The notes under the pieces: model-generated
Seen by the model: only the letters and a program-made list of their open reading frames with translations
Database searches by the model: none
Told to the model about the DNA's origin: nothing
Translations under genes and position numbers: made by a program
In this document: piece after piece, positions 1 to 64,000 of the stretch
How positions within the stretch are numbered: the stretch's first letter is position 1
How the letters are laid out: each line of letters opens with the position of its first letter
Assembly: GCA_018825365.1 (NCBI GenBank)
Contig: JAHJEV010000003.1
Location: forward strand, 317,387 to 381,386
DNA from: Patescibacteria group bacterium
GTDB lineage: Bacteria; Patescibacteriota; WWE3; UBA101185; UBA10185
Length of the DNA: 64,000 nt
Direction of reading: 5' to 3'

Positions 1-107
1 TCAGCCAAAACTTTCGTTATAGCCGATGTCAACGTTGTTTTACCATGGTCAACGTGCCCAATAGTACCGATATTTATATGTTCTTTGTTTCTAACGAATT
101 CGGTCAT
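1..107 (-). CDS. tuf: Elongation factor Tu, N-terminal fragment; the gene continues beyond the window start
   Basis: Reverse complement of 1..107 translates to [35 protein letters not shown], the EF-Tu G1 motif. It lies downstream of fusA, the standard str-operon order. Confidence 0.9.
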
Positions 108-328
108 TTTAAACCTTCCTTTCGGTAAAATTAATTACCATTCTGGTAAAATAACTACCCATTCTGTACGTGCTGCGAACTTTCTTACATAAAGAACGCT
201 CGCTCCCGTCCGAAATGGCGTTATCTTAACCTTAAAACATTTACTAAAGCAAGTGATAGTTAACCAAATTAAAGGCCAAAAATCAAGACTTTTCCCTAAA
301 ATTACCAATTTATTTAAAATATGGAAAA

Positions 329-2416
329 TTAACGCCTGATGTTGTTTTTAGCTAATCCCTCGGCGATGCTACCCGGAACCTCCTCATAATGGCTTGGTTC
401 CATGGTAAAAGAGCCTCTTCCTTGAGTCATACCTCTAAGCTCTGTAGCATATCCAAACATCTCAGCTAGTGGCACCTTTGCCTCTATTATTCTGGCGTTT
501 CCTCTTTGTTCGGTTGACTCGATTTTTCCTCTTTTTGATGAGATGTCTCCAATAACATCACCCATGAAATCTTCGGGAACTATTACTTCAACTCGCATGA
601 TAGGTTCAAGAAGGAAAGTACCGGCTTTTTGTTGGCCCTCTCTCATAGCCTCTATTGTTGCCATCTTAAATGCCATTTCAGAAGAGTCAACCTCATGGTA
701 TGATCCGTCAATTAGAGTAACCTGAAAATCAACAAATGGGTATCCTGCAATAATTCCGCTTTCTGCAGCTTCCTTAACTCCTTTTTCAACGGCCGGAACG
801 TATTCCCTTGGAATGGCTCCTCCAACAACCTTATCAACAAATTTAAAGCCCTCTCCTCTTGCAAGAGGTTCAAGTATGATAACAACGTGTCCGTATTGGC
901 CTCTGCCGCCGCTTTGTCTGATATATTTTCCTACGATTTCCGTCTTTCCTCTTATTGTTTCTCTATATGCAACCTGCGGCTTTCCCGTATTTACTTCAAG
1001 ATTAAATTCTCTTTTCATTCTGTCCACAATAATGTCCAAATGAAGCTCTCCCATTCCGTATAAAAGTGTCTGGCCGGTTTCAACATTCGTTTTTATGGCA
1101 AGGGTTGGATCTTCTTCAAGAAATCTTTTTATAACCTGGCCCATTTTATCTCGGTCGGCCTTGGTTTTTGGCTCAACAACAATACCAATTACTGGTTCTG
1201 CAAAGCTGATTTTATCCAAAATCAATTTATTGTCCTCGGAACAAAGTGTGTCCCCGGTTATTGCCTCAAGACCAACACCCGCTGCAATTTCTCCTGCGGA
1301 GACTTCCTTTATTTCTTCTCTATGATTTGCGTGCATCAGAAGAATTCTTCCCAATCTTTCCTTTTTATCTGATGTTGAGTTATGAACGTAAGAGCCTGCG
1401 GAGACTTTTCCGGAGTAGACTCTAAAATAGGTGAGTCTACCAACGTAGGGGTCGGCCTGAATTTTGAAAGCTAAAGCAACAAATGGTCCGTTATCGTCGG
1501 CTTTAAGCAGTACTTCCTCGTCGCTATTTATTTTCATTCCTTCGATATCCGGTTTATCTTTTGGGGAGGGCAGGTAATCAACTACCCCATCAAGCACTTT
1601 CTGAACTCCCTTGTTTGATAAGGATGCCCCACAATATATTGGATATATAGCTACTTTTATTGTAAGTTCCCTTAAACCCTGCTTTATTTCTTCGTTTGTT
1701 AGTTCTTCCCCTGCCAGGTATTTTTCTATTAACTTGTCATCAGCCTCCGCCACTTTTTCAACCATTATAGATCTGTATTTTTGAGCGTCCTCAACTAAAT
1801 CTGCGGGGATCTCAAATTCAACGACCTTTGCCCCACCCTCACCTTCAAACTTGTAGGCCTTCATCGTTATGAGATCGACAACCCCCTCAAATGTGTTCTC
1901 AAAACCTATTGGAATTTGAACCGCAACTCCCTTTTTTGTCAGTTTCTCATCTACAGATTTAACCGACATAAAAAAATCTCCTCCGACCTTGTCTAGTTTG
2001 TTAACAAAAAACAAAAGGGGAACATCATACTTCTGAGCCTGTCTGTAAACAGTTTCCGATTGTGGTTCAACACCTTGGGAGCCATCAAGGACAATCACCC
2101 CTCCATCCAGTACTCTTAGTGATCTTTCAACTTCTGCCGTGAAATCTACGTGTCCCGGGGTATCAATAATATTTATCCTGCAATCTTTCCAAAAACACGT
2201 GGTTGCAGCAGATGTAATGGTAATTCCTCTTTCTCTCTCCTGGGCCATCCAATCCATCTGAGTGTTTCCAAGGTCAATGTCTCCTATTTTGTGGGACTTA
2301 CCTGTATAAAAAAGAATTCTTTCTGTGGTAGTGGTTTTTCCCGCATCAATATGAGCAATAATACCGATGTTTCGGATCTTTTCTAAAGGATACTTTTTGT
2401 TCATAGTTTCAGCCAT
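329..2416 (-). CDS. fusA: Elongation factor G
   Basis: 695 aa with [15 protein letters not shown] and DTPGHVDF GTPase motifs; full-length EF-G architecture; sits between rpsG and tuf. Confidence 0.95.
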
Positions 2417-2456
2417 AGCTTTTTATTTTAACCTATTAAAGACGCTTGGGAAATAA

Positions 2457-2924
2457 TTAGAATCTGGCAAAATGCGCAAACGCTCTATTTGCCTCTGCCA
2501 TTCTGTGAGTGTCATCCCTCTTTTTGATTGCGTCTCCGGTGTTATTATAAGAATCCGACATTACCAAATAAAGCTTTTCAACCATCGGTTTACCTTTTTT
2601 GGATCTTGCAGCAGTTATTATCCATCTTGCCGCTAAAGTTTCGGATCTATCATGTTTAAGCGGGATCGGAACTTGATACGTTGCACCACCAACTCTTTTT
2701 GATCTTACTTCTTGCTGGGGCATTACATTTTTGACTGCTTGCTCGAATATTTTTAAGGCCTCTTTCTCATCCTCGTTTAGTTTTTTCAAAACTCCATAAA
2801 CAATATCTCTTGCCGTGCTTTTTTTGCCTCCCATCATAACAGAAACTATCATTTTTGAAACTATTCTTGATTTATAAATTGGATCCGGAGTAGTTATTCT
2901 TTTTTTTGCTTTCTTACCTCTCAT
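2457..2924 (-). CDS. rpsG: 30S ribosomal protein S7
   Basis: 155 aa, typical S7 sequence; positioned between rpsL and fusA. Confidence 0.95.
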   Translation of the reverse strand: MRGKKAKKRITTPDPIYKSRIVSKMIVSVMMGGKKSTARDIVYGVLKKLNEDEKEALKIFEQAVKNVMPQQEVRSKRVGGATYQVPIPLKHDRSETLAARWIITAARSKKGKPMVEKLYLVMSDSYNNTGDAIKKRDDTHRMAEANRAFAHFARF

Positions 2925-2926
2925 AT

Positions 2927-3343
2927 TTATTTCGCCTTAGGCTTTCTTGTGCCATAAATTGATCTTGAGGTTTTTCTGCCTTCAACTCCCGCAAGGTCGT
3001 TGGTGCCTCTCACAATTTCATATTTTATACCCGGCAAATCCTGAACCTTGCCACCCTTAACAAGAACGACTGAGTGCTCCTGAAGGTTATGACCCTCACC
3101 AGGAATATAAGCTGTAACTTCTCTTCGATTGGAAAGCCTTACTCTTGCAACTTTCCTTAATGCTGAATTTGGTTTTTTGGGGGTTTGGGTTTTAACCAAT
3201 AAAACAACTCCCCTCTTTAAGGGACTTGGGTGCTTAACAACAGTCCTTTTCTTGGTGTTAAAGCCTTCTTTAAGAGCCGGTGTTTTTGTTTTTTTTATTT
3301 TCTTTTTTCTGCCTATTCTTAGCAGTTGATTTATAGTCGGCAT
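2927..3343 (-). CDS. rpsL: 30S ribosomal protein S12
   Basis: 138 aa; MPTINQL...KPNSALRK S12 signature. Confidence 0.95.
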
Positions 3344-3344
3344 A

Positions 3345-6300
3345 TTATTCGATTCTTGCTCTTTCTCCTGTCGGAATGAGCTTTCCGATAATTACATTTT
3401 CTTTTAACCCAACAAGGTAATCTACCTTACCAGAGCAGGCTGCGTCGGTCAACACACTACTCGTGTGTATAAACGAAGCTGCTGACATCCAGCTATCAGT
3501 GTTTAATGCTGCTTTTGTAATACCAAGCATAATAAGTTTGCCTGTTGCCGGGGTTCCGCCGCTGGCTAAGACTCTTTCTGTTTCCTCATCAAATCTGGCC
3601 CTTGTTATTAGTTCTCCAGACATAAATACTGTGTCTCCAGCCTCTTCGATTCTTACATGGTTAAACATCTGCTTAACAACCGTTTCCAAGTGTTTATCAT
3701 TTAGGGCAACTCCCTGAGAGGCGTAAACTCCTTGAACTTCTTCAATAATATACTTTTTGGTCTCATCAACTCCAACAGTTCTGTAAAGGTCACTTAGGTT
3801 TAAGTTTCCACTTGTAAGTTTTTGCCCCCTTCCTACAATCTCTCCGTCTTTGATTAAGATCTCTTCGACCGGATCGATCATGTATTCGACTAATTCTTCG
3901 CTTGAATCCGAAGGTATCACAATTATTTTTCTCTCATCTCCGTTTTTCTCAACCTTAGCGGTTCCCGAAGCTTCACTCATTATTGATAAGAATTTGGGGG
4001 CTCTTGCTTCAACAAGCTCTTCAACTCTTGGAAGTCCTTGGGTGATGTCTTTTCCAGTAATACCGCCTGCATGGAATGTTTTCATTGTTAATTGAGTTCC
4101 CGGTTCACCTATTGATTGAGCTGCCGCGACCCCGACTGCGGTTCCCATTCTGACAAGCTTTCCCGTCATAAGATCAAAGCCGTAGCAAGCCGCACAAATT
4201 CCTCTTCTTGTTTCACAGTGCATAGGGGATCTGATTATTATACTTTTAATTCCAGCTTTTTCTATTTCTGCAACAATACCGTCTGTTAATGTAATTCCTG
4301 CCTTTACAATTACCTTATTACCTGCTTTTACATCTTTGGCCAATAATCTTCCAACTACCCTATCTGCAAATGTTTGAAGGAGTGTTCCTTTTCCAACAAT
4401 CATTTCTCTTCCATCTGTAGTGCCACAATCATCTTCTCTCACTATTACGTCCTGACACACATCAACAAGTCTTCTTGTTAGATAGCCTGCATCAGCAGTC
4501 TTTAAACCCTTGTCAACAAGTCCCTTTCTTGCGCCTCTTGAGCTTACGAAGTACTCAAGTGCAGAAAGTCCCTGTTTGTAATTACCAAAGATTGGAATTT
4601 CAACTGTTTTACCTGTAGGATCAACAACAAGTCCCTTCATACCTGCAAGCTGTTTGACTTGATCCCTGGATGCCTTAGTAGAGCCTGACTTAACAAGAAT
4701 TTTAACCGGGTTGTCATCCCTCAAATTCTCCCAAACAGCCGAGTCTAAATCTGCAGTAACTTTATTCCAAACATCTTCCTTTTGCTTTCTAGCCTCTGCT
4801 TTTGTTATAAGTCCTCTTTTGAAATAATTGTCTATTTCAATTACGGATTTTTTACCTTCCTCTAAAATCTTGTTTCTGTTTTCCGGGATAGCAATATCCG
4901 CAAGTGATACCGATTGACCACATATAGTTCCGTACTTAAGTCCGATATCCTTAATATCATCAATTAATTTAACCGCAACTTCGTTGGGATCTTCCTTAAG
5001 AACTTTGGTCATAAGAATATTGACTCTCTTTTTATCCATTGCTTCGTTTATAAACCAGTATTTTTCCGGGACAACTTTATTGAAAATCACCCTTCCGGGA
5101 GTCGTATCAAATATCTGTCCGCTGAGTCTGACTTTTGCTAACTGTCTCAAGTCAATTTCATTGTTTATTTCCATTGCGTACATCATTTCAGTCTCATCTG
5201 CGTATACCTTGTCCAATACCGGAAGGGATTCATCGATGGAAGTTATGTAATAAACACCAAATAACATTATTTTTGATGGAATAGATATAGGTGTTCCGCT
5301 TGAAGGACTTAATAAGTTCACTGAAGAAATCATTAAATCTTTTGCCTCCTGAATCGAATCCTTTGAAAGAGGAACATGTACAGCCATCTGATCCCCATCA
5401 AAGTCTGCATTGAAACCTGTGCACACGCAAAGATGAAGTTTGATAGCATTCCCTTCAACAAGTCGTGGGTAAAATGCCTGAATTCCAAGTCTCCAAAGTG
5501 TAGGAGCCCTATTTAATAGTACGGGGTAACCCTTAACAACCTCTTCAAGAATATCCCATACTTCCGGAACTCTTGTCTCAAGATAGAATTTAGCGCTTTT
5601 TACGTTCGGAGCATAACCCCTTCCTAATATTTCTCTTAAAACCATCGGTTTAAATAATTCCAAGGCCATCTCCTTTGGAATACCACATTCATTGAGTTTA
5701 AGCTCCGGTCCATTGATGATAACACCCCTACCTGAGTAGTCGACTCTTTTTCCAAGAAGGTTAAGTCTAAATATTCCCTGCTTGCCCTTTATCATATCGG
5801 CTAAGGATCTTAACTCTTTACCTCTTGTTGTAGTTCTTGCCTTCTTTCTTCTTTTTGAAGAGTCAAACAGTGCATCAACTGATTCTTGAAGCATTCTTTT
5901 TTCGTTTCTTACAATAATTTCAGGAGCCCCCAAGTCCAAAAGTCTTTTAAGTCTGTTGTTTCTGTTTATAAGTCTTCTGTAAAGATCGTTTAGATCTGAT
6001 GTTGCAAACCTACCGCCGTCAAGTTGCACCATGGGCCTAAGATCCGGCGGAATTACGGGAATCACATCCATTATCATCCTGTCTGGTCCGATATTTGCTC
6101 TTCTGAATTGGTCAACAACAATAAATCTTTTAGCAATTTTCTGTGCTTTTTGACCTTTTGCTTTTTCCAGATCAGTTCTCAATTGTTCTGCAAGAACATT
6201 TAGATTCAATCTGCTAAGTATCCCCTTGAAAGCGTCGGCTCCGATTTCAAGTTTGCAGAATTTTTCAAGGTAAGAGATAAGCGAGATGTATTCGTTTTCA

Positions 6301-7013
6301 GAAATTACTGAATAAATTCCTACACTTTCGACTTTCTTTTGAATAAGTTTAAATTTCTTTTCCTGCTCTTCTAATTTTTTATCATAAGCCGTTTTTACTT
6401 TTTGAATTTTTTGTCTTACCTTTAATTCTTCCTCTTTGGATCTCATCTCATCTTTTATTTTTGAGGTACCGACAAGCTCCTTTTCTACAATCTTCATTTC
6501 CCCGTCAAGTTCTTTCTGAAGAGATGCTTTGGTAATTTCCAAATCCTTTCCAACCTGAGAAATTGCCTTTGCTTTGTTTTTGTCATCTATTTCGGTAACA
6601 ATGAAAGAGGCAAAGTATACAACTGATTCAACGTTTCTTGGCGTCAAATCAAGTAAAAGTGCCATCTTTGATGGAATTCCTTTAAAAAACCAAACGTGTG
6701 CGACCGGGGAGGCTAGTTTCAAATGCCCCATTCTTTCTCTTCTCACCCTATTGTGTGTAACTTCAACACCACACTTATCACAGACTACATTTTTGTATCT
6801 AATACCTTTGTATTTTCCGCAGTAACACTCGTAGTTTTTGGAGGGCCCAAATATCCTTTCGTCAAATAAACCATCTCTTTCAGCTTTAAAAGTTCTGTAG
6901 TTTATGGTCTCCGGCTTTGTAACTTCTCCATAAGACCAACCTAATATTTCCTCGCCGGAAGCAAGGTAAACTCTTAATGCATCGAAGTCTTTTAATTTGC
7001 TTATATCTCTCAT
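3345..7013 (-). CDS. rpoC: DNA-directed RNA polymerase subunit beta'
   Basis: 1222 aa; zinc-binding CxxC..CxxC near the N-terminus and the NADFDGD catalytic motif ([13 protein letters not shown]). Confidence 0.95.
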
Positions 7014-7016
7014 AAT

Positions 7017-10000
7017 TTATTCCTTAGAACGTTCAGCTTCGGAAATTTCTACGCCAGCTTTCTTAAGATCCTTCTCTTCCAAAACAGCTTCTTGAGGTAA
7101 ATCTTTGGAGCTTATCTTGTTAGTTTTCTCTGGTTCTAAACCTTCTTCTGCTGCTGTTTCGGTTTCTTTTTCTTCTTCATGAACTTCTGTTGAATAAGCC
7201 TCAAGTCCCAATCCCAAACCGTTAAGTTTTCTCACAAGAAGCTTAAATGTTTCAGGCACTGTTGGTTCCGGAATCTGGTTTCCTTGAATTAGAGCACTAA
7301 AGGACTGAACTCTGCCCAACATATCGTCTGATTTTATAGTTAACATTTCCTGAAGCATGTGAGCAGCCCCATATGCCTCTAAAGCCCAAACTTCCATTTC
7401 CCCAAATCTCTGACCACCGAATTGAGCTTTTCCTCCAAGTGGTTGCTGCGTAATCAAAGAGTAAGATCCTGTTGATCTTGCGTGCATTTTGTCCTCTGAC
7501 ATGTGAACTAGTTTCAAAATATAGGCATCTCCTACAACAATCTCGTTGTGGTAAGCCTCCCCTGTTCTTCCGTCTATTAATTTCATTTTTCCCGTCACGG
7601 GATAACCAGCTTTCCTAAATTCTTCTGCTATTTTAGCTTCGGGTATTCTTTGAAGGGATGGGATTTCGTAAAATTTTCCAAGTTTTCTACCTGCAGATCC
7701 AAGCGAAGCTTCCAAAATCTGGCCAACGTTCATTCTTTTCAAAACAGCCTCTGAGGAGAATATAATATCTACATACGAACCGTCTGGTAGTACCGGCATA
7801 TCGATTGACGGAATGACTGCTGATATAACACCTTTGTTACCGTGTCTTCCGGCAAGCTTGTCCCCTATTTCAATCTTTTTCTGTTGAGCTACATAAACTG
7901 TTATTTCTTCTATTGTTCCCGCGGGCAAGTGTTCGTTTTCTTTCTTAGCTACTCTTTTTATTCCTATAACAACCCCGTGCTCACCGTGGGGCATTCTAAG
8001 AGACGTATCTCTGACATCTTTTGCTTTTTCACCGAAGATTGCCCTTAAAAGTCTTTCTTCAGCTGTAAGGTCGACTTCTCCTTTCGGAGCAACTTTTCCG
8101 ACCAAAACATCTCCTGATTTTACCTTGGACCCTATTGCTACAATCCCACTTTCGTCAAGATTCTTCAAAGTTTCTTCGGACACGTTGGGTATGTCCCTGG
8201 TTATTTCTTCCGAACCTAGTTTTGTTTCCTGAATCTGGGTTACGTGATCTGATATATGAATGGAGGTTAAAACGTCCTCTTTAACGAGTCTGTCGGAAAT
8301 GATTACACCATCTTCAAACTCAAGTCCTCTATATATCATGTAGGCAACCTTGATATTAGTACCTATTGCTATTTCTCCATTATCGATGGATGGCCCCTCA
8401 ATGAGGGTTTCACCTTTTTTGACTTTCTGTCCTGAGACTACTCTTACATATTGGTTGTAGCAGGTTTCACTGTTTGTTTGTAAAAATTTCTTTGCCTTAT
8501 ATTCTGTTTTCCTATTTTTTCCGTTGTATTTAACAACAACTTTATCTGCGTCTGCATACTCAATAGTGCCGTTGTCTTCTGCCGTTGTTAGGGCGTTTGT
8601 GTTTCTTGCGACTTCCTCCTCAATACCCGTTCCAACTATCGGTCTTTGGGGTCTAATAAGAGGAACTGCTTGGGACATTTGCTGAGTTCCCATAGTTATA
8701 CGGACAACATCATTGTTTTGAACAAAAGGAACAAGACCTGCAACGACGCCTAAAACCTGAGCCGGAACCACCTCGATATACTCAGCTAAAGCAACGTCGC
8801 CTAATATAAATTCCCCGCCTTTTCTCAGAGGTACCTGAGAATCAAGAATGTACCCGTTATCGTCTGTTTCCACAGACTGGTCAGTGATATAGACTTTCTC
8901 TTCGTCGTAAGCTGCAAGGTAAATCACATCGTCCGTTATTCTTACTTTCCCTTTAGAATCTTTTTCAAGTCTGACATAAGGCGTCTCCAAAAATCCATAC
9001 TCATTTACTCTTGCATACATGGACATATAATTGATAAGTCCGACATTTGGACCTTCAGGAGTTCTGACCGGGCAAATTCTTCCAAAATATGAGTTATGCA
9101 CGTCTCTTACTGAGAAGCTTGCTCTTTCTTTTGTAAGCCCGCCCGGACCCATAACTGAAAGTCGTCTTAAGTGATCAAGAGCAGTTAATGGATTTTGCTG
9201 GTCATGAAGCTGGGAAAGCTGTCCCGTTGCAAAAAATGAGTGAACAGCTGCGGCAATTGCTCTTGGTGAGATTAATGTTGATGGTACTGGTAATGTTTCT
9301 CTTGGTGCTAAACTCATTCTTTCTTTTATGTTTTTTTCCATTCTTAAAAATCCCACTCTCATTTGCCATTGCAGCAACTCACCCATACTTTTAACTCTTC
9401 TGTTGCCCAAAAAATCAACATCGCTTGGATAAGCAACTCCATTATTAAGTTCAATTATTCTTGAAAATATCTTTATTAAATCCTGAAGCTGTAAAAGTCT
9501 GTGCTGAGGATCATTAGGAAAGTCTAAACCTAAAACTTGATTTAATTTAAATCTTCCTACCGCTCCTAAGCTGTACCTTCTCCTATTAAAAAACATTGCA
9601 TGAACCAAAGCTTTTGCATTTTCCAATATCAAAGGCTCGCCCGGTCTCATTTTTTTGTAGACCTCAAGACAGGCTTCTTCAAAACTTGCTGCCGGATCTT
9701 TTGCCAATGTTGACTCTGTATAGTTAATTTCTGGGTTTGTCTCAACACCCTCAAATGCTTTTCTGATATCATCGTCTGTTTCTAAGCCGAATATTCTCAA
9801 CAGAGTTGTTGCGGATATTTTTCTTTTTCTATCAATTCTTAAAGTAATGACTCCCGTTCTTGATGTTTCAAATTCAAGCCAGACACCGCTTCTTGGAAGT
9901 ACTTTAGCACCTCCAAGGAATTGTCCTGTAACAGGAGAATTTTCACCGCCAAATAAAACTCCTTCCGATCTTATAAGCTGGGAAATGATTATTCTGTCAA

Positions 10001-10355
10001 CACCGTTAATAATAAAGGTTCCCTGTTGAGTCATAAGTGGGATGTCACCCATGTATATTTCTTGGGATTTTTCTTTTTTAGCAATTGGATCTCTGATTGT
10101 TGCTTCAACATACCAAGGAGCATTATAAGTTCTTCCTGTTCTCATTGCTTCCTCGATGGTAATGTTTTCCCTCTCTACTCTTGGTTTTGAAAGTGTTAGT
10201 ACCCAGCCTCTTCCGGACGTGTCCTCAATTGTTCCCAATTCATCAAGGATTTCTTTTAGACCGTCCTTTTTGAGCCAGTCGAATGATTCAAGCTGGACAC
10301 CAACAAGATTAGGTAGGGGTAGGGCTATTTTACGTTTTAAAAAGGTCTCACGCAT
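7017..10355 (-). CDS. rpoB: DNA-directed RNA polymerase subunit beta
   Basis: 1112 aa; conserved beta-subunit blocks ([15 protein letters not shown] etc.); acidic C-terminal tail. Confidence 0.95.
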
Positions 10356-10583
10356 TAATATTTTTTAAAAAGACTGATAAAGAATTTTACTACAAAATAT
10401 TCAGTTGTGTAATAGCCAAACTTCCCTCTTGAAAAAAGGTCCCCACAAATAAGGGTTAACTAAGCTTTGATTGAAATAAACAAGTTTGGGACAGAGCGAA
10501 AGCTAACACAAATACAAGGCCGTGTCAACACGTTTATAGTCCACTATCTCATTGGGGAAAACGCTGGTACTTTTTAACCTATT

Positions 10584-11129
10584 CTAATTTATAAAACCTA
10601 TCTTGTTTAAAGGCCAAAATCTAAATATCACACGACCTATAATTCTATTTTTATCAACAAGTCCTATGTACCTGGAATCCAAAGATTCCCCGCGGTTGTC
10701 ACCCAAAAAGGCATATTGCTGCGGTCCAAGTCTTAGTGCCCTACCCTCTTTTATTGCACTTCCCCCCACCGTGCATGTATCCTTATCAAGATATTCCTCT
10801 TCTAACTGGTATTTTTGGCCATCTTTTGAGACCACAACCCCACAATCGATTATTTTAAATATATCCCCAGGAATACCAATAACTCTTTTTATGAAATGCC
10901 TTTCGTTATCTCCCGGGGAAAGAAACACCACAATCTCCCCTCTTTTTAGCGGAATAAATATTCCGCTAATTCTATCCACAAGAATTCTTTCCCCAGAATG
11001 AAAAGAAGGTTCCATACTTGGCCCCCAAACTATTTCCACAGACGCAACAAAAAGGTACAATGCCAACACAATTACCATTGAGGATATGAGGGCTTCCGAA
11101 AGTTCTAAAATTAATTCTTTAAACTTCAT
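10584..11129 (-). CDS. lepB: Signal peptidase I
   Basis: 181 aa; N-terminal TM; SMEPSF catalytic-Ser box and GDNRGESLDSR box typical of the S26 family. Confidence 0.8.
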   Translation of the reverse strand: MKFKELILELSEALISSMVIVLALYLFVASVEIVWGPSMEPSFHSGERILVDRISGIFIPLKRGEIVVFLSPGDNERHFIKRVIGIPGDIFKIIDCGVVVSKDGQKYQLEEEYLDKDTCTVGGSAIKEGRALRLGPQQYAFLGDNRGESLDSRYIGLVDKNRIIGRVIFRFWPLNKIGFIN

Positions 11130-11157
11130 GACTGTAATATAATATCAGCATACATAG

Positions 11158-12789
11158 ATGAACGGAAATAGATCAAAGAAACAAGTAAATACAGAAAATA
11201 TCATAAAGGGAGACGCCCCAGAAGCTTATGGAATAAAAGAGATATGGGAGTTTATTAGATCAAATTTTGTTATTCTTTTTATCTTGGGAGGTTTAATCTT
11301 TCTTATTTATGCACCTCTAATAAACGGCCAGTTCCTAAATCTTGATGACCAAAACGGTCTCGTCTTGAATAAGCCACTTTATTCGTTAACCGAAACTTTA
11401 AAATTTCTGGATGCTCCAGCAATAGCAACCTCGATAATAGTACATCTGTTCGGTATGAATTCTACTGCTTTGCATGTTTTCTCCATACTCCTACACATTA
11501 TCTGCACTACTTTGGTTTTTATCTTAACTTACCTGCTATTTGGAAAAAAAGTATCACTAATAGCGGCATTTCTTTTTGCGACGCAACCTGTAAATACTGA
11601 GGCTATTGGATGGTTATCCGGAATGGGGTATCCATTTAAAACAGTGGCAATTTTACTTATGTTAATATTTTACGTTTTATTCAGAAAAAATAAAAAAATA
11701 TGGTATTTAATTGTTTCCTCAATCGTTTACTTGGCAAGCCAAATCACCGTCAGGGGAGGGGGTTGGATGTTTATTGCCCCTTTTCTTTTGGTAATTGTTG
11801 ATCAGTTTTTAATAGAGAAAAAAATAGAATTTAAAAACATTAAGTACTACACACCCTATATAGTTATATCTCTAATATTTGTGGTGATGCTTGTACCTGG
11901 GCTTTTCAAACAAAGAATCATAGATTTGAATACCTTATACTATGTCGACACAGAATCCGCCACACCTTTGATAAATAGAATCCCATATACAACCTACATG
12001 GCCTATAAACTTATCGCGTTCCCACTTACTCTTACTGTCTATCATGAGGGTGAAATTATAACAGGCGCCGGCTATGCCTTTATGATAGCCGTGACCGTTG
12101 CTATTATTTTTGGAATAGCATACCTTTGGAAAAAAGACAGAGTGATTGCAGGACTTCTGCTCACTATTCCTTTCTCTATTCTTCCATCGTATAGCCCCGT
12201 AATTATCGCCTGGACGGCAGCGGAAAGATATCTCTATATAGGATCAGCTTTTTTCTCAATGGGTTTGGCAATACTAATCTTAAGAATTGAGGAAAAAAAG
12301 AAGTGGAAGCAATTCGCAACTGTAGTAACCATAGTTTTGTGTCTTTTATACTCCATAAGAACATTCACAAGAAGTTTTGACTTCAAAAATAGCAAAAATC
12401 TGTGGCTTGCAACCAAAAAAGTCTCTCCCTACAGCTACCGAGTGTATAACAACCTGGGAGACGTTTACTCAAACGAAGGAGATTATGAACTTGCTATCGA
12501 AGCATTTAAAAGATCTGTAGCTTTAAAACCTGATTATGCAGACGCTGTCCACAATATCGGCTTTACGTATCTTCAAATAGGCGATGTTGCTAAAGCAAAA
12601 AAATATCTCCAACAATCGATAGATATAAACCCAAGGTTGCATCAATCTTGGTACAAGATGGCAAGAATATTCATGGCTGAAAAAAATTACCAAGAAGCAC
12701 AAAAATACATATCGAAAGCTTTCGAACTAAATCCTAAGGATGAAGCAGTTCAACAAGTGATGACAGAACTTAAGACTCTAGGATACTAA
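11158..12789 (+). CDS. Polytopic membrane protein with C-terminal TPR repeats, possibly a PMT/ArnT-like glycosyltransferase-fold protein
   Basis: 543 aa; many predicted TM helices over the first ~400 aa; C-terminal TPR-like repeats (YNNLGDVYSNEGDYELAIEAFKRSVALKPDYADAVHNIGFTY...). Confidence 0.55.
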   Translation: MNGNRSKKQVNTENIIKGDAPEAYGIKEIWEFIRSNFVILFILGGLIFLIYAPLINGQFLNLDDQNGLVLNKPLYSLTETLKFLDAPAIATSIIVHLFGMNSTALHVFSILLHIICTTLVFILTYLLFGKKVSLIAAFLFATQPVNTEAIGWLSGMGYPFKTVAILLMLIFYVLFRKNKKIWYLIVSSIVYLASQITVRGGGWMFIAPFLLVIVDQFLIEKKIEFKNIKYYTPYIVISLIFVVMLVPGLFKQRIIDLNTLYYVDTESATPLINRIPYTTYMAYKLIAFPLTLTVYHEGEIITGAGYAFMIAVTVAIIFGIAYLWKKDRVIAGLLLTIPFSILPSYSPVIIAWTAAERYLYIGSAFFSMGLAILILRIEEKKKWKQFATVVTIVLCLLYSIRTFTRSFDFKNSKNLWLATKKVSPYSYRVYNNLGDVYSNEGDYELAIEAFKRSVALKPDYADAVHNIGFTYLQIGDVAKAKKYLQQSIDINPRLHQSWYKMARIFMAEKNYQEAQKYISKAFELNPKDEAVQQVMTELKTLGY

Positions 12790-14285
12790 ACACCAATAAC
12801 AATTAAACCCATTATCCCAACTAAGGTTAGATAGATAAGACATGGTATTATTAACCCCTTCAAAACGAATCTTGTCTGGTTTTTTAAGTTAACCACTGCT
12901 TCTGCTGAAATAACATCAGCAAGAGCAATCATATTCCCCGCAGCTCCCCCAATTAAACCTAAAGACAAAATAATTGCCGGATAATAATTAAGTGCTAAAC
13001 TCGCCGAATTTAAAAAACTACCAAACATTATGTTAGAAACCGTGACACTGCCCGTAATAAAGCCACCAAAAGCTCCGATAAAAGGAGCCAAAAAAGGAAG
13101 CGATTTAAGTTCAAACGCCTTTGAAATAGTCGTTAGTGATGATGGAAGTCCCGATAGATTGTTTCCGGAGTTTATCATCAGCTGAACCAGTGCAGACATA
13201 GAAACAACAACCAAGAAAGGGTTGATGCTTCTTTTCAGAGCTGACCCTGAACTTTTCAATACCAAGTTTCCTTTTCCCCATAATAAAGCAATAGGCAACC
13301 CGGCTACTAAAAACGCTAAACCTGGATTGAATAGGTTCAGTTTGTAGCTGAAACCCCAAGGAAATTCTAAATTAATACTTCCCAAAACAAATTTCCCGAC
13401 AATTAATAAACCTATTAACAAAATGTATGGGATTATTACTTTGTAAGCCGGTAATTTAACCTCCATCACTTTTGCCTCTTCCAAGTGTCTTTTATTTTTC
13501 GGCACAAACAAACCAAGCTTTATTGTTATTAATATCAAAACCATTCCAATTAAGGATCCTAATATCGATGGGAACTCGGGTCCCAGTTTTGAAACGAGGT
13601 ATGATGGCACCACAAACGCCACCCCTGCCCAAATAGCAAAAGGAACAGCTTCCCAAAAATTCTTCCATCTGTCTTTTTGGATGGAGGCTAAGATCCACAA
13701 CATAAAAACAGGAACTAAAAACCCCGCGAGGTTAAAAATGGTTCCGTATTTAGTAACTTCAGAAACATCAAGTCCTGCAAATCCAACCCGCACCGGGGTT
13801 CCTACCGCCCCAAAGGCTCCTGCTGTGCTATTACCTAACATACCAATCGTTACCGCTGTAAGTGGAGAAAGACCAATACTAACCAGAAGTGGAACAACAA
13901 TACTGGCAGGAGTTCCAAATCCGGCGGTCCCTTCAATAAAACCCTCAAACATCCAAGCAAGAAGGATTACTTGCACCCTGTAATCCTTAAGCAGCGATTT
14001 GAGATAATAACTTACATTTTCTATTATCTTAAGATTGCTCAAAACCTCCAGAAAAAAAATTGCTCCAAAGATAATTACAAAAATATCGAACGCAACTAAA
14101 GTCCCTTTAATAAACGAATTTAAAACAAACAAGGGCAGTATTTTCCAATAATATATTTTCAAAGCCAGAGTCAAACCTACCGTTATGATAGAAACATTTA
14201 AAAGAGGCAGTTTTGCCGCTAACAAAAGTACTAGAAACAATATAAAGGGGGTGATAGATAATATCAGAGGAACATTAAAATGCAT
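12786..14285 (-). CDS. L-lactate permease family transporter (LctP)
   Basis: 499 aa polytopic membrane protein; EGFIEGTAGFGTPASIVVPLLVSIGLSPLTAVTIGMLGNSTAGAFGAVGTPV aligns well to the conserved LctP core (recalled E. coli LldP GFAFGAFLEGAAGFGAPVAI...). Confidence 0.7.
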   Translation of the reverse strand: MHFNVPLILSITPFILFLVLLLAAKLPLLNVSIITVGLTLALKIYYWKILPLFVLNSFIKGTLVAFDIFVIIFGAIFFLEVLSNLKIIENVSYYLKSLLKDYRVQVILLAWMFEGFIEGTAGFGTPASIVVPLLVSIGLSPLTAVTIGMLGNSTAGAFGAVGTPVRVGFAGLDVSEVTKYGTIFNLAGFLVPVFMLWILASIQKDRWKNFWEAVPFAIWAGVAFVVPSYLVSKLGPEFPSILGSLIGMVLILITIKLGLFVPKNKRHLEEAKVMEVKLPAYKVIIPYILLIGLLIVGKFVLGSINLEFPWGFSYKLNLFNPGLAFLVAGLPIALLWGKGNLVLKSSGSALKRSINPFLVVVSMSALVQLMINSGNNLSGLPSSLTTISKAFELKSLPFLAPFIGAFGGFITGSVTVSNIMFGSFLNSASLALNYYPAIILSLGLIGGAAGNMIALADVISAEAVVNLKNQTRFVLKGLIIPCLIYLTLVGIMGLIVIGV

Positions 14286-14329
14286 TGTTATATTATCTTA
14301 TATTGTGAAAACTACTTTGTCTAAAGTAT

Positions 14330-16882
14330 TCAGATGCTCTTTCCATGACAATTCTTGTATTTTTTCCCACTTCCACAAGGACAGGGGTCGTTTCTTCCAA
14401 CCTTCTCTTTCCCAGATTCGATTTTCTCTATCTTTATTTCCCTCCCGGTTTCATCCACTAATTTCTGTTGGGATATTTCCTGACCCTCCTGCGAAACTCC
14501 TGTTTCCAGTTCCCCGTGTTTATAAGATAATCTCCCCTCACGTATTTTTTTCTCTTCCCTCATACCTACAGCCTCACTACTTACCGCCAGCAGCCTTTCG
14601 CCAACCATCGAGTAAACTTTAGAAACTAAAATTTCAAACCTTTCATGGCCTTCTCTTTTGTATTCAACCATCGGATCTCTTTGAGCGTAGCCTCTAAGAC
14701 CTATTCCTTCTCTTACCTGGTCCATGTCAACCAGGTGATCCATCCAAAGGTAATCTATAACCGGTCTGCTAAATGCACTTACAATTTGAAGCCAGATTTC
14801 TTTTCCAAATTCTTTTTCTTTTTTCTCCCATGTTTCAAAACTAAAATCAGAAAATTTCCCTAGTTGTTTAACCAACCACTGCTTGTTTTCCTCGTTCCCC
14901 TCGCCCATTTCAAGAATTCTTCTTCTTAGTTTATAAATAACTTCTCGATGGGTATTCATAATATCGTCCATCTCAACAAGCTGTTTTCTTCTGTCAAAGT
15001 TAAAACCCTCAACCCTTTTTTGGGCATTTTCTATCGCTTTTGAAACAACGCCGGCCTCAAGAGGCACGCTCTCATCCAGACCAAATTTTTCCATAATCCC
15101 GGAGACCCTATCCCCACCAAAGATTCGCATAAGGTCATCCTGCAAAGATACAAAGAATTTTGATCTTCCGGGATCTCCCTGACGACCGGACCTGCCTCTT
15201 AATTGGTTATCGATTCTTCTTGATTCATGCCTTTCAGTACCAATTACGTAAAGACCTCCGGACTCCAAAACTTTCTTTTGATCCTCGGGATTTTGGGGAT
15301 CCCCTCCAAGAAGAATGTCTACTCCTCGCCCCGCCATGTTTGTGGAAATAGTTACTGCTCCCGGTCTTCCTGCCTGAGCTATAATCAAAGCCTCTCTTTC
15401 ATGATTTTTTGCATTTAAAATTTCGTGCTGAATTCCCCTTCTTTGCAAGAAGTTATGAAGTAACTCACTCTTATCAACAGACGTGGTACCAACAAGTACG
15501 GGCTGCATAATTTTGTAACTTGCTGCTATTTCATCAGCCACAGCCTTGAACTTTCCTGCCTCTGTTTTATAAACGACATCGTTCTCATCTTTTCTTATAC
15601 ATGTGTTATTTGGCGGAATTGCAACTACATCTAATTTATAGATCTTGAAAAACTCTTCCGATTCGGTAACGGCAGTGCCAGTCATACCAGAAAGTTTCTT
15701 GTACATTCTAAAATAGTTTTGGTAAGAAATTTCAGCTAGAGTTTTTGATTCCTGCTGGATTGTTACACCCTCTTTGGCTTCGATTGCCTGGTGAAGACCG
15801 TATGAAAATCTATTGTTAGTTAAAAGTCTTCCGGTGAACTGATCAACAATAACAACGGCCTCATTTTTTACAACATAATCTCTGTCTTTCTCATACAAAG
15901 TGTTTGCGGCCAAAGCTTGTTCGATAAGGTGTACCATTTCAAAATCCTGTTCATACAAATTGTCTATTCCCAAAAGCCTTTCAACTCTTCGTATGCCCAA
16001 ATCGGTTAACGTTACATTCTTAAACTTCTCCTCCATCTCAAAGTCAGTGTCTTTTATCAGGGATTTTATAATGGCATTCGATTGATGGTATCTTTCACTT
16101 GGTTTAGCGTCCGCAGCGGAGATAATAAGTGGGGTCCTGGCAACATCTATTAATATAGAGTCGACTTCGTCAACTATCGCATAATTATGAACTCCCCAAT
16201 CTCCATTAGGATTTGTTTGGACCATGTCATCCAATCGAGCAACCATGTTATCTCTTAGATAATCAAATCCAAACTCATGATTAGTTCCATAAATTACATC
16301 GCACTTGTAAGCTTCTTGTCTCGGAACTTCTCTCAGATGAACTGCGTAGGCATCCTCAAATTCGGTGCCGTTGTACGTCGGATCAAAAACAAAGGCTCTT
16401 TCCTGCATTATTACTCCAACAGACACACCTAAGTAACCATAAACTGAACCCATCCAACCCGCACCGTGCCTTGCAAGATAATCATTGGGTGTAATAAGTG
16501 TAACTCCTTTTCCAGTAAGAGAATTTAAATATAAAGGAAGGGTTGCGGTTAGGGTTTTTCCCTCACCTGTTTTTTGCTCTGCAATCTTTCCCTGATGAAG
16601 GACAATACCAGCCATAAGCTGGACATCAAAATGCCTCTGACCCAAGGATCTCACAGCTGACTCACGGCCCAATGCGAAAACTTCGGGGAGAATTTCGTTA
16701 AGATACCTCTCTTTATCGCCATCGCTTAATTTTTTAAGTTCCGATCTGAAGTAGTTTGTCTTATCTTTTATTTCTTGCGCGGACAGCTTTTTAACCTGTT
16801 CTTCAAGATTATTTATCTGATAAACAATTGGGATTATTTTCTTAAGCTGTTTTTCATTTGTATCAAAAAGTTTGCCGAACAT
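14330..16882 (-). CDS. secA: Preprotein translocase ATPase SecA
   Basis: 850 aa; DEAD-like motor motifs; C-terminal zinc-binding CPCGSGKKYKNCHG tail. Confidence 0.95.
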   Translation of the reverse strand: MFGKLFDTNEKQLKKIIPIVYQINNLEEQVKKLSAQEIKDKTNYFRSELKKLSDGDKERYLNEILPEVFALGRESAVRSLGQRHFDVQLMAGIVLHQGKIAEQKTGEGKTLTATLPLYLNSLTGKGVTLITPNDYLARHGAGWMGSVYGYLGVSVGVIMQERAFVFDPTYNGTEFEDAYAVHLREVPRQEAYKCDVIYGTNHEFGFDYLRDNMVARLDDMVQTNPNGDWGVHNYAIVDEVDSILIDVARTPLIISAADAKPSERYHQSNAIIKSLIKDTDFEMEEKFKNVTLTDLGIRRVERLLGIDNLYEQDFEMVHLIEQALAANTLYEKDRDYVVKNEAVVIVDQFTGRLLTNNRFSYGLHQAIEAKEGVTIQQESKTLAEISYQNYFRMYKKLSGMTGTAVTESEEFFKIYKLDVVAIPPNNTCIRKDENDVVYKTEAGKFKAVADEIAASYKIMQPVLVGTTSVDKSELLHNFLQRRGIQHEILNAKNHEREALIIAQAGRPGAVTISTNMAGRGVDILLGGDPQNPEDQKKVLESGGLYVIGTERHESRRIDNQLRGRSGRQGDPGRSKFFVSLQDDLMRIFGGDRVSGIMEKFGLDESVPLEAGVVSKAIENAQKRVEGFNFDRRKQLVEMDDIMNTHREVIYKLRRRILEMGEGNEENKQWLVKQLGKFSDFSFETWEKKEKEFGKEIWLQIVSAFSRPVIDYLWMDHLVDMDQVREGIGLRGYAQRDPMVEYKREGHERFEILVSKVYSMVGERLLAVSSEAVGMREEKKIREGRLSYKHGELETGVSQEGQEISQQKLVDETGREIKIEKIESGKEKVGRNDPCPCGSGKKYKNCHGKSI

Positions 16883-16946
16883 AATAGCTCGATTTTAACA
16901 CAAACAAAAAAACTAGCAGTTTAAGGGACAGCTTGAAAAATCTTAC

Positions 16947-17768
16947 TTATTTGAAATAAAAAAATATTAAAGCCAAAGCAAGTAAAGCTCTATAAATTAT
17001 GAAGGGGTATAAGGTATTTGTTTTTACAAATCTCATTAAGAATTTTATCGCAACTACCCCAATCAAAAATGCGGATACAAACCCTATTAATAAAGAGGTT
17101 GTTCCTGAAGCAAAAAGCAACCTATAAGATTTTAGTAAACTAAAAAAACCTGCTGCCAAAACAGCGGGTATGGAAAGAAGAAATGAAAATCTCGTGGCAT
17201 CTTTTCTGCTTAAACCAAATATCATTCCTCCTGATATTGTAGAACCGGATCTTGAAACACCCGGTAGTAAAGAAAGAACCTGAAACAGACCAACCCCCAA
17301 ACCTTTTTTGACTGAAACCTCATCTTTTACAATAAGACGTTTGCCAAATCCTCTTTCGCCTATAAACATAAGGATGCTTCCAAAAATAAGTGCTGCGGCA
17401 ACCCACATTAAAGTTCCGGTGAGATTTTCTATTTTATCTCCCCAAAGGTAACCGATTACTCCAACAGGTATTGATCCAATTAATATTGCTAGGCCTAAAA
17501 CCCCATTCGAAGAGTACTCTTTTAAGGAAAGCCTGTGAGATGAAAAGATGTCGTTGAAAAATGCCTTAATTATACTAATAATATCTTTCCAAAAACATAC
17601 AGCCAGTGCTAAGGCTGTTGCCAAATGCATAGTTGTATCAAAAACCAAAGGTTGGTCTTGCCAACCCAAAATCTTAGGAACAACTATCAAATGACCGGAC
17701 GATGAAATTGGAAGAAACTCTGTAATTCCCTGAATTATTCCTAGAATTAATGCTTGGAAAGGATGCAA
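16947..17768 (-). CDS. uppP: Undecaprenyl-diphosphatase (BacA/UppP)
   Basis: 273 aa; GITEFLPISSSGHL and SRSGSTISGG motifs; 8 TM helices. Confidence 0.85.
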   Translation of the reverse strand: MHPFQALILGIIQGITEFLPISSSGHLIVVPKILGWQDQPLVFDTTMHLATALALAVCFWKDIISIIKAFFNDIFSSHRLSLKEYSSNGVLGLAILIGSIPVGVIGYLWGDKIENLTGTLMWVAAALIFGSILMFIGERGFGKRLIVKDEVSVKKGLGVGLFQVLSLLPGVSRSGSTISGGMIFGLSRKDATRFSFLLSIPAVLAAGFFSLLKSYRLLFASGTTSLLIGFVSAFLIGVVAIKFLMRFVKTNTLYPFIIYRALLALALIFFYFK

Positions 17769-17771
17769 TTT

Positions 17772-18461
17772 TTAAACCCTTCCATAAACTAAGATGTTAT
17801 CGGAGTTTGTGTACCCGGCAACAACCTCGGATTTAGTATCACCTAAAAACTCCTCAACCTGATTAACAAAATTGTTCACGTCCTCCTGATGTTCTTCGGT
17901 ATAAATTCTGTTGAAAACAATAAGCCCACCGGGAGTTACTAACCTTTTTAAGGCGGCTATAAAATTTCCAGTCCGACCAAGGTCTGGATACTGATCTCCA
18001 ACAAAAATATCAACAAACAACACATCGAAACTACCTTGGGCCAAATCAAACTCTTCCGGTTCAACCACAACTCTTAAGGCATCTGCCTCAATGACTCTGT
18101 GGTTATTTATTGAATCCAAACCAAAATACTTCTTCGCCACATCAACCATCACGGGGTCAAACTCAACGCTTACTATCTGAGCCTCTAAAAGTTTTTTGGA
18201 AAGAATACTTGCCACAGTTCCGCCACCAAGACCCAGCATTAAAATCCTTTTTGCATTTGGTGCCTCTCTCAAAATAAGCGCTGCGGCTTTTCCCGAAAAT
18301 ATCTTTGGACAGCTCGGAGAAGTTTCGTTTATTGATTGCAAAACATTATTGGCTATAAGTTTTCTCGTCTTTCCAACTTCTATAACTCTAATTTTTCCAT
18401 TTAATTTTGAGTCAACCTCATATATAACTTTTGGGTATTTTAAGCTATCAAATACGCTCAT
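17772..18461 (-). CDS. Spermidine synthase-like SAM-dependent methyltransferase-fold protein
   Basis: 229 aa; LMLGLGGGTVASIL (glycine-rich SAM/dcSAM loop) then FDVLFVDIF, resembling the PABS/SpeE core; lacks the SpeE N-terminal domain. Confidence 0.5.
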   Translation of the reverse strand: MSVFDSLKYPKVIYEVDSKLNGKIRVIEVGKTRKLIANNVLQSINETSPSCPKIFSGKAAALILREAPNAKRILMLGLGGGTVASILSKKLLEAQIVSVEFDPVMVDVAKKYFGLDSINNHRVIEADALRVVVEPEEFDLAQGSFDVLFVDIFVGDQYPDLGRTGNFIAALKRLVTPGGLIVFNRIYTEEHQEDVNNFVNQVEEFLGDTKSEVVAGYTNSDNILVYGRV

Positions 18462-18480
18462 TGCTTAAATCCTAACATAA

Positions 18481-19830
18481 TTACTTTTTCGGAAGTATCC
18501 TCTTAAACCCGCTATATTTCTGCAAAGCTTTAGGAATATTAACAGATCCGTCTTTTTGTTGATGGTTTTCCAAAATCGCAATAATTATTCTACCAAATGC
18601 GGCTCCTGTATCATTGACGGTTCTTGCAAGTTTTGTCCCGTTACCATCTTTATACTTAATATTTAGCCTCCTCGCTTGGTAGTCAGTTGTCATTGTATCT
18701 GTTCCGACTTCCATATATTCCTTTTCTTTAGGTCTCCAAGCCTCAACATCGTACTGAAAGTATGATGCGTTATAACCGCAGTCCCCAGTACATTTGTTAA
18801 CAACTCTATAAGGAATTTCCAGCTTTTGGAAAAGCCACTCGTTTATTTCCATAAACTCATCAAAAACTTCTCTTTCCTGTTCTTCTGTACACACACAATT
18901 CATCTCAAGCTTGTCGAACTGATGAACTCTTTTTATCCCCCTAACATCCTTGCCCCAAGAACCAACCTCGCTCCTAAAACAGGTTGTTTGGGCGTATATC
19001 TTTATCGGGAGCTCTTCTTTTTTCAAAACCTTATCCATGAAATAGGAAAAATTAGAGGGCTCGGCAGAACCTACCAAAAACAAACTACTTCCCTCTTCAA
19101 CATTCTCGTTTTTTACTTCGTAAACCTGAGACCTTCCCTCCGGAAAGTGGCTTGTTCCAAAAAGAGATCTTTCCTTAACGAGAAGCGGAGGAACCATAGG
19201 AATAAATTTTCTTCTTAAAAGTTCCTTCTTTAATAACGAGGAGATCGCGTCTTGAAGAACAGTCGCTTCGTTTTTCAAATAACAAAACCTACTTCCGGAG
19301 ACTTTCCCGCTTTGCTCAACATCAATAATATCTAGCTTTTCGCCTATCTCTATGTGATCTTTATAAGGAAATTCCTCCCCGGGGGCATAAGACACATCAT
19401 CATATGGCAGCGAATCCTTCATTTTCAGATAGCCCTTCCTTGGATTCCAAACCTTAACGATAAGGTTATCGTGTTCGTCTTTTCCAACGGGCATTTCTTT
19501 TGAAACAACGTTAGGAATAAGAGGCAACATTTCATCAATTTCTTTTCTTAATTCATCCAGCTCTTTTTCCATATCGGAAAGTTCTGTTTTCATCTCTGTA
19601 GCTTTGGAAATCAGTCCCCCTTTTTCGGATTCTTTAGCCTTTGAAATATCCAAGGATATGTTATTTCGAAGATTTCTTAAAGTCTCAACCTTCTTTAAAA
19701 CATCGATGTATTTCTCGTGAATTTCCAGTAACTTCTCGACATCAACACCTTTAGCCTTCCTGCTTACGATCACTTTTTTTACTTCGTCCTTGTTTTGTTT
19801 AATATAGTTTATGTCTAGCATCCTATTCAT
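18481..19830 (-). CDS. serS: Seryl-tRNA synthetase
   Basis: 449 aa; N-terminal coiled-coil arm and class II core motifs typical of SerS. Confidence 0.9.
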   Translation of the reverse strand: MNRMLDINYIKQNKDEVKKVIVSRKAKGVDVEKLLEIHEKYIDVLKKVETLRNLRNNISLDISKAKESEKGGLISKATEMKTELSDMEKELDELRKEIDEMLPLIPNVVSKEMPVGKDEHDNLIVKVWNPRKGYLKMKDSLPYDDVSYAPGEEFPYKDHIEIGEKLDIIDVEQSGKVSGSRFCYLKNEATVLQDAISSLLKKELLRRKFIPMVPPLLVKERSLFGTSHFPEGRSQVYEVKNENVEEGSSLFLVGSAEPSNFSYFMDKVLKKEELPIKIYAQTTCFRSEVGSWGKDVRGIKRVHQFDKLEMNCVCTEEQEREVFDEFMEINEWLFQKLEIPYRVVNKCTGDCGYNASYFQYDVEAWRPKEKEYMEVGTDTMTTDYQARRLNIKYKDGNGTKLARTVNDTGAAFGRIIIAILENHQQKDGSVNIPKALQKYSGFKRILPKK

Positions 19831-19992
19831 TAAAGCGTGTTTTTATTGCTTTTTCAACAAGTGATGGTAATATAAATCCATATATTTCCAAGGAATTGGC
19901 TGTATTACCAAGGTTTTGGGATAAAGTTCCAGGAATAAATCTCCCGGACACATTTTTTGTAAGTTCGGGTTTTTACTGCCAAATGGGACTTA

Positions 19993-20021
19993 TTGACCTT
20001 GTAGCTTTGCTCTGATACAAT
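19993..20021 (+). promoter_or_regulatory. Putative sigma70-type promoter for the infA-rpmJ-rpsM-rpsK-rpsD-rpoA-rplQ gene block
   Basis: TTGACC (19993..19998), 17-nt spacer, TACAAT (20016..20021), about 20 nt upstream of the infA ATG. Confidence 0.4.
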
Positions 20022-20040
20022 CAAGCGCGTCGTTTAAACG

Positions 20041-20259
20041 ATGGGTACAAAAGAAGTAATAACAAAAGAAGGAAAAGTAATAGAGACCCTCATGAGCGGT
20101 ATGTTTAAGATTCAATTTGCTGACGAAACGACAGCTTTGGCTATGATTTCCGGCAAAATGAGAAAACAACACATAAGGGTTTTGGTTGGAGACGGCGTGA
20201 GAGTGGAATTTTCTCCTCACGATCTAACCAGAGGAAGAATTACTTTCCGACTTAAATAA
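20041..20259 (+). CDS. infA: Translation initiation factor IF-1
   Basis: 72 aa; S1-like OB fold sequence typical of IF-1. Confidence 0.9.
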   Translation: MGTKEVITKEGKVIETLMSGMFKIQFADETTALAMISGKMRKQHIRVLVGDGVRVEFSPHDLTRGRITFRLK

Positions 20260-20266
20260 ATAAAAT

Positions 20267-20383
20267 ATGAAAGTAAGATCGTCAGTAAAACCAATTTGCA
20301 GAGAATGCAAAATAGTAAAAAGACAGGGAGTTGTTAGGGTTATTTGTAAAAGAAACCCCAAACACAAGCAAAGACAGGGATAA
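20267..20383 (+). CDS. rpmJ: 50S ribosomal protein L36
   Basis: This ORF is below the supplied track's size cutoff. ATG at 20267 to TAA at 20381 gives [38 protein letters not shown] (38 aa), the L36 zinc-ribbon consensus, between infA and rpsM. Confidence 0.85.
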
Positions 20384-20386
20384 TCT

Positions 20387-20773
20387 ATGCCAAGAATTAA
20401 GGGTGTTGATATACCAAACGAAAAAAGAATAGAAATTGCCTTAACCTATATTGAAGGTATAGGTTTGACACAGTCTAAAAAGATATTGGAACTGGCAAAA
20501 ATAAACCCCGATACCAGAGCAAAAGACTTGACTGATGAAAACATCGCCCATATAAACACTGCTGTATCTGAAGTTGGAATACCAATTGAGGGAGAACTTA
20601 GAAGAATTGTTGCCTCAAACATAAGAAGACTAAAAGAAATTAAAAGCTACAGAGGCTTAAGACACTACCACGGACTACCTACCAGAGGACAAAGAACAAG
20701 AACAAACGCCAGAACAAGAAAAGGAAAAAGAAAGACAGTTGGCGGCATGAAGAAAAAGTTAGAGAAGAAATAA
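20387..20773 (+). CDS. rpsM: 30S ribosomal protein S13
   Basis: 128 aa; [27 protein letters not shown]13 N-terminus. Confidence 0.95.
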
Positions 20774-20783
20774 TAAATAATCT

Positions 20784-21158
20784 ATGCCAAAGAAAAAGAA
20801 AGAAAAAATTATTACACAAAGCGGAAAAGCCTTCGTAACTGCCGGTATGAATAACACCATCATTACTATAACTGATGATAAAGGTAACGCTCTTTTTTCA
20901 GGCAGCTCCGGTAAATCAGGGTTTAAGGGTTCTAGAAAATCAACACCTTATGCGGCTACAAAGGCAGCCGAACAGGCGGGAATTCAAGCTTACGCCGCAG
21001 GGGTAAGAGAAGTTGCAGTATTTGTTAAAGGACCCGGAATGGGAAGAATATCCTCAATTAAAGCCCTAAGATCCGCAGGACTTAATGTCGTGTCAATTTC
21101 GGATCAAACTCCCATCCCCCACAACGGATGCCGACCGAAGAATAAAAGAAGGATCTAA
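20784..21158 (+). CDS. rpsK: 30S ribosomal protein S11
   Basis: 124 aa; typical S11 core. Confidence 0.95.
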
Positions 21159-21160
21159 TA

Positions 21161-21763
21161 ATGGCTAGGTATACTGATGCAAAATGCAGATTGTGCAGAA
21201 GAGAAGGAGTAAAACTCAATCTTAAGGGTATTAAATGCGACGGAGACAAATGTCCTTTTAATAAAAAACCCCAAGCTCCTGGGCAACACGGATTAAGCAG
21301 AAAACCCCTCTCGCAATACGGGAGGCAATTAAGAGAAAAGCAAAAAGCAAAAAGAATCTATGGGATATTGGAAAGACAATTTAGCAATTATGTCAAAGAG
21401 TCTTTGAAAACAAAAGGCGTTTCAGGAAATATTTTAATTCAAAAACTTGAATCAAGACTTGATAATATCGTTTATAGAAGTGGCTTTGCCGTTTCGCGCG
21501 CACAGGCAAGACAGAATGTCAGAAGGAATCTTTATATGATAAACGATAAGGTTGCAACGATTCCGGCAATGCAAGTCAAAATTGGTGATATAATCAAGCC
21601 CGTCAGCTTTGAAAAGATACATTTAAGAGAAGGTTTTGTAATGCCAGAGTGGCTTTCAGCTGATTTGAAAGAAAAATGCGTAAAGTACGTTAGATTTCCA
21701 TCTACGGATGACCTTCAGGAAGTTATAAATGTCCAGTCAATTATTGAATTTTATTCTAGGTAA
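21161..21763 (+). CDS. rpsD: 30S ribosomal protein S4
   Basis: 200 aa; MARYTDAKCRLCRREG zinc-finger N-terminus and S4 domain. Confidence 0.95.
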   Translation: MARYTDAKCRLCRREGVKLNLKGIKCDGDKCPFNKKPQAPGQHGLSRKPLSQYGRQLREKQKAKRIYGILERQFSNYVKESLKTKGVSGNILIQKLESRLDNIVYRSGFAVSRAQARQNVRRNLYMINDKVATIPAMQVKIGDIIKPVSFEKIHLREGFVMPEWLSADLKEKCVKYVRFPSTDDLQEVINVQSIIEFYSR

Positions 21764-21784
21764 TTTTTTAAAAGGAGGAAACTT

Positions 21785-22699
21785 ATGATAGTTACGAAAG
21801 AAAATTTAAAGATAAACACCGTAAAAGAAGAGGGAAATCTTGGTGTTTTCTCATTTGAGCCGCTCCCTACCGGCTTTGGCTATACACTGGCCAATGCTTT
21901 AAGAAGGGTCTTAATGACCTCGATAGCAGGCGCTGCTGTAACTCAGGTAAAAGTTTCCGGGGCAACTCATCAATTCACAACAATCCCGGGAGTAAAAGAG
22001 GATATTGTTGAAATAACACTTAATTTGAAGAGACTAAGATTCAAAGTTTTCACTGACCAGCCAGTAATCGCAACCATAAGTAAAAAAGGTGCCGGAAAGG
22101 TTACCGGAAAAGATATCGAAACTTCATCTGATGTTGAGGTTATGAATAAAGATCAACACATAGCAACTCTTGCCGATGCAAAGTCAAAACTTGAAATGGA
22201 ATTAACAGTCGAACCGGGAACAGGATACTCACCGATGGAAGAAAGACAAACTTCAAAAATAGGAGTTATAGTTCTTGATGCTTTGTTCTCCCCTATTGTC
22301 AGTGCCAACTATGAAATTGAACCCGCTAGATTTGGTGGAAGAACAGATTTAGATAAAATAATCTTCACAATCGAAACAGACGGCAGTATTTCTCCAAAGG
22401 AAGCATTGGTTGAAGCCTCAAAAATCCTCAGAGACTACTATGTGACCTTCGAAGAATGGAAAATCGAAACTTCAGAACCAGAAGAAGTTAAGAAAAGCAC
22501 AAAACTTGCCGAGGATGTTTCGGTTGAGGAGCTTCCCCTTCAGACAAGAACTATCAACGCTTTAAGAAAAAGCAAGATAATAACTCTTCATGAATTGGCC
22601 AAAAAAACCAACGAGGAGCTTGAAGATATCAAAAATATCGGTGAGAAATCATTACAGGAAATAAAGGACTTACTGGTAAAGGAAGGTTTCAGAAAGTAA
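21785..22699 (+). CDS. rpoA: DNA-directed RNA polymerase subunit alpha
   Basis: 304 aa; NTD dimerisation region and CTD (ELPLQTRTINALRK). Confidence 0.95.
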   Translation: MIVTKENLKINTVKEEGNLGVFSFEPLPTGFGYTLANALRRVLMTSIAGAAVTQVKVSGATHQFTTIPGVKEDIVEITLNLKRLRFKVFTDQPVIATISKKGAGKVTGKDIETSSDVEVMNKDQHIATLADAKSKLEMELTVEPGTGYSPMEERQTSKIGVIVLDALFSPIVSANYEIEPARFGGRTDLDKIIFTIETDGSISPKEALVEASKILRDYYVTFEEWKIETSEPEEVKKSTKLAEDVSVEELPLQTRTINALRKSKIITLHELAKKTNEELEDIKNIGEKSLQEIKDLLVKEGFRK

Positions 22700-22716
22700 G
22701 AAATTAATAAGGTATC

Positions 22717-23187
22717 ATGAGACATCGAGTTAACAAGAAAACACTAAACAGAACGTACGATCAAAGAAGAGCCTTATTTACGGGGATGGCGGCTGATTTG
22801 ATTCAAAACGGAAAGATAAATACAACACTTGCCAAAGCAAAAGTCATAAGACCATACGTTGAAAAACTTGTCACCAGGGCAGTAAAGGCTAGTAAATCCA
22901 GCGATAAAATCGTAAAGTTCAATACCTTAAAGCTTATCAGAAAACACCTTCGATCCGAGCTTGCGATAAGAAAACTTTTAGTTGACGTGGCACCTAAATT
23001 CGAGAACAGAGCCGGAGGATACACAAGGATTGTAAAAATAGGAAACAGAGATGGGGACAATGCATCTCTAGCCAGAATAGAATTTGTTGAAAATACATCA
23101 GCAAAAGTAGAAGCAAAAACCGAGAAAAAAACTACCAAAAAGAAAATTGTAAAAGAAGAAAAGAAAGATGAAAAGAACACCAAATAA
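22717..23187 (+). CDS. rplQ: 50S ribosomal protein L17 with Lys-rich C-terminal extension
   Basis: 156 aa; L17 core followed by a KTEKKTTKKKIVKEEKKDEKNTK tail. Confidence 0.9.
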   Translation: MRHRVNKKTLNRTYDQRRALFTGMAADLIQNGKINTTLAKAKVIRPYVEKLVTRAVKASKSSDKIVKFNTLKLIRKHLRSELAIRKLLVDVAPKFENRAGGYTRIVKIGNRDGDNASLARIEFVENTSAKVEAKTEKKTTKKKIVKEEKKDEKNTK

Positions 23188-23599
23188 AACAACTGTTTTA
23201 AACCTTCAGAAAAAAGAAACTAACTGGCATTTGATAGATGCTAAAGATCAGATATTGGGAAAGATTGCTGTTAAGATAACGGATGTTTTGGTGGGAAAGG
23301 ACAAAGCCGAGTATCTTCCAAATCAAAACTGGGGAGATAAAGTTGTTGTTATAAATACAGAGCAAATAGATGTAACCGGGAAAAAAATGACAGATAAAAT
23401 CTATTATCACAACACACTATTCCCAAAAGGATTAAGGAGTGAAAATTTACAAACATTACTTAAAAGAAAACCAGAGGAAGTTTTGAAAAAAGCAATTTAT
23501 GGAATGCTTCCAAAAAACAAACTTAGAAAAGAAAGGATGGCCAATTTATATATTTATGTAGGAGATAAACATCCTCACCAAGCGCAACTTGTAAAATAA
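23168..23599 (+). CDS. rplM: 50S ribosomal protein L13
   Basis: 143 aa; WHLIDAKDQILGKIA L13 signature. Confidence 0.9.
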   Translation: MKRTPNKTTVLNLQKKETNWHLIDAKDQILGKIAVKITDVLVGKDKAEYLPNQNWGDKVVVINTEQIDVTGKKMTDKIYYHNTLFPKGLRSENLQTLLKRKPEEVLKKAIYGMLPKNKLRKERMANLYIYVGDKHPHQAQLVK

Positions 23600-23600
23600 C

Positions 23601-24197
23601 ATGCCGCAAACAAAGAAAGAAACCACAAAAAAAGAGAAAAAGAAAGTAACAAAGAAGGTAAAAACTCCTATTAAAAAAGTTGTTAAAAAAGAAGTTAAGA
23701 AAAAACAACCCATAAAAGAGGTGGTTGTTGAGGAAGTAAAAGTAGAAACTCCTGTAGTTGAAGAGACAAAAGAGGAAGTAAAGAAAGTAAAACCATTAAA
23801 GAAAAACTTTATCGCTGGAAATGGAAGAAGAAAAACTGCAACAGCAAGAGTGTTTTTATGGGAAGAAAAAGGCGATTTCACGGTTAATGGTCTTAAGATC
23901 GAAAAGTATTTTCCATCCATAATAGATCAATCCAAATGGGTCAGACCGTTTCACATAATAGGTGTCTCTCATCCGGATTCAAAATATTCAGCAAGCATTA
24001 AGGTTTCGGGTTCCGGTAAACCATCTCAGATGGATGCCATTGTTTTGGCTATAGCTAAAGCATTGTGCAAAATAAATCCGGAATTTGATAAAGCCTTAAG
24101 AAAGCAAGGTTTATTAACTAGAGACTCAAGAATGGTTGAAAGAAAGAAACCATACCTTCACAAGGCAAGAAAAAGACCTCAGTACTCAAAAAGATAG
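23601..24197 (+). CDS. rpsI: 30S ribosomal protein S9 with a ~70-aa Lys/Glu/Val-rich N-terminal extension
   Basis: 198 aa; C-terminal S9 core ends ...KARKRPQYSKR; the N-terminal low-complexity KKEKKKVTKKVKTPIKK... extension is histone-H1-like. Confidence 0.9.
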   Translation: MPQTKKETTKKEKKKVTKKVKTPIKKVVKKEVKKKQPIKEVVVEEVKVETPVVEETKEEVKKVKPLKKNFIAGNGRRKTATARVFLWEEKGDFTVNGLKIEKYFPSIIDQSKWVRPFHIIGVSHPDSKYSASIKVSGSGKPSQMDAIVLAIAKALCKINPEFDKALRKQGLLTRDSRMVERKKPYLHKARKRPQYSKR

Positions 24198-24201
24198 TCT
24201 T

Positions 24202-24483
24202 TCACTTAAGAATTATATTTTCAAAATCTATCAATATGTCTTTGAGTTCCTGTATTTTCTTTCCCAGATCCAATACCCTACTTTGTTTTACACTCATAAA
24301 AGTAGCGTCATAAACTTGAGATATCTCTTCAAGAACCCTCAGGGGAGGAACGCATCTCCCTCTTTCGTAGGCACATATTGTTTTACCGGTTTTTCCAATT
24401 TTCTTACCAAACCTATCTTGAGACAGGTTTTTTTGTTCCCTTATACCCCTAATCCTTTTTCCAATGTCTACTGTATTACTCAT
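24202..24483 (-). CDS. XRE-family helix-turn-helix transcriptional regulator
   Basis: 93 aa; IRGIREQKNLSQDRFGKKIGKTGKTICAYERGRCVP is an HTH_3-like motif; divergent from radC. Confidence 0.6.
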   Translation of the reverse strand: MSNTVDIGKRIRGIREQKNLSQDRFGKKIGKTGKTICAYERGRCVPPLRVLEEISQVYDATFMSVKQSRVLDLGKKIQELKDILIDFENIILK

Positions 24484-24521
24484 ATTCTAAATTAAATAGA
24501 ACAACCTGCATTGCTCTTAAC

Positions 24522-25235
24522 TTGAAACTAACTAATATCATACTCAGCGAATATGATATGAAGATTAAAGATTTACAAAAAGAAGAAAAACCAAGAGAGA
24601 AGCTGGTAGATAAAGGTCCGGAGGCCCTCACTAATACCGAACTTCTATCAATAATTTTAAGGTCCGGGGGAGTAGATTGCACATCAACTGACTTAGCACG
24701 AAATTTAATAAATAAGTTTTCAGGTTTGGATAAGCTTGTTTACACAGATATTACTCAACTTATGGATATACCAAATATCGGAATTGCCAAGGCTACCGGA
24801 ATACTGGCGTTGGGTGAACTAGCAAAGAGACTGACCATAGAAAATAATATTAAAGGAAGTGTCATTAAAAAACCTCAGGACGTTTTTGATTCAGTAAAAA
24901 AGGAGTTTTCAGGAAAACAGGAAGAGCATCTTTATCTAATCTCCCTAGATAGAAAAAACAAAATTCTTTCAAAGGACTTGATCTCAAAAGGTACTTTAAC
25001 GGAGACTTTAATACACCCAAGAGAAATATTTAAAAAAGCGTTAACGAAAAACGCATCCTCGATAATTCTCGTGCACAATCATCCATCAGAAGAGTCTTGC
25101 CCCAGCCTTGAAGATGTTAAGGTGACAAAAAGAATTGCAAAAACAGGAATCGAAATAGGAATTCCATTAATGGACCATCTTGTAGTTACTAAAACCGAAT
25201 TTACCAGCATGAAAGCACAAAATCTACTTAATTAA
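24522..25235 (+). CDS. radC: RadC-like JAB/MPN domain protein (UPF0758)
   Basis: 237 aa; N-terminal HhH region and C-terminal JAMM motif HNHPSEESCPSLEDVKVTKR. Confidence 0.85.
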   Translation: MKLTNIILSEYDMKIKDLQKEEKPREKLVDKGPEALTNTELLSIILRSGGVDCTSTDLARNLINKFSGLDKLVYTDITQLMDIPNIGIAKATGILALGELAKRLTIENNIKGSVIKKPQDVFDSVKKEFSGKQEEHLYLISLDRKNKILSKDLISKGTLTETLIHPREIFKKALTKNASSIILVHNHPSEESCPSLEDVKVTKRIAKTGIEIGIPLMDHLVVTKTEFTSMKAQNLLN

Positions 25236-25247
25236 AAACGAAGGGAG

Positions 25248-25868
25248 GTGAAAAAAATGATTAAAAAAATACTCAGTAAAATTCTAAGAAACAAAGGGCT
25301 TCTCACATTGTATGGGTCCCTTATTATCTTCTCGGGCGTAGTTGTAGGAGTCACTTACGCAGCTTTTTCCGACAAGTCCAATGTTCTTGGGGCAACCTTT
25401 ACGGTAGGAAGTGCAGACCTAAAGTTTTTGAGTAATCTTGCAAACGAGACCGACCCCACCACCTATGTAGATGAGCTTCCAGGGCCAAATTTCCAAAACG
25501 TAAGTCCTATTTGGCAAGAAAACTACACACTCAAGCTAATAAACCGTGGGACCTCAAAGCTAGCCATAACGACCAACTCTGCTTATGAAACTGCAAAAGA
25601 TCCTAAAGATTTAAGAAGTGACATCCTAGTTGAGATAATAAAATGGAACGATCTTGATAAAGACGGGGAAATAGATTCTGGTGAAGAAACCCTAAGTTTA
25701 GGAAAGAAAACTATAATAAAATGGAAAACGGAGGGGTTTAGCCTAGGAGAATTAGAAGCCGGACAGATAATACCGATAATATTAAGATTCACTGCCCCCA
25801 CCTTAACAGATACACAACAAGGCGCAACCGGAATATTTGATTTTGAGTTTAAGTCGATACAAATGTAA
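25248..25868 (+). CDS. Secreted TasA/camelysin-like protein with a SipW-cognate class signal peptide
   Basis: 206 aa; N-terminal hydrophobic segment then VTYAAFSDKSNVLGATFTVGSADLKF, matching the SipW-cognate signal consensus (...TyAyFSDtE...NtFtaGtldL) seen in TasA/CalY-family proteins; immediately upstream of a SipW-type peptidase. Confidence 0.55.
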   Translation: MKKMIKKILSKILRNKGLLTLYGSLIIFSGVVVGVTYAAFSDKSNVLGATFTVGSADLKFLSNLANETDPTTYVDELPGPNFQNVSPIWQENYTLKLINRGTSKLAITTNSAYETAKDPKDLRSDILVEIIKWNDLDKDGEIDSGEETLSLGKKTIIKWKTEGFSLGELEAGQIIPIILRFTAPTLTDTQQGATGIFDFEFKSIQM

Positions 25869-25877
25869 TAAAGGTCA

Positions 25878-25907
25878 ACCTGCCCTCCCTGCCGGGCAGG
25901 TTTTGTT
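25878..25907 (+). terminator. Rho-independent terminator-like hairpin after the TasA-like gene
   Basis: cctgccctccctgccgggcagg (GC stem cctgccc/gggcagg) followed by TTTTGTT, ending 2 nt before the sipW ATG. Confidence 0.5.
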
Positions 25908-25909
25908 AA

Positions 25910-26356
25910 ATGAAATTTATCGTAGCAACATGTCTAATACTGATTTTGATCATTTCTATGTATAAATATAGGGTATTCACCGTAGTTTCGGGGTCAATGG
26001 AACCAATTATTAAAAATGGATCTCTCGTCATCGTTAAAAAAACTTCAACATACAAAACAAACGATTTAGTCACCTTTAAAAATATAGAAGGAACAGGCAC
26101 TGTGACTCATCGGATTGTAAAAATAGAACAATCACAAGGAAAATACCTAATATTCACAAAAGGAGACGGGAACGCAAATGTCGATCAAGTTGCAATAAAA
26201 CCGGAGGATATTATCGGCAAGGTTGTATTCACATTGCCTCTTGCCGGAAAGTTCTTCTTACTTGTTTCTTCACAAAAACTTTTACCTATAACTTTCTACA
26301 TTCCCGCAGGGCTTTTGTTTGGAACTTTACTTGGAAAACATAAACGAGACATTTAA
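25910..26356 (+). CDS. sipW: Signal peptidase I, SipW (archaeal/ER) type
   Basis: 148 aa; VVSGSMEPIIKNGSLVIV catalytic-Ser box in the SipW style; N-terminal and C-terminal TM segments. Confidence 0.7.
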   Translation: MKFIVATCLILILIISMYKYRVFTVVSGSMEPIIKNGSLVIVKKTSTYKTNDLVTFKNIEGTGTVTHRIVKIEQSQGKYLIFTKGDGNANVDQVAIKPEDIIGKVVFTLPLAGKFFLLVSSQKLLPITFYIPAGLLFGTLLGKHKRDI

Positions 26357-26409
26357 ATAAATAGGCGGTTTTTAAGGATACTAAGGGATTTTTAATATAT
26401 AATCACACC

Positions 26410-27414
26410 ATGGAAGAACAAAAAAATAGATTGGAACAGTTAAAAATAACTTTGCAGATTGACGAAAAAAGGAAACGAATATCTGAAATAAAAGAACAGC
26501 TTAAAGATGAAAAAACCTGGAGCAACTGGGAGGACGGGCAAGAGTTATCTAAAGAACTATCATCGCTCGAAAATGAGGCCGAAGATTACGGAATGCTTGA
26601 GCTTTATCTTGAAACCGGAGAACTTGATGAGTTTGATGAGGAAATAAAAAAACTTGAGTTCAAAACATACCTCTCAGGTAAACATGATAAGAAAAACGCA
26701 CTGGTATCTATTCATGCTGGACAGGGTGGTACCGAAGCAAATGATTGGTCAGAAATGCTTTTCAGAATGTACTTAAGATACGCAGAGAGAAAGGGTTGGA
26801 AATCCGAGGTAATTTCACAAACCCCCGGGGAAGAAGCAGGGATAAAAACAGGTGTAATCGAAATCTCAGGTGAATATGCTTATGGATTTTTGAAAATGGA
26901 GTCCGGAGTTCATAGATTGGTAAGGCTGTCCCCTTATAATGCTGATCAACTAAGACAGACTTCTTTTGCTTTGATAGAGGTAATTCCGGAAATTGAAGAA
27001 AACGACATGAATATTGTAGTTAAAGAAGAAGATGTAGAATGGGAATTTTTCAGATCCGGGGGCAAGGGTGGACAAAACGTAAATAAAGTATCAACCGCGG
27101 TTAGATTAAAACACAAACCTTCTGGAATTATCGTTGAATGCCAAGAAGAAAGATATCAAGGTAAAAACAGAGAGAAAGCCTTGAAAATTTTGAGATCAAA
27201 ATTAGCCCTAATTGAAGAAGCAAAAGCTGACGCTGAAAAGAAAAAACTAAAGGGGGAATACAAAACCCCCGGCTGGGGGAACCAAATAAGAAACTATATT
27301 TTACACCCGTATAAATTAGTCAAAGATTTAAGAACAGATGTGGAAAGTGCAAATCCAGAGGTGGTATTAGACGGAGATTTAGACAAATTTGTTGAAGCTG
27401 AAATCAAACTTTAA
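26410..27414 (+). CDS. prfB: Peptide chain release factor 2
   Basis: 334 aa; SPY (an SPF-like tripeptide) and the GGQ motif ([19 protein letters not shown]); overall alignment recalls RF2 more than RF1; no in-frame TGA or programmed frameshift is apparent. Confidence 0.8.
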
Positions 27415-27416
27415 AT

Positions 27417-29726
27417 CTAAGATGGATTGTTTTTCTGAGGAAAATTCTCACCAGTAAAATCTTCGGGATCAAAATCCAAATCCGAATCAAAACCATCGCT
27501 CATAGGTTTAGCCTGAAAATCGTTTTGAAGTACTTCCCTTCCCCTACTTCCAGTAACCTCCGCTCCTATCAACCCATTTTCTTCCATCATATCAATGATC
27601 CTAGCTGCTCTGTTATAACCTATCGCAAGTTTTCTCTGAAGAAGCGACGCGGAAGCTTTTCCCGCTGATTTAACAATATCAAGCGCCTTTTCATACAACT
27701 CATCACCCTCCCTGTCTACACCACCCCCACCCTTTTTCATAGAATCAGTTGGTGTGGCTAAAACTTCTTCTCTATAATCAGGTTCTATTCCCTGAGACTT
27801 TAAAAACTCAACTAAATCACTGGTCTCTTTTTCGGATATGTATGCCCCCTGAAGCCTTATTGGCTTCATAACCTCCGGGGGTACGAAAAGCATGTCTCCC
27901 CTACCAAGAAGCTTTTCAGCCCCGGGTTGGTCAATAATAACTCTTGAGTCTATTTGGCTTAGAACTTGGAAGGCTATTCTGCAGGGAATGTTGGCTTTTA
28001 TTAGACCTGTAATAATATCGGTAGATGGTCTTTGAACTGCTAAAACAAGATGGATACCAGTTGCCCTTGCAAGCTGGGCAATTCTAATAATGCTTTTCTC
28101 AATTCCGGCAGGATCCCTTATCATGATATCTCCGAGCTCATCAACAACTAAAACAATGTAAGGCATCACCTGAATACCTGACTTCTCGTTATAAGACTCA
28201 ATATTTTTCACTCTTGCTTGCTCAAACAGCTTGTATCTTTTTTCCATTTCATCAACCAACCATCTAAAAACCGACGGGGCTTTATCCATATCGGTAACTA
28301 CGGGAGTGAGAAGGTGTGGTATTCCTTCGTAGTGTATTAGCTCAACTCTTTTTGGATCTACCAAAATAAACTTCACCTCCTGCGGAGTTGCTCTAAATAA
28401 AATTGAGAACAAAAGATTATGAATAAATATTGATTTACCAGAACCAGTAGTTCCGGCAATCAAAAGGTGTGGCATTTTTCCAATGTCACAAGTCAAAACT
28501 CTTCCGGCCACATCTTCTCCAAGAACCACCCCCAACTTTGATTTGAGATTTTTCATGGCATCTGTGTTTATCAACGATTTGAAATAAACTAGAGTCCGTT
28601 TGGTGTTTGGAACCTCAATTCCAATTAGAGATTTTCCTGGTATTGGGGCCTCGATTCTGACTGAGCCTGTGGGAGAGGCTAAGGCCAAAGCAAGATTCCC
28701 CTGGAGATTTGAAATTTTTGAAATATTCGTAACCGATTTTGGCTTTACCGCGTATTGTGTAACGGAGGAACCGACTTTAACATTCTCCGGATCTATATCA
28801 ACGTCGACACCAAAATCTTTTAGTGTATCCTTAATGATTTTTACTCTTTTCTCGGCTTCAGATGTATCCAACACCCTCACTGGTGGATCAGCAAGCAAGG
28901 AATTTGACGGGTAATCCCAGATTCTATCGGAAGGTATTCTTGATAATTGAATGGGAGACGCTAAAACCAAAGAATCCACAGTATTATTAGAAACACTGTG
29001 CTGAGGTTCGGACATAGATTGAATAACTTCAAAAAGTGGGGCTTGTTCTGGCTCCCCGTCCTTTCTTTCCTTGTCTGTCTTTTCTTCTTCCTCAAAACCA
29101 CCAACAGAACCAACATTCACTTCAACTTCATTTTCAGAAAATCCTTCTCTTTTCCTAAAGTGGAACATAAAACTAACCTTTGAAAAGAAATTTGAAATTT
29201 TTTCATTCTCTTTAAAAAACTTTATAACACTCTCAAATGAAATGTTTGAAATTAAAATTACCGCGGTAAGAAATATACAAATCAAAACAAACACCCCGCC
29301 GGTCTTACTTAAGCCCCCAACCAGAAGGCTAGATACTTTATAACCCAAAAGTCCCCCTCCCCCACCGGATTTTGCTAAAGATAGCCCTTCATTTAATGGT
29401 ATAAAAACATGAGAAAGTCCCGAAAGGGCAATCGTGCAAAGAAAAATACCCAAAAGTATTCTAAATTCCTTGATTTTCGGGCTTAGTTTATCAGCAAAAA
29501 TTATTCCAAAATCACCTAATAGGAAAGGAATAAAAAGTGCGGCCTTACCAAAAACAAGCTTCAGGAATCCTTGGATTCTAGCGTTTGCTGGGTAAGAGGG
29601 AGCAAAAAATGAAACCAGACCTATTATTGCAGCTGTAATAAAAACGATGGAAATAATTGACCTTGTTATATCTGGTCTGAGGTTACATCGAATCTTAAAT
29701 TTTCTACGTCTTCCTCTTCTGGACAT
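27417..29726 (-). CDS. ftsK: DNA translocase FtsK/SpoIIIE
   Basis: 769 aa; N-terminal TM helices, linker, motor domain with Walker A GTTGSGKS, C-terminal gamma winged-helix (LLQRKLAIGYNRAARIIDMMEENGLI). Confidence 0.9.
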   Translation of the reverse strand: MSRRGRRRKFKIRCNLRPDITRSIISIVFITAAIIGLVSFFAPSYPANARIQGFLKLVFGKAALFIPFLLGDFGIIFADKLSPKIKEFRILLGIFLCTIALSGLSHVFIPLNEGLSLAKSGGGGGLLGYKVSSLLVGGLSKTGGVFVLICIFLTAVILISNISFESVIKFFKENEKISNFFSKVSFMFHFRKREGFSENEVEVNVGSVGGFEEEEKTDKERKDGEPEQAPLFEVIQSMSEPQHSVSNNTVDSLVLASPIQLSRIPSDRIWDYPSNSLLADPPVRVLDTSEAEKRVKIIKDTLKDFGVDVDIDPENVKVGSSVTQYAVKPKSVTNISKISNLQGNLALALASPTGSVRIEAPIPGKSLIGIEVPNTKRTLVYFKSLINTDAMKNLKSKLGVVLGEDVAGRVLTCDIGKMPHLLIAGTTGSGKSIFIHNLLFSILFRATPQEVKFILVDPKRVELIHYEGIPHLLTPVVTDMDKAPSVFRWLVDEMEKRYKLFEQARVKNIESYNEKSGIQVMPYIVLVVDELGDIMIRDPAGIEKSIIRIAQLARATGIHLVLAVQRPSTDIITGLIKANIPCRIAFQVLSQIDSRVIIDQPGAEKLLGRGDMLFVPPEVMKPIRLQGAYISEKETSDLVEFLKSQGIEPDYREEVLATPTDSMKKGGGGVDREGDELYEKALDIVKSAGKASASLLQRKLAIGYNRAARIIDMMEENGLIGAEVTGSRGREVLQNDFQAKPMSDGFDSDLDFDPEDFTGENFPQKNNPS

Positions 29727-29776
29727 TAAGACTATAATATCACGAAAATATTAGGGTTTCAAAGGGAAAGAACAAC

Positions 29777-31501
29777 CTATATTGTAATAAAATGAACGAT
29801 AATCATCGGTTGCATCGATGTTTCTTTCCTCAGATAGTTTCCTATTTCGTTTTCCAGCTTCTTTTTTATGTTGGTGATATTCTGTTTACCAGAATTGAGC
29901 TTGCCCAATCTTTTTCCAATAAACTTTTTCGATTTGTTCATTAAATCCTGGGAATCCTTAACATATATGAATCCGCGGGTTATAATTTCAACCCTATCTA
30001 GCATGGGCTGATTCTTTCTCGATACAGGAATTGCAACCACAAAAACCCCCTCTGAGCAAAGCTGATTTCTATCTCTCACGACCACCGGATTTAGTTCCTC
30101 CAACTTATTACTACCCATATAAATCGGTTTTGTCTGAACATGGTCTCCCTTAGTGGCTTTATTAAATAAAAAATTGACCGAATCTCCCTCCAAACACTCA
30201 AAGACTCTATCTTTTGCAATCCCAATGAAATTTAAGACATTGGTGTAGGCTCTCATTTTCGTAATACTTCCTCCAATCGGGATAAAATACTTGGCGTTAA
30301 CCATTTTAGTTAGCTTTTCGATATCTCCCTTAACGGCATGTCCCGATACATGTAAGTTCTCTTGGATTTCTCCATAGATAACGTTAGCTCCTTTCAGAGT
30401 AAGTGCGTCCATAACCTTTTCTACCATTATGTCTGCCCCGGGAGGGTTTGGATCTCCCGAAAAAATCACGATAGCATCTTTTTCTAACGTAATACTCTCG
30501 TGCTCCCCCCTACTTAACCTGCTAAGAGAGGATCCCGACTGTCCGTAACAACCGGCTATCAAATATACAAGTTCGCCCTGATCGTATTTTTGGCATTCCT
30601 GTTCTTTAATAAAGAAATCGTCGGGGAAGGGAAGATACCCCAACCTTCTTGCTACATCAACCATCTGCTCTACAGACCTACCACTTGCTACCAACTTTCT
30701 TCCAAGTTTCTGGGCCGCATTCATAATCTGGTACATTCTGGAAATATTTGATGACATTGTCGTGACAAAAATTTGCTTTTTTCCCGCTCTGTCAAAAAGT
30801 TTAATAAATGTATCGTTTAGGGTACTTTCTGATTTTGTATGACCCTCGGATGTGATACCGAGACAATCAGACAAAAGGCACAAAACCCCTTCCTTTCCAT
30901 ATCTTTCTATCGAAGAAACATCGGCGGGTTTATCTAAAACCGGCGTCGCATCAAATTTGTAATCTGAAATATGAAGTATCAATCCTTCTGGAGATCTTAT
31001 GGCAAAACCCATTGTTTCGGGTATTGAATGGTTCATTCTAAAAGCAGAAACTTTAAATTTTCCAAGATCCACAGTCCCAGTTGTCGGGTCCATTAGATGA
31101 TAATGAAAATTCTTACCTAACTCTTTTAACGCACCATCATTAAGTTTTACTTTCAAAAACTCACCAACAAGCTTACTTGCATATACTTGGATATCGGGAA
31201 GCTCAAGAAGAAGATTTGGCACAGCTCCAACATGATCTTCATGTCCGTGAGTTATAAAAAGTCCCTTTATTTTATGTCTATTCTCAATAAGATAAGTGAA
31301 ATCCGGGATCAAAACATCAACACCGGGCATATCAAAAATATCTGGAAACCCTATACCACAATCCACAATTATAATATCCTCGCCATACTCATAAACAGTA
31401 AGGTTTTTGGTAACTTTTTCAGTTCCGCCAAGAGTAATTATTCTCAAGGCAGTTCTTTCTGCATACGCTTTCTGTGGTTTTTTAGTGTTGTAAAACTGCA
31501 C
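29777..31501 (-). CDS. rnj: Ribonuclease J (metallo-beta-lactamase/beta-CASP RNase)
   Basis: 574 aa; HGHEDHVGA motif; beta-CASP region and C-terminal domain. Confidence 0.85.
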   Translation of the reverse strand: MQFYNTKKPQKAYAERTALRIITLGGTEKVTKNLTVYEYGEDIIIVDCGIGFPDIFDMPGVDVLIPDFTYLIENRHKIKGLFITHGHEDHVGAVPNLLLELPDIQVYASKLVGEFLKVKLNDGALKELGKNFHYHLMDPTTGTVDLGKFKVSAFRMNHSIPETMGFAIRSPEGLILHISDYKFDATPVLDKPADVSSIERYGKEGVLCLLSDCLGITSEGHTKSESTLNDTFIKLFDRAGKKQIFVTTMSSNISRMYQIMNAAQKLGRKLVASGRSVEQMVDVARRLGYLPFPDDFFIKEQECQKYDQGELVYLIAGCYGQSGSSLSRLSRGEHESITLEKDAIVIFSGDPNPPGADIMVEKVMDALTLKGANVIYGEIQENLHVSGHAVKGDIEKLTKMVNAKYFIPIGGSITKMRAYTNVLNFIGIAKDRVFECLEGDSVNFLFNKATKGDHVQTKPIYMGSNKLEELNPVVVRDRNQLCSEGVFVVAIPVSRKNQPMLDRVEIITRGFIYVKDSQDLMNKSKKFIGKRLGKLNSGKQNITNIKKKLENEIGNYLRKETSMQPMIIVHFITI

Positions 31502-31511
31502 GGATTAAATT

Positions 31512-32147
31512 CTACAGACCCAAGTTCAGTTGTCCATCGAAATCCTGACCTGAGATCTGCGGTAGCTTTACTCCCAACTCCAATATTTCTTCTGCTTTCT
31601 TCAGAACTTCTGGAATTCTTTTGAAGTCGACTCTCAAGTCATTCATCATCGAGTTTCCCCTCAACGCTGCGGCAGGATGGTAAACCGGATAAATTAAGAA
31701 GTCCGCCGCCCTTATTAAGTTCCCCCTATCTCTGGAAATTTTTCCGTCCCGATAAAAATAGTTCATAGCAAATCTTCCCAGTGTGACAACTAAAACGGGA
31801 TGTATGGTTTTTAATTGGAGTTCCAAAAAAGGCTTGCACGTCGCAATTTCATCAGGCAACGGATCTCTATTTTCCGGAGGCCTGTGTTTGACAATATTTC
31901 CGATCCAGACATCTTCTCTTTTGTATCCTATCTCTTTAAGAAAGGTTTCCAAAAGTTTCCCCGCCCGTCCAACAAATGGTCTTCCAGTAACATCTTCGTT
32001 AAAACCAGGAGCCTCACCAATAAAAACCATTTTTGAATTAATATTACCCTCGCCCGGAACAGCATTAGTCGCCGACCGGCAAAGTCTACACTTCTTACAA
32101 TCCTTGATATTCTTAGTGATTTCTTCGAGTAATTTCTCTTTTTCCAT
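31512..32147 (-). CDS. Uracil-DNA glycosylase, family 4 (Fe-S type)
   Basis: 211 aa; CKKCRLC cysteines and GEAPGFNEDVTGRPFVGRAGKLL motif typical of family-4 UDGs. Confidence 0.8.
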   Translation of the reverse strand: MEKEKLLEEITKNIKDCKKCRLCRSATNAVPGEGNINSKMVFIGEAPGFNEDVTGRPFVGRAGKLLETFLKEIGYKREDVWIGNIVKHRPPENRDPLPDEIATCKPFLELQLKTIHPVLVVTLGRFAMNYFYRDGKISRDRGNLIRAADFLIYPVYHPAAALRGNSMMNDLRVDFKRIPEVLKKAEEILELGVKLPQISGQDFDGQLNLGL

Positions 32148-32150
32148 AAG

Positions 32151-33212
32151 TTACTGGGGCAGGTAGTATTTTAAATTATCTGCGTTGATAGTTACTTTTT
32201 CAGACTTTCCTTCAACAATCTCCTTTGCAACTTTCCTACAAATTGCCTCCAGTGTTCTTCCAAGGCTTCTGATTCCTGAATCATACCCAAAAGGTCTTAC
32301 TATACCCGACCATAAATCCGGATCTATTTCAAGTTCTTCCGGTTTTAAGCCAGCGTTTTCCCGAATCTTAGGAAAAAGGTAGTCTCTTGAAATAACAAGT
32401 TTCTCAACATCGCTGTATGAAGGCATTTTTATTACCTCCATCCTATCCATAAGCGCGGTCGATAAAGTTCCGGTATTGTTTGCTGAACAGATGAACATTA
32501 CATCTGAAAGATTTATAGGGTAATCAACATAGTGATCTCTAAATGCTACGTTTTGTTTGGGGTCCAAAAGCTCAAGAAGTACTGCCATAATATCCATTCT
32601 CAATCCCTGCTCCCCGCTTGCTTTATCTACCTCATCCAAAAGGATAACCGGATTTTTAACCCCCGTTTTTATCAGCGCCTTAATAATCTGTCCGGGTTCT
32701 GCTTCCGGAAATGCTTTGCTTTTCCCCCTTAATTCCAGAGTAGAGCCAATTCCACCCATAGAAATTCTTTCAAACTTCCTGCCTAAAGTATCGGCAATAG
32801 AATAAGCCAACGTAGTTTTACCAACACCCTGCAGACCTACAAGAAGAATGACCGGAGATCTGGCTATGGCATCCTTGCCTCTTTTTTTAAGTAAAATTAC
32901 TGTGGAAAGGTATTCCAAAATCCTATCCTTCGCATATTGCATCCCGTAGTGGTTTTTCTCCAAGGACTCCTTTGCATATACCAAATCCAACCTATCTTTA
33001 GTCTCAGCAACCCAAGGAATTGAGGTAACAACCTCTATGTATCTGGCAAGGGTATCGAACTCAGTTGCGTAGTGACCAATATTGGCCATTCTGTTGAGCC
33101 TTTCGATCATCTCAACCAGTCTTTCTTTAAGATCCTCGGGAAGACCTTTAGTAGACTCCACTTTTTTATCAAGTGTCTTTAATTCTTCAAATAAATAATC
33201 TTTTGTCGCCAT
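32151..33212 (-). CDS. Stand-alone Lon-like AAA+ ATPase module with no LON N-domain and no S16 protease domain
   Basis: 353 aa; Walker A LLVGLQGVGKTTL, Walker B ILLDEVDKA, and extended colinear similarity to the Lon ATPase region (LELLDPKQNVAFRDHYVDYPINLSDVMFICSANN...LMDRMEVIKMPSYSDVEKL; GIRSLGRTLEAICRKVA). The ORF stops directly before the UDG gene, leaving no room for a protease domain. Confidence 0.75.
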   Translation of the reverse strand: MATKDYLFEELKTLDKKVESTKGLPEDLKERLVEMIERLNRMANIGHYATEFDTLARYIEVVTSIPWVAETKDRLDLVYAKESLEKNHYGMQYAKDRILEYLSTVILLKKRGKDAIARSPVILLVGLQGVGKTTLAYSIADTLGRKFERISMGGIGSTLELRGKSKAFPEAEPGQIIKALIKTGVKNPVILLDEVDKASGEQGLRMDIMAVLLELLDPKQNVAFRDHYVDYPINLSDVMFICSANNTGTLSTALMDRMEVIKMPSYSDVEKLVISRDYLFPKIRENAGLKPEELEIDPDLWSGIVRPFGYDSGIRSLGRTLEAICRKVAKEIVEGKSEKVTINADNLKYYLPQ

Positions 33213-34189
33213 TATTTAACAATCAAATAATTAGAACCTAGCCTTCTGAAAGCCTCGATAATTGATTTTAGCTCTTTAGACGAAGTTTTTGCTAATAGTA
33301 AGTTAAGTGTCTCCTTACCTGTGCTATTGAGAGTCATCAGAAAAGCTTTTCCCTCTACGGGAATACTTGGTTTAATAGATGCAAAATTAGGATTAAGACC
33401 TAAACTTTTGGTTAAACCATCTTTGGAGGATGTCACCTCAGTCATAAGAATCTGACTTTCCGAAACTACCAAAGCATCCTCAATTTTTTGAATCTTCCAC
33501 CCCGCATAATCCTTTATTTTCAGATCGGGGTTTGTTGGAAAGAAAATAAACACCATACTATTAACACCTTCAGTGTTTTTTGCAAAAAAGGAATAGCTCG
33601 TACCAAGATCTTTAGCATTATCTATAACAAAAGATGAAAAACCTATCCCTAAAAATCCAAAATATGATTCTACTAAATCCACACCGTTGAAATTTGCATA
33701 TAAATCCACGTCATAAGGAACAAACTCGGCCGCTTTTTTATCAACAAACGGGCCGTTTACTATAGAAGTCTCCAAATATACTGTGTTTTTATTGTCAGTT
33801 TCTTTGGTCTGTGTGTTAACACTCTGCGAAGTTTGCTTGACTGGCCCTTCCTCAACTTTTTTAGGAAACACCTGCATAGTTAAGTAATAAAAACAAACCG
33901 TAAGTCCGACTAATACTACCGACAATGCTAGAAAAATTTTTAAATTGGCAAATGTTAAGATTTTCGGAATAGTTTTCTCAACGGACTTTTTTACGGCCGA
34001 ACCAACTCCAACTTTAGGCTTTATTTCATAAACATCCCTTGGAGAATAATCTTTTAACTGAAGGTTTTCGGGTAGCACACTCCCGCACTTAGAACAAAAG
34101 TAAATATCGTTTCTATGAAGCTCAAGCTTACAAAAAGGGCAGATTCTTTTCATTACCATTATTATATTGATTGAAGACCTAACCAACAA
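33212..34189 (-). CDS. Membrane protein with N-terminal cytoplasmic zinc-ribbon, single TM and an extracytoplasmic domain
   Basis: 325 aa; CPFCKLELHRNDIYFCSKCGSVLPE zinc ribbon, TM (LALSVVLVGLTVCFYYL), then a ~230-aa domain of unknown function; its stop overlaps the start of the Lon-like ATPase by 1 nt. Confidence 0.5.
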   Translation of the reverse strand: MLVRSSINIIMVMKRICPFCKLELHRNDIYFCSKCGSVLPENLQLKDYSPRDVYEIKPKVGVGSAVKKSVEKTIPKILTFANLKIFLALSVVLVGLTVCFYYLTMQVFPKKVEEGPVKQTSQSVNTQTKETDNKNTVYLETSIVNGPFVDKKAAEFVPYDVDLYANFNGVDLVESYFGFLGIGFSSFVIDNAKDLGTSYSFFAKNTEGVNSMVFIFFPTNPDLKIKDYAGWKIQKIEDALVVSESQILMTEVTSSKDGLTKSLGLNPNFASIKPSIPVEGKAFLMTLNSTGKETLNLLLAKTSSKELKSIIEAFRRLGSNYLIVK

Positions 34190-34204
34190 GCATAACTGCT
34201 TGGT

Positions 34205-36427
34205 TTACCTTCTTCCGCCTCTGTCAAAAGTGCCTCTTCTACCTCCGGCTCTGTCATTCCCACCTCTAAAACCGCCATTTCTTGGTCTTGCGGGTCTTTC
34301 ATTTGCAACATAATTTGGATCTTCAACAGCTCTTTTTGATAGACTGAATTTTCCGTTCTCGCCTGTTTCGATTACTTTCACTTTGACGGCGTCACCTATC
34401 TTTAAGTAATCCTCAACATTTTTGACATATGTATCTGCAATCTCACTCACATGCAAAAGTCCTACTTTTCCCGGTAAAACTTCAACCAAAGCTCCGAAAT
34501 CAAGCAAGTCTTTAACTGTTCCGTCGTAAACTTCTCCAACTTTAACGTCTTTTGTTAATGCTTCAACTATCTTTAGGGCCTTTTCAGCCTTTTCCTTATC
34601 AGGGGATGAAACTACAACCTTTCCGGTATCTTCAATTGATATCTCGGTCCCAGTTTTTTCCTGAATTTCTTTAATAGTTTTTCCTCCGGTTCCTATAATC
34701 ACACCAATTTTTGAAGGGTCAATCATTATAGTCAGCATCTTTGGAGCATACTTGGAAACTTCCTCTCTTGGAGAACTTATCGCCTTTTGCATTTCACCCA
34801 GGATGTGCATTCTTCCCTCTTTTGACTGATCAAAAATTTCTGAAAGAAGTTCCATGGGAATACCTTTTGCTTTTATGTCGCACTGAATTGCCGTAACACC
34901 GTCCTTAGTTCCAGCTATTTTTAAATCCATAAATCCACCGGCATCTTCTTCACCGGCAAGGTCAGTTAGGATTTTGTACTTCTTAAACGTTTCATCCTCA
35001 ACAATAAGTCCCATTGCGATACCGCTTACAACATCCTTGATAGGAACACCTGCGTCCATCAACGCAAGGGCAGAGCCACAAGTCGCTGCCATGGAGGAAG
35101 AGCCATTTGAAGATATGATTTCTGAAACAAGCATTATTGTGTATGGAAACTCCTCCTGGTCCGGAATTACCGGTCTTAAAGCCTTTTCCGCAATCATTCC
35201 GTGACCTATTTCTCTTGCTCCGGGTGCTCCAAATCTGCCAACCTCACCGACAGAGTATGGGGGGAAGTTGTAATAGTGAAGGTATCTTTTATTTTTCTCA
35301 CCGTACATATCCTGAATTAAAAGTTCATCCGACGGAGATCCAAGAGTACAGATTGTTAAAGACTGTGTTTCACCTCTTGTGAAAAGGGCACTTCCGTGTG
35401 TTCTTGGTAAAACTCCAACCTTAATAGAAATTGGTCTAACTTCCGTGGTTTTTCTTCCGTCAATTCTTTTTCCTTCATCCAAAACTATTTTTCTTACAAC
35501 TTCTTTTTTAATGTTCTCAAAAGCAAGTTCCATATCTACTTTTTTGTATGTTCCTTCGAATTTTTCAAACATCTCCTCTCTTACTTCCCAAAGCTCATCG
35601 TTAATATCCTGTTTTCCGTCATCTTTTCCTTTGGATCTCATTATTTTCTCTACCTTTTCACCAACTAAAGCTTGAATTTCATTCATTGTCTCCTCAGATA
35701 GTGCTTTTGATTTGTATTCATATTTTTTATTTTCCGGATTTACTTCTTTAACAAAATCTTCAATAAGTTTTAGAAGGGGTTTTACACCGTCTCGAGCAAA
35801 GTTTATAGCTTCAAGTATTTTTTCCTCAGGAAGTATGTTAGCCTCAACTTCTGCGGCAAGAAATTTTTGATCCTCGCCTGAGAATGAAACCATCATGTCC
35901 AAATCGCTTTCTTCTTCAAGCTGTTTTAGGGTTGGGCACATCACAAGCTCCCCATTTATCAAGCCAATTCTCGCAGTTATCATATGGTGGTACCAAGGGA
36001 CATCGCTCGCTTGCAAACACGCGGAGGATGCAATCATACTTAAAAACTCGGGGTCGGCTTCTTCATCCAAGGATAAAACCATAACAACAAGCTGAACCTC
36101 ATCCATGTAATCCTTGGGAAATAGCGGTCTTATTGCGTGATCTACAGTTCTTCTGGCGATAATCGCATCATCAGTAGCCCGTCCTTCTCTTTTTACAAAC
36201 CTTGAGCTTTTTATGCTGCCACTTGCATAAAGCTTTTCTTCATACTGAACTCTCAAACCCAAAAAATCCGTGTCAATAGTGGGCTCACCAGATACAACTG
36301 TAACTAACAAAACCGAATCGCCATAAGTTGCCTTGACTGCCATATTGGCGCGCAAAGCTAACTCTCCGGTTTCAAGGACTAACTTTTTACCGGCGAAATC
36401 TATTTCTTTTCTTATAATTTTATTCAT
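34205..36427 (-). CDS. pnp: Polyribonucleotide nucleotidyltransferase (PNPase) with C-terminal RGG-rich tail
   Basis: 740 aa; two RNase PH domains, KH and S1 domains; tail RPARPRNGGFRGGNDRAGGRRGTFDRGGRR. Confidence 0.95.
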   Translation of the reverse strand: MNKIIRKEIDFAGKKLVLETGELALRANMAVKATYGDSVLLVTVVSGEPTIDTDFLGLRVQYEEKLYASGSIKSSRFVKREGRATDDAIIARRTVDHAIRPLFPKDYMDEVQLVVMVLSLDEEADPEFLSMIASSACLQASDVPWYHHMITARIGLINGELVMCPTLKQLEEESDLDMMVSFSGEDQKFLAAEVEANILPEEKILEAINFARDGVKPLLKLIEDFVKEVNPENKKYEYKSKALSEETMNEIQALVGEKVEKIMRSKGKDDGKQDINDELWEVREEMFEKFEGTYKKVDMELAFENIKKEVVRKIVLDEGKRIDGRKTTEVRPISIKVGVLPRTHGSALFTRGETQSLTICTLGSPSDELLIQDMYGEKNKRYLHYYNFPPYSVGEVGRFGAPGAREIGHGMIAEKALRPVIPDQEEFPYTIMLVSEIISSNGSSSMAATCGSALALMDAGVPIKDVVSGIAMGLIVEDETFKKYKILTDLAGEEDAGGFMDLKIAGTKDGVTAIQCDIKAKGIPMELLSEIFDQSKEGRMHILGEMQKAISSPREEVSKYAPKMLTIMIDPSKIGVIIGTGGKTIKEIQEKTGTEISIEDTGKVVVSSPDKEKAEKALKIVEALTKDVKVGEVYDGTVKDLLDFGALVEVLPGKVGLLHVSEIADTYVKNVEDYLKIGDAVKVKVIETGENGKFSLSKRAVEDPNYVANERPARPRNGGFRGGNDRAGGRRGTFDRGGRR

Positions 36428-36557
36428 TTTTCTTCTTTTTATGGGGATTTATCAAGAGGATTAAGACTCAAGATACTGTGCACTTCCTTATGCAAAATAT
36501 CTCACTTCCTAACCCCGTTTAATATTTCCTCAATTAATAAATATTTACGGATTATCC

Positions 36558-36827
36558 TTACTTGGACAACTCTAACTTTTCAACTAGTGAGCCGTACCTC
36601 TCCTCATCTTTTCTTTTCAAGTAAGACAAAAGCCTTCTTCTTTTGTTTACCATCTGAAGCAAACCTCTTCTTGAATGGTTATCTTTCTTATGAAGCTTCA
36701 AATGGTCAGATAGTTTAACAATTTTCTCACTTAACAAAGCCACCTGAACCTCTGGGGATCCTGTGTCAGCCTCATGAAGTCGGCTTGATTTTATGATCTG
36801 TACCTTCTTTTCCTTGATTAGAGCCAT
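36558..36827 (-). CDS. rpsO: 30S ribosomal protein S15
   Basis: 89 aa; typical S15 sequence; upstream of pnp as in most bacteria. Confidence 0.9.
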
Positions 36828-36872
36828 AATTAACTAAAAAATACTAGCAAAAACCCGAAAAAAATGCAAGGG

Positions 36873-37523
36873 TTAGATGCCCTTCCTGCTTGTAATTCCC
36901 CTAAGCAAGGCTTCCGCAGCCTTCTCGTTGACCCTTAAGTTCCATCTTAAGGATTTTTCTAAAACAAGCAGACTTAAACTATTTACATTAGAATCAATAA
37001 TATTGATAGTTCCAAATCTTTGGTTTCTCTCTGTATTATCAAGATTTAATATATCTGATTTTGCGAAATCTTCGTAAAGTTCGCTGTATGTTTGACCAAA
37101 ATCCTCCGGCATTTGGGCACCGATTGTGATTATCGTGTCAAAATTAAAACCTCTAACTACTGGCATTACTCGGGCAAGATCAAAATCCTTACTAATTGGG
37201 GCAACTGTTAGGTATAAAACATTGTTTTCGGTTGAGTAATGAACCTTTGAGGCATCTGTTCCGGAATAATCAACGGAAACCAAAAGTTCTCTTCCCGTGA
37301 CATTTGAAGTAATATCAACATCTTTAAGGTCGCCAAATTCCTCTGGTCTAGAGCCCGGATAAACTATAGTTACATTCTTGTTTTCTTCTCTAAGCATGTG
37401 AAAAAGACCGAGTGCTGATGCGAACGCGTCAACACCCGCAATTTTTGAAGGTACAATGGCAATACTTTTTGCCCCATGGATAAGATCTATTATTTGACTT
37501 GTTTTATCAACTTCATTATTCAT
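36873..37523 (-). CDS. Degenerate DHH-family (NrnA-like) phosphoesterase homolog, probably catalytically inactive
   Basis: 216 aa; colinear with the NrnA N-terminal DHH domain, but the HRHxDxD motif is replaced by VPSKIAGVD and the GDTG motif by TSRKG; no DHHA1 domain. It occupies the rbfA/truB position between infB and rpsO. Confidence 0.45.
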   Translation of the reverse strand: MNNEVDKTSQIIDLIHGAKSIAIVPSKIAGVDAFASALGLFHMLREENKNVTIVYPGSRPEEFGDLKDVDITSNVTGRELLVSVDYSGTDASKVHYSTENNVLYLTVAPISKDFDLARVMPVVRGFNFDTIITIGAQMPEDFGQTYSELYEDFAKSDILNLDNTERNQRFGTINIIDSNVNSLSLLVLEKSLRWNLRVNEKAAEALLRGITSRKGI

Positions 37524-37631
37524 ATAAATTTAGTTGGCAGGGATACTTTAAGCGAGAGTTTACTATCGTATCAGAATCACAGGGATTCTACAACATAGAC
37601 CCTATAGTGTCAAGGAGAAACGGATATTGGA

Positions 37632-39122
37632 TTAAAGCACTTCCAGGTACATTTCTTCTGCAATTTCATTGTACTGGGGTTTTAGCAGCACACCGCACTC
37701 ATTGTCTTTACCTACCACATCGGTATCATCTTTACCTTTTTTAAGTTTTTTAACCGCTGCGTAAAAGAGTGGTTCGTCCTCTTTTGTTAGATCAGCTGGG
37801 TTTTTATCATATATTGCAACCCTGGATTTTACCTTTAAAGCTCCGGCTAAAACCTTGCAACCAATGACAATATCCCCAGATTTCAGTTTGAAAAGTTTGA
37901 CAACCTTCGCTCTACCCTTAATTTTTGACGTTTCCGTGGTTGCAGTTCCTTCAATAAGCTTTTCTACATCATCAATAAGTTCATAAATGGTTCTATAAGA
38001 CCTGACTAAAACGCCTGAGGATTCCGCTAAATCTTCAACTGCAGCCGGAATTCTTACGTCAAATCCTATTACAACACCCTTTCCTCCTTGAGCCAGCATC
38101 ACATCAGACTCATTCATGTCCCCAGTTCCAGTGTGTAAAAACTTTAATGCATAAGTAGTTTCGGCCGATGACGTAACCAAATCAGCCAGACTGCCCTTAA
38201 CGGCCTCCAAAGTTCCCTGAGTATCAGCTTTTAATACCACGGAGATGGTTCTTTTTGCGTCTTTTCCGATAATTTCAACCTTATCCTCGTCAATTGCAAG
38301 TTCGGCAAGTTCACTTCCTTTTGCTAAAATCAAATCTCCAACATGTGGAACCTTACTAAATCCCAGTATTTCAACAGGATCAGAAGGTCCTGCCTGTTTA
38401 ACAAGATTTCCTTCATCGTCAGATAAAGACTTTACTTTTGCTTCACATCCGGAAGCAGAAACCCTGTCCCCGAGCCTTAAAGTCCCATTTCTAACAATAC
38501 ATGAGACCACAACACCTTTTTTTCTATCCAAGCGAGATTCAATAACAACAGCTTCAAGATCTCCGTTTGGGTCTCCCTTAAGACTTAACATCTCCGAAAG
38601 TGCGATTATTGCGTCCAAAAGCGTATCTACACCCTCACCTGTCTTGGCAGAAAGTTCAACTGATAGCTCATTCCCACCCCAATCTTCCACCAAGACACTC
38701 TCTAAAGATAATTCTTGCTTAACTTTTCTTGAATCCGCCCCTGGTTTATCTATTTTATTTATTGCAACGATGATTGGAGCTTGGGCTGCCTTAATATGAG
38801 AAATTGCCTCTTTGGTCTGAGGCTTAACTCCTTCATCCGCAGCCACAACCAAAACGACGATGTCTGCGGCCTTTCCGCCTCTTGCTCTCATTTGTGTAAA
38901 AGCAGCGTGTCCGGGTGTATCAATAAAAGTTATTTTTTTATTTTTATGGGTAATTTGATAGGCACCTATATGTTGAGTTATACCACCATATTCTTTTTCG
39001 GTGAGGTTTGTTTTCCTTATAGCATCAAGTATGCTTGTTTTACCATGGTCGACGTGCCCCATAATCGTGACAATCGGAGCTCTGATATTTTTTTCACTTG
39101 TGTTTTTCTTAGTATTAACCAT
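37632..39122 (-). CDS. infB: Translation initiation factor IF-2, short form lacking a long N-terminal region
   Basis: 496 aa; G-domain [12 protein letters not shown] and DTPGH, followed by the IF-2 beta-barrel domains. Confidence 0.9.
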
Positions 39123-39177
39123 GTCTTCTTTTTTATTTTGGCAGTCATTAATTTAAATATATTAAAACTGCGTCTCA

Positions 39178-40389
39178 TTACTCTTTGTCCGCAACTTGTT
39201 TTGCAGCGGCAGTTTCATCAGATTTAGAAGCCTCTTCTTCTGCTGGTTCCTCTATTGGTTCTTCCGTCTTTTCCATTGCGGCTTCGACTGCGGCCTTCTC
39301 TTCGGCTTTAGCTTGCTTTTTTACTTCCTCAGCATCATTGAATTTCTTTATTTCAGCATCCCAGACTCCGACAACCTTGTCACTTGTCGATTCCCTAACC
39401 GAGCCACCTTGTACAGCATCGCTTGAAAATACACCAGCAATTCCCTTAATATCGATCTTCCATTTAGTAAGTTTATTAGCTAATCTTGCGTTTTGGCCTT
39501 CTTTTCCGATTGCCAAGCTTTGCTGATCTTCAGGAACAGTAACTGTTGCTCTCTTCTCTGCCTGATCAAGCTCAACTTCTGATACTTTTGCGGGTGACAA
39601 ACTGGAAGCAACAAATTTTTCGGTGTTGTTTGAAAATGGAACAATGTCAATCTTTTCTCCAAAAAGCTCTGAAATTATTGACTGAACTCTTACACCTTTT
39701 TGTCCCACACAGCTTCCAACCGGATCAACCTTTTCATCTTTTGAAGAAACGGCCATTTTAGTCCTGGAACCGGCCTCTCTTGCTATTGCTTCTATAACGA
39801 CAACTCCGGAGGCAATTTCAGGAACTTCCTGCTCAAAAAGTCTCACAATAAATTTTGGATCTGCCCTTGATACGATTATCTCAGTTCCCCTCGGAGTATC
39901 TTGAATATCTTTAACCAAAACCTTAAGTCTCTGATTCATTCTGTAATTTTCGGCAGGAACCTGCTCGCCTCTTGGCATCACACCCTGGCTTCTGTTTTTG
40001 CCCATATCCAAGGTTATAATTCCCTTTTCCATTCTAAATACTATTCCAGTTACTATCTGACCTATTTTTTCTTTAAATTCCGCCGTGACAACGTCCTTTT
40101 CTGTTTCTCTGATCTTTTGAACCATTACTTGTTTAGCAGTTTGGGCCGCTATTCTTCCAAAACCGGACGGAGTTACGTCCATTCCGTCTTTTAATATTCT
40201 TACCTCACCTGTATCGGGGTTTAGATCCACAATAATTTCCTCAAGTTCAACTACTTCTCCAATTTCTTTTCTATCTTTTTTATATGCTGTAGCTAAAGCT
40301 GATTTAACCGATTCAAGAACACTTTCTACAGTTATTCCTTTTTCGGCTGCAACCTGACTTATCGCTGCATTAAATTCTGACATTGCCAT
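39178..40389 (-). CDS. nusA: Transcription termination/antitermination factor NusA with acidic C-terminal tail
   Basis: 403 aa; S1 and tandem KH domains; C-terminal Glu/Ala/Lys-rich tail. Confidence 0.9.
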   Translation of the reverse strand: MAMSEFNAAISQVAAEKGITVESVLESVKSALATAYKKDRKEIGEVVELEEIIVDLNPDTGEVRILKDGMDVTPSGFGRIAAQTAKQVMVQKIRETEKDVVTAEFKEKIGQIVTGIVFRMEKGIITLDMGKNRSQGVMPRGEQVPAENYRMNQRLKVLVKDIQDTPRGTEIIVSRADPKFIVRLFEQEVPEIASGVVVIEAIAREAGSRTKMAVSSKDEKVDPVGSCVGQKGVRVQSIISELFGEKIDIVPFSNNTEKFVASSLSPAKVSEVELDQAEKRATVTVPEDQQSLAIGKEGQNARLANKLTKWKIDIKGIAGVFSSDAVQGGSVRESTSDKVVGVWDAEIKKFNDAEEVKKQAKAEEKAAVEAAMEKTEEPIEEPAEEEASKSDETAAAKQVADKE

Positions 40390-40430
40390 ATTTTTCTACT
40401 CCTAAAACTTATAAACGTTGTAGTAAATTA

Positions 40431-40456
40431 TTAAAAAAAGTGGGACCGGCCCACTT
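40431..40456 (-). terminator. Rho-independent terminator-like hairpin downstream of the DGR reverse transcriptase
   Basis: On the minus strand, gcaagtgggccggtcccac forms a GC-rich hairpin followed by TTTTTTT; it lies between the RT stop (40579) and the nusA start. Confidence 0.45.
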
Positions 40457-40578
40457 GCAACAACTTTATTTCTTTACTACTTCGTTAACTTCTTACAACA
40501 ATAGGATACTATACCCTTGACAAAGCGGGGTCAACTAGCGGTATTTTGCTGACTTAGATCCTTTTTTCTTATCCGGGC

Positions 40579-41571
40579 TTATAAGTGAGATACTAACCTT
40601 GCAACCTCTTGTCGCAATCTATAAGTATTCCCATGAGAAATAAGCCCCAAATAAGATTGAGTGGTCTCCTTGTCACCGCCCTTATACACAATATTTCTAA
40701 ACATCCGCCTTTTAGTAGATGTCCTTAAAATTCTGCGATCGGGAAAGTGCACCCAACCGAGAAAGTCAATCCCAGACGCTACTGTTCTTAGCAGAGTTTT
40801 GTCTTCGTGAAGTTCCAAACGAAGGATTTCCCATAGAAATTCTTTGATCATGGGTAAAAGTCCTGCAAGTTCATTCTTATCGTGTGACATAAAAACAAAA
40901 TCATCTGCATAACGGAGATAAAACTTTACTTTCAAAACATGCTTAACGAATATATCAAATTTATTCATATAAATATTTGCAAAAAGCTGAGATGTGAGAT
41001 TTCCCAAAGGAATGCCTTTATTACCACCCGGGTCAAAACTATTAATAACCTCAGAAAGAACCCAAATAAGATTGTCATCTAAAATCGACTCTCTAAGCAT
41101 GCCAATAAGAATATCGTGGTCTATCGATGCAAAAAACTTCTTTATGTCACACTTTAGAACCCAGACGGTTTTTGTATTATTTTTTGAAACCTTAAAAGAA
41201 AACTTACAAAATCTATTAAGTGCGGCATGTAAACCTTTATCTATGCGACAGGAATAAGAATCAGCTATAAATTTTCTATCAAAGAATAGATAAAGTGTTC
41301 TATACAAAGCGTGGTGAAATAATCTATCCCTAACGGTAGCTTTATGAATAACTCTTGGCTTTGGATCGGAGATTTTAAATACCGTATATTTTGAGTGCTT
41401 ATAACTTTTGGTTTCCAAATCTTCATGTAGCTGAAGTATGTTTCCCATTAAGTTGCGTTCAAAAACCTGTACATCTTTTCTTGAACGCTTGCCATTCCTA
41501 AATTCCTTCCAAGCGACAAGAAGATTATCAAGAGAAATGATATCCTGATATTTATGAGTGAATTTAATCAT
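40579..41571 (-). CDS. Diversity-generating retroelement (DGR) reverse transcriptase
   Basis: 330 aa; RT motifs 1-2 (RVIHKATVRDRLFHHALYRTL, SYSCRIDKGLHAAL), the DGR-specific motif-4 variant LGNLTSQLFANIYMNKFD ([ILV]GxxxSQ rather than the group II QGxxxSP), and YLRYADDFVFMSHD; no maturase or endonuclease domains; adjacent TR/VR pair. Confidence 0.85.
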   Translation of the reverse strand: MIKFTHKYQDIISLDNLLVAWKEFRNGKRSRKDVQVFERNLMGNILQLHEDLETKSYKHSKYTVFKISDPKPRVIHKATVRDRLFHHALYRTLYLFFDRKFIADSYSCRIDKGLHAALNRFCKFSFKVSKNNTKTVWVLKCDIKKFFASIDHDILIGMLRESILDDNLIWVLSEVINSFDPGGNKGIPLGNLTSQLFANIYMNKFDIFVKHVLKVKFYLRYADDFVFMSHDKNELAGLLPMIKEFLWEILRLELHEDKTLLRTVASGIDFLGWVHFPDRRILRTSTKRRMFRNIVYKGGDKETTQSYLGLISHGNTYRLRQEVARLVSHL

Positions 41572-41657
41572 AAGTACATTACCCCCCCCCAGTCCAGCCC
41601 TCGTCTAAAAGTAACACGAATCTGTTACCGATAATAAAGCATGCTAAAGACATCTAT

Positions 41658-41978
41658 TTGGTGTGGTTTGGATATTTTCAAAAGCTTCCCAAAATACATA
41701 GGTATACTCTTGGACTCAGAATTGATAATTTGTTTGTAGAAATTATCGAAAACCTATCTTCCGCAAGCTTTTCAAAATCCTTAGAAAAACAAGACTTTAT
41801 AAATCTAACAATAAGAAAAAATGATACATTAAAAATTCTTGTGATGGTTCTTTGGGAGACAAAATCCATTGATGACAAAAAATATATTCTCCTGTCTGAA
41901 CAGTTGGATAAAATAGGTAAAATGCTCGGTGGCTGGATGTTACATTTGCAAAAACAAAACTCTCCCGGCAAAAGCTAG
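41658..41978 (+). CDS. avd: Avd-like accessory variability determinant (four-helix-bundle / 23S-IVS protein family), encoded antisense to RT and target
   Basis: 106 aa from a TTG start; the C-terminus LSEQLDKIGKMLGGWMLHLQKQ resembles the Avd/IVS family C-terminal helix (recalled BPP-1 Avd ...AEVGRILGSWIARVNRK); it lies between the TR and the RT. Confidence 0.6.
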   Translation: MVWFGYFQKLPKIHRYTLGLRIDNLFVEIIENLSSASFSKSLEKQDFINLTIRKNDTLKILVMVLWETKSIDDKKYILLSEQLDKIGKMLGGWMLHLQKQNSPGKS

Positions 41979-41997
41979 GAGAGAAATGAGAGGACTG

Positions 41998-42123
41998 GCG
42001 ACGAACAAAAACGAAGCGGTTGTTAGCATTCCAGAAGTTGTCGGGCTTACCATAGTAAGCGTAAAGCCAACGATCATCGTCATTGCGCTTGACGTCGAAT
42101 AGGTTCAGATCACCATCGGAGTC
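41998..42123 (-). repeat. DGR template repeat (TR), 126 nt, intergenic
   Basis: Identical to 42479..42604 at 114/126 positions (offset 481). On the coding (minus) strand the TR carries A at 11 of the 12 mismatch positions. In the VR reading frame the TR reads DSDGDLNLFDVKRNDDDRWLYAYYGKPDNFWNANNRFVFVRR, rich in AAC/AAT codons. Confidence 0.85.
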
Positions 42124-42356
42124 GTTACGTACAAAGTACCTTCTATACCACCACTTTTTGATTGCTCTTAAAGTTGAATCTTATTTGTGAACTAAATTCC
42201 CCCGGTACTCTGCACCAAGTATCCTCATTTTTTAAAGTTTAATACACCACTCTAACTTAAACCGTAATTTAAATTATTCCGGGTGTACGGACACTGGATT
42301 CGGTAGCAAAAACCTTAGTTGTTTGCGTATTCACCTAATACCAGTCTTATTTTAAC

Positions 42357-42403
42357 AAAAAAACTCCGTGCTTTGGTATAGAAAACCCAAAAACACGGAG
42401 TTT
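42357..42403 (-). terminator. Hairpin plus T-run downstream of the DGR target gene; either a terminator or a DGR-associated stem-loop
   Basis: Minus strand: stem aaactccgtg / cacggagttt with an inner tttgg/ccaaa pairing, followed by TTTTTTT; about 70 nt 3' of the target stop codon and between the VR and the TR. Confidence 0.4.
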
Positions 42404-42472
42404 GAAAGAGAAAGCTCAAAGTACAAAGACCAAAAGTTCAAGATCCAAGTGACCTAAGTTCAAAGAGCCAAA

Positions 42473-42973
42473 TTACTTGCGACGAACAAAAACGAAGCGG
42501 TAGCTAGCACTCCAGAAGCTGTCGGGCCCACCATCGCAAGCGTAAAGCCAACGATCATCGTCATAGCGCCTGACGCCGAATAGGTACAGATCACCATCGG
42601 AGTCTTTGATAGGCTTCATGGCAAAGATTAGAACCTCTCCCGGTTTCAGATCGTCGCCACGCTGCAGCAGATACTGTGCGGCTGCTTCATCCGGACACAA
42701 ATCCCAATCTTTTTCGCCGCCGGCTCTGTAGATGTCTCTTAACTCCGTACCGCGTGAAAATCCCAGCTCTTCAACAGAGGCATCCACTAAATCCAAGGTT
42801 TGTCTGGATTTGGTTACCTTTATCTTGCTGAGAATGTCTTCCGCCCAACCTGAAATCCATACACCGGATTCCTCCAAAGCCCTTCTCAGGGACTTTGCAT
42901 CCTTGTAAGTGCCAATTTCAACGATCCCAAGGGTATTCATGACTCCATCCTTTCTTTGCCTTAATCTAGGCAT
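42473..42973 (-). CDS. DGR target (variable) protein; small, no signal peptide, C-terminal VR
   Basis: 166 aa; the last ~42 residues (DSDGDLYLFGVRRYDDDRWLYACDGGPDSFWSASYRFVFVRRK) are encoded by the VR; the gene is visibly more G+C-rich than its neighbours. Confidence 0.8.
   Translation of the reverse strand: MPRLRQRKDGVMNTLGIVEIGTYKDAKSLRRALEESGVWISGWAEDILSKIKVTKSRQTLDLVDASVEELGFSRGTELRDIYRAGGEKDWDLCPDEAAAQYLLQRGDDLKPGEVLIFAMKPIKDSDGDLYLFGVRRYDDDRWLYACDGGPDSFWSASYRFVFVRRK
42479..42604 (-). repeat. DGR variable repeat (VR), ending 3 nt before the target stop codon
   Basis: Cognate of the TR 41998..42123. Mismatches (TR>VR, plus strand) at TR 42021 t>a, 42023 t>c, 42029 t>c, 42038 t>c, 42047 t>c, 42048 t>c, 42054 a>c, 42056 t>c, 42084 t>a, 42089 t>c, 42095 t>c, 42105 t>a. 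Confidence 0.85.
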
Positions 42974-43046
42974 AACAGTGGATAAGTGCCGTCATTATAC
43001 TATAGGTGGGTTAATATGGCAATGGGGATTTTTTCCTCTTGGGACT

Positions 43047-43970
43047 TTATTCCTCAAGATACTTTTCCAGTAACTCCCTTTGTTTTTTGTTTAATCTTTC
43101 GGGTATTTTCACCAGTATCTGAACAATAACGTTACCCTGTCCCCTACCGTGAATCTTGGGCATTCCTTTTCCTCTTATTTGAAATCGAGCCCCGTATTGA
43201 GTCCCTCCAGGTATTTTAAGCTTCGCCCTTCCGACACCACTTTCAACCGATGTATCAACAACAGGAACCTCAAGTACAATCCCTAAAGCAGCATCTACCA
43301 TTTTTATTTCTTTTGAAACCAAAACATCATCCCCCATAATTACGAAATCTGGCACATTTCTAAGTCTCAAGGTTAAAAATAAATCACCACTTGGAGCCCC
43401 CTGAGGACCCGGCATTCCTTTTCCGGCAAACTTTATTTCCATCCCATCTCTCATTCCTGCGGGGATTTTCACTTTTACTTTTCCGCTTTCAACATTTATT
43501 TCTTTTTCAACACCAAAAATTGCATCCTTAAAATCTATATGCATTTCGTAATAAAGGTTTTTGCCTTTTCTTGGGCGTCTTGAAGAAAATCCCCTAAACC
43601 CAAAAGCTTCTTCAAAAATGTCAAATGGATTAAAATCAGATCCCATGTCAAATGGGTTTCCGCCTGAGGATGAGTATGTGTATGTAAATGGTCCCCACTG
43701 GCCGCGATTAGCTCCAGAGAATCCTTCCGGACCAAATCCCGGACCAGAAGTGCCAAACTGATCGTACATATTTCTCTTTTGGGGGTCACTTAATACTTGG
43801 TAAGCTTCGTTTATTTCCTTAAATCTTTTCTCTGCGGAGGCTTTGTCACTTTCTTTGACCATATCCGGGTGGTGCTCTCTTGCGAGTCTTCTATATGCCT
43901 TTTTTATGTCCTCTGCTGAGGCATTTTTGGCCACTCCTAATATTTCGTAGTAATTTTTTGCCGTTGTCAT
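43047..43970 (-). CDS. DnaJ-class co-chaperone, type II/CbpA-like (J-domain, G/F region, no zinc finger)
   Basis: 307 aa; J-domain YYEILGVAKNASAEDIKKAYRRLAREHHPD; Gly/Phe-rich linker; C-terminal substrate-binding domains; no CxxCxGxG repeats. Confidence 0.8.
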   Translation of the reverse strand: MTTAKNYYEILGVAKNASAEDIKKAYRRLAREHHPDMVKESDKASAEKRFKEINEAYQVLSDPQKRNMYDQFGTSGPGFGPEGFSGANRGQWGPFTYTYSSSGGNPFDMGSDFNPFDIFEEAFGFRGFSSRRPRKGKNLYYEMHIDFKDAIFGVEKEINVESGKVKVKIPAGMRDGMEIKFAGKGMPGPQGAPSGDLFLTLRLRNVPDFVIMGDDVLVSKEIKMVDAALGIVLEVPVVDTSVESGVGRAKLKIPGGTQYGARFQIRGKGMPKIHGRGQGNVIVQILVKIPERLNKKQRELLEKYLEE

Positions 43971-43989
43971 AGGTGTTATTGTAGCATTT

Positions 43990-44662
43990 TATTAAATACT
44001 CAGGAAATGACGTCCTCCCCGCATTGCACATGAGTACATGTTTATACGGGGTTTCCTTTGCTCTGCAACTCATGATAACAAGGAAGTGGCATCTTCTCCA
44101 AGGTCTTGTTTGCCTTGGTATGCTATGTACTTAAGTATCTTCTCCTCGTTTAAGCCTACGGTTGAAACATAGTACCCTATACCCCATATCCCACTTTTCT
44201 CACCAAAGATTCTGTCGATGAATTTAAAGTGCTTTCTTAAATCCTTGCTTGTCTGTATCTTTATTTTCTGAACAACCTCGGCTACAGAGTATTTGGGTGG
44301 TATCTCAATTAGCATATGTATATGATCAATGTTTGTATTGATCTTATGTATATACCAAGTGGGATATGTTCTTTGAAGTTTATGGATTGATTTTATCAAC
44401 TCAACTAAAACGTAGTTTTTAAGTATCTTTCTTCTATACTTTACTCCCCATACCAAGTGATACTGTATCTCATACACACTATGACTTAACATCCTTGTTC
44501 TCATGTTTACAGCATATCACTTCATGATATGCCCATTCGTCCATGCATTGCGTTCGCAATTCCTATCCCCTCGCTCACTTATGCATGGTTTCCTGTATGG
44601 AAACAACGAAAGATCCCCGTATAAAACGGGGATCTTTGACTGTACAAGTCTTGTACACTTCA
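43990..44662 (-). mobile_element. IS200/IS605-family insertion sequence (tnpA-only) with subterminal hairpins; boundaries approximate
   Basis: Y1 transposase ORF flanked by same-strand imperfect palindromes: gatccccgtataaaacggggatc (44612..44634), tgtacaagtcttgtaca (44641..44657), ggtttcctgtatggaaac on the 5' side, and ccccgcattgcacatgagtacatgtttatacgggg (44017..44051) on the 3' side. It fills the entire dnaJ-like/hup intergenic space. Confidence 0.65.
44070..44504 (-). CDS. tnpA: IS200-like Y1 (HuH) transposase TnpA
   Basis: 144 aa; HuH motif DHIHMLIEIPP and a catalytic-Tyr region KILKYIAYQ; size and sequence typical of IS200/IS605 TnpA. Confidence 0.85.
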   Translation of the reverse strand: MRTRMLSHSVYEIQYHLVWGVKYRRKILKNYVLVELIKSIHKLQRTYPTWYIHKINTNIDHIHMLIEIPPKYSVAEVVQKIKIQTSKDLRKHFKFIDRIFGEKSGIWGIGYYVSTVGLNEEKILKYIAYQGKQDLGEDATSLLS

Positions 44663-44671
44663 AAAAATCTC

Positions 44672-44944
44672 TTATCTTACAGCATCCTTCAAGCTCTTTC
44701 CTGATTTGAATGCAGGAGTCTTGCTGGCTGCGATGTGAAGAGGTGCTCCTGTTTGTGGGTTTCTTCCCATTCTTGCAGCTCTGTTTCTAACCTCGAATGT
44801 ACCAAATCCTGTCCAGGTTACTTTTTCACCTTTTGCAAGTGAAGCCTGAACTGCCCCGACAACTGCGTCGACTGCTTTGTTTGCATCAACCTTGGTCATT
44901 CCGGCCATATCTGCAACTTTTGCAATTAAGTCTGTTTTTGTCAT
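44672..44944 (-). CDS. hup: DNA-binding protein HU
   Basis: 90 aa; [11 protein letters not shown]...[46 protein letters not shown] signature. Confidence 0.9.
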
Positions 44945-45003
44945 TTTACTTACACCCCCTCTCAGAAAGAAATTGCTACCTGGGTAGGCAACTTATAGAC
45001 ATC

Positions 45004-45783
45004 TTATATTAATTTATCAATCCTAACGATTGATCTCTCGTCTAGATCTAATAATACACTTCGAAAAGCCCTTCTACCAGCACTTTCCCATTCGAAACGT
45101 TGATTCATCGCGGTTAAAAACATTTTTATTGTTATATCAGCTTTTACGCCCAGTGAGGAGTCGATTGCGCCACACATACCTACATCAGTTACATACATGG
45201 TACCTTTGGGTAAAACATAATTATCACACGTTGGAACATGTGTGTGAGTGCCTATTATGGCGTCAACTTTGCCGTCTAAATAAAAGCCTAGAGAATATTT
45301 CTCACTGGTGGCCTCCGCATGGAAATCTATTATCTTTGCAGCAAATTTTTCACTCTTTGTTTTTTCCAAAATCTCATCAGCCTTTGTAAAAGGGTTTTCT
45401 AAAAACGCATTTTTTCCACTAAAAGAAGTTATACCCATAAGATTAATGAGAAGCACTTTGCCATTCTTTCCTCCATCAACTATTGTGTAACCTTCCCCGG
45501 GGGTTCCTTCAGGGTAGTTTGCCGGTCTTAAAACGGGAAGTCTGTCCATGATTTCTTCCGTTCCTTTCTGCCAAAAAACGTGCTCCCCGCTTGTAAAATA
45601 ATCTATTCCCGCAAGTTTAGCCTCATTGATCTTTTCTTCAGTTATCCCCCTTCCGCCCGATAAGTTCTCGCAGTTTGAAAACACAAGATCTACCTTATGT
45701 TCTTTGATAATCTCCGGGAGAAATTTAGCAACAACTTCCCTTCCCGGTTTTGCAACTATTTCACCGACGAATAATATTTTCAT
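45004..45783 (-). CDS. ymdB: YmdB-family metallophosphoesterase (2',3'-cyclic-nucleotide phosphodiesterase-like)
   Basis: 259 aa; MKILFVGEIVAKPGR...VDLVFSNCENLSGGRG...GTHTHVPTCD; downstream of rny as in Firmicutes. Confidence 0.8.
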   Translation of the reverse strand: MKILFVGEIVAKPGREVVAKFLPEIIKEHKVDLVFSNCENLSGGRGITEEKINEAKLAGIDYFTSGEHVFWQKGTEEIMDRLPVLRPANYPEGTPGEGYTIVDGGKNGKVLLINLMGITSFSGKNAFLENPFTKADEILEKTKSEKFAAKIIDFHAEATSEKYSLGFYLDGKVDAIIGTHTHVPTCDNYVLPKGTMYVTDVGMCGAIDSSLGVKADITIKMFLTAMNQRFEWESAGRRAFRSVLLDLDERSIVRIDKLI

Positions 45784-45992
45784 CTAACAACCTTTGTAAC
45801 AACAAACCTGTCTATTTTGTATTTTCCAAGCACAGTCACAGGACTTTTAAGTGATTTGTACATCAGCCATCCAGCGATCAGAACTACTATGACAAAAAGT
45901 GTGGTAATTATGCTTTTAACTACGGCACCCAGTGCCTTCAAAAAAAGTACAAACAAAACAAAGGCTATTATGGCGACAAAAATATAATACAT
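45780..45992 (-). CDS. Small two-TM membrane protein (hypothetical)
   Basis: 70 aa; two hydrophobic helices; its stop overlaps the ymdB start by 4 nt, which suggests coupling. Confidence 0.4.
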   Translation of the reverse strand: MYYIFVAIIAFVLFVLFLKALGAVVKSIITTLFVIVVLIAGWLMYKSLKSPVTVLGKYKIDRFVVTKVVR

Positions 45993-46021
45993 ATTTTACT
46001 TACCTCCTAAATAATATCTTA

Positions 46022-47566
46022 TCACTTAGCCGTTTCTGATACTCTTGTTTCTCTTATCACTATTACTTTTACTACACCCGGGTAGTTTTGTTCAAGTTCT
46101 ATTTTCCTAGCGATCTCTTTTGCCAACAAAGCTGTTGAATAGTCATCCACCTTTTCCGGGGAAACAAACACTCTAACTTCTCTTCCAGCTGCAACCGCGT
46201 AAGCTTTCTCGACCCCATCAAAGGACGTTGCCGCCTCTTCAAGATCTTTTAGTCTTTTAATATAAGACTCGTAATCCTCACCCCTTGAACCAGGTCTTGC
46301 TCCGCTCACATGGTCCGCTAATGCAACAATAGCTGACTCGACAGAGCCTTGTTTGTCATCGTGGTGTTCAGCAATACACTTAATAACATTTTCCGGTATC
46401 TTGAATTTGTTTAAATATTCAACCCCAAGCTCAACGTGCGAGCCGTCCTTGTCAGTCAAAACCTTACCGATGTCGTGAAACACGCAGGCCATCTTAACTG
46501 TATCAACATTCGCCCCAATCTCCTTTGCAATAAACATACCGATTCTTGCAGTCTCCATTGTATGTTCAAGCATATTTTGGCCATAGGAAAATCTGTATCT
46601 GAACCTTCCAAGTGTTTGAATAAGTTCTTTGGAAATATTGTACAAACCAATTTTATGGCACAAAGTATCTCCGGCTTTATACATCAGATTGTCTATTTCT
46701 TTTTTGGTTTGATCCACAATTTCTTCTATTCTTGCCGGCTGTATTCTTCCATCGGCGATCAGTCTTTCCAAAGCCGTTGTTGCAACTGCCCTCCTTACAG
46801 AATCAAAGCAAGAAACAATGATGTCTCCTGGGGATGAGTCCATATCCAAATCAACCCCAGTCAGCTCTTCAAAGGTTCTAATATTTCTTCCTTCTTTCCC
46901 AATTATTCTTCCCTTTAACTCCTCGTCAGGAAGTTTAACCTTGGAAGTTGAGTGTTCTATCACAATATCCGTGGATCCAAATTCTAAGGCATCCATAAGA
47001 ATCTGTTTTGACTTTTCCTGAGCATCGATTTTAATTTCTTCTTCATTTTGCATTATTCTTTTGCTTTTTTCTTCGGTAAGACTTCTATCAAGATTTTTAA
47101 GCAAAAGCTCTCTTCCTTCCTCTCTGGACATGGAAGATATTCTTTCAAGCGTTTCTATTTGTTTTTTGTGGGCGGATTCTATATCTTCCTGTTTCTTTTC
47201 AAGTTTTTCCTTCACTGCCTCGATGTTTTTTCTTTCGCTTTCAAATTCCTTTTCCTTGGCGTCCACTTGAGCTTTCATAACGGAGATTTTTCTCTCTGAT
47301 TCCATTGCCTCTTCTCTTATTTGTCTTGCCTGTTCCTGAGCTTTGGTTTGAATTTGAAGAGCGGCTGTTTTAGCCTCAACAATTACATCCTTTGCTCTTG
47401 CTTTTGCTTCGAGAACTAAAGGATCATTCTCAACTACAGTATTTGAAATTATTACCTCTGGGGAAACTTTTTCTTCTAGTTGCGATTTCTGTTTGGGTGC
47501 AAACTTAACAACCGCAACACCCGCAATTATAATGGCCAATGCCAATAATACGTATGTTATTACCAT
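46022..47566 (-). CDS. rny: Ribonuclease Y
   Basis: 514 aa; N-terminal TM, coiled-coil, KH domain (GKEGRNIRTFEELTGVD), HD domain (HHDDKQG... HDIGK). Confidence 0.85.
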   Translation of the reverse strand: MVITYVLLALAIIIAGVAVVKFAPKQKSQLEEKVSPEVIISNTVVENDPLVLEAKARAKDVIVEAKTAALQIQTKAQEQARQIREEAMESERKISVMKAQVDAKEKEFESERKNIEAVKEKLEKKQEDIESAHKKQIETLERISSMSREEGRELLLKNLDRSLTEEKSKRIMQNEEEIKIDAQEKSKQILMDALEFGSTDIVIEHSTSKVKLPDEELKGRIIGKEGRNIRTFEELTGVDLDMDSSPGDIIVSCFDSVRRAVATTALERLIADGRIQPARIEEIVDQTKKEIDNLMYKAGDTLCHKIGLYNISKELIQTLGRFRYRFSYGQNMLEHTMETARIGMFIAKEIGANVDTVKMACVFHDIGKVLTDKDGSHVELGVEYLNKFKIPENVIKCIAEHHDDKQGSVESAIVALADHVSGARPGSRGEDYESYIKRLKDLEEAATSFDGVEKAYAVAAGREVRVFVSPEKVDDYSTALLAKEIARKIELEQNYPGVVKVIVIRETRVSETAK

Positions 47567-47752
47567 ATGTTGTAACCTCCATTTTAAACATAACTAAAAA
47601 CCTCAATATGAAGTTAATAAATACTTTGGGAAATTGCTATAAAAACGAATGTCACACCAGTGTTTTATTGGAATAAAACTCGAAATGTTCCATTTTTGGA
47701 TTAGTGAAAAATCTTTTTCTCATAGCAAATTCCTGAGTTGATTCTATTGTAA

Positions 47753-48253
47753 CTACAGCAAAGTGTCAACCACAGAAGATATTGTTCCCGAGTCGTAGCC
47801 CTTTCTGAAAAGATAATCGTAAAGCTTTCTTTTTTTGGAGAACTCATCAATGTTTCCCAGAAGCCTCAGCTTTTTTTCTGCATCTTTTACAGCATTGTTA
47901 AGGGAAAAATCAGCAGGGAGGGAGTCTAAAGCATCGGACAGCATATCCCTAGAAATACCTTTTTTCATCAGAAAATGGGTTATTTTTCTTTTACTGACAG
48001 GTTTTTTCGAATCAGAGACACTTTTAATGTACGTAAACGCAAAGTTCAAGTCGTTTAAGTAGCCGCCCTCCTCAAGTTTGGAGGTTAATTTAGCAGATAA
48101 ATTATTCTTTTCGGAAGAACTAATACGATATTTGGATAAATACTTTGTGAGTCTGTCTGCTACTTCCTTTTCGCTTCTTAGGTTATAGGAAATAAAATTT
48201 AATATCTTGAAATATACTTTTTCGAATATTTCTTCGAGCTTTGAATCCTGCAT
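47753..48253 (-). CDS. recX: RecA regulator RecX
   Basis: 166 aa; repeated three-helix RecX-like units (HFLMKKGISRDMLSDAL; DYLFRKGYDSGTISSVV); immediately downstream of recA. Confidence 0.7.
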   Translation of the reverse strand: MQDSKLEEIFEKVYFKILNFISYNLRSEKEVADRLTKYLSKYRISSSEKNNLSAKLTSKLEEGGYLNDLNFAFTYIKSVSDSKKPVSKRKITHFLMKKGISRDMLSDALDSLPADFSLNNAVKDAEKKLRLLGNIDEFSKKRKLYDYLFRKGYDSGTISSVVDTLL

Positions 48254-48279
48254 CTATTTTCTAGCTTACATTATTTTGT

Positions 48280-49377
48280 CTATTCTTCAACCGGACTTTT
48301 CTTTTCTTCGGCACCTATGTTTAATGGAATGTCACTCTTTTGTTTTACCGCAGTTCTTATATTTTTCTCGATCTCTGCAAATACTTTAGGATTCTCTTTC
48401 AAATATTGTCTTGCCGCTTCTTTCCCCTGTCCTATCTTTTCTCCGTTGAATTCAATCCAAGCTCCGCTTTTTTTCAGAACCCCAAGGTCAACACCGACAT
48501 CTATAGTATTTGATTCTTTGCTTATACCTTCGTTAAATAAAATATCAAACTCCGCCGATCTAAAGGGAGGTGCCACTTTATTTTTAACGACCTTGGCTCT
48601 AACTCTAATTCCATAAAACTCATCGCCCTTTTTTAGAGACTCAATTTTTCTAATATCTATTCTTACGGAGGCGTAATATTTTAAGGCTTTTCCTCCGGCA
48701 GTAGTTTCCGGGTTTCCGAACATTACCCCAATCATCATACGAAGTTGATTTGTGAAAATGACTGTACACTTAGACCTGCTTATTGCTCCGGAAAGTCTCC
48801 TTAAGGCCTGGCTCATAAGTCTTGCCTGCATTGCAATATGGCTGTCTCCAATATCTCCCTCAATTTCTGCTCGGGGAACTAACGCTGCAACCGAATCAAT
48901 TGCAACCAAATCAACTGCGTTTGATCTTATAAGAGTCTCTGCAATTTCAAGGCCTTGCTCTCCTGTATCCGGCTGAGAAATAAGCAGCTCCTCAACATTA
49001 ACACCGGTTTTTTCAGCGTAGGTTGGATCAAAAGCGTTTTCTGCGTCGATTAAAGCGGCAATGCCGCCAAGTTTTTGGGTCTCTGCAATTATGTGTTGAA
49101 CTAACGTCGTTTTTCCTGAAGATTCCGGACCAAATATTTCAACGATTCTGCCTCTTGGAACTCCTCCAACCCCCAACGCTAAATCTAAAGCGATAGATCC
49201 TGTTGGAATAACTGGAATGGATCTTTCCCCAACACTCGCGCCAAGTCTCATAATGGAACCCTTTCCGAAACTTTTTTCTATTTGGTCTATCGCGGTTCTA
49301 AGAGCTAAATCTTTTCCTGACTGAATAGTTTTTTTAACACTTTCTCTAGTATCCTTAGTTGAAATTTTTACCGCCAT
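48280..49377 (-). CDS. recA: Recombinase RecA
   Basis: 365 aa; Walker [11 protein letters not shown] and the highly conserved RecA core. Confidence 0.95.
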
Positions 49378-49470
49378 AGTATGCCTCCTGATAATTTACT
49401 GCCTGTGTTTATTCTAGCAATAAGTTGGTTTTTATCAATGGGATTTATCTATTTAGAGTAGATATTAAAG

Positions 49471-50928
49471 TTACAAAACTGACTTTAATCTCTCGATGGT
49501 CTCTTTCTTTCCTATTAGATTAAAGACATCAAATAAAGGAGGTGTAAATTCTGTTCCACAAACTGCGTATCTCAGCGTCATAAAAGCCTCCTTAGGTTTG
49601 TAGCCCCACTCCAAAAGTTTCTCATGAGAAATCTTGTCTAAATCATCTTTTTTCCAAGCATCTTCGGAAATATGCTCATAAACACCAAGATATTTTTCAA
49701 TAATCTCCTTCGATTTTCTTAAATCGCCAGAAAAACTTGCAAGTTTTTCGGAATTCACAATCGGGCGATTATAAAAATATGAAGTAAGGTCGTTAAACTC
49801 AGACAATGTTTTCATTCTCTCTTGCACTAAAGACAAAACTTTCAGATCAAAATCTTTCCCGAACTTTCCACATTCCATCTTCACACCAAACTCCTTGTGC
49901 CAACTTTCTATTTTTTCAAATAGTCTTCCCAAAGGAGTGTTTCTAATATATAAACCGTTAAACCATGAAAGTTTCTGTCTATCAAAAGCAGACATCTCAG
50001 ATTTTTGAATTTTTTCTATAGAAAAATCTTTCACAAATTCGTCAATCGTATAAACTTCTTTCTCGGTTCCGGGGTTCCAACCAAGAAACATAATAAAGTT
50101 GTCTAAAGCCTCCGGAAGATACCCGGCTTTAAGAAAGTCAGAAGCTGCAACATCACCTAACCTTTTTGACATTTTCTTCGTACTATCAACTTCTCTCAAT
50201 ACCGGCAAATGAGCAAATACCGGCTCTTTCCATCCAAACGCCCTGTAAAGCAAAACGTGCTTTGGGGTTGATGCCAACCACTCTCTACCTCTTAAAATGT
50301 GGGTGATTTCCATCAAGTGATCATCAACCACAACACCGAGGTGATATGTCGGAAAGCCATCTGACTTAAGAAGAATTTGATCATCAAGGTCGTTTGACGG
50401 GAAGGACATCTTTCCAAGAATCAAATCAGCAACTTCAACAATCTCATCATCGGGGATTTTCATTCTAATAACGTAAGGTTTTTCCCCTTTAAGGTTTCCT
50501 TCTATTCCCTCCTTACTTAAATCTAAACAATGTCTGTCGTATTTAGTAACGGGTTTTTTCTCTTTCCTTTGCTGCTCCCTTAATTTCTCAAGTCTTTCTT
50601 CGGCACAAAAGCAGAAGTATGCTTTGCCCTTCTCTACCAGCTCCAGTGCATACTTTTTGTAAATATCAAGTCTTTCGGATTGAACATAAGGCCCATATTT
50701 ACCTCCAACTTGTGGCCCTTCATCCCAATCAAACCCATATTTCTTAATTACCAAAAGCATTCTTTCAACCGCACCTTCAACGTATCTTTCCTTGTCAGTA
50801 TCCTCAATTCTTAGGATGAACTGTCCCCCAAGTTTTCTTGCCAACGCCCAGTTATACATCAAGGTTCTCATACTTCCAATGTGAAACTCCCCTGTCGGAC
50901 TTGGAGCCATTCTTGTACGAATAGTCAT
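49471..50928 (-). CDS. gltX: Glutamyl-tRNA synthetase
   Basis: 485 aa; class I HIGH-type motif (PSPTGEFHIGSMRT) and KMSKR motif. Confidence 0.9.
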   Translation of the reverse strand: MTIRTRMAPSPTGEFHIGSMRTLMYNWALARKLGGQFILRIEDTDKERYVEGAVERMLLVIKKYGFDWDEGPQVGGKYGPYVQSERLDIYKKYALELVEKGKAYFCFCAEERLEKLREQQRKEKKPVTKYDRHCLDLSKEGIEGNLKGEKPYVIRMKIPDDEIVEVADLILGKMSFPSNDLDDQILLKSDGFPTYHLGVVVDDHLMEITHILRGREWLASTPKHVLLYRAFGWKEPVFAHLPVLREVDSTKKMSKRLGDVAASDFLKAGYLPEALDNFIMFLGWNPGTEKEVYTIDEFVKDFSIEKIQKSEMSAFDRQKLSWFNGLYIRNTPLGRLFEKIESWHKEFGVKMECGKFGKDFDLKVLSLVQERMKTLSEFNDLTSYFYNRPIVNSEKLASFSGDLRKSKEIIEKYLGVYEHISEDAWKKDDLDKISHEKLLEWGYKPKEAFMTLRYAVCGTEFTPPLFDVFNLIGKKETIERLKSVL

Positions 50929-51009
50929 ATACTCTGGATTTTAGCACGAAAAATATTGCTGGAATACGTGTTCACAGACAACTTGGCTTTTTCTGCTAGA
51001 ATTATATCG

Positions 51010-52155
51010 ATGAATCTAACAAGAGTGTCTGCCATGCTTAAAAAAGCTTCCAAGTGGGTCTTCCTTGTTATTGGGGCCTACTATATAGCAATATTGTTAA
51101 TTATCCCGGGAGGACAATCTGCAATTAGAGCCCTTTTTACAAAAAAGGAGCCCCCCGTTATAACATATGGTCTTTTAGACCAACTGGAATTTGTAGAAAA
51201 AAGAATCGGCAAAACTGCTCCCGAATATGTGCTTAATACAAAAAACGGAAAGCTCCCAACAAATCTCCCTATGCAGCTTCCGGTTTATAAATTCAAACCT
51301 ATTCAATATTCGTACCTCGCCGGAAAAAACGCCATTAGTGACGCCGCACGGTTGGGTTTTGGGGATAAAGACCTTTCTTCAGATCTAAAAGGGAAAACGT
51401 ACGTTTGGAGAAACTCTCTCACAAAAAGTACACTTAGTATTGATCTTGAGACAAGAAAACTAACCCTCATAACAGATTTTTCCGGATCGGGAAATAGCTA
51501 CGCTCCTGGAAATATAAGCATTCAAAAGGCCCCCATACTTGCATCTCAAATTCTTTTGGCTATTTACAGATTTGATGACTCGTACGCAAAAGGAACTCAA
51601 AATATAATTTTGGGAAGTTTCCAGGGCAACAAAATTTATGAGACAACTGACGTCAGAGAGGCGCAGCTTGCAAGAATTGACTATTACAGAACCATTGATA
51701 ATTATCCGATATTCGGACCTGATCCATCGGAGGGTTTACTAAGAGTTTCGGTGGGAAACACCCCTCAGGGCGTCTCACCTTTAAATAATCCAATGATGGG
51801 CGTTAATTACTGGGAAATCATTCCTCAAACTGACTCAAAATACCCAATAATTCCGGTTTCTGAAGCCTGGGCTGCTGTGAAAAGCGGAAAGGGAATCATA
51901 TCAAGAGTATTTCAAAGAGGTTTAAATCCATTTGAAAGCTACGTTCCACTAGAGGTGGAAAAAATATTGATCGATAATATCTACCTTGGTTACTACGAGA
52001 CCCCAAAATATCAAACTTACCTTCAACCGATATATATTTTTAGCGGGACTTACACAACAAGAGGGTCTCCCGGAGGGGACATCACCATTTACTTCCCGGC
52101 TGTAAGCGGACAGTACACAAAACAAAACGCTACGAATACAACTCCATCTAAATAG
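51010..52155 (+). CDS. Hypothetical N-terminally anchored exported protein
   Basis: The supplied ORF starts at 50881 and overlaps gltX. Likelier starts are the ATG at 51010 (MNLTRVSAMLKK...) or at 51034; a TM helix (WVFLVIGAYYIAILLIIPG) is followed by a ~340-aa hydrophilic domain of unknown function. Confidence 0.5.
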   Translation: MNLTRVSAMLKKASKWVFLVIGAYYIAILLIIPGGQSAIRALFTKKEPPVITYGLLDQLEFVEKRIGKTAPEYVLNTKNGKLPTNLPMQLPVYKFKPIQYSYLAGKNAISDAARLGFGDKDLSSDLKGKTYVWRNSLTKSTLSIDLETRKLTLITDFSGSGNSYAPGNISIQKAPILASQILLAIYRFDDSYAKGTQNIILGSFQGNKIYETTDVREAQLARIDYYRTIDNYPIFGPDPSEGLLRVSVGNTPQGVSPLNNPMMGVNYWEIIPQTDSKYPIIPVSEAWAAVKSGKGIISRVFQRGLNPFESYVPLEVEKILIDNIYLGYYETPKYQTYLQPIYIFSGTYTTRGSPGGDITIYFPAVSGQYTKQNATNTTPSK

Positions 52156-52265
52156 AAATGTCTTAAAACTACTAAATCTCTACCCATTTTACTTTTCAAT
52201 CGTCTATGCACACAGGTGACGGGATATTTCAGCTAAGTCGGATAGGGGTATAAGAAAAAGGATAT

Positions 52266-52440
52266 TGTCCTCATGAGTACAGTTTAACATTTCATATTAA
52301 GCCATTTATCCCCGCATTACACTCGTTCCCCCTGTCCACGTCATTCACTTATACAAGGTTTCCTGTAAAGAAACGAAAATTCCCGAACCGTTTTGCCACA
52401 TGCTAACGGTTCGGGACTTGTACCCTAGGGTCAAAGTACC
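52266..52440 (-). mobile_element. Transposase-less remnant related to the 5' (tnpA-proximal) end of the IS200-like element at 44.0-44.7 kb
   Basis: Colinear with 44497..44660: cctcatgag..., tccccgcattacac ~ tccatgcattgcg, tcacttatacaaggtttcctgtaaagaaacgaaaa ~ tcacttatgcatggtttcctgtatggaaacaacgaaag, hairpin cccgaaccgttttgccacatgctaacggttcggg (52382..52415) ~ gatccccgtataaaacggggatc, and acttgtaccctagggtcaaagtac ~ actgtacaagtcttgtacac. Confidence 0.5.
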
Positions 52441-52655
52441 TATGCGATGCGTTCTACCCCCAGTGATAGCCAGTGGTTGCGGTCAAAGTTTGCCTTACTG
52501 GCAGTAAATCTCTTGTCCGTAAGGGTGTCCAAAAAAGCTTGGACCTCAGCAACGAGAGCATCATCTACACCGGGCCAATTGACCGGCCATGTTTTGAATT
52601 CCCCAACTTCCATGTTCCGAATTTCCTTTCTTAACCAAGCGTGACGTTTAGACAT
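52440..52655 (-). CDS. Orphan small ORF (hypothetical), G+C-rich relative to surroundings
   Basis: 71 aa (MSKRHAWLRKEIRNMEVGEFKTWPVNWPGVDDALVAEV...); no recognisable family; abuts the IS-end remnant. Confidence 0.3.
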   Translation of the reverse strand: MSKRHAWLRKEIRNMEVGEFKTWPVNWPGVDDALVAEVQAFLDTLTDKRFTASKANFDRNHWLSLGVERIA

Positions 52656-52996
52656 TTCGACTCCTTTACAATATGAAAATGGGTTTAAGATACTTCAATG
52701 CGAGGAGTGTAGCACAAAAGCATAATCTCAGCAACCTGCGTTAGATCATATTGTTTGTCATCCAAAATACACCCGTTCGATCATAATTAAATGTCATCGA
52801 AAAAGGATTAATTTTCATTAGAATATTACCTCCGTAGCTAATTTGTTTTGCCCAACTGGAGGTTGTTTCTAATGTTAAGTGGGTTCAACATGCGAGTTAC
52901 TCAATTTTACGAGCAATGGCATAAAGTTGCCTCGATGGCAGACCCGTTAGACCTAAAAGGAGGGTTAGTACCAGATAGATGTACCCAACCAGATAA

Positions 52997-54073
52997 TCAT
53001 TTCCAAGCGTAGCTTGCTAAAACCCAATCCAAAACATTTTTTGTATCTGCAAATCTATCCAAGCTTCCCATTACAACTATAACTATATCTCTCAGACCAT
53101 CGTTGTATTCATATATCAAAACCTCACCCGCCCCTTGTGTTGTACCAGTCTTTATTCCTACAGTATGAGGTATTTCCCATAAAAATTTGTTTGTATTGTA
53201 GATAATTCCGGAATACTTCTTTTTACTTGCATTTAAAATAAACATGGGGGTTTTAACATCCTCTTTAATACGGGGCACATTGGTTGCAAAAACAGCAAGC
53301 TTGTATAAATCAGATGCCGTAGAATAGTTGCCCCCATTTTCGTCATCAAGACCAACTGGATTAGAAACTCTGGTGGAGGTCATTCCAATAGAAATGGCTT
53401 TCTTATTCATCAAACCAACAAAAGCCCCATTTGTAACTCTTTTTGACGCCAAAACACACGCTGCGTCCCCCAGCGATCCGATCAGCATGCTGTCAACTAA
53501 ATCCCCTGCCGTAAACACAGAATCTTTCGGAAAACCAGCTTTTGTTCCTTCAACTTCCGTACACTCCTCTAACACTTTTAATTCTTCACCGGGGCTGTAC
53601 AAATCCAAAGCGACTAAAGCTGTTAAAAGTTTGACTGTAGAAGCAGGAGCCAACTTATCCTTAGAACTTTTTTCAAATAACACCCTTCCCTCTTTCTTTT
53701 CCACAACCAAAACAGACTTAGCCAATATCTCCGGCATCGGAAAATACCTAATTCTCGCCGGATAAAAAACACCAAGCTGAGTTTGAATTGTTTTATCAGA
53801 CAAAATATATTCAAACAAAGTACTAAGATATCCGGAGTACAGAAAATATCCTAAGGCAATTAGTCCCCCTGTAGCGATTACGACTGTCATAAATCTCTCC
53901 GTAAAGTAAACTGCCTGTCTGAATGTAAAACTAGTGCTTCTGTCTATAAACCAGAGAATTTGTATAGCAATACCTATAATTAGCAACCCTATTTTTCTAA
54001 CGAAATCTTCAATTCTTCTAGGAATAACTGTCGGCATCTTAAATTGCAAAGCTTCCAAATATGGGTTTTTCAA
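52997..54073 (-). CDS. D-alanyl-D-alanine carboxypeptidase (S11, PBP5/6-like), membrane anchored
   Basis: 358 aa; SxxK (PASTVKLLTAL) and KTG (IKTGTTQGAG) motifs; N-terminal TM segments. Confidence 0.75.
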   Translation of the reverse strand: MKNPYLEALQFKMPTVIPRRIEDFVRKIGLLIIGIAIQILWFIDRSTSFTFRQAVYFTERFMTVVIATGGLIALGYFLYSGYLSTLFEYILSDKTIQTQLGVFYPARIRYFPMPEILAKSVLVVEKKEGRVLFEKSSKDKLAPASTVKLLTALVALDLYSPGEELKVLEECTEVEGTKAGFPKDSVFTAGDLVDSMLIGSLGDAACVLASKRVTNGAFVGLMNKKAISIGMTSTRVSNPVGLDDENGGNYSTASDLYKLAVFATNVPRIKEDVKTPMFILNASKKKYSGIIYNTNKFLWEIPHTVGIKTGTTQGAGEVLIYEYNDGLRDIVIVVMGSLDRFADTKNVLDWVLASYAWK

Positions 54074-54512
54074 TTTCGATCAGATCTCTTGCTTTCATTA
54101 CAATAGATATTGTAGTTTTTCCGGCATTAAAGACAACATTGCCATCTCTTTTTAGACCCTCATCGAAATAAGTTGTAAGACCCAAAAGGCTTCCAAAGGG
54201 CATGACCGCGCCTCTTTCAAGATTCACCTTTTCAGGAAGTTTTTCCTTATCAACCATTCTCAAATTTTTTATTTTATACATCTTCATAAATTTTCTCGAA
54301 TCCACTCTTTTATCCGCTGGGACAACTATTAAGATAAGTTTGGCATCCGCATCAAAAACAAGGGATTTGGCCCCCAGTGAAATATCGGTCCCTCTTACTC
54401 TTGAGGCATCTTCCGAGGAAAAAACCGGCTTGTGCTCATACTTTTCATAGGAAATCTTGTTCCTGTCCAAAAGTCCAAAAACTTTCTGAGTCAGATCCAT
54501 AAAAAACCTCAC
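54039..54512 (-). CDS. YbaK/ProX-like aminoacyl-tRNA deacylase domain protein
   Basis: 157 aa; YbaK-fold sequence (...SLGAKSLVFDADAKLILIVVPADKRVD...GAVMPFG...); its 3' end overlaps the dacA-like start by 35 nt. Confidence 0.65.
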   Translation of the reverse strand: MRFFMDLTQKVFGLLDRNKISYEKYEHKPVFSSEDASRVRGTDISLGAKSLVFDADAKLILIVVPADKRVDSRKFMKMYKIKNLRMVDKEKLPEKVNLERGAVMPFGSLLGLTTYFDEGLKRDGNVVFNAGKTTISIVMKARDLIEIEKPIFGSFAI

Positions 54513-55801
54513 GGTCTTAATCTTTTAACATCTCTTGGCAAATACGTGGCCTCCTTCACGCTTGGAAGATCTAATATTTTCATAATCAACCTTCCCGGAC
54601 CTATTCCTACCCCACCGTGCGGAGGACAGCCATATTTGAAAAAGTTTAGATAATCTTCCAAAACATTCGGGTCCATACCTTTTTCCAAAGTCTGCTTTTT
54701 AAGTATTTCGTATCGATGCTCTCTTTGGGCACCTGTTGTAACCTCAACTCCCTTATATAACAGGTCAAAGCTCTTGGTTAATAGTGGATTGTCTTCATGC
54801 CTCATGTGATAAAAGGGCCTGGATTCGATTGGCCAGTCAGTTACAAACACAAAGTCATGACCTGTTTCTTTTTTAACTATTTCGCTTAAAGCAATCTCCT
54901 CCTCGCCGGTAAGATCTCCCTTTTTACCACTTTTGGCTCCTATCTTCTCAAGCTTCTTTTTTGCCTCTTCCATTGTCATTTTTGGAAATGGAATTGAGGG
55001 AATTTCAATAGCAAGCCCAAGCTTTTCTTTTAATTGAGTAAAACCAGCAACCAAAAGCCTTTCCTCCTCAGCCATTACGTCCTCATGAGAATTGATATAT
55101 GAGATTTCAAAGTCCCAACCGGTAAATTCGGTCATATGACGGGATGTAAATGAAGGTTCGGCTCTAAATACCGGTCCCATAACAAAAACCTTCTCAAATC
55201 CAGAGGCCATTGCCATTTGTTTGTAAAACTGAGGAGATTGAGCAAGGTAAGCCTTTGTCTCGAAGTACCTCACTTCGAATACATCAGCTCCGGTCTCACT
55301 TGCGGTACCCATAAAAGACGGTGTATATATTTGCAAATATCCTGCGTCCTCAAAATATTTCCTGAAACCTCTTTCAAGCTCTGTCCAAACCTTAAAGATT
55401 TTAAGATTTTTTTCTTTTCTAAGGTCAACGTACCTCCAATCAAGCCTTTTTGTTACATCAGTTTCCTCACCGCCCTTTTCCTCAACAACAGGGATTGGGA
55501 GCTCCGGCTCTGCTTTGCTTAATATAGTTATTTTGCCGGCTTTCAACTCAAATCCCCCAGGTGCTTGTTTTTCTTCCTTTACATTTCCCTCAATCTCAAT
55601 GACAGATTCCAAAGAAAGCTTTCCGGCCTCTTCAAAAACATCGGGATCCCCCTTTGAAGTTACTGTTTGGATCGTTCCAGTTACGTCTCTTAGAATCAAA
55701 AACATTATTCCTCCCTGTTTTCTTATTGTCTGGACAAAACCACAGACCTTAACTGGCTTTCCTACATGCTTTTGCAAATCTCTAATATATATTCTTTCCA
55801 T
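54509..55801 (-). CDS. Class IIb aminoacyl-tRNA synthetase, short archaeal/eukaryal-type Asp- or Asn-tRNA ligase
   Basis: 430 aa; N-terminal OB anticodon-binding domain, QSPQFYKQ, motif 2 FRAE, C-terminal GGVGIGPGRLIM; no bacterial GAD insertion. Asp versus Asn specificity cannot be decided by eye. Confidence 0.75.
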   Translation of the reverse strand: MERIYIRDLQKHVGKPVKVCGFVQTIRKQGGIMFLILRDVTGTIQTVTSKGDPDVFEEAGKLSLESVIEIEGNVKEEKQAPGGFELKAGKITILSKAEPELPIPVVEEKGGEETDVTKRLDWRYVDLRKEKNLKIFKVWTELERGFRKYFEDAGYLQIYTPSFMGTASETGADVFEVRYFETKAYLAQSPQFYKQMAMASGFEKVFVMGPVFRAEPSFTSRHMTEFTGWDFEISYINSHEDVMAEEERLLVAGFTQLKEKLGLAIEIPSIPFPKMTMEEAKKKLEKIGAKSGKKGDLTGEEEIALSEIVKKETGHDFVFVTDWPIESRPFYHMRHEDNPLLTKSFDLLYKGVEVTTGAQREHRYEILKKQTLEKGMDPNVLEDYLNFFKYGCPPHGGVGIGPGRLIMKILDLPSVKEATYLPRDVKRLRP

Positions 55802-55803
55802 AT

Positions 55804-57441
55804 TTAAACCTTTCTGAAATCCCTTACTACCAAATCTACGTATTTATTACCATTGTACTCATTTTTCTTCAATGTATAAACCAAATCTATTTTTTCTCCC
55901 ACTTTTAGATCATTTTCGTGCTCAGCGCCGCCAAAGTAAATGGCTTTGTGGTATTTATTTCCATCGTACAAACTTAGCTTCAAATGACGTTTGTCTTTCC
56001 CTGTAATATCGGAATTTACAATTCCAAAAGCTTCGGAAACAAACAGAGGCTGCTCATTTCCGATACCAAATGGTTCCATCCTTTCAATCTCGTTTAGAAG
56101 TTTTTCGTTTATAATGTCTGTCGGTATTTTCATATCAACGTTTAAAGTTGGTGTGAGAAACCTTTCTTCAATTTTACTTTCAGCATATTTGAGAAACTTC
56201 TTTTCAAACTGTGGAATTTCTTTCTTATCAATTGTAAAACCGGCAGCCATTGGGTGACCCCCAAGATCAATAAACATATCAGAAAATTCCCTCAACATCT
56301 CAATAACATTTACTCCTGCAATGGACCTTACTGATCCCTTTGCGTAATCATCCATTACGCACATGACAATTGCGGGTCTGTAGTAAGTTTGAACAAGTTT
56401 AGCCGCCACAAGCCCTATTATTCCTTCATGATATTTTTTATCGGAAGAAAAAATCACTTTTGGAAGTTTTTTCTTCCCCTTTTTGTCAAAATCAGCGGCA
56501 ACTTCATACATTTCCAATGTTTTTTCCTGTCTTTGAATATTTTTAGAATTTAAACTTTTCGCAAGTTCAGATAGCAACTTTTTGTCGTCCTCAACAAGAA
56601 TTCTGATTGAATCTTTTGCTGTTTCCATTCTTCCGGAAGCATTTAATCTTGGGCCTAAAACCCAACCAAGCTCATACGATGTTATTTCCGAAACTTCCTT
56701 TCCAGATACTTCAAGAAGTTTTTTCAAACCAAGCGGCGGTGTTGAGTTTAAAACCATAAGCCCCTTTTTGACCACTTCCCTATTAAAACCTGTTAATTTC
56801 TGAAGATCGGTAACTGTAGCCAAGGCTGCCATAGAGATGCTGTTTTTGTCTTTAGATCCTAAAAATCTAGTCAGGAGCCAGGAAATCACTGCGCCGCATA
56901 CGCTATCATTCCAAACAATACAATCTGCATTAGGTAATTCTTCAGGTTTTTGGTGATGATCCGTCAAAACAACAAAATTTCCGAGTTTTTTAATATACGC
57001 AACCTCATCAAACGCTGTTATACCAACATCAACCGTAATAAATAAAACGGGCGCTTTACTGCCAACTTCCTTTAATACATCGTCTATCGCAGGCTTGGAA
57101 ATGCCGTAGCTATGATCAAATCTGTTGGGTATAAAGTATGAAACTTTGTCGTATCCTTTTTCTTTTTTTAAGAAGTTATATAAAATAGCGGTGGCGTTTA
57201 TCCCATCTGAATCGTAATCTCCAAAAACTACAATCGTTCTTCCTAAGCTCATTGACTCTTTAATGTAATCAGACGCCTTTCTAAGTGTTTTTTTAAAATC
57301 CGCCGGCATCTGCTCGACACATTCTTTTAATGAGCGGTCTTTTAAGAAATCTTCTTTATCAGCTATTCCTCTTTGTTTAAGAATTTCTGATACGACGTCA
57401 CTTCCCTCTTTGTGTTTACCTAAAATATTCCACTTGACCAT
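55804..57441 (-). CDS. recJ: Single-stranded-DNA-specific exonuclease RecJ
   Basis: 545 aa; DHH family motifs (VVFGDYDSDGINA; LTDHHQ), DHHA1 and a C-terminal OB-like region. Confidence 0.85.
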   Translation of the reverse strand: MVKWNILGKHKEGSDVVSEILKQRGIADKEDFLKDRSLKECVEQMPADFKKTLRKASDYIKESMSLGRTIVVFGDYDSDGINATAILYNFLKKEKGYDKVSYFIPNRFDHSYGISKPAIDDVLKEVGSKAPVLFITVDVGITAFDEVAYIKKLGNFVVLTDHHQKPEELPNADCIVWNDSVCGAVISWLLTRFLGSKDKNSISMAALATVTDLQKLTGFNREVVKKGLMVLNSTPPLGLKKLLEVSGKEVSEITSYELGWVLGPRLNASGRMETAKDSIRILVEDDKKLLSELAKSLNSKNIQRQEKTLEMYEVAADFDKKGKKKLPKVIFSSDKKYHEGIIGLVAAKLVQTYYRPAIVMCVMDDYAKGSVRSIAGVNVIEMLREFSDMFIDLGGHPMAAGFTIDKKEIPQFEKKFLKYAESKIEERFLTPTLNVDMKIPTDIINEKLLNEIERMEPFGIGNEQPLFVSEAFGIVNSDITGKDKRHLKLSLYDGNKYHKAIYFGGAEHENDLKVGEKIDLVYTLKKNEYNGNKYVDLVVRDFRKV

Positions 57442-57469
57442 AAAAAGATATTACCAGAAGTCTAGATCT

Positions 57470-58024
57470 TTATTTGAAAATCCTTTCGGATAGTTTGCAT
57501 ATAAAGGAGGGAGCAAAAGCAGATACGAAGGAACAAACAAGGACGGAAATAAAAAGCATTCCAATAAAAGATCCGATTTCCCTGTTGGCCAAAAAAAGAA
57601 TCGCCAAAAGAAACAAAAGGTAATAAATTATTACATCAAATACTTTTCTAAAATTTCGCCTAACGCTTCCGCCAACGGATTCGCTGAAACTCATTGACTT
57701 TTTTGCCCTAGAGATTTCCCTTCTGATATTTACCACCAACGATAGATTCAAATTTATGGATAATATTAGTGTAAATAGTAAGTATAAATTCAGATTTTCA
57801 TAAGAATATTTCGTAAATAAAACATAACCAAAAAATGCAACTATCGAAAGGACGATACTTAAACATAAACTGATAATGAACAAAGCTACAATTCTTTTTC
57901 TATTGATCTTTTGCACACTTTTCAAAACTGGGGAAGAAAATATCGCTACAAATCCAACTACTACTCCAAAGAAAATAATAAATTCCTTACATGTTTCTAG
58001 CGTGTTAATAAATCCCGATATCAT
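57470..58024 (-). CDS. Polytopic membrane protein, possibly a divergent/truncated SecF-like subunit
   Basis: 184 aa, ~5 TM helices; VVNIRREISRAKK loosely resembles the SecD/F FDRIREN loop; overlaps the upstream SecD-like gene by 4 nt. Confidence 0.3.
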   Translation of the reverse strand: MISGFINTLETCKEFIIFFGVVVGFVAIFSSPVLKSVQKINRKRIVALFIISLCLSIVLSIVAFFGYVLFTKYSYENLNLYLLFTLILSINLNLSLVVNIRREISRAKKSMSFSESVGGSVRRNFRKVFDVIIYYLLFLLAILFLANREIGSFIGMLFISVLVCSFVSAFAPSFICKLSERIFK

Positions 58025-59361
58025 TTCTTTTTTCCTCCGGAAGTTTCAAGCAAAGTCTTAAACACAAAATATAAATATGGCAGACACAAACATCCAATCA
58101 CAATACTATAAATAAAACTCACAAGCTCTCCCTTTGCCGATCTTAAAACTAAAAGCATTGTGAAAAACAATAGTATAATCACATACTTAAAAATATCCCC
58201 CTGCTCCCCAAAAACCTTTTCTATCACGTATCCAAATGGCTTATCTTTAGACTCCTCTAACTTTATCTTATACAAAATTTCATATCCCTTCTCAACAAAA
58301 AGAAGGAGAGCCGTAAGCGTCCCTGCCACTAAAGCGAAGTTTACTGAAACAGAAAAAACCTTTACCAAGGCCAAAAAAAGGCAGATTGAGAGAAAAACTG
58401 ACATTGATAATAAAATACCCTCCTTTTTAAATCTAATCAGAGATAAAATAAGGGTTGCGGAGAAACCTACTAGTAAAGCTAACCCAAATTTCTCTATGAA
58501 GTTACTCCCAAACTTAGGAGCAACATCAAAGGCTTCTGGTGAAAACAGCTTCACCGGAAGGGGACCGTTTTTATATTGGATCAAAAAAGATTGCAAAAAA
58601 CCCTGGGGAAAGTACCCCGTCAGAGTCGGGTCGACTAAAGCATCGGCGGCAAGACTTTCATCTATAACCGGAATCAATACTGGGAAATCTTGATCATTAA
58701 TAAAAAAGGCAACTGGTTTATTTACATTTTCCTTTGCTACTTTGTTAAACTTGGCTTTTCCTTCTGGCTTAAAAATTATTTGCAGCTGATCCTGTCCGGT
58801 AGACCCCTTGCTTATTGCTAAATCCGAAACATCACTTCTTGAAATATCGGTTGGCAGCCAAGAATCCGGGGACGCAACTAACCTTGCTGCTTCTTCGGGA
58901 CCCCACTCCGCGGGATTTTTTAGAGTCTTAAAAGTAAGATTACCAGTTCCATTAAGAAGAACAGCGAGATAATTTATATCAACATACTTGGGAACCTCAA
59001 CAACTAATTGATATTTCCCATCTGTCTTTGAAATATAGACCTGATACTCCTTATACCCACCTGATTTCATTCTTTTCTCGGTAATTTCTTTTACCAGTTG
59101 TGAGTTTGTCTCTACGTTTTCTGTTCCTGCATCCCCAATGGTAAAAACCACTCTTTCCATTCCACCAACATCCATCCCCTTTTTGAAATCACTTAAATCA
59201 ATAACTTTTCCAAATATTTTTGGGGAGTATCCCCCTACATAGGAATCTACTTTCAGTAATTTATTGCTTACATAAATTTCGATTCTTGGAAGAATAACAA
59301 GAACAGAAGCTGAGAAAATTAAGGAGATAAGAACTAATCTAAAATTTTCGTTTTTAAGCAT
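58021..59361 (-). CDS. Membrane protein with SecD-like topology (1 TM, large extracytoplasmic domain, 5 C-terminal TM helices)
   Basis: 446 aa; the topology matches SecD; weak motif similarity (LFVEKGYEILYKI); assignment tentative. Confidence 0.35.
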   Translation of the reverse strand: MLKNENFRLVLISLIFSASVLVILPRIEIYVSNKLLKVDSYVGGYSPKIFGKVIDLSDFKKGMDVGGMERVVFTIGDAGTENVETNSQLVKEITEKRMKSGGYKEYQVYISKTDGKYQLVVEVPKYVDINYLAVLLNGTGNLTFKTLKNPAEWGPEEAARLVASPDSWLPTDISRSDVSDLAISKGSTGQDQLQIIFKPEGKAKFNKVAKENVNKPVAFFINDQDFPVLIPVIDESLAADALVDPTLTGYFPQGFLQSFLIQYKNGPLPVKLFSPEAFDVAPKFGSNFIEKFGLALLVGFSATLILSLIRFKKEGILLSMSVFLSICLFLALVKVFSVSVNFALVAGTLTALLLFVEKGYEILYKIKLEESKDKPFGYVIEKVFGEQGDIFKYVIILLFFTMLLVLRSAKGELVSFIYSIVIGCLCLPYLYFVFKTLLETSGGKKK

Positions 59362-59942
59362 TAGACAGTTTCACAAAATTTAGAATCGTCTCCGACAAGC
59401 ATTGTTCTGCTTTGAGTAAGTATTCTGTAGATAAAAGAATCATTTGTTCTTTTTCTATTTAAAAATTCTTCTATGCCCATCACTGAGTAGTTAATCTCTC
59501 TTCCCATCTTCTCCTCCTCTTCCTTGATTATGAAACTCAAGATGTCCAAATTTACCGAACCTACAATAAAAAGATCAACATCAAGAGCTGAGGATTTCCT
59601 TCCCCTTAAAAACTCAAGAGAAAGCATGGCGTAAGAAATATCTCCTATTTGTGGGGCCTTTTTCATTATGGCGGCACCAACGCCGTCTTCCTTAGCCACC
59701 AGTGACAAAAGTTCGGTATAAAAAGGGTGTTCGGTGTTTATCTGGTAGAAGATTTTATTTGAGCTTTGTCTTCTCGTTACGAGAGACACCTCGAAAAGAT
59801 TTTCCAGCTCGCGCCTCACGGCGTTTATCTCGGCATCAACATTTCTAACTATAGCTCTAATGTGAAAACTTCTTTTTGGATTCAAAAGAAGCAATTTTAA
59901 TATTTTAACCCTTACTTCAGATACAAGTATTTTATTTAACAT
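59361..59942 (-). CDS. Hypothetical protein with a possible N-terminal winged-helix domain
   Basis: 193 aa; N-terminal region ([42 protein letters not shown]) resembles ArsR/PadR-like wHTH; remainder unknown; overlaps the SecD-like gene by 1 nt. Confidence 0.35.
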   Translation of the reverse strand: MLNKILVSEVRVKILKLLLLNPKRSFHIRAIVRNVDAEINAVRRELENLFEVSLVTRRQSSNKIFYQINTEHPFYTELLSLVAKEDGVGAAIMKKAPQIGDISYAMLSLEFLRGRKSSALDVDLFIVGSVNLDILSFIIKEEEEKMGREINYSVMGIEEFLNRKRTNDSFIYRILTQSRTMLVGDDSKFCETV

Positions 59943-59960
59943 ATATTTTTCGGGGGCAGA

Positions 59961-61178
59961 TTAATTATAAACAACCTGATCAACATTTCTATCAGGTACT
60001 ATAGAGATCCAAAACTTTCCTCTATTGAATTGTAACTCATTTCCATCCGTATCGTAAAATATGGTTCTTGCATCTCTTCCTGATTTTGACCATGTGGCAT
60101 CTACAACTTTTCCGTCGATAAATACCAATGCCTTTCCGCTTCCGATAAGTTGGTACTCTAATCTACCCTTAACATCCTCCGCTACTGAGCTTTCTGTTGT
60201 AAACTGAACAATTAAATTTTTGACTTCCACTTGCTGTGTAGTTTTTTCCCGATCCATTAAAGCAATTGGTTGATCACTTGCATCATACCCGGTGAATCTA
60301 AGATACGAGTTGTTTTGGGGGTCGTATTTGAAAATACCTGTGTAATCTCCCTTAGTCCAGAAATCTATCGTTATACTACTTGCTAAAGGTTTAGAGGAAT
60401 AGATACTACTATCATTTTTAAATTTCCACAAAGTAATATCCCCTTTTCCTTCCCAACCCAGATTTGTAGCTAACTCCCTAAGTTTTAAACCATTAACATA
60501 GGCAGTATGTTCATAGGCAACGTTTCTAGGGTTGTCTCTCCACTCACAACCCGGTAAAGATTCGCATCCACCCCTAAACAAACTTCTAACCGGCCAAGTA
60601 TCGATTGCAAGTAATGCCTGGGGGGAATAACCAATATGCATTAACATCGCATCTCCAAGCTCTTTAACTATCATCAAATAATATTCTCTGGCGCTCCTTA
60701 CCGGGCCAATTTTCTCCGGTGTATGGGATTGGAGAAAGGCTAAATACCTTGTAATACCTCCCTCTGCAACAACTTCATAAACGATATCGGCGTAAATTAA
60801 TCCAGATTGAGGTCTTGCATCTACTTGGTTGTCTACCATAATCCCTAAGGGCCTCTGATCTTTCCACTGTGCTGCGTCTGAAGGAGCGACCAATTCCCCA
60901 GTTAGATCTGCAGGCAGTTTATCGTCAAACTTACTTGAAGAAATACCGTCATTCTTTGAAAAGGGACTGATAATTTTTTTAGAATTCCCTGAAAGAAAAA
61001 CCCAGGCTGTAAATACTATGGCCAAGACAAAAAATATACCAATCAGAATATTTATAGGGTTTTTATTGTTTTGTTTTTTAATAGGATACATTGGAGACAT
61101 AGGAACTTCCTCGTTTAATAAATTACTTTCCGGATTCTCCTGCACGGGAACATTAATAGTAGGGGCAAATTTTTGCAT
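59961..61178 (-). CDS. Hypothetical exported/anchored protein
   Basis: 405 aa; N-terminal TM (ILIGIFFVLAIVFTAWVFL) followed by a large hydrophilic domain; no family assigned. Confidence 0.45.
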   Translation of the reverse strand: MQKFAPTINVPVQENPESNLLNEEVPMSPMYPIKKQNNKNPINILIGIFFVLAIVFTAWVFLSGNSKKIISPFSKNDGISSSKFDDKLPADLTGELVAPSDAAQWKDQRPLGIMVDNQVDARPQSGLIYADIVYEVVAEGGITRYLAFLQSHTPEKIGPVRSAREYYLMIVKELGDAMLMHIGYSPQALLAIDTWPVRSLFRGGCESLPGCEWRDNPRNVAYEHTAYVNGLKLRELATNLGWEGKGDITLWKFKNDSSIYSSKPLASSITIDFWTKGDYTGIFKYDPQNNSYLRFTGYDASDQPIALMDREKTTQQVEVKNLIVQFTTESSVAEDVKGRLEYQLIGSGKALVFIDGKVVDATWSKSGRDARTIFYDTDGNELQFNRGKFWISIVPDRNVDQVVYN

Positions 61179-61255
61179 AGGGATATTATAGACTACTCAA
61201 GCTCTCCGACAACAATCAACCTTTAAAGATCATCTGTTGATGTAAAATTGTTTCA

Positions 61256-61687
61256 ATGAACCACATCGCAATAATGAAAAGGTCTTGGGGGCTTATACCC
61301 AAAATAATATCTGGAGAAAAAACCTGCGAGGCAAGGTGGTGTAAAACAAAACACGCTCCATGGGGAGTTGCTCATAAAGGAGACCACATCTACTTCAAAA
61401 ATGGGGCCGAGCCAGTTACAGTAATGGCTATAGTATTAAATGTTTACCAATATGAAGTAAGGGACAACATTCATGCTTTGGAAATTATGGAAAAACACAT
61501 ACTTCCTGATCTTGGAACAAATAAAATTCCTGAAGATATTCTGAAATATATAACTAATAAAAATTACGCAATGTTTCTCTACTTTACTAACGTCAAAAAG
61601 ATACAACCATTTGAAATAGACAAAAGAGGACTTGGCTCAATGACTGCATGGATAAGTATAGACAACATCAACAAAATAAAACTTTAA
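61256..61687 (+). CDS. ASCH (PUA-like) domain protein
   Basis: 143 aa; IISGEKTCEARW resembles the ASCH-domain GxKxxExR core. Confidence 0.4.
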   Translation: MNHIAIMKRSWGLIPKIISGEKTCEARWCKTKHAPWGVAHKGDHIYFKNGAEPVTVMAIVLNVYQYEVRDNIHALEIMEKHILPDLGTNKIPEDILKYITNKNYAMFLYFTNVKKIQPFEIDKRGLGSMTAWISIDNINKIKL

Positions 61688-61890
61688 ACACAGTATTCCT
61701 CTAATTTCTATTGCAACAACAATATTTGTACTAATCCTATTGATTTGACACTCGAGTCTATCTGTGATAAAAATACTTCTGTCCATGCAAAGGTCCCCAA
61801 AAAATTTGGGGAATTTTTAGTTTTAAGGCCCCAAATACCTATAGAGTACAAATCTTTGGTGTTGTTTGGGACTCACAAACAGAAGGAAAA

Positions 61891-62361
61891 ATGGATAAAC
61901 AAACTTTAGTATTAACAAAAGAAGGTCTAGAAAACTTAAAAAATGAGCTTACAAATCTCATTGATGTTAAAAGACCCGAAATAGCAAAAAGAATACAAGA
62001 CGCCCGAGAAATGGGTGATATTTCTGAAAATTCTGAATACGATGCCGCAAAGCAGGAACAAGCTTTTATTGAGGGCAGAATCTCGGAAGTTGAAGAAATT
62101 CTCAAAAACGCAACAGTTACCGACGGGAACAAGTCTCATAAAGAGTCTGTTGATGTCGGAGCTAAGGTAACTGTTCACATAGACAACAGTGAAGACACCT
62201 TTTATATCGTAGGCGCACCAGAAGCCGATCCTATGGCCAACAAAATATCACACGAATCACCTCTTGGCTCTGCCTTAATGGGCAAAAAAGTCGGTGAAAA
62301 AATAGAGGTAGAAGCTCCCGTTGGAAAACTCACCTACACGATCATAAAGATTGAATATTAA
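61891..62361 (+). CDS. greA: Transcription elongation factor GreA
   Basis: 156 aa; N-terminal coiled-coil with acidic tip (GDISENSEYDAAK) and C-terminal FKBP-like domain. Confidence 0.9.
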   Translation: MDKQTLVLTKEGLENLKNELTNLIDVKRPEIAKRIQDAREMGDISENSEYDAAKQEQAFIEGRISEVEEILKNATVTDGNKSHKESVDVGAKVTVHIDNSEDTFYIVGAPEADPMANKISHESPLGSALMGKKVGEKIEVEAPVGKLTYTIIKIEY

Positions 62362-62387
62362 TGCCGTTTCGTGGTTGAATTACTTAA

Positions 62388-63890
62388 ATGGCAACTCTCA
62401 AAGAATACAGAAACATACGAATTGAGAAATTAAACAAGTTAAAAGGTCTTGGCGTAAATCCATACCCCGCTGAAACCCATAAAACTCACAATAATAATGA
62501 GATTGTTGATAAATTCCCAGATCTAAAAGGAAAAACCGTTTCAGTAGCCGGAAGAATTATTTCAATCAGAACCCACAGCAAACTTTGCTTTATTGATTTA
62601 AAAGACGCATCCGGAAGGCTTCAGCTTTATGTAAAAGAAGACACTATGGGAAAACCAAAATATGAAAATGGCGAAATTTCCTTTTCTGATTTGAATCTTT
62701 TAGACACAGGGGATTTTGTTGAATCAACAGGAAATGTTGTGAAAACAAAAACCGGGGAAATCTCAGTGGAAGCAAAATCTATAAGAATACTTTCAAAAGC
62801 ATTAAGACCCCTACCCGATTCTCACACGGGCTTTAAGGACAAGGAATCGCGACTCAGAAAAAGATATATAGACACAAATATTAACGAGGGGGTCTATCAA
62901 AGATTTATAAGAAGAGCAAAATTCTGGGAGGCGCATAGAGAATTTTTCAAGGAGCGCGGCTTTTTGGAAATGAATATTCCGGTTTTGGAAAACATTCCCG
63001 GAGGGGCCGATGCAAATCCTTTTATCACACACATGGATGCTTTAGATCAGGACTTTTATTTAAGAATTTCCCAAGAACTTTATCTTAAAAGACTAATCGG
63101 TGGCGGGTATGAAAAAGTTTTCGAAATAGGACCGAGGTTTAGAAATGAAGGCATTTCAGATGAACATTTACCAGAACACATGGCAATGGAATTTTATTGG
63201 GCATATGCCGGTTTTAAAGAAGGCATGCAGTTTGTTATTGATCTATTCAGATATGTCGCGGATAGGGTCTATGGAAAACAAACCTTCAATATAAGGGGAT
63301 TTGAAGTTGATCTTTCAAAAAACTGGGAAGTAATGGATTACTCCAAACTCATTAAAGACACATACAAAATTGATGTTTTCAATACTAGCCTGGATGAAAT
63401 TAAAAAGGCTTTAACTAAATCAGGTGCAGACTTTCCAAAGAAACTTACAGTTGAAAGAGGCATTGACCATTTATGGAAAGAGGCAAGAAAGAAAATATGC
63501 GGACCTGCTATGGTTATTAATATACCTAAATTTTTGTCCCCTCTTTCCAAGGAAAATCCTGAAAATGCAAAACTAACTTTAAGATTCCACCCGATAATTG
63601 CGGGGTCTGAGCTTGGAAATGGTTTTTCAGAACTAAATGATCCGATAGATCAATTTGAGAGATTTAAGCAGCAGCAAGAAAAAAGGGACGAGGGGGATGT
63701 CGAAGCACAATTTATGGATGTGGACTTTGTTGAGATGCTTGAGTATGGAATGCCCCCGACATGTGGATACGGACACTCGGAACGGGTCTTTTGGTTTTTA
63801 GAAGACGTAACGGCAAGAGAAGGTGTTCCCTTCACACAGCTAAGAAACGGGGTTGATGAGATAAACAAAGAGATTTACGACTTAAAGTGA
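62388..63890 (+). CDS. lysS: Lysyl-tRNA synthetase (class II)
   Basis: 500 aa; N-terminal OB domain, class IIb catalytic core (motif 2 FRNEG, motif 3 region GMPPTCGYGHSER...); N-terminus MATLKEYRNIRIEKLNKLKGLGVNPYP is LysRS-like. Confidence 0.85.
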   Translation: MATLKEYRNIRIEKLNKLKGLGVNPYPAETHKTHNNNEIVDKFPDLKGKTVSVAGRIISIRTHSKLCFIDLKDASGRLQLYVKEDTMGKPKYENGEISFSDLNLLDTGDFVESTGNVVKTKTGEISVEAKSIRILSKALRPLPDSHTGFKDKESRLRKRYIDTNINEGVYQRFIRRAKFWEAHREFFKERGFLEMNIPVLENIPGGADANPFITHMDALDQDFYLRISQELYLKRLIGGGYEKVFEIGPRFRNEGISDEHLPEHMAMEFYWAYAGFKEGMQFVIDLFRYVADRVYGKQTFNIRGFEVDLSKNWEVMDYSKLIKDTYKIDVFNTSLDEIKKALTKSGADFPKKLTVERGIDHLWKEARKKICGPAMVINIPKFLSPLSKENPENAKLTLRFHPIIAGSELGNGFSELNDPIDQFERFKQQQEKRDEGDVEAQFMDVDFVEMLEYGMPPTCGYGHSERVFWFLEDVTAREGVPFTQLRNGVDEINKEIYDLK

Positions 63891-63902
63891 TATCATTAAA
63901 AT

Positions 63903-64000
63903 ATGCCCGACGAAGCGACAGTAAATCCAATCTCAGATGACCAACAGGCAGTTAATCCTGTCGTTCCAAACCTTCAAACTACCCCGCAATCTGAACCTAT
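63903..64000 (+). CDS. 5' end of an unidentified ORF running off the window
   Basis: The ATG at 63903 opens MPDEATVNPISDDQQAVNPVVPNLQTTPQSEP...; too little sequence to classify. Confidence 0.25.
   Translation, partial: MPDEATVNPISDDQQAVNPVVPNLQTTPQSEP

Follow-up and report, generated by a model that had tools for sequence, protein, structure and literature searches.

The window analysed here is the whole 64-kb stretch (64,000 nucleotides) of contig JAHJEV010000003.1, from a bacterium of the Patescibacteria group (CPR, WWE3 lineage) with a very small genome. Two adjacent genes on its plus strand encode a small protein with a signal peptide, referred to below as the substrate, and a predicted signal peptidase of the SipW type. 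These two genes, their immediate surroundings and a second signal peptidase gene in the window comprise the following features.

10584..11129, minus strand: housekeeping bacterial-type signal peptidase I (LepB type; TIGR02227 126.9 bits against a cutoff of 47; GPSMEP and KRVIG boxes)
24202..24483, minus strand: XRE-family HTH regulator (Pfam HTH_31/HTH_3), divergently transcribed
24558..25235, plus strand: radC, a JAB-domain protein (Pfam RadC 135 bits; start ATG 24558 as in the public annotation)
25243..25250, plus strand: Shine-Dalgarno sequence GGGAGGTG, with GGAGG 8 nt 5' of ATG 25257; contains GTG 25248
25257..25868, plus strand: substrate gene, encoding a 203-aa precursor of a predicted TasA-superfamily beta-sandwich protein with a mature form of 168 aa
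25257..25361, plus strand: signal peptide, residues 1-35, with a basic n-region, a hydrophobic core and the c-region T-Y-A; predicted cleavage between A35 and A36
25362..25406, plus strand: candidate N-terminal donor strand AFSDKSNVLGATFTV, of low pLDDT yet highly conserved; aromatic at position 2, acidic at position 4
25650..25685, plus strand: EF-hand-like loop DLDKDGEIDSGE, putatively calcium-binding, between two beta-strands
25877..25902, plus strand: intergenic GC-rich hairpin with a 9-bp stem and an 8-nt loop, beginning 8 nt after the substrate stop codon
25901..25907, plus strand: T-run TTTTGTT, its first two T paired in the stem, ending 2 nt before the peptidase ATG
25910..26356, plus strand: SipW-type (S26B, ER/archaeal-type) signal peptidase I of 148 aa, without a free Shine-Dalgarno sequence

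Both open reading frames lie on the plus strand, as the earlier note had described, and the peptidase start is found 41 nt 3' of the substrate gene, but the substrate has 203 residues and not 206. The start in the open reading frame list, GTG 25248, sits within the Shine-Dalgarno sequence. The true start is almost certainly ATG 25257, which is preferred because the alternative GTG falls inside the ribosome binding site; a public record (GCA_018813105.1, contig JAHJCK010000002.1) also annotates the substrate as a protein of 203 aa. In codon adaptation relative to the ribosomal-protein genes, the substrate gene ranks 38th of 43, within a narrow CAI range (about 0.61-0.71), and codon adaptation thus does not indicate exceptional expression.

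Close homologues of the substrate number 112 in a set of 5.8 billion proteins, and among 1.84 billion proteins there are 190 representatives of the family at E<=1e-3, and 33 at E<=1e-30. The nearest record, which is 99% identical, carries the label 'uncultured Candidatus Saccharibacteria', which looks generic. A scan of species-representative genomes recovered 48 loci, all of them in Patescibacteria, and the specifically named ones belong to candidate division WWE3. AAGGAGG or GGAGG precedes the substrate gene in nearly all loci. The gene order is stable, and runs rpsI, an XRE-family HTH gene on the opposite strand, radC, the substrate gene, an optional peptidase gene plus clpB, prfB and ftsK. 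The peptidase gene lies directly 3' of the substrate gene in 28 of the 48 loci, and is missing from the 4-kb flanks in the other 20, where the AF[ST]D site at the start of the mature protein is retained. Between radC and the substrate gene there is a 21-nt gap in the window and a 4-nt overlap in WWE3 relatives, and the two genes are probably co-transcribed. The XRE-family gene is found upstream in 42 of the 48 loci; in the four loci without radC (L023, L042, L043, L045), it lies right next to the substrate gene and is transcribed away from it. Its product is a candidate regulator of the unit formed by radC, the substrate and the peptidase.

The earlier note had assigned a SipW-cognate signal peptide to the upstream protein. 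The sequence quoted there, VTYAAFSDKSNVLGATFTVGSADLKF, is present in the substrate, and a search with the TIGR04088 (cognate_SipW) model upholds the assignment by a narrow margin (20.5-20.6 bits against the curated cutoff of 19, E about 3.7e-4, residues 21-52). In the family, 21 of 44 aligned members match the model at E<=0.01. The residues around the predicted cleavage site are conserved, with T/A at P3/P1 and A/F/D at P1'/P2'/P4'. Of 41 loci, 36 have Ala at P1, 38 have Phe at P2' and 36 have Asp at P4', and the mature N-terminus reads A-F-[ST]-D in 38. The site TYA↓AFSD of the WWE3 substrate parallels the cleavage context of TasA, TWA↓AFND, in which the mature start agrees with the TasA structure (PDB 8aur). 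One member of the family (P0026) already bears the NCBI name 'SipW-dependent-type signal peptide-containing protein'. The JGI label 'predicted ribosomally synthesized peptide with SipW-like signal peptide' was rejected, because the product is predicted to be a folded domain of 168 aa.

A Pfam search of the 203-aa substrate detected no domain. A match to the Peptidase_M73/TasA model, for which the earlier note had proposed a search, was not obtained for the window protein, since PF12389 remained unmatched at E<=1. A distant member of the family (P0175) clears PF12389 at 42.3 bits, by way of its N-terminal 86 residues. The family profile aligns to TasA (hhalign, E 7e-5, probability 63%, with a TasA sequence that is identical to PDB 8aur over residues 28-261) over the signal peptide, the donor strand and the first strands. 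The expected TasA-like fold did emerge from structure prediction. An AlphaFold2 monomer model, calculated from a 44-sequence alignment (mean pLDDT 84.7, pTM 0.70), has an eight-strand beta-sandwich in residues 50-203, with pLDDT >90. The modelled jelly-roll/beta-sandwich core resembles TasA, and two independent methods place the TasA fibre first among the PDB matches of the model. The next matches, to the CanX cannulae, the DUF1102 tube, the Sulfolobus thread and AbpA, are likewise donor-strand filaments. The mature protein has 168 aa in almost every species, a pI of about 4.5 and about 14% Asp plus Glu.

Residues 38-49, just C-terminal to the predicted cleavage site, have a pLDDT below 50 in the monomer model. 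Column identity in the candidate donor-strand segment is 78%, compared to 66% in the folded core. A segment that is unplaced in the monomer, yet better conserved than the core, is as expected for a strand that binds another subunit. In TasA, the donor strand comprises residues 28-38, and F29, I32 and F39 are buried in neighbouring subunits (PMC9674648). After cleavage, the mature window protein is predicted to start with AFSDKSNVLGATFTVGSADL, where mature TasA starts with AFNDIKSKDATFASGTLDL. [quoted passage not shown]

The folded part of the substrate contains an EF-hand-like loop. The 12-position loop pattern is fitted by 37 of 44 family members, and the full PROSITE PS00018-type pattern by 20 of 44; in the window protein, the 12 coordinating positions fit, and the 13th (hydrophobic) one does not. 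The family profile matches EF-hand proteins weakly. It also matches very large SdrD_B and FG-GAP repeat proteins, in which the combination of a strand and such a calcium loop recurs. Calcium is the probable ligand of this DxDxDGxIDxGE loop, and its binding could set off extracellular assembly or make it more stable. Cannulae and AbpX are documented cases of assembly that depends on calcium (preprint 10.64898/2026.01.04.697558).

The downstream protein had been taken for an archaeal/ER-type signal peptidase on account of its VSGSMEP box. The box is present, and the profile scores agree, with 89.3 bits for the archaeal/ER-type model TIGR02228 (cutoff 51.85) and 38.4 bits for the bacterial-type model TIGR02227 (cutoff 47). 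With 77.9 bits, the protein stays far below the cutoff of 190 for NF046067, the equivalog model of Bacillus SipW. By these scores, the enzyme is of the SipW type, yet it is not an equivalog of Bacillus SipW. S29-M-x-P, H67-R68, G85-D86-x-N88 and D92 are invariant across 19-27 relatives, and a hydrophobic segment is found at each end of the protein. We take S29, H67 and D86 to play the roles of Ser47, His87 and Asp106 in B. subtilis SipW, with His replacing the bacterial Lys. The protein is 100% identical to an NCBI entry named 'signal peptidase I [Patescibacteria group bacterium]'. The window also encodes a LepB-type peptidase, so that the SipW-type enzyme is a second, specialised one.

The hairpin and the T-run that the earlier note had placed 2 nt before the peptidase ATG are both there. 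The arms are AACCTGCCC (25877-25885) and GGGCAGGTT (25894-25902), and are followed by TTGTT, AA and ATG 25910. The minimum free energy is -17.3 kcal/mol, with a z-score of -2.8 against dinucleotide shuffles. The window copy presents a terminator-like pattern, a GC-rich stem-loop directly before a U-tract. The T-run is not kept in most other loci, and most of the orthologous hairpins lack a U-tract. The evidence for the hairpin as a feature of the family consists of enrichment statistics, as the MAFFT alignment of such short hairpins is out of register for covariation counting. Hairpins of -10 kcal/mol or below within 55 nt of the substrate stop codon occur in 51% of 47 loci; among 333 other genes of these loci, the share with a hairpin of that strength is 3% (Mann-Whitney p = 7e-18). 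The stems differ completely in sequence between loci, which argues for selection on structure. An apical CCCGGG is common to nine loci, and is 23-fold enriched over the rest of the loci. An Rfam search of the hairpin region returned no matching family. Hairpins occur both with and without a peptidase gene downstream, and in 14 of the 16 hairpin-bearing loci with a peptidase gene, the latter starts 1-9 nt after the stem and without a free Shine-Dalgarno sequence. Only 7 nt separate the hairpin from the peptidase ATG, too few to accommodate a promoter, and no promoter-like site was seen just upstream, so the peptidase mRNA must pass through the hairpin.

Taken together, the signal peptide model, the peptidase model, the predicted fold and the synteny support the earlier suggestion of a SipW-type peptidase with a TasA-like cognate substrate. 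We regard it as quite probable that the gene pair is a TasA-type module of substrate and peptidase, with a subunit that polymerises by donor-strand exchange. The 203-aa precursor would be exported by Sec, and the membrane-bound SipW-type peptidase (Ser29/His67) would then cut off the 35-residue signal peptide at TYA↓AFSD. For both of these steps, with the cut falling between A35 and A36, homology provides good support. Cleavage would release an acidic beta-sandwich subunit of 168 aa. Outside the cell, subunits most likely polymerise by insertion of the N-terminal strand (AFSDKSNVLGATF...) of one subunit into the next, to judge from the fold similarity, the N-terminal signature and the conservation pattern, and would yield a thin surface or matrix fibre. 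Calcium in the EF-hand-like loop may aid this assembly. The gene arrangement would provide for much structural protein and little enzyme, because the substrate gene has a strong ribosome binding site, and the hairpin abuts a peptidase start that lacks a free one. The fibre may have a role in attachment.

The main competing explanation is that the substrate is a SipW-processed, calcium-binding surface or wall protein, monomeric or arranged in a lattice, which serves as an adhesin or envelope component, and whose N-terminus is a recognition site only. We consider this rather unlikely. The top structural matches by two methods are donor-strand filaments, sequence conservation continues for 15-20 residues beyond the cleavage site, in a part that is unplaced in the monomer, which exceeds the needs of a peptidase site, and the aromatic-2/acidic-4 signature agrees with known donor strands. 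It is even less probable, indeed very unlikely, that the 148-aa enzyme is a general signal peptidase that lies next to the substrate gene incidentally. The absence of the pairing from 20 of the 48 loci would fit such an enzyme, as would the abundance of SipW-type peptidases in the CPR (2,462 relatives at E<=1e-10), but the window already encodes a canonical peptidase of the LepB type, and four CPR lineages pair a SipW-type gene with proteins that have the same N-terminal signature. Moreover, Phe at P2' is reported to be unfavourable for LepB (PMC10269814). A camelysin-type secreted metalloprotease, that is, an enzymatic Peptidase_M73, was ruled out as the identity of the substrate, and we give this idea practically no credence. 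The SipW-cognate signal class does include camelysin, and the distant relative mentioned above matches PF12389, but the window protein itself has no PF12389 match, and the metal ligands are absent. It contains no His, no Cys and no HExxH motif, and the family has no conserved His.

The hairpin could also be a mere terminator or 3' stabiliser of the radC-substrate transcript, with the peptidase expressed independently or by incidental read-through. This is a serious contender, though in our view still somewhat unlikely. Equally strong hairpins follow the substrate in loci with no peptidase gene downstream (for example L026, L028 and L044), the window hairpin has its T-run, and the hairpin is absent from seven loci of the RAAC2/RIFOXY WWE3 group that do carry the peptidase gene. 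On the other hand, the lack of promoter room obliges the peptidase mRNA to cross the hairpin, the geometry of a start codon 1-9 nt past the stem and without a free Shine-Dalgarno sequence must affect translation initiation, and most of the hairpins lack the U-tract that is required for efficient intrinsic termination. The simplest reading is that the hairpin stabilises the substrate message at its 3' end or partly terminates it, and in addition limits translation of the peptidase. A role as an attenuator, as the earlier note had suggested, is plausible.

With respect to the tapA-sipW-tasA operon of B. subtilis, the WWE3 module differs in several ways. TapA acts there as a nucleator or anchor, whereas a TapA-like second substrate was not detected in the 64-kb window with full-length and N-terminal substrate HMMs. 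The earlier note had also proposed a search for further proteins with SipW signals elsewhere in the genome; the HMM search covered the 64-kb window, and returned none with the N-terminus of the substrate. Mature TasA (PDB 8aur) has 234 aa and a C-terminal extension, whereas the mature WWE3 substrate has 168 aa and no extension. Unlike its B. subtilis counterpart, the WWE3 substrate lacks a PF12389 match and has an EF-hand-like calcium loop. The order in WWE3 is substrate, hairpin, peptidase, and the module is located between radC and prfB, beside a ribosomal-protein cluster.

The filaments of the TasA superfamily in archaea include the AbpA bundling pili (7ueg), the Pyrodictium cannulae CanA/CanX (9h8b), the AbpX fibrils, the DUF1102 tubes (9bac) and the Sulfolobus threads (7pnb), whereas the WWE3 family is bacterial (CPR). 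In the archaeal filaments, the acidic residues of a calcium site come from three protomers. In contrast, the WWE3 substrate would have one DxDxDG loop per subunit, if the site is real. The peptidases differ as well, since the AbpX-linked enzyme has ten transmembrane helices (preprint 10.64898/2026.01.04.697558) and the WWE3 enzyme two hydrophobic segments.

As a member of the TIGR04088 class, the WWE3 substrate passes the model, and similar pairs exist elsewhere in the CPR. On contigs of Shapirobacteria, Portnoybacteria and Pacebacteria, a SipW-type peptidase adjoins proteins that match PF12389 or bear the motif GGT.AYF.D...GN.F.AG..D. The pairing of peptidase and substrate is thus a general CPR feature. 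Compared to the other pairs, the WWE3 family is a distinct and tightly conserved 168-aa clade, which PF12389 misses, and which has a fixed neighbourhood of housekeeping genes. It is a compact, lineage-specific addition to the TasA/SipW kind, and not a new kind of system.

In the ultra-small cells of the CPR/Patescibacteria, surface structures and attachment to hosts and surfaces are known mainly for type IV pili. The substrate could be a surface fibre of uncultured WWE3 bacteria. A more far-reaching picture, which we regard as distinctly improbable in its entirety, is that a minimal and self-sufficient fibre system is a core trait of WWE3 (Katanobacteria). It would consist of a single 168-aa subunit, without a chaperone, an usher or a TapA-like nucleator, and donor-strand exchange between subunits would set in when calcium outside the cell occupies the loop. 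The hairpin would keep the peptidase sub-stoichiometric, so that some subunits would retain the signal peptide and act as membrane anchors, and the fibres could serve these episymbiont-like cells for attachment or as a matrix, either in addition to type IV pili or in their place.

The findings bring to light, in WWE3-type genomes, a conserved and syntenic TasA-like subunit with a dedicated peptidase, a probable calcium switch and an RNA hairpin. They add to the TasA superfamily a clade that goes undetected by Pfam PF12389, and show that modules of a SipW-type peptidase and its substrate are common across the CPR. They do not overturn current understanding, because the signal class is already recognised by annotation pipelines, and the literature already mentions TasA homologues in Patescibacteria. 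PF12389 homologues in Patescibacteria are the subject of one sentence in Wang et al. 2022 (PMC9245690), and a literature search found no paper that treats them beyond that sentence. The substrate should be easy to express and test, because its mature form of 168 aa is acidic and free of Cys.

The substrate gene, which encodes the TasA-like secreted precursor, does not always have a SipW-type peptidase gene nearby. In 20 of the 48 species-level genomes, no peptidase gene lies within 4 kb of it, and clpB or prfB follows directly on its 3' side. The homologous loci concerned are:

L020, L022, L023, L025, L026, L028-L032, L034-L037, L040-L045 and L049: substrate gene without a peptidase gene within 4 kb

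The AF[ST]D motif, which comprises the cleavage site and the start of the candidate donor strand, is retained in these loci. In most relatives, a gene for an 854-aa ClpB-type AAA+ protein separates the peptidase gene from prfB (compared at the homologous locus L001, 6073-8637). In the window, prfB comes directly after the peptidase gene, with no clpB in the gap (26357-26409), and clpB has therefore been relocated or lost at this position.

The SipW modules of other CPR lineages are larger (loci L052, 3223-5572; L053, 1-6964; L054, 447-6545). In Shapirobacteria, a 201-aa protein is encoded between two peptidase genes, and a 209-aa substrate-like protein upstream. In Portnoybacteria and Pacebacteria, PF12389-type proteins of 357-560 aa occur together with lamin-tail-domain (LTD) proteins of 687-789 aa, encoded directly 3' of the peptidase gene. 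The window also contains a second signal peptidase gene:

10584-11129, minus strand: LepB-type signal peptidase I, canonical bacterial (TIGR02227, 126.9 bits; GPSMEP and KRVIG boxes)

Both peptidase types are thus present in this genome.

The hairpins that follow the substrate gene have an apical CCCGGG in common, often as ACCCGGG[GA], in loci L005, L019, L024, L029, L030, L033, L035, L040 and L046, where they lie at most 90 nt 3' of the substrate stop codon. The stems that bear this motif are unrelated in sequence among loci, and CCCGGG is enriched 23-fold after the substrate gene compared to the remainder of the loci. The apical motif could be a recognition loop for a protein or RNase. No Rfam family matches the post-substrate hairpins. 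The window hairpin has CCGGGC in place of CCCGGG. On its 5' side, CCTGCC occurs twice in direct orientation (25879-25884 and 25888-25893, spanning 25879-25893), which gives the 3' arm GGCAGG two possible pairing registers, one with a 9-bp stem and an 8-nt loop, the other with a 5-bp stem, a 3-nt loop and TTTTGTT directly after it.

Mechanical ORF calls place two gene starts too far 5', at 25248 versus 25257 for the substrate gene and at 24522 versus 24558 for radC. Since the GTG at 25248 lies inside the Shine-Dalgarno sequence of the substrate gene itself, the true start is the ATG at 25257 (203 aa). For radC, the start is most likely the ATG at 24558 (225 aa), in agreement with the public annotation. 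This start is overlapped by a palindrome, ATATCATACTC-AGC-GAATATGATAT (24535-24559). At the equivalent relative position, the HTH-radC intergenic regions of L033, L035 and L039 contain an exact ATTGCAAT-N4-ATTGCAAT, and those of L014 and L016 a variant with one mismatch. These elements are putative operators of the divergently transcribed XRE-family HTH gene (24202-24483, minus strand). In loci that lack radC, the HTH gene and the substrate gene are immediate neighbours in divergent orientation, an arrangement that parallels SinR beside tasA.

Ribosomal protein S9 (rpsI, 23601-24197) has an N-terminal extension of about 55 residues with a high content of Lys, Glu and Val, and measures 198 aa in the window versus 144 aa in WWE3 relatives; L17 (rplQ, 22717-23187) has a Lys-rich C-terminal tail. 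With respect to taxonomy, the 99%-identical public record L004 (CAZLHE010000004.1) and many relatives, including other 'binchicken'/SRP-derived records, are labelled 'uncultured Candidatus Saccharibacteria'. As all syntenic relatives with specific names belong to candidate division WWE3, this label looks like a generic placeholder.

Follow-up and report, generated by a model that had tools for sequence, protein, structure and literature searches.

ClpX is an AAA+ unfoldase whose N-terminal C4 zinc-binding domain docks adaptors and substrates, and it can unfold proteins without ClpP. Protease-independent roles of the Lon ATPase (chaperone-like or DNA-linked) have long been debated, mostly from catalytic-site mutants. 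By definition, Lon joins an ATPase to a protease. The A and P domains lie on one chain in every known Lon (PMC9569914). At the locus described here, within a 64-kb stretch of DNA from an ultra-small bacterium of the Patescibacteria (CPR) group (64,000 nt in all; the window), evolution has separated the two cleanly. The Lon-type gene was annotated as follows:

32151..33212, minus strand: stand-alone Lon-type AAA+ ATPase of 353 aa (Pfam AAA and Lon_lid; TIGR00763 positions 253-572 of 795; PDB Lon chains, E 7e-77)
32859..33212, minus strand: N-terminal helical region, aa 1-118 (alignments, AF2 helices, compared N-termini)
32196..32360, minus strand: Lon lid, an alpha-helical small subdomain, aa 285-339 (PF22667, E 2.5e-13)

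The initial annotation had described a 353-aa protein here and had listed three Lon motifs in it, all of which were found (LDPKQN, LSDVMFICSANN, and LMDRMEVI). From N- to C-terminus, the protein was built of a helical bundle, an alpha/beta ATPase domain, and the Lon lid. A Pfam scan matched AAA (PF00004) at aa 122-261 (E 5e-20) and Lon_lid, and returned zero matches to anything else, including Lon_C, LON_substr_bdg (PF02190), and any nucleic-acid-binding domain. The NCBIfam model TIGR00763 ('lon') scored 332.6 bits against a cut-off of 608, covering the middle part of the model only, and NF008053 scored 262.7 bits, below its curated equivalog cut-off of 891. Residues 9-351 aligned to PDB Lon chains over the equivalent of E. 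coli 249-579, and the crystallised 'Lon AAA+ domain' fragment 6N2I was coextensive with the 353-aa protein. Lon accounted for all of the best 50 matches when the AF2 model was compared with the PDB using Foldseek.

The alignment with LonA was collinear, with insertions of just 6 aa and 2 aa. The helical region was homologous to the LonA segment preceding the AAA+ core (E. coli about 241-350); its AF2 helices spanned residues 9-20, 26-45, 49-64, 77-87, and 92-110, and a conserved [DE][FY]xF[ED]EL motif lay near the N-terminus. The chain ended 14 aa past the lid, at the position of the LonA linker between AAA+ and protease domains, and the C-termini of the family fell at positions 578-579 of a 778-aa LonA. 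There was no hydrophobic segment in the ATPase (the maximum 19-aa hydropathy, 1.39, was at the Walker A strand). Altogether, this is a genuine, intact ATPase of 353 aa and the exact counterpart of the LonA AAA+ module.

The gene is closely followed on the same strand by an unrelated one:

31512..32147, minus strand: UDG-superfamily gene (PF03167, E 5e-33), starting 3 nt past the ATPase stop

The ATPase stop codon (TAA, 32153-32151) was separated from the ATG of this gene by a 3-nt spacer, too short to hold a protease domain, whether in frame or frameshifted. Searches with tblastn and with profiles, run over all six frames, gave no S16 signal in the window or in 68 loci. Neither S16 nor Lon-N was detected in the window or in the ~1.1 Mb of DNA flanking the gene in its relatives, and there was no S16 gene within about 10 kb of the ATPase gene in 51 related genomes and two distant ones. 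The home-made Lon-N profile matched just six full-length Lons, all of them non-CPR. A single weak S16/Lon-N profile match, at locus L016, was an antisense shadow ORF and was rejected. Of the attributes of LonA, the protein thus had the Lon-type AAA+ domain with its lid, lacked a same-chain S16 domain and a LON N-domain, and fell below the cut-offs of both NCBIfam models. The earlier proposal of a Lon AAA+ region that has shed its N-domain and protease agrees with the Pfam, NCBIfam, and PDB alignments and withstood the search for a protease domain concealed by a frameshift. This ATPase has permanently lost the substrate-recognition domain at its N-terminus as well as the Ser-Lys protease domain (S16).

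Conservation of the ATPase motifs was counted over 52 aligned family members. The motifs were located as follows:

32811..32837, minus strand: Walker A, G-L-Q-G-V-G-K-T-T, aa 126-134 (52-sequence alignment)
32685..32729, minus strand: pore loop 1, R-G-K-S-K-A-F-P-E-A-E-P-G-Q-I, aa 162-176 (52-sequence alignment)
32631..32648, minus strand: Walker B, V-I-L-L-D-E, aa 189-194 (D193 and E194 invariant, 52/52)
32580..32627, minus strand: pore-loop-2 region, aa 196-211, longer than in LonA by two inserted residues, 'GL' (alignment)
32478..32480, minus strand: sensor-1 asparagine N245 (52/52)
32442..32444, minus strand: arginine finger R257, in LMDRME (52/52)
32268..32270, minus strand: sensor-2 arginine R315, in DSGIRSLGR (52/52)

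Within Walker A, residues G126, G129, G131, K132, and T133 were invariant (52/52), as was L127, and Q128 was present in 48 of the 52 sequences; the replacement of the LonA PP by LQ is a signature of the family. We take N245 to be the equivalent of E. coli Lon N473, its role following from the LonA alignment and established knowledge of Lon. In the LonA alignment R257 corresponded to E. coli R484 and R315 to R542. The nucleotide-hydrolysis motifs expected of an active HCLR-clade AAA+ ATPase (GxxGxGK[ST] as Walker A, hhhhDE as Walker B, a polar sensor-1 residue, the arginine finger, and the sensor-2 Arg) were present in 52/52 sequences. With every residue of ATP hydrolysis invariant, the family is predicted to be catalytically competent.

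The pore loops departed from those of LonA. Pore loop 1 was remodelled relative to the LonA sequence (RGHRRTYIGAMPGRI), with [F/Y]PEAE in place of YIGAM. The aromatic position was Phe in 27 sequences, Tyr in 14, Leu in five, Arg in three, Met in two, and Thr in one, so that 41 of the 52 carried an aromatic F/Y residue and 11 carried L, M, R, or T. It was followed by Pro in 49/52 sequences, where Ile or Val is usual, and then by the acidic E-A-E (E172 in 51/52). Because the aromatic residue is not strictly kept and the second position is Pro, canonical threading is not assured. The 'GL' insertion of pore loop 2 was found in 48/52 sequences and was missing from the most divergent loci (L051-L054). 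The acidic, proline-containing pore loop suggests a specialised range of clients, possibly basic proteins.

A protein-cluster search recovered more than 120 clusters of 353-370 aa proteins sharing 70-100% identity, and 51 species-representative genomes carried an ORF of 352-386 aa. The proteins grouped into one pure protease-less clade (31-33 tips), none of whose members bore S16, and on phylogenetic grounds the family is evidently a single protease-less lineage. Named members belonged to Patescibacteria (WWE3, Dojkabacteria, and relatives). The median identity to the ATPase in the window was 69%, compared with 69% for NusA, 63% for IF2, 60% for PNPase, and 51% each for RNase J and FtsK; by this measure the ATPase is as constrained as NusA. 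Database entries for the family carried the label 'AAA family ATPase' or the misleading one 'ATP-dependent Lon protease'. No account of a Lon lacking its protease in CPR/Patescibacteria turned up in full-text literature searches, and the main text of a paper on Patescibacteria genetics was silent on Lon, AAA, and protease.

Additionally, a role in defence or on a mobile element was considered and rejected. PADLOC gave only generic P-loop/AAA matches to the ATPase (best DolB, E 4e-8, partial), no match to a two-component defence system, and zero hits to the protein encoded upstream; phage records contained only ordinary lon (~40% identity), and the gene lies in a housekeeping core.

The upstream gene encodes a membrane protein, hereafter the partner, and this part of the locus was annotated as follows:

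33212..34153, minus strand: partner gene, encoding about 313 aa that cross the membrane once, N-in/C-out (other possible starts are the ATG at 34159 and the TTG at 34189)
34085..34141, minus strand: cytoplasmic C4 zinc ribbon, C-P-F-C-x11-F-C-S-K-C, aa 5-23 (partner alignment)
33869..33952, minus strand: transmembrane helix, aa 68-95 (AF2 helix; hydropathy peak 2.41)
33215..33796, minus strand: extracytoplasmic alpha/beta domain, aa 120-313 (folded C-terminal domain in the AF2 model)
33210..33214, minus strand: TAATG junction, in which the partner stop (33214-33212) and the ATPase start (33212-33210) share one base (sequence)
34205..36427, minus strand: PNPase gene, immediately upstream, which abuts the ATPase gene in partner-less lineages

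The initial annotation had described a 325-aa protein with a ribbon, a transmembrane helix, and an outer domain. The AF2 model (built on a 15-sequence MSA) and hydropathy agreed with this layout. The length did not hold: 325 aa counts from the TTG at 34189, and homologues begin with MKRICPFC or MVMKRICPFC (ATG at 34153 or 34159), which makes 313-315 aa the most likely length. The partner had no family in Pfam, NCBIfam, or PADLOC, and its matches to Pfam Zn-ribbons were weak. A profile search of a large protein database, limited by the word prefilter, recovered 11 proteins. The ribbon was the most conserved part of the partner, with R3, C5, C8, F19, C20, and C23 invariant among 36 sequences. 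Exactly one transmembrane segment was found in 33/33 partner proteins, and mean net charge was +5.3 on its N side and -7.9 on its C side. From the AF2 model, hydropathy, and charge, the ribbon is predicted to be cytoplasmic, i.e., in the same compartment as the ATPase. The outer domain was fast-evolving with few conserved positions (VPYD, the invariant P146, and G268), and identity across related genomes was about 25% for the partner vs 69% for the ATPase.

Of 52 related loci, about 38 had the partner, two frameshifted copies included, and two further loci contained remnants. The pairing expected from the initial annotation was therefore recovered in related genomes, and its recurrence in about 38 independent genomes means that the two-gene arrangement is not a matter of chance. 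The gap between the two genes ranged from -26 to +83 nt and was often -1, as in eight loci besides the one in the window. About a dozen lineages had the ATPase without the partner and with PNPase directly upstream, so the partner is not obligatory for the core function. Both genes sit in a conserved housekeeping block, NusA-IF2-x-S15-PNPase-[partner]-LonAAA-(NUDIX)-UDG-RNase J-FtsK, and the whole 10-gene block was syntenic across related genomes. One distant member, L067, sits among peptidase genes, and traces of linkage to the block were seen in another. Promoter and terminator scans gave nothing above shuffled expectation. The two genes had also been called translationally coupled. The 1-nt overlap is as described; as evidence of a functional link it counts for little, given that five of the 40 same-strand junctions in the window overlap, that the entire block is syntenic, and that about 12 lineages lack the partner.

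Our preferred reading, to which we give a probability of about 50%, is that the ATPase acts as an ATP-dependent unfoldase or remodeller and that the ribbon protein serves as its tether, adaptor, or client. An unfoldase or remodeller in place of a canonical Lon protease had been suggested at the outset; loss of the protease is borne out by domain content and the lack of S16 on the chain and within about 10 kb of the gene, and we infer the unfoldase role as the best reading. The ATPase would assemble into a Lon-like hexamer, and ATP hydrolysis would unfold or remodel clients that are then released and not degraded, as with ClpX without ClpP. In WWE3-type lineages, and with less certainty, the upstream type-II membrane protein would supply in trans the role that the lost N-domain played in cis. 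Its invariant C4 ribbon would dock on the ATPase and so tether or target it to the membrane; since the ATPase has no transmembrane segment, any such tethering would go through the partner. Alternatively, the ribbon may be a handle by which the ATPase pulls on the partner. The fast-evolving outer domain may face the environment or a host cell. A bolder version, speculative and in our estimate unlikely, is that a single event in a large branch of Patescibacteria turned the ancestral Lon protease into a protease-free core ATPase that no longer degrades proteins, and that the zinc ribbon on the cytoplasmic side of a single-pass membrane receptor now recruits it. The pair would then form a two-component trans-membrane module coupling an unfoldase to a rapidly evolving surface domain, for example in remodelling or extracting envelope or host-contact proteins in epibiotic cells.

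The alternative that survives best, though we think it somewhat doubtful, is that the two proteins are neighbours only: the ATPase would be a soluble chaperone or unfoldase working alone, and the partner an unrelated envelope protein co-transcribed in a tight operon. Synteny of the NusA-FtsK block would allow the adjacency to be inherited without selection, and tight junctions are common (nine of 40 in the window span at most 5 nt). At least 12 lineages lack the partner, and the N-termini, pore loops, and motifs of ATPases with and without it showed no convincing difference beyond phylogeny. The frameshifted and remnant partner genes at four loci suggest dispensability, and the partner evolves far faster than the ATPase. 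However, within the DNA searched every match of the partner profile fell on the ORF that immediately precedes the ATPase gene. The block also takes insertions elsewhere, with NUDIX between the ATPase and UDG in some genomes, but the partner-ATPase pair was never split. Moreover, the sole strongly conserved part of the partner is its cytoplasmic ribbon, as expected if it contacts a conserved cytoplasmic protein. Fusions of the Rosetta-stone kind bearing on such a contact were sought among nine N-terminally extended protease-less relatives; their tails were low-complexity and P/Q/S-rich, with neither a ribbon nor a transmembrane segment.

A split Lon, in which an S16 domain encoded elsewhere assembles in trans under the ATPase ring so that the complex is still an ATP-dependent protease, is quite improbable. 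The ATPase does end exactly at the domain linker, a natural point of fission, and two-component AAA+ proteases such as ClpXP and HslUV are viable. Against this, fission products usually stay adjacent, yet S16 was absent from the window and from the ~10 kb around the gene in the 51 related and two distant genomes, no member of the protease-less clade carried it, and known Lons uniformly keep both domains on one chain.

We consider it very improbable that the ATPase has a nucleic-acid-linked role with PNPase, RNase J, UDG, and FtsK, e.g., remodelling degradosome or nucleoid proteins through the known nucleic-acid affinity of Lon. The linkage to S15-PNPase genes upstream and UDG-RNase J-FtsK genes downstream is deeply conserved, with traces in a distant member, and the crystallised fragment nearest to the ATPase bears the deposition name 'DNA-binding ATP-dependent protease La'. 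The block is nevertheless a generic housekeeping cluster that L067 does not share, and the acidic pore loop (PEAE) is unfavourable for nucleic-acid threading in a protein that has no nucleic-acid-binding domain.

The chance that a truncated lon lost its protease by frameshift, stop, or misassembly, a worry attached to the initial annotation, is negligible, because fixed length, monophyly, and strong constraint set the ATPase apart from a pseudogene or sequencing error, with identical boundaries in 51 genomes and, across independent samples, in over 120 protein clusters, a median identity of 69%, invariant catalytic residues, and the next gene 3 nt past the stop.

The lineage has long been protease-less, its ATP residues are invariant, its conservation is at the level of NusA, and its genomes are minimal; the question of protease-independent Lon function is therefore directly testable with a natural protein. 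The family also bears on protein quality control in CPR bacteria, whose proteostasis toolkit is very reduced, and its recurrent pairing with a zinc-ribbon membrane protein provides a concrete candidate adaptor or client.

Compared with LonA (MEROPS S16; TIGR00763; 6N2I), the ATPase was collinear over its whole length at 37-41% identity and shared the helical pre-AAA bundle, alpha/beta domain, Lon lid, Walker A and B, sensor-1, arginine finger, and sensor-2. Unlike LonA, its chain had neither the LON N-domain nor the S16 domain, and neither was encoded nearby; its Walker A read GLQGVGKTT vs GPPGVGKTS, its pore loop 1 [F/Y]PEAE vs YIGAM, and its pore loop 2 contained two additional residues.

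The partner resembled anti-sigma factors (ZAS type, RsiW/RseA-like; RseB/MucB sensors) in combining a cytoplasmic zinc module, one transmembrane segment, and an outer domain, and the initial annotation had drawn this analogy. ZAS proteins, however, need HxxxCxxC and an adjacent ECF sigma gene, whereas the partner motif was CPxC-x11-FCxxC and the neighbours were PNPase, UDG, NUDIX, and RNase J, with no sigma-factor gene among them; the analogy found no support. The outer domain was also compared with TP0453 (30kLP; 3K8G), an outer-membrane-associated lipoprotein of Treponema pallidum, at 9% identity (Foldseek E 9e-3, TM about 0.3), values that do not allow a common function to be deduced. The two also differ in their membrane attachment, a lipid anchor in TP0453 and a transmembrane helix near the N-terminus in the partner.

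LonB (the archaeal membrane-anchored Lon) and FtsH share with the proposed pair the idea of an AAA+ ring held at the membrane. They have transmembrane segments of their own and a protease domain, whereas the ATPase has neither, nor any insertion between Walker A and Walker B, and the LonB-type transmembrane insertion in the AAA+ module is absent. In two Lentibacillus loci, a clpX with CxxC...CxxC lay directly upstream of lon. ClpX differs from the ATPase in having no sequence relationship to it and in carrying its zinc module fused; here a separate membrane protein bears the module, whose contact with the ATPase is hypothetical. As a functional analogy, ClpX and the pair proposed here both combine an HCLR-clade AAA+ ring with a small C4 zinc module at the side where substrates enter.

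The partner, a zinc-ribbon membrane protein with one transmembrane (TM) helix, is encoded directly upstream of LonAAA, a Lon-type AAA+ ATPase. Their features were as follows:

32151-33212 (-): LonAAA ORF, 353 aa
LonAAA aa 122-261: Pfam AAA
LonAAA aa 285-339: Pfam Lon_lid
Partner N-terminus: small ribbon (AF2 model)
Partner middle: disordered basic linker, then one TM helix at aa 68-95 (AF2 model)
Partner C-terminal part: confidently folded alpha/beta domain, pLDDT >90 across aa 140-313

A Pfam scan of the 353-aa LonAAA detected neither Lon_C (the S16 protease domain) nor the LON substrate-binding domain. TIGR00763, the NCBIfam 'lon' equivalog, was aligned only over model positions 253-572 of 795, with a score of 332.6 bits (cut-off 608). 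Top PDB matches were Lon without exception (B. subtilis 3M6A, E 7e-77), residues 9-351 corresponded to E. coli Lon 249-579, and 6N2I, a 'Lon AAA+ domain' fragment solved by crystallography, covers the same residue span. The 50 best Foldseek matches of the AF2 model (pLDDT 73) were exclusively Lon chains. Pfam, the partial TIGR00763 alignment and the PDB alignment thus agree with the initial annotation that the N-domain and S16 are missing; as judged from its sequence, LonAAA is an intact Lon-type ATPase without both accessory domains. Both ORFs were found where that annotation had placed them, as was the UDG-superfamily gene said to follow, whose ATG lies 3 nt past the LonAAA stop (TAA).

The protein belongs to a family. 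More than 120 clusters in a large protein database shared 70-100% identity with LonAAA; all were 348-416 aa and nearly all 353-370 aa. Their database names were 'AAA family ATPase' or 'ATP-dependent Lon protease', their sources Patescibacteria, WWE3 and similar MAGs. A species-representative genome scan yielded 60 loci, 51 with a stand-alone ORF (352-386 aa, 49-99% identity); full-length Lons among the 60 (778-908 aa, 36-39% identity) occurred in non-CPR organisms only. An exhaustive HMMER search over 1.8 billion representatives added more distant protease-less relatives (42-55% identity), two named Dojkabacteria and some with low-complexity N- or C-terminal tails. After 151 representatives were annotated with home-made profiles of the Lon N-domain (N), AAA+ module (A) and S16 (P), a rough neighbour-joining tree of the AAA+ modules (BLOSUM distances, without bootstrap support values) placed the protease-less proteins in a single pure clade of 31-33 tips, apart from canonical N-A-P LonA and with no S16-bearing protein inside.

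Three loci (L051, L053, L054) and many 'binchicken' MAGs had CPR-type synteny and a protease-less Lon, yet their records call them 'uncultured Gammaproteobacteria' or 'Candidatus Saccharibacteria'; one such contig was 1.57 Mb. These labels, from one bulk submission, look unreliable, or else the family extends beyond classical CPR.

Partner homologues open with MKRICPFC or MVMKRICPFC, so ATG 34153 or 34159 (313-315 aa) is a better start than TTG 34189; the ORF stands as first described, its 325-aa length probably does not. The partner model was built from a shallow MSA of 15 sequences (pLDDT 78).

The pairing recurs in related genomes, as a synteny comparison bore out: 36 of the 51 stand-alone loci had a same-strand upstream ORF of 226-347 aa with a strong TM peak and, among its first 80 residues, CxxC-x11-CxxC. 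Spacing to LonAAA was -26 to +83 nt, often -1, and +263 nt in a frameshifted copy (L035, 9021-9964). The partner was also frameshifted in L040 (3211-4219) and a short remnant directly upstream of LonAAA in L038 (9697-9948) and L048 (3725-4030), either from ongoing loss or from assembly error. At least 12 lineages (L001/2, L027, L029, L031, L034, L046, L051-54 and others) had no partner, and PNPase lay directly upstream of LonAAA.

The surrounding order was DnaJ-NusA-IF2-x-S15-PNPase-[partner]-LonAAA-(NUDIX)-UDG-RNase J-FtsK. This order (window 27417-40389; loci L001-L059) was very stable although the proteins fall to 50-70% identity. Gene x, in the usual rbfA position, encodes ~216 aa and is DHH-like (weak DHH N-terminal match); IF2 is short (~496 aa). 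In many lineages (L021, L022, L025, L028, L032, L033, L036, L037, L039, L044, L055, L059) a NUDIX hydrolase gene of ~170-180 aa (about 11050-11600) lies between LonAAA and UDG; the LonAAA/UDG junction therefore tolerates insertion, and the partner/LonAAA junction does not.

Because the order is conserved throughout, adjacency alone is no proof of a functional link. The initial annotation had called the genes translationally coupled; the one-base overlap of the partner stop and LonAAA start (TAATG) was seen, but as evidence of a functional link it is weak, since 5 of 40 same-strand junctions in the window overlap and 9 of 40 are within 5 nt. That the two are neighbours only is a serious, if unlikely, explanation. 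Two points speak against it and favour a functional link: the cytoplasmic ribbon is selectively conserved, and the block takes insertions at other junctions while the partner occurs solely upstream of LonAAA. The partner profile matched only there, including in two further WWE3 contigs and at the frameshifted copies and remnants, and nowhere else in the loci and window DNA examined.

A split Lon, with a stand-alone S16 gene at a distance, is improbable. With six genuine Lons supplying the S16 and Lon-N queries, tblastn and profile searches found no match in the 64-kb window, in any frame that correction of a frameshift or stop might restore, or in ~1.1 Mb of flanking DNA from related genomes; no S16 gene was found near two distant family members. 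The rest of the window was a housekeeping core without a protease: EF-G, SecA, SerRS, S4, RpoA, S9, RadC, release factor, FtsK, RNase J, PNPase, S15, IF2, NusA, DnaJ, RNase Y, GluRS, RecJ and a class II aminoacyl-tRNA synthetase.

Also in the window, a 330-aa reverse transcriptase (40579-41571 (-); PF00078 RVT_1, E 1e-20) was encoded between dnaJ and nusA, just upstream of nusA; this interval held none in L001, L002 and L005, the three loci viewed at gene level. The enzyme could belong to a DGR, a retron or a group II intron. Two ORFs in housekeeping regions had no Pfam match: 58021-59361 (-), 446 aa, at E 1e-5, and 25248-25868 (+), 206 aa, at E 1e-3.

We took residue roles from an alignment to LonA. 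Invariant in 52 family members were K132/T133 (Walker A), D193/E194 (Walker B), N245 (sensor-1), R257 (Arg finger) and R315 (sensor-2). Walker A reads GLQGVGKTT in the family and GPPGVGKTS in LonA; pore loop 1 reads RGxSKx[F27/Y14/L5/R3/M2/T1]PEAEPGQI against RGHRRTYIGAMPGRI in LonA, and 'GL' is inserted in pore loop 2. The pore loop 1 aromatic is kept in most members, followed by Pro and a conserved acidic E-A-E, which points to a non-canonical grip or to specialisation on certain clients, possibly basic proteins. The same acidic residues argue against nucleic-acid threading, and a nucleic-acid-linked role seems very improbable.

Across loci, LonAAA had a median identity of 69% to its window counterpart, and NusA the same (S15 77%, UDG 64%, IF2 63%, PNPase 60%, RNase J 51%, FtsK 51%); by this comparison the LonAAA gene is strongly constrained. 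Fixed-length stand-alone proteins with invariant catalytic residues leave almost no room for an artefact.

Our overall reading, with a probability of about 0.5, is a Lon-type ATPase acting as unfoldase or remodeller, with the partner ribbon as dock, tether, adaptor or client handle. From established knowledge of Lon and AAA+ unfoldases, LonAAA would form a hexamer, bind clients at its N-terminal face and unfold or remodel them at the cost of ATP; since no proteolytic chamber lies under the ring, clients would be released, as by ClpX without ClpP. Less confidently, the ribbon might take over from the lost N-domain in trans, by docking, tethering or serving as an adaptor, or it might instead be the handle of a client.

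Envelope and peptidase genes adjoined two distant members, which could be a link or coincidence. In L068 a 620-aa DUF4012 envelope protein gene (6133-7995) ends 5 nt before LonAAA; in L067 two M16 peptidase genes (4779-7204) lie upstream, with an opposite-strand metallophosphatase gene between, and an M23 peptidase gene (9529-10191) immediately downstream.

Outside the window, the HMMER search also found proteins of 890-1830 aa (P0136-P0153, P0164-P0183 and others; one named Candidatus Dependentiae) in which two or three Lon-type AAA+ modules stand in tandem ahead of one S16, with no Lon N-domain (A-A-P, 22 representatives; A-A-A-P, 7). As descriptions of Lon normally give each chain one AAA+ module, such proteins would be 'double- or triple-ring' Lons.

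Lentibacillus (L061 7757-9037, L062 7820-9109) offers a parallel in gene position to CPR LonAAA and its zinc-ribbon neighbour: clpX lies directly upstream of full-length lon, and the N-terminal C4 zinc-binding domain of this ClpX (CSFCGK...C..C) was caught by the partner ribbon pattern.

No known defence system matched. A LonB-like protein was ruled out, as LonAAA has no TM insertion, and a ZAS anti-sigma system by the partner's C4 ribbon and the lack of an adjacent sigma-factor gene, which leaves the anti-sigma likeness first suggested for the partner without support. According to PMC9569914, every Lon protease has its ATPase domain and then its protease domain on one chain. LonAAA has no protease domain on its chain, and every family member ends at the LonA AAA+/protease linker; the description 'not a canonical Lon protease' holds. 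Full-text literature searches found no published account of this protease-less Lon family. The family is new relative to described Lon proteases, and its motor is of a known kind, descending from, and probably working like, the LonA AAA+ module: a natural experiment in which a Lon motor was separated from its protease in minimal-genome bacteria.

Follow-up and report, generated by a model that had tools for sequence, protein, structure and literature searches.

A chromosomal diversity-generating retroelement of the Patescibacteria type with a conserved, structured leader RNA ahead of its template repeat

Introduction

The first survey of diversity-generating retroelements (DGRs) in CPR/Patescibacteria is said to be that of Paul et al. 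2017. The closest described systems to the one analysed here are the CPR DGRs, which combine a chromosomal, non-phage setting and an inverted avd gene with a small target protein that has no recognisable transmembrane or other domain and carries its variable repeat (VR) at the C-terminus (Wu 2018, PMC5758913; Roux 2021, PMC8144416). Architecture B3, in which the template repeat (TR) is followed by avd on the opposite strand and by the reverse transcriptase (RT) gene, TR-(avd)-RT, is the arrangement of 90% of CPR DGRs (Wu et al. 2018, PMC5758913). The element class has been catalogued as DGR clade 2 by Roux et al. 2021 (PMC8144416), who also asked if the targets in CPR DGRs are genuinely non-membrane proteins built on new scaffolds of a lectin-like kind. 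The second point of comparison is the DGR of Bordetella phage BPP-1 (mtd-avd-TR-brt; PDB 8ub7 series). Structured RNAs adjoining bacterial RT genes have been described as the RT-1 to RT-19 motifs, and one of them, RT-10, found between TR and brt of BPP-1, has been proposed to act in the DGR (Weinberg et al. 2017, PMC5737381). Stem-loops have been predicted just past TR in 207 of 278 DGRs, in a study that limited its upstream analysis to the 40 nt before TR (Handa et al., 10.1101/2023.10.23.563531).

Here we analyze a stretch of 64,000 nucleotides from a Patescibacteria group bacterium (the window), in which a sequence-only reading had proposed a complete DGR between nusA and a dnaJ-like gene. 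The cassette is genuine and intact; elements of its kind are known to occur commonly in ultra-small bacteria (Patescibacteria/CPR). With a probability of roughly 90%, it is a chromosomal DGR of the CPR type, arranged target - TR - (avd) - RT, that is functional now or was so very recently. At the level of the protein-coding cassette it does not differ from the CPR DGRs, which come from the same host phylum, and it is therefore a member of that group.

Results

Components of the cassette

The four DGR parts named in the sequence-only reading (RT, Avd, TR and VR) were all confirmed where it had placed them (Table 1), and open reading frames and repeats agree with the order that it gave for the minus strand, running from the target gene and VR through a hairpin, TR and antisense avd to RT. 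This gene order is shared by at least 13 genome loci and, with avd on the opposite strand, is that of architecture B3. The inverted avd is thus not unusual, since B3 is standard in CPR DGRs (Wu 2018, PMC5758913).

Table 1. Coordinates of cassette features within the window.
Feature	Position	Strand	Basis or remark
Terminator-like hairpin	40438..40456	-	Between RT gene 3' end and nusA
DGR reverse transcriptase, 330 aa	40579..41571	-	RVT_1 74.9 bits; motifs; PDB relative
G9/C9 homopolymer	41582..41590		In 86-bp divergent avd/RT intergenic region
avd, 106 aa	41658..41978	+	Antisense to TR and RT; family matches
Hairpin CTCTCCTAGC-TTTT-GCCGGGAGAG then TTTTGTTTTTG	41949..41983	-	Overlaps last avd codons and stop on other strand
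Post-TR segment AGUCCUCUCAUUU, 3' strand of proposed TR-closing duplex	41984..41996	-	Pairs with 42218-42230
Template repeat (TR)	41994..42126	-	Intergenic, non-coding; 133-nt direct repeat
Structured leader RNA, ~218 nt, six helices	42127..42344	-	Covariation, covariance model
Leader helix P1	42326-42318 / 42313-42306	-	
Leader helix P2	42288-42282 / 42248-42242	-	
Leader helix P3	42276-42267 / 42262-42253	-	
Leader helix P4	42215-42204 / 42140-42129	-	
Leader helix P5	42199-42196 / 42192-42189	-	
Leader helix P6	42174-42170 / 42157-42153	-	
Leader segment AAAUGAGGAUACU, 5' strand of proposed TR-closing duplex	42218..42230	-	Pairs with 41996-41984
Extended -10 box TGTTAAAAT, putative, for leader-TR RNA	42349..42357	-	Motif level
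Hairpin (arms 42403-42390 / 42374-42361) and T7 run	42354..42403	-	Inverted-repeat search; conserved in alignment A4
T-rich conserved stretch containing CTTTGNAC-like repeated words	42404..42472	-	Directly 3' of target stop codon
Variable repeat (VR), core 42479-42604	42475..42607	-	Within target gene; direct-repeat search and blastn
A-free segment CCGCTTCGTTTTTGTTCGTCGC, identical in VR and TR	42479..42500	-	22 nt; IMH-like 3' boundary
Target (variable protein) gene, 155 aa from probable start	42473..42940	-	Longest ORF to 42973
Promoter-like site TTGCCA-17-TATAAT of target gene	42994..43022	-	Motif match only, 11/12 consensus positions

The RT, first singled out for an LGxxxSQ motif and YADD, reads GIPLGNLTSQLFANIYM (motif PLGNLTSQ) and RYADDFVF, and LGNLTSQ and YADD are kept in its relatives. 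Its closest solved relative is the Bordetella DGR bRT (8ub7, E=2.7e-41, residues 10-310), against E=6.5e-15 for the best group II RT in the PDB. Both the motifs and this match support a grouping with the Bordetella DGR RT and not with group II or retron RTs. None of the NCBIfam matches to the RT protein is a DGR RT model; the top model is a group II RT/maturase, at 133 bits versus a cut-off of 300, with weak matches to Drt and retron models. Such matches would be expected if the RT came from a group II intron, a retron or a defence system and the repeat were an ordinary partial copy of a gene's 3' end. This explanation is extremely improbable, given that the Bordetella DGR RT is ahead by 26 orders of magnitude among solved relatives, that Rfam returns no intron RNA or retron msr/msd match, that an Avd gene adjoins, and that mismatches specific to A and biased by codon position are found again in over 60 loci.

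The Avd-like ORF passes the cut-off of Pfam bAvd (40.4 bits, cut-off 40) and matches the PHROG family 'Avd protein of DGR' at 2e-13 and NCBIfam DivGenRetAVD at 56.6 bits, the last under its cut-off of 80, in keeping with its first identification as the accessory protein. Positions 1-17 of the Avd profile correspond to in-frame coding sequence upstream of the 106-aa start that has no canonical start codon, and the G9/C9 tract shows indel variation among the window and the related loci L001 and L002. A frameshifted 'long' Avd, starting from an ATG antisense to the RT start and using the C9 tract as a phase switch, was largely rejected, because the indels are not simple homopolymer changes and the short start (M-x-W) recurs in distant loci (L009, L020, L025 and L028).

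Mutagenesis footprint in the repeat pair

A repeat search returns TR and VR as a single long direct repeat of 133 nt with 89% identity, blastn aligns 41998-42123 with 42479-42604 over 126 nt at 90.5% identity, and no third copy was found by blastn in the 64-kb window. VR spans the last 42-44 codons of the target gene, in agreement with the 42 codons, about 90% identical to TR, of the sequence-only reading. On the coding (minus) strand the repeats differ at 14 positions, 11 of which are TR adenines (8 A>G, 3 A>T); the remainder are one T>G (TR 42054) and two C>A changes at the edges (42124, 41997) that mark the boundaries of the repeat. Away from the edges, therefore, 11/12 mismatches fall at TR adenines, and the bias is significant given 31 A in 133 nt (hypergeometric P = 5e-6). 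The T>G mismatch is most readily accounted for by a subsequent A>T change in TR, since relatives carry AAY at that codon. All but one of the TR adenines (30/31) occupy codon positions 1-2; the repeat holds six AAY codons and two AAG codons able to mutate to TAG, and the 28 adenines within the core allow ~7e16 DNA and ~8e15 protein variants.

The bias is stronger in relatives. In six relative genome loci mismatches are confined to adenines (14/14, 16/16, 18/18, 20/20, 22/22 and 24/24), and across 53 metagenome loci 834/886 are at adenines. A further locus, L003, is an orphan remnant without avd or RT; 9/23 of its mismatches lie off adenines, and leader and TR are kept together there.

Past the 22-nt A-free segment VR reads AAGTAA and TR reads CAGTCC, and the same split is seen in L001, L002 and L003. 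The boundary itself is observed directly; by the Bordetella IMH/IMH* model the segment may represent an IMH-like 3' limit of VR. No inverted repeat was found adjoining the segment, and a DNA cruciform at the VR end was rejected, as the DNA directly 3' of VR does not fold (z=+1.1). The T-rich stretch that follows can be aligned across loci and contains no stable DNA fold. The hairpin reported between target/VR and TR is present, 72 nt past VR; its position and its T7 run make it look like the intrinsic terminator of the target gene rather than an IMH-adjacent cruciform.

The target protein family

The most likely start of the target is its second ATG (42940) and not 42973, because AAGGATGGAG lies just upstream and the same start is used in the syntenic locus L032; the promoter-like site is conserved in L001 and L032. 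The sequence-only reading had called the target gene not annotatable by homology. This stands at the sequence level, with no match to the target ORF in Pfam, NCBIfam or the PDB, and is relaxed by its fold, which weakly places the protein as a remote C-type-lectin-like domain. The family has a confident structure model with only remote C-type-lectin similarity, its nearest known counterparts being the C-type-lectin-fold DGR variable proteins (Mtd 1yu0, TvpA 2y3c) and FGE/EgtB-type domains; a Foldseek structure search of the PDB and BFVD returned no significant match. A profile search with the target recovers 6138 cluster representatives (50% identity) at E<=1e-3. Hypervariable columns of the family alignment are confined to the VR stretch, the target having 18 variable residues, and the near-identical targets P0006-P0013 differ in VR columns only. 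No fused domains were found by Pfam in ten longer family members, and no export signal was found in the target protein.

A structured leader RNA upstream of TR

The segment ahead of TR encodes what seems to be an undescribed RNA, folded and strongly conserved over 218 nt. RNAalifold on 16 loci yields 45 pairs, 34 of them with compensatory changes, and 97.8% of cells are paired, versus 38-47% with slid partners. On 66 loci 96.5% are paired and 41/45 pairs show two-sided changes, with the caveat that leader alignment A9 was fitted to the model and is biased toward the model's own structure. Covariance model R1 has a single match in the window (42113-42344(-), 238.6 bits, the top of the family), and elsewhere one match per locus, always on the TR strand and adjoining TR; G-U pairs fix the strand. 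Neither the leader nor the region 40300-43100 matches any of the 4227 families of Rfam 15 at E<=1. The leader is present in 60/62 RT relatives with sufficient upstream sequence and in 0/73 distant phage DGRs; relatives of the RT number more than 579 in all. Two of its hairpins are capped YAMG/UACG. Together with TR it forms the best-conserved part of the cassette, 93-98% identical where targets are 50-85% identical. In the articles compared here we found no description of the leader RNA, of its promoter and terminator or of the closing duplex.

Several features suggest where this RNA begins and ends. A -10-like box, mostly extended (TGnTAnAAT), stands just upstream of the first conserved GG of the leader in 52/60 loci. 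Per-sequence folds place a hairpin of 7-12 bp and a U-run 10-18 nt past TR in every intact genome locus, with stem sequences that differ, and the pattern holds in 52/62 loci overall; RNAalifold on alignment A6 gave zero pairs for the region 3' of TR, where the hairpin loops are probably misaligned. The post-TR hairpin resembles a terminator for the leader-TR RNA and may double as the equivalent of the Avd-binding stem-loop. The spacer between VR and TR thus appears to be a stand-alone RNA gene made up of -10 box, leader, TR, and hairpin with U-run. RNAalifold on the whole RNA (A7) suggested 4 bp between the start of the leader and the 5' arm of the hairpin past TR, a pairing that was dropped for too little support.

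Helix P4 ends 2 nt short of TR, and the leader can also pair with the first bases past TR. In 52 dereplicated loci this closing duplex has a mean energy of -6.85 kcal/mol for cognate and -5.23 kcal/mol for non-cognate strands, with 0/20000 permutations as good. The proximity of P4 and the covarying duplex indicate that leader and TR form one fold.

The function of the leader within the DGR has to be deduced from these patterns, and two readings were weighed. The leader could be a real structured RNA that is not a scaffold for RT and Avd: a cis-regulatory 5' region governing TR transcription or read-through, or a ligand of some other partner, with the true priming elements located, as they are in Bordetella, 3' of TR within the antisense-avd region. 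In the latter all essential structure (Sp) lies 3' of TR, and the post-TR hairpin here might be just an Avd-binding stem-loop with transcription running on past it; the zero pairs in A6 for the antisense-avd region, probably an effect of misalignment, leave room for such elements there. We nonetheless judge it unlikely, in view of the U-run that follows the hairpin, the ties of P4 and the duplex to both ends of TR, the strict co-occurrence of the leader with its RT clade, and its retention together with TR in the orphan L003. A scaffold role is given slightly less than even odds: DGRs of the CPR clade would encode their template RNA in a stand-alone gene of ~400 nt, with the scaffold for protein binding and priming placed 5' of TR, a permuted version of the Bordetella 3' 'Sp', and the leader would then found a new RNA family and count as a third, obligatory component. 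Under the 5'-scaffold reading the YAMG/UACG-capped hairpins could serve as 'grapples' for RT or Avd, and the duplex would close TR into a loop.

Residency and activity of the cassette

The same site between dnaJ-like gene and nusA is occupied in L001, with flanks 97-98% identical, and in L032 (92.5%). Judged by this shared site, the cassette is resident and not freshly acquired; of the two options offered originally, a recently acquired island or a maintained host function, the first can be set aside. Between the window and L001, divergence is 27% in VR and 3.0% over the remainder of the target gene (Fisher p=5e-14), so that the VR-only polymorphism called for by the sequence-only reading is seen between strains. 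The three points on which a DGR identity could have failed (mismatch bias, RT affinity and VR polymorphism between strains) thus all came out in its favour. The TR-avd-RT block is also divergent between the window and L001 (dS 0.90 vs 0.047); faster evolution was rejected as the cause, because the excess lies in dS. The near-invariance of the leader between otherwise diverged cassettes suggests that it may be a recombination junction at which TR-avd-RT modules are swapped between strains, with putative breakpoints at about 42100 and about 40495.

A cassette that diversified its target in the past and has since begun to decay would show traces of erosion, and some are present. The 5' part of avd lacks a canonical start and has additional frameshifts in L001; the window TR holds 31 adenines, versus 34-36 in relatives, and fewer than those of L001 and L002, with one non-A mismatch; the N-terminal ~45 aa of the target are deleted relative to most homologues; orphan remnants such as L003 are known in the family; and no VR variants of the exact target protein are on record, its 90% cluster having one member. 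Against this, RT and the 106-aa avd are intact and under purifying selection (dN/dS 0.09-0.13 for RT and, versus L002, 0.11 for avd), and the short avd start is shared with four distant loci. Internal mismatches are still nearly all at adenines, which implies little ordinary drift since the last homing, and leader, closing duplex and hairpin are all intact, with a leader score that no other family member exceeds. Decay is accordingly improbable, and a DGR functional now or very recently remains the preferred reading.

Discussion

The cassette resembles the BPP-1 DGR in RT family, Avd, adenine-mutagenesis footprint, C-terminal VR of the target, A-free IMH-like 3' boundary, post-TR stem-loop, and a duplex between sequences on either side of TR. 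It differs in the inverted avd, placed between TR and RT; in the large structured RNA, 5' of TR (218 nt) whereas the BPP-1 Sp is 3' (140 nt); in a TR RNA that seems to be transcribed as a unit of its own; in the lack of a GC-rich inverted repeat beside the IMH; and in the target, a free 155-aa domain and not a phage tail-fibre tip. Unlike the RT-1 to RT-19 motifs, the leader is located upstream of TR, is specific to its own RT clade and has no Rfam 15 match.

These comparisons suggest the following working model. A non-coding RNA of ~400 nt, to judge from conserved motifs, would be transcribed from its own extended -10 promoter, with ends near 42342 and 41950. Its 218-nt leader would be followed by the 133-nt TR, then by a short stretch pairing with part of the leader, and last by the hairpin and its U-run. 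The divergent gene pair would supply RT and Avd, which, by analogy with the Bordetella bRT-Avd-RNA particle, would bind the leader-TR RNA. RT would then copy TR into cDNA, misincorporating opposite template adenines, a step whose footprint is visible in the repeats. The cDNA would replace VR, the last ~42 codons of the 155-aa remotely C-type-lectin-like protein, up to a 3' end probably set by the A-free segment, beyond which VR and TR continue differently. In this way a small binding protein without an export signal could take as many as ~1e16 forms.

By itself the cassette is one further example of a well-catalogued class and carries little weight. Its target family is very large, has no Pfam model and lacks export signals, and therefore bears on the question raised by Roux et al. 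2021 (PMC8144416) on the nature of CPR DGR targets. Present structural knowledge of DGR RNA comes from one phage element, with the scaffold on the opposite side of TR, and the leader-TR RNA offers a concrete, testable model of how template RNA is organised in inverted-avd DGRs. If the 5'-scaffold reading is true, the leader would be indispensable to the DGRs of the most DGR-rich bacterial lineage.

Identity and architecture of the cassette

On the minus strand the cassette reads target gene with its variable repeat (VR), template repeat (TR), inverted avd and reverse transcriptase (RT), the order first proposed in the sequence-only reading. Architecture B3, TR-(avd)-RT (Wu et al. 2018, PMC5758913), has the same order, with an inverted avd between TR and RT, and matching gene order is found in at least 13 genome loci with homologues of the window's target. 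In keeping with the CPR norm, the cassette is an ordinary CPR-type diversity-generating retroelement (DGR), a further member of an already catalogued class. Patescibacteria DGRs form their own clade 2, the targets of which lack recognisable domains (Roux et al. 2021, PMC8144416). The DGR identity claimed at the outset is confirmed as an observation and supported as an interpretation.

Features of the cassette and its surroundings (window positions)
Feature	Position	Strand	Basis
RT gene	40579-41571	-	ORF, 330 aa, motifs PLGNLTSQ and YADD
avd	41658-41978	+	ORF; Pfam bAvd 40.4 (cut-off 40)
10-bp hairpin, UUUU loop, then UUUUGUUUUUG	41983-41949	-	sequence
13-nt post-TR segment	41996-41984	-	directly after TR
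TR, intergenic copy	41994-42126	-	long direct repeat search, 133 nt, 89% vs VR
Leader, ~218 nt	42344-42127	-	conservation and covariation
Extended -10 box TGTTAAAAT	42357-42349	-	motif
Target's terminator-like hairpin and T7 run	42403-42354	-	sequence
VR	42475-42607	-	direct-repeat partner of TR, 133 nt, 89%
N-terminal deletion of target	42926-42940 vs L032 1499-1648	-	~138 nt lost
Target gene, probable start	42940	-	155 aa
Y1 transposase insertion; tnpA ORF	44008-44598; 44070-44504	-	Pfam Y1_Tnp

The closest solved structure to the RT is the Bordetella phage DGR RT (8ub7, E=2.7e-41, end-to-end alignment), versus 6.5e-15 for the best group II RT, bearing out its assignment as a DGR-type enzyme; its dN/dS is 0.09-0.13. 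The Avd-like ORF also holds up, its product matching PHROG 'Avd protein of DGR' (2e-13) and exceeding the Pfam cut-off, with a score under that of NCBIfam. Upstream of the avd TTG start, the same frame encodes Avd profile positions 1-17 and has no canonical start codon for them. With that caveat, avd is treated as intact, because translation of avd in four other loci (L009, L020, L025, L028) likewise has this short start (M-x-W) as its earliest option and the 106-aa part has a dN/dS of 0.11. The last avd codons (N-S-P-G-K-S-stop, 41960-41978) are encoded opposite the post-TR hairpin, which may place the conserved 'QNSP' Avd C-terminus under constraint from the RNA of the other strand. The 86-bp region separating the divergent avd and RT starts contains a G9/C9 homopolymer (41582-41590), which with its surroundings shows 2-5-nt indels among the window and the related loci L001 and L002.

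Adenine mutagenesis and the target family

TR and VR are joined by one long direct repeat in the window. The 126-nt extent originally described aligns at 90.5% identity (blastn), as its estimate of about 90% implied, and blastn detects no third copy in the 64-kb window. The minus-strand reading shows 14 TR/VR mismatches, 11 of them at TR adenines (8 A>G, 3 A>T), verifying the anticipated bias (hypergeometric P = 5e-6, 31 A in 133 nt). The remainder are one T>G and two C>A, the latter lying at the extreme ends of the repeat and marking its boundaries. Because related TRs have AAY at the codon of the T>G site, its likeliest origin is a later A>T change in the window's own TR. Codon positions 1-2 hold 30 of the 31 TR adenines, and AAY codons number six. 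TR has a coding capacity of ~7e16 DNA and ~8e15 protein variants. In 16 related genome loci, TR adenines account for nearly all mismatches (14/14, 16/16, 18/18, 20/20, 22/22 and 24/24 in six of them), as they do for 834/886 in 53 metagenome loci fetched via RT.

The window derives from a Patescibacteria MAG, and its target protein has exactly the sequence of NCBI KKC62_02830, encoded on a 460-kb contig. An N-terminal segment of ~45 aa, present in the metagenome contig L032 and most homologues, is deleted in the window and L001, and what remains is the compact domain of the structure model. Only 18 relatives were retrieved by word-indexed search, versus 6138 cluster representatives at E<=1e-3 (755 at E<=1e-30) by profile search. 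No Pfam domain was found in the ten longer members scanned. Variable columns of the family alignment are confined to the last ~42 residues, and the scaffold is conserved, ending RFVFVRRK. Modelling suggests at most a remote lectin-like variant, the fold predicted for CPR targets by Roux et al. 2021 (PMC8144416).

Residence and module exchange

The cassette had been considered either a recently acquired island or a maintained host function. In L001 (GCA_964559585) the dnaJ-like gene and nusA likewise enclose it, and the flanks match those of the window at 97-98% identity; L032 is syntenic at 92.5% identity. Because both share this setting, the DGR is resident in the window's lineage and the recent-island option is set aside. 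Between the window and L001 the target differs at 11/366 positions outside VR and 36/132 inside (Fisher p=5e-14), a contrast that, like the adenine bias in relatives, speaks for present or recent activity. Related cassettes occupy other contexts (e.g. L002), suggesting mobility over longer distances. L003 (6001-6970), which shares its source metagenome with the complete cassette L002, carries an orphan copy consisting of a target, a TR and a leader with 97% identity to that of the window, with no post-TR hairpin, avd or RT within 6 kb; non-adenine mismatches are more numerous in it (9/23). This copy may be what is left of a decaying cassette, or else a template used in trans.

Identity between the window and L001 drops from 97% to ~82% exactly across TR-avd-RT (~42100 to 40495) and returns to 98%, the target N-part and leader being as similar as the flanks. 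Given this block and a dS of 0.90 for RT versus 0.047 for the target outside VR, the TR-avd-RT module was probably swapped by recombination between strains, with the upstream junction probably at the nearly invariant leader.

An IS200/IS605-type Y1 transposase (E=1.8e-27) separates the dnaJ-like and HU-like genes. Since L032 joins window 44007 straight to 44599, the element is a recent insertion in the window's strain. The plus strand of the whole window has far more C than G (14035 vs 10609), its long ORFs lie nearly all on the minus strand, and the 64 kb contain no tRNA genes.

A structured leader precedes TR

No other part of the cassette is as well conserved as the 348-nt VR-TR spacer, which appears to be an RNA gene. 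Its stretch from ~42385 to 42147 shows 93-98% identity among four loci, versus 50-85% for their targets and ~80% for their TRs. The hairpin already noticed between VR and TR is present, and is read here as a probable terminator of the target. RNAalifold predicts six leader helices (P1-P6) across 16 loci, with compensatory changes in 34 of 45 pairs; 97.8% of alignment cells pair, against 76% when shuffled and 38-47% when partners are slid. Each locus has exactly one match to the covariance model, which in every case adjoins TR and shares its strand; the 64-kb window likewise has a single match (238.6 bits). Among 66 leader matches 96.5% of cells pair and 41/45 pairs show two-sided changes, in an alignment fitted to the model and so biased toward structure, although the margin is large. 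The frequent G-U pairs fix the leader's strand. P1 and P3 resemble each other, both being hairpins with a UAAG/UACG-type loop.

Immediately upstream of P4, an A-rich stretch of the leader (42230-42218) is predicted to pair with the bases that open the post-TR sequence. Across 52 dereplicated loci these closing duplexes average -6.85 kcal/mol for cognate and -5.23 for non-cognate combinations (permutation test, 0/20000 as good). As P4 ends 2 nt before TR, the duplex would make TR a closed loop in the predicted fold. Putative transcription signals recur across loci: 52/60 have a -10-like box upstream of the leader, and 52/62 a hairpin and T-run after TR. Directly after the VR stop codon lies a T-rich stretch (42404-42472) with repeated CTTTGNAC-like words, conserved across loci and with no fold of its own, which might be a DNA-level target-recognition element.

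The leader occurs in 60/62 metagenome RT relatives (57-90% identity) with enough upstream sequence and in all IMG/VR loci with RT >=45% identical, and in 0/73 with RT 32-38% identical. Only 21/60 leader-bearing loci have a target matching the family profile, which argues that the leader tracks the RT clade, not the target. L038 and L040 (RT 60-63% identical, 3 kb upstream sequence) give no leader match even at E<=1, and may have a different arrangement. The IMG/VR loci L112-L119 carry CPR-type DGR RTs (45-57% identical) and the leader on contigs classed as viral, which may belong to CPR phages or else be wrongly classified pieces of CPR genomes; the leader of L118 sits downstream of an incomplete RT.

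The Bordetella element has its essential structured RNA (Sp) on the 3' side of TR (Handa et al., 10.1101/2023.10.23.563531), whereas the window's large structured RNA is 5' of it. [quoted passage not shown] Their upstream scope was 40 nt only, and the 218-nt leader is beyond it. No Rfam family matches the leader at E<=1, including motifs RT-1 to RT-19 (Weinberg et al. 2017, PMC5737381). We infer that the leader may be the RT-Avd scaffold, a permuted Sp; priming elements in the antisense-avd region are a less probable alternative. Follow-up is best directed at the apparent leader-TR RNA gene and at the target family, which is large and unannotated.

Follow-up and report, generated by a model that had tools for sequence, protein, structure and literature searches.

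The window, by which we mean the whole 64-kb stretch of Patescibacteria DNA analysed (64,000 nucleotides), carries a DGR cassette whose target gene, TR and RT gene are all on the minus strand. The target gene is an ORF call of 166 aa (42473..42973), for which no Pfam or NCBIfam family match was found. At its 3′ end is the VR (42475..42607, minus strand), which covers the last ~44 codons of the ORF and finishes at the stop codon. The VR is a 133-nt direct repeat, 89% identical, of a sequence at 41994..42126. Eleven of the 14 mismatches within this pair fall at adenines of the latter copy when the minus strand is read, and those at other bases are one T-to-G and two C at the repeat edges. Given that the adenine-specific mismatches are on the minus strand, 41994-42126 is the TR, with the minus strand as its sense strand, and 42475-42607 is the VR. 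The final 21 nt of the TR (CGCTTCGTTTTTGTTCGTCGC) have no A and are the same in the VR, as in an IMH-like element. TR and VR are separated by 481 nt, and the repeat pair lies within 600 nt of the RT gene (40579..41571, minus strand), whose 330-aa product matches RVT_1 with 74.9 bits. The RT translation shows the motifs LGNLTSQ and YADD; the former is the DGR-type (I/L)GxxxSQ motif of the palm, read here as LGNLTSQLFANIY, whose counterpart in the BPP-1 RT comprises the conserved active-site residues I181, G182 and Q187. Against NCBIfam, the RT gave group II and retron matches only, all of them sub-threshold, and 557 relatives of the RT were confirmed in genome contigs. Thus the locus holds what defines a DGR, namely an RT gene and a TR/VR pair with adenine-directed differences, the VR being at the 3′ end of the target.

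Between the TR and the RT gene lies an ORF of 106 aa on the plus strand (41658-41978), which starts at a TTG and has the C-terminus ...LSEQLDKIGKMLGGWMLHLQKQNSPGKS. The RT start codon is 86 nt away from its start as called, and the TR is 16 nt away from its stop codon. The initial annotation had taken this ORF for an Avd homologue, and when the ORFs of both strands were searched with profile HMMs, the Avd models indeed matched it. Specifically, the ORF matched Pfam PF22296 (bAvd) with 40.4 bits (E 4.6e-10, cutoff 40) and NCBIfam NF033474 (DivGenRetAVD) with 56.6 bits (E 2.6e-15, under the 80-bit cutoff), and both alignments begin at profile position 18. Note that the PF22296 scores (40.4-41.0 bits) exceed the cutoff of 40 by a margin of about 1 bit or less, and that the NF033474 scores (56.6-61.8 bits) stay under the 80-bit equivalog cutoff even for the extended protein described below. 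NCBI already lists the exact 106-aa protein, under the name 'four helix bundle protein [Patescibacteria group bacterium]'. We found 665 Avd homologues at E ≤ 1e-3, and PF22296 was present in all 120 among the matches listed.

The predicted fold agrees with this assignment. Avd is characterised as a homopentamer that binds the RT and the DGR RNA. AF2, run on a single chain of 119 aa translated from 41619-41975, gave a model with a pLDDT of 93.4 and four helices (residues 3-20, 31-50, 54-80 and 86-114 of 119). Foldseek aligned the model to the BPP-1 Avd chain 4dwl_C with TM-scores of 0.83/0.89 and an rmsd of 1.5 Å over 112 columns, and also to the Avd chains of the DGR RNP 8ub7 (TM 0.8-0.89 for 4dwl and 8ub7). 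A search of PDB sequences with the Avd alignment profile returned no Avd, the only match being a chance one to a sliding clamp (E 0.95), the link to BPP-1 Avd being made through the HMMs and the fold. The model also superposes on the 23S rRNA intervening-sequence/'S23 ribosomal' (S23/IVS) proteins 2gsc and 2rld, which are the best structural matches (TM 0.80-0.89). However, the corresponding family PF05635 gave a weak score of 16.7 bits, far under its cutoff of 33.8; the window protein scores higher with the DGR-specific models, and its gene sits in a DGR cassette. Substitutions in avd concentrate at codon position 3, as seen in 33 of 48 differences from L001, the closest genome relative, and in 35 of 53 from L081, a close relative. 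Based on HMMs, AF2 model, Foldseek and codon-position substitutions, the region coding for the four-helix bundle is placed at 41622..41978 on the plus strand. We are confident, jointly with the reading of the cassette given below, that avd is a genuine gene under protein-level constraint with a product of ~118 aa.

The arrangement of these genes was compared with that in related loci, namely 80 genome loci with RT relatives (56-83% identity) and 51 metagenome loci with Avd relatives. Note that the metagenome loci came from a protein-guided scan, and that an exact-pattern scan for the avd/RT junction gave 0 matches. Both genes are present in 124 sequences (123 loci and the window); avd is head-to-head with the RT gene on the opposite strand in all of them, and co-oriented with it in none. 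By tblastn, all 74 genome loci having upstream sequence gave an Avd match on the strand opposite to that of the RT; in the five loci with RT and no Avd, the RT match begins 14-118 nt from the locus end, leaving little or no upstream sequence. The head-to-head junction between avd and RT is ~50-90 bp. Furthermore, in 58 of the 62 loci with enough flank, a TR whose mismatches are A-specific on the RT-sense strand has its end at a distance of 0-40 nt from the stop codon of avd, and its VR partner lies ~430-540 nt farther upstream of the TR.

This layout has been described before. In the classification of Wu et al. 2018 (PMC5758913), architecture B3 is 'TR-(avd)-RT', where parentheses denote the reverse strand, and B3 makes up 90% of the CPR DGR set. 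The window has exactly this form, with the minus-strand order of TR, avd on the plus strand and RT starting at 41571, and with no other accessory gene. The CPR set behind Wu et al. 2018 was reportedly drawn mainly from Paul et al. 2017, Nat Microbiol. The initial annotation had noticed that avd is antisense to the TR, the RT and the target, which is correct, since avd is on the plus strand and the three others are on the minus strand, and it had taken this to imply a separate promoter for avd and possible convergent transcription across the TR. The orientation logically requires a separate transcription unit, and Wu et al. 2018 (PMC5758913) likewise state that at least two such units are required by DGRs with components on both strands. 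On the other hand, the view of the initial annotation that an antisense avd departs from the DGR norm did not hold, because the arrangement differs only from that of BPP-1 (B1), is divergent in all sequences compared and is the major one in CPR. The reverse-strand avd between TR and RT is therefore the published standard CPR layout and already known, and the flagged orientation carries little weight, being a documented CPR norm.

Taken as a whole, the window very probably contains an ordinary Patescibacteria (CPR) DGR of B3 architecture. Order and strands of target/VR, TR, reverse avd and RT are the same as in the CPR B3 DGRs, the host group (Patescibacteria/CPR) is the same, and the target is without a recognisable domain, as is typical of the CPR set; we found no architectural difference from these DGRs. 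Compared with BPP-1 (mtd-avd-TR-brt, B1), the window shares the four-helix Avd fold, an IGxxxSQ-type RT motif (here LGNLTSQ), adenine-specific TR-to-VR differences and a stem-loop directly 3′ of the TR. In contrast, avd of the window occupies the TR-RT interval in reverse orientation, where BPP-1 has a non-coding spacer, the identity between the two Avd proteins is only about 12%, and the stem-loop after the TR is followed by a U-run, unlike that of BPP-1.

By analogy with the Bordetella phage DGR, the cassette may work as follows. Along the minus strand, the order is target with VR, a terminator-like hairpin, a putative leader of ~230 nt, TR, opposite-strand avd and RT, and the TR would be transcribed from the minus strand. 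The conserved stem-loop 3′ of the TR would serve as an Avd-binding element that opens the spacer RNA and is antisense to the avd stop codon and tail. Avd and the RT would then copy the TR to cDNA with misincorporation at adenines, and the mutagenised cDNA would replace the VR. Transcription of avd and RT would be divergent from the head-to-head junction, which contains a C/G homopolymer, and at least three transcription units would be expected, i.e., target, TR (with or without RT) and avd.

The hairpin between target and TR lies at 42356..42400 on the minus strand, ~72 nt past the target stop codon, and consists of CTCCGTG...CACGGAG and U7. The predicted minimum-energy fold of 42340-42475 (136 nt, -31.6 kcal/mol, z -2.4) also has this hairpin as its main stem. 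The target mRNA probably ends at this hairpin, in which case the TR would need its own promoter, at about 42127-42355. A sigma-70 consensus scan of 41300-42700 gave a single promoter-like site, overlapping the start codon of the RT, and the terminator scan of the same interval gave one weak hairpin, inside the VR; both were fewer than in shuffles, and the consensus scan is uninformative on the promoters of avd, TR or RT. An Rfam scan of 40400-43200 (E ≤ 1) found no family.

The second hairpin, after the TR, was missed by the terminator scan because its perfect stem leaves a loop of more than 8 nt. It starts 10 nt 3′ of the TR and comprises, in RT sense, a stem-loop at 41960-41983 and a U-run at 41950-41959 (together 41950..41983, minus strand), the sequence from 41983 to 41950 being CUCUCCUAGCUUUUGCCGGGAGAG then UUUUGUUUUU. 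The avd stop codon TAG (41976-41978) sits in the loop, and the KQNSPGKS tail is encoded opposite the U-run, the 3′ arm and a portion of the loop. In many relatives, avd runs through the entire hairpin, with the tail residues NSP and GEK corresponding to the two arms. We scored an equivalent hairpin where a perfect stem of at least 6 bp with at least 3 GC pairs was followed by 6 or more T among the next 9 nt, no more than 60 nt from the avd stop codon. Such a hairpin was present in 67 of 73 loci, compared with 13 of 437 segments of 105 nt taken at random from these loci. Stems are paired despite differing sequence, for example CACACCCGCGC/GCGCGGGTGTG (L053), CCACGTGAGAT/ATCTCACGTGG (L039) and CTTCCGCC/GGCGGAAG (L026); note that counts of stem pairs are circular, given that stems were chosen as perfect, so that the evidence is the comparison with random segments only.

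Handa et al. (bioRxiv 10.1101/2023.10.23.563531) showed that the Avd-binding stem-loop of BPP-1 (Sp 3-33) is formed by the first 30 nt past the TR, and among 278 DGRs with an Avd they report putative equivalents for 207, those of CPR included. The post-TR hairpin of the window is probably such an Avd-binding stem-loop. Because avd occupies the TR-RT interval, any spacer RNA elements would be encoded antisense to the 3′ half of avd. A double constraint of RNA and protein on the 3′ end of avd would explain the conserved tail KQNSP...GEK. The searchable literature contained no mention of the overlap between avd tail and post-TR hairpin or of a C/G homopolymer at the avd-RT junction, and searches on Patescibacteria avd and on DGRs combined with homopolymers or phase variation found nothing relevant. 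This double use and the homopolymer are the sole parts of the locus that may merit more work.

The post-TR element has the form of an intrinsic terminator, a GC-rich stem-loop with a U-run directly after it, and such a hairpin could stop or attenuate TR transcription before avd and thereby ease convergent transcription. Taken further, it might be an efficient terminator that yields a short stand-alone TR RNA, with an RT promoter inside avd and a priming mode unlike that of BPP-1. The occurrence of a GC-rich stem of 6-12 bp with 6-9 U at the same position in nearly all of the loci compared (67/73) favours this, as does the removal of the convergent-transcription conflict. However, complete termination at the hairpin would leave an RNA without the ~140 nt of spacer that BPP-1 needs past its Avd-binding stem-loop and uses for cis-priming. 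Moreover, conserved stop duplexes, in which sequence before the TR pairs with sequence after it, have been reported for DGRs that include those of CPR (Handa et al., bioRxiv 10.1101/2023.10.23.563531). In addition, protein constraint could explain the U-run, which lies opposite conserved Lys/Gln/Asn codons in the basic tail of Avd. We thus regard efficient termination as a possible but doubtful alternative to the Avd-binding element.

The N-terminus of avd was another point raised by the initial annotation, which considered it shorter than usual and beginning at a TTG. This is true of the ORF as called, yet it is an effect of ORF calling, since helix 1 is in frame upstream and the ORF caller takes the first ATG/GTG/TTG. 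The avd frame is open upstream to 41574 (TAA stop at 41571-41573), the extension reads VHYPPPVQPSSKSNTNLLPIIKHAKDIYLVWFGYFQ, and it encodes helix 1 (...NLLPIIKHAKDIYLVWFGYFQ), which relatives have in common as LLP[IVL][IL]xK.K..YL.W. In the extended frame, the first codon within the Avd profile match is 41625, and NF033474 aligns over positions 1-103 of 104 with 61.8 bits. In the 106-aa ORF, residues 1-13 of the 119-aa translation are missing, and with them the greater part of helix 1 (3-20). The annotated start at TTG 41658 is thus probably too far downstream, and for annotation purposes it should be noted that this database start removes most of Avd helix 1.

No ATG, GTG or TTG precedes helix 1 in the avd frame of the window, and the only in-frame alternative starts of table 11 are CTG 41622, ATA 41631 and ATA 41634. 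The codon homologous to 41625 is TTG in 39 of 92 relatives and TTA in the window, and the share of TTG among Leu codons in the avd body is 18%. The relatives P0018, P0030 and P0041 start at an ATG adjoining helix 1. Across the 92 loci with a C-run at the junction, a canonical start is present just past the run in 52, and neither an in-frame upstream ATG nor a canonical start before Tyr13 is present in 30, the window among them.

The C-run in question is C9 on the avd strand, i.e., G9 in RT sense (41582..41590), and ends 10 nt upstream of the RT ATG; no other C/G homopolymer in the 64-kb window (38.5% GC) reaches a length of 8. A C-run of at least 7 (mode 10, range 7-14) was found in 92 of 114 distinct related loci. 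Beside it, an 18-nt near-palindrome, ATGAGTGAATTTAATCAT (41554..41571), contains both the RT start codon (minus strand, 41571-41569) and a plus-strand ATG (41554-41556). This ATG (MSEFNHKYITPP...) lies opposite codon His-6 of the RT and is one base out of the avd frame. A frameshift that would extend the N-terminus had been suggested as a point to check, and one does come into view here, as one extra C at 41582-41590 would join ATG 41554 to the avd frame and give a protein of ~140 aa. In relatives with one more C, Avd is in fact called at 137-139 aa, beginning MSEFNHKY... (P0004, P0005, P0011 and P0016). Nevertheless, only 20 of the 92 C-run loci have the upstream ATG in frame, at or below the one-third expected by chance, and we rejected it as a universal Avd start.

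Length differences in the run also occur between near-identical sequences. L081 and L082, 5.3-kb contigs of a close relative from two samples, differ only at the C-run (C9 with an avd of 105 aa, and C10 with one of 139 aa, respectively) and in the VR, and the VR difference may be taken as a sign of DGR activity in this lineage. The pairs L107/L108 and L113/L117 differ at the C-run only, and L114/L115 and L125/L126 have a C-run difference and 2-3 SNPs. In L081/L082, L107/L108, L114/L115 and L125/L126, it is the C10 member that has the upstream ATG in frame. It should be kept in mind that C-run length differences may be homopolymer sequencing error, and that the G-run, which belongs to the RT 5′ leader and ends 10 nt before the RT ATG, could simply be a G-rich ribosome-binding site; some window genes use GGAGG-type sites.

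Several readings of the C9 run can be weighed against that of an intact avd with a misplaced start. One is that the window avd is OFF or decaying, with ATG 41554 out of frame at C9 and only a truncated, probably non-functional product made from TTG 41658. The called ORF is indeed missing most of helix 1, and in L001 there are a 1-nt deletion in helix 1 and an interrupted C-run. However, the avd frame of the window is intact over 41574-41978, the substitutions relative to relatives are mostly synonymous or at third positions, and the VR differs from the TR at A sites. The 30 of 92 C-run loci in the same state, furthermore, point to a systematic cause such as non-canonical initiation, slippage or phase variation, not to independent decay. 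We consider an OFF or decaying avd unlikely.

Another reading is that the homopolymer is a slipped-strand contingency switch, its length determining if full-length Avd can be made from the ATG overlapping the RT start (in frame at C10 and out of frame at C9, C11 and C12), which would toggle hypermutation in CPR populations, the window carrying the OFF (C9) allele. Poly-G/C tracts in Neisseria and Campylobacter are examples of homopolymer-mediated phase variation. As in phase-variable contingency loci, a C/G run of 7-14 is located here at the 5′ end of a gene, and differences of ±1-2 in its length between near-identical genomes shift the frame of the upstream ATG. Unlike in clear contingency loci, the upstream ATG is only a putative start, in frame in that minority of 20 among 92. 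We hold a switch to be quite unlikely; if real, a length-polymorphic homopolymer where avd and RT expression begins would offer a handle on the control of hypermutation in uncultivated CPR bacteria.

Assembly error provides a further explanation, according to which C9 is a homopolymer error, the true run is C10 and avd is a gene of ~140 aa that starts at ATG 41554 and overlaps the RT start by 18 nt. C/G homopolymers are error-prone in sequencing, one added C joins MSEFNHKYITPPP... to the avd frame, and the close relatives with one more C are called at the corresponding length (137-139 aa). This is countered by the small share of C-run loci with the upstream ATG in frame (20/92), by the Avd profile, which begins at LLPII and not in the extension, and by P0018, P0030 and P0041, whose start is at the ATG beside helix 1. 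We judge such an error in the window very unlikely.

Finally, a Cys-rich ORF of 97 aa is present on the minus strand over the same interval as avd (41678..41971), in the orientation of RT and TR. It is the antisense frame that shares third codon positions with avd, so that the codon-position test alone cannot separate the two, and the choice of strand rests instead on open-frame conservation: just 23 of 72 loci keep the equivalent frame open along 80% or more of avd, while avd itself is open in all 72. The ORF has no Pfam or NCBIfam match, and the initial annotation, which saw no family resemblance in it, was right not to treat it as a gene. That this ORF is nonetheless the real gene and the Avd similarity of the plus strand fortuitous, or that the avd orientation reflects a local inversion or misassembly, has practically no chance of being correct and is refuted by the open-frame conservation and by the divergent avd and RT in 124 of 124 sequences from independent assemblies. 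For annotation, the Cys-rich antisense ORF is a shadow frame of avd, and neither it nor the short ORFs over TR and VR are genes.

A C/G homopolymer lies at the junction of avd and the reverse transcriptase (RT) gene, between the RT start codon and the avd helix-1 codons (window positions 41582-41590; positions 2419-2427 in L081, one of the related loci carrying the diversity-generating retroelement (DGR)). This C-run was kept in 92 of the 114 related loci, with its length ranging from C7 to C14 (mode, 10). Furthermore, near-identical contig pairs differed at the C-run (L081/L082, L107/L108, L113/L117, L114/L115 and L125/L126), which was the sole variable site, or nearly so, apart from the variable repeat (VR) in the pairs compared. 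The length of the C-run sets the frame of an upstream plus-strand ATG (41554-41556) relative to avd. This ATG is part of an 18-nt near-palindrome, ATGAGTGAATTTAATCAT (41554-41571), within which it is mirrored by the RT start codon on the minus strand. The two strands of the near-palindrome give the peptides MIKFTH, in RT, and MSEFNH, in the extended Avd of relatives, and the head-to-head overlap between RT and the long Avd forms is 18 nt. Note that three nucleotides, AGT, are inserted directly after the C-run in the window (41591-41593) when it is compared with close relatives; they break up a potentially longer C tract (C9 + AGT + CC) and keep the frame.

In the closest genome relative, L001 (positions 2020-2175), whose RT is 83% identical, a T-run inside helix 1 of avd has a 1-nt deletion, and the C-run is interrupted (CCCCCCTCCCC). 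The N-terminal frame of avd is thus broken in L001, reflecting either decay or an assembly error.

The contigs L081 and L082, which represent a close relative in two JGI samples, share the same sequence across 5.3 kb, apart from the C-run and approximately 20 clustered differences within the target-gene VR (L081:3345-3430). This pattern provides direct evidence for active diversification of this type of DGR in nature. In the window, one internal difference between the template repeat (TR) and VR did not involve adenine, with T in TR (42045 region) and G in VR (42526) at alignment column 82, and this site adjoins an A-to-G change.

Directly 3' of TR, a GC-rich stem-loop followed by a U-run was found on the minus strand across the avd stop codon (41950-41983), and 67 of 73 related loci have such a post-TR element at the equivalent position. 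Read in antisense, the U-run and both stem arms encode the conserved tail of Avd, KQNSP...GEK, indicating that the stretch 41950-41983 is constrained on both strands. Another strong hairpin (~14 bp), followed by U7, lies on the minus strand ~72 nt past the stop codon of the target gene (42356-42400). It is probably an intrinsic terminator that separates the mRNA of the target gene from the transcript carrying TR, and the ~230 nt from this hairpin to TR are non-coding and may hold a TR promoter or leader.

Short ORFs of 45-57 aa cover TR and VR on both strands (41929-42102, plus; 41940-42083 and 42460-42597, minus) and include two paralogous peptides (MTMIVGFTL...). These ORFs are by-products of the repeats; one counterpart, of 61 aa, was gene-called in both L081 and L082.

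The DGR is surrounded by housekeeping genes, namely those for NusA and DnaJ, as identified by Pfam, and IF-2, as recognized from its translation. An IS200-like Y1 transposase gene (44070-44504, minus strand; PF01797, 96 bits) is located 1.1 kb past the DGR target gene, with the DnaJ gene in between.
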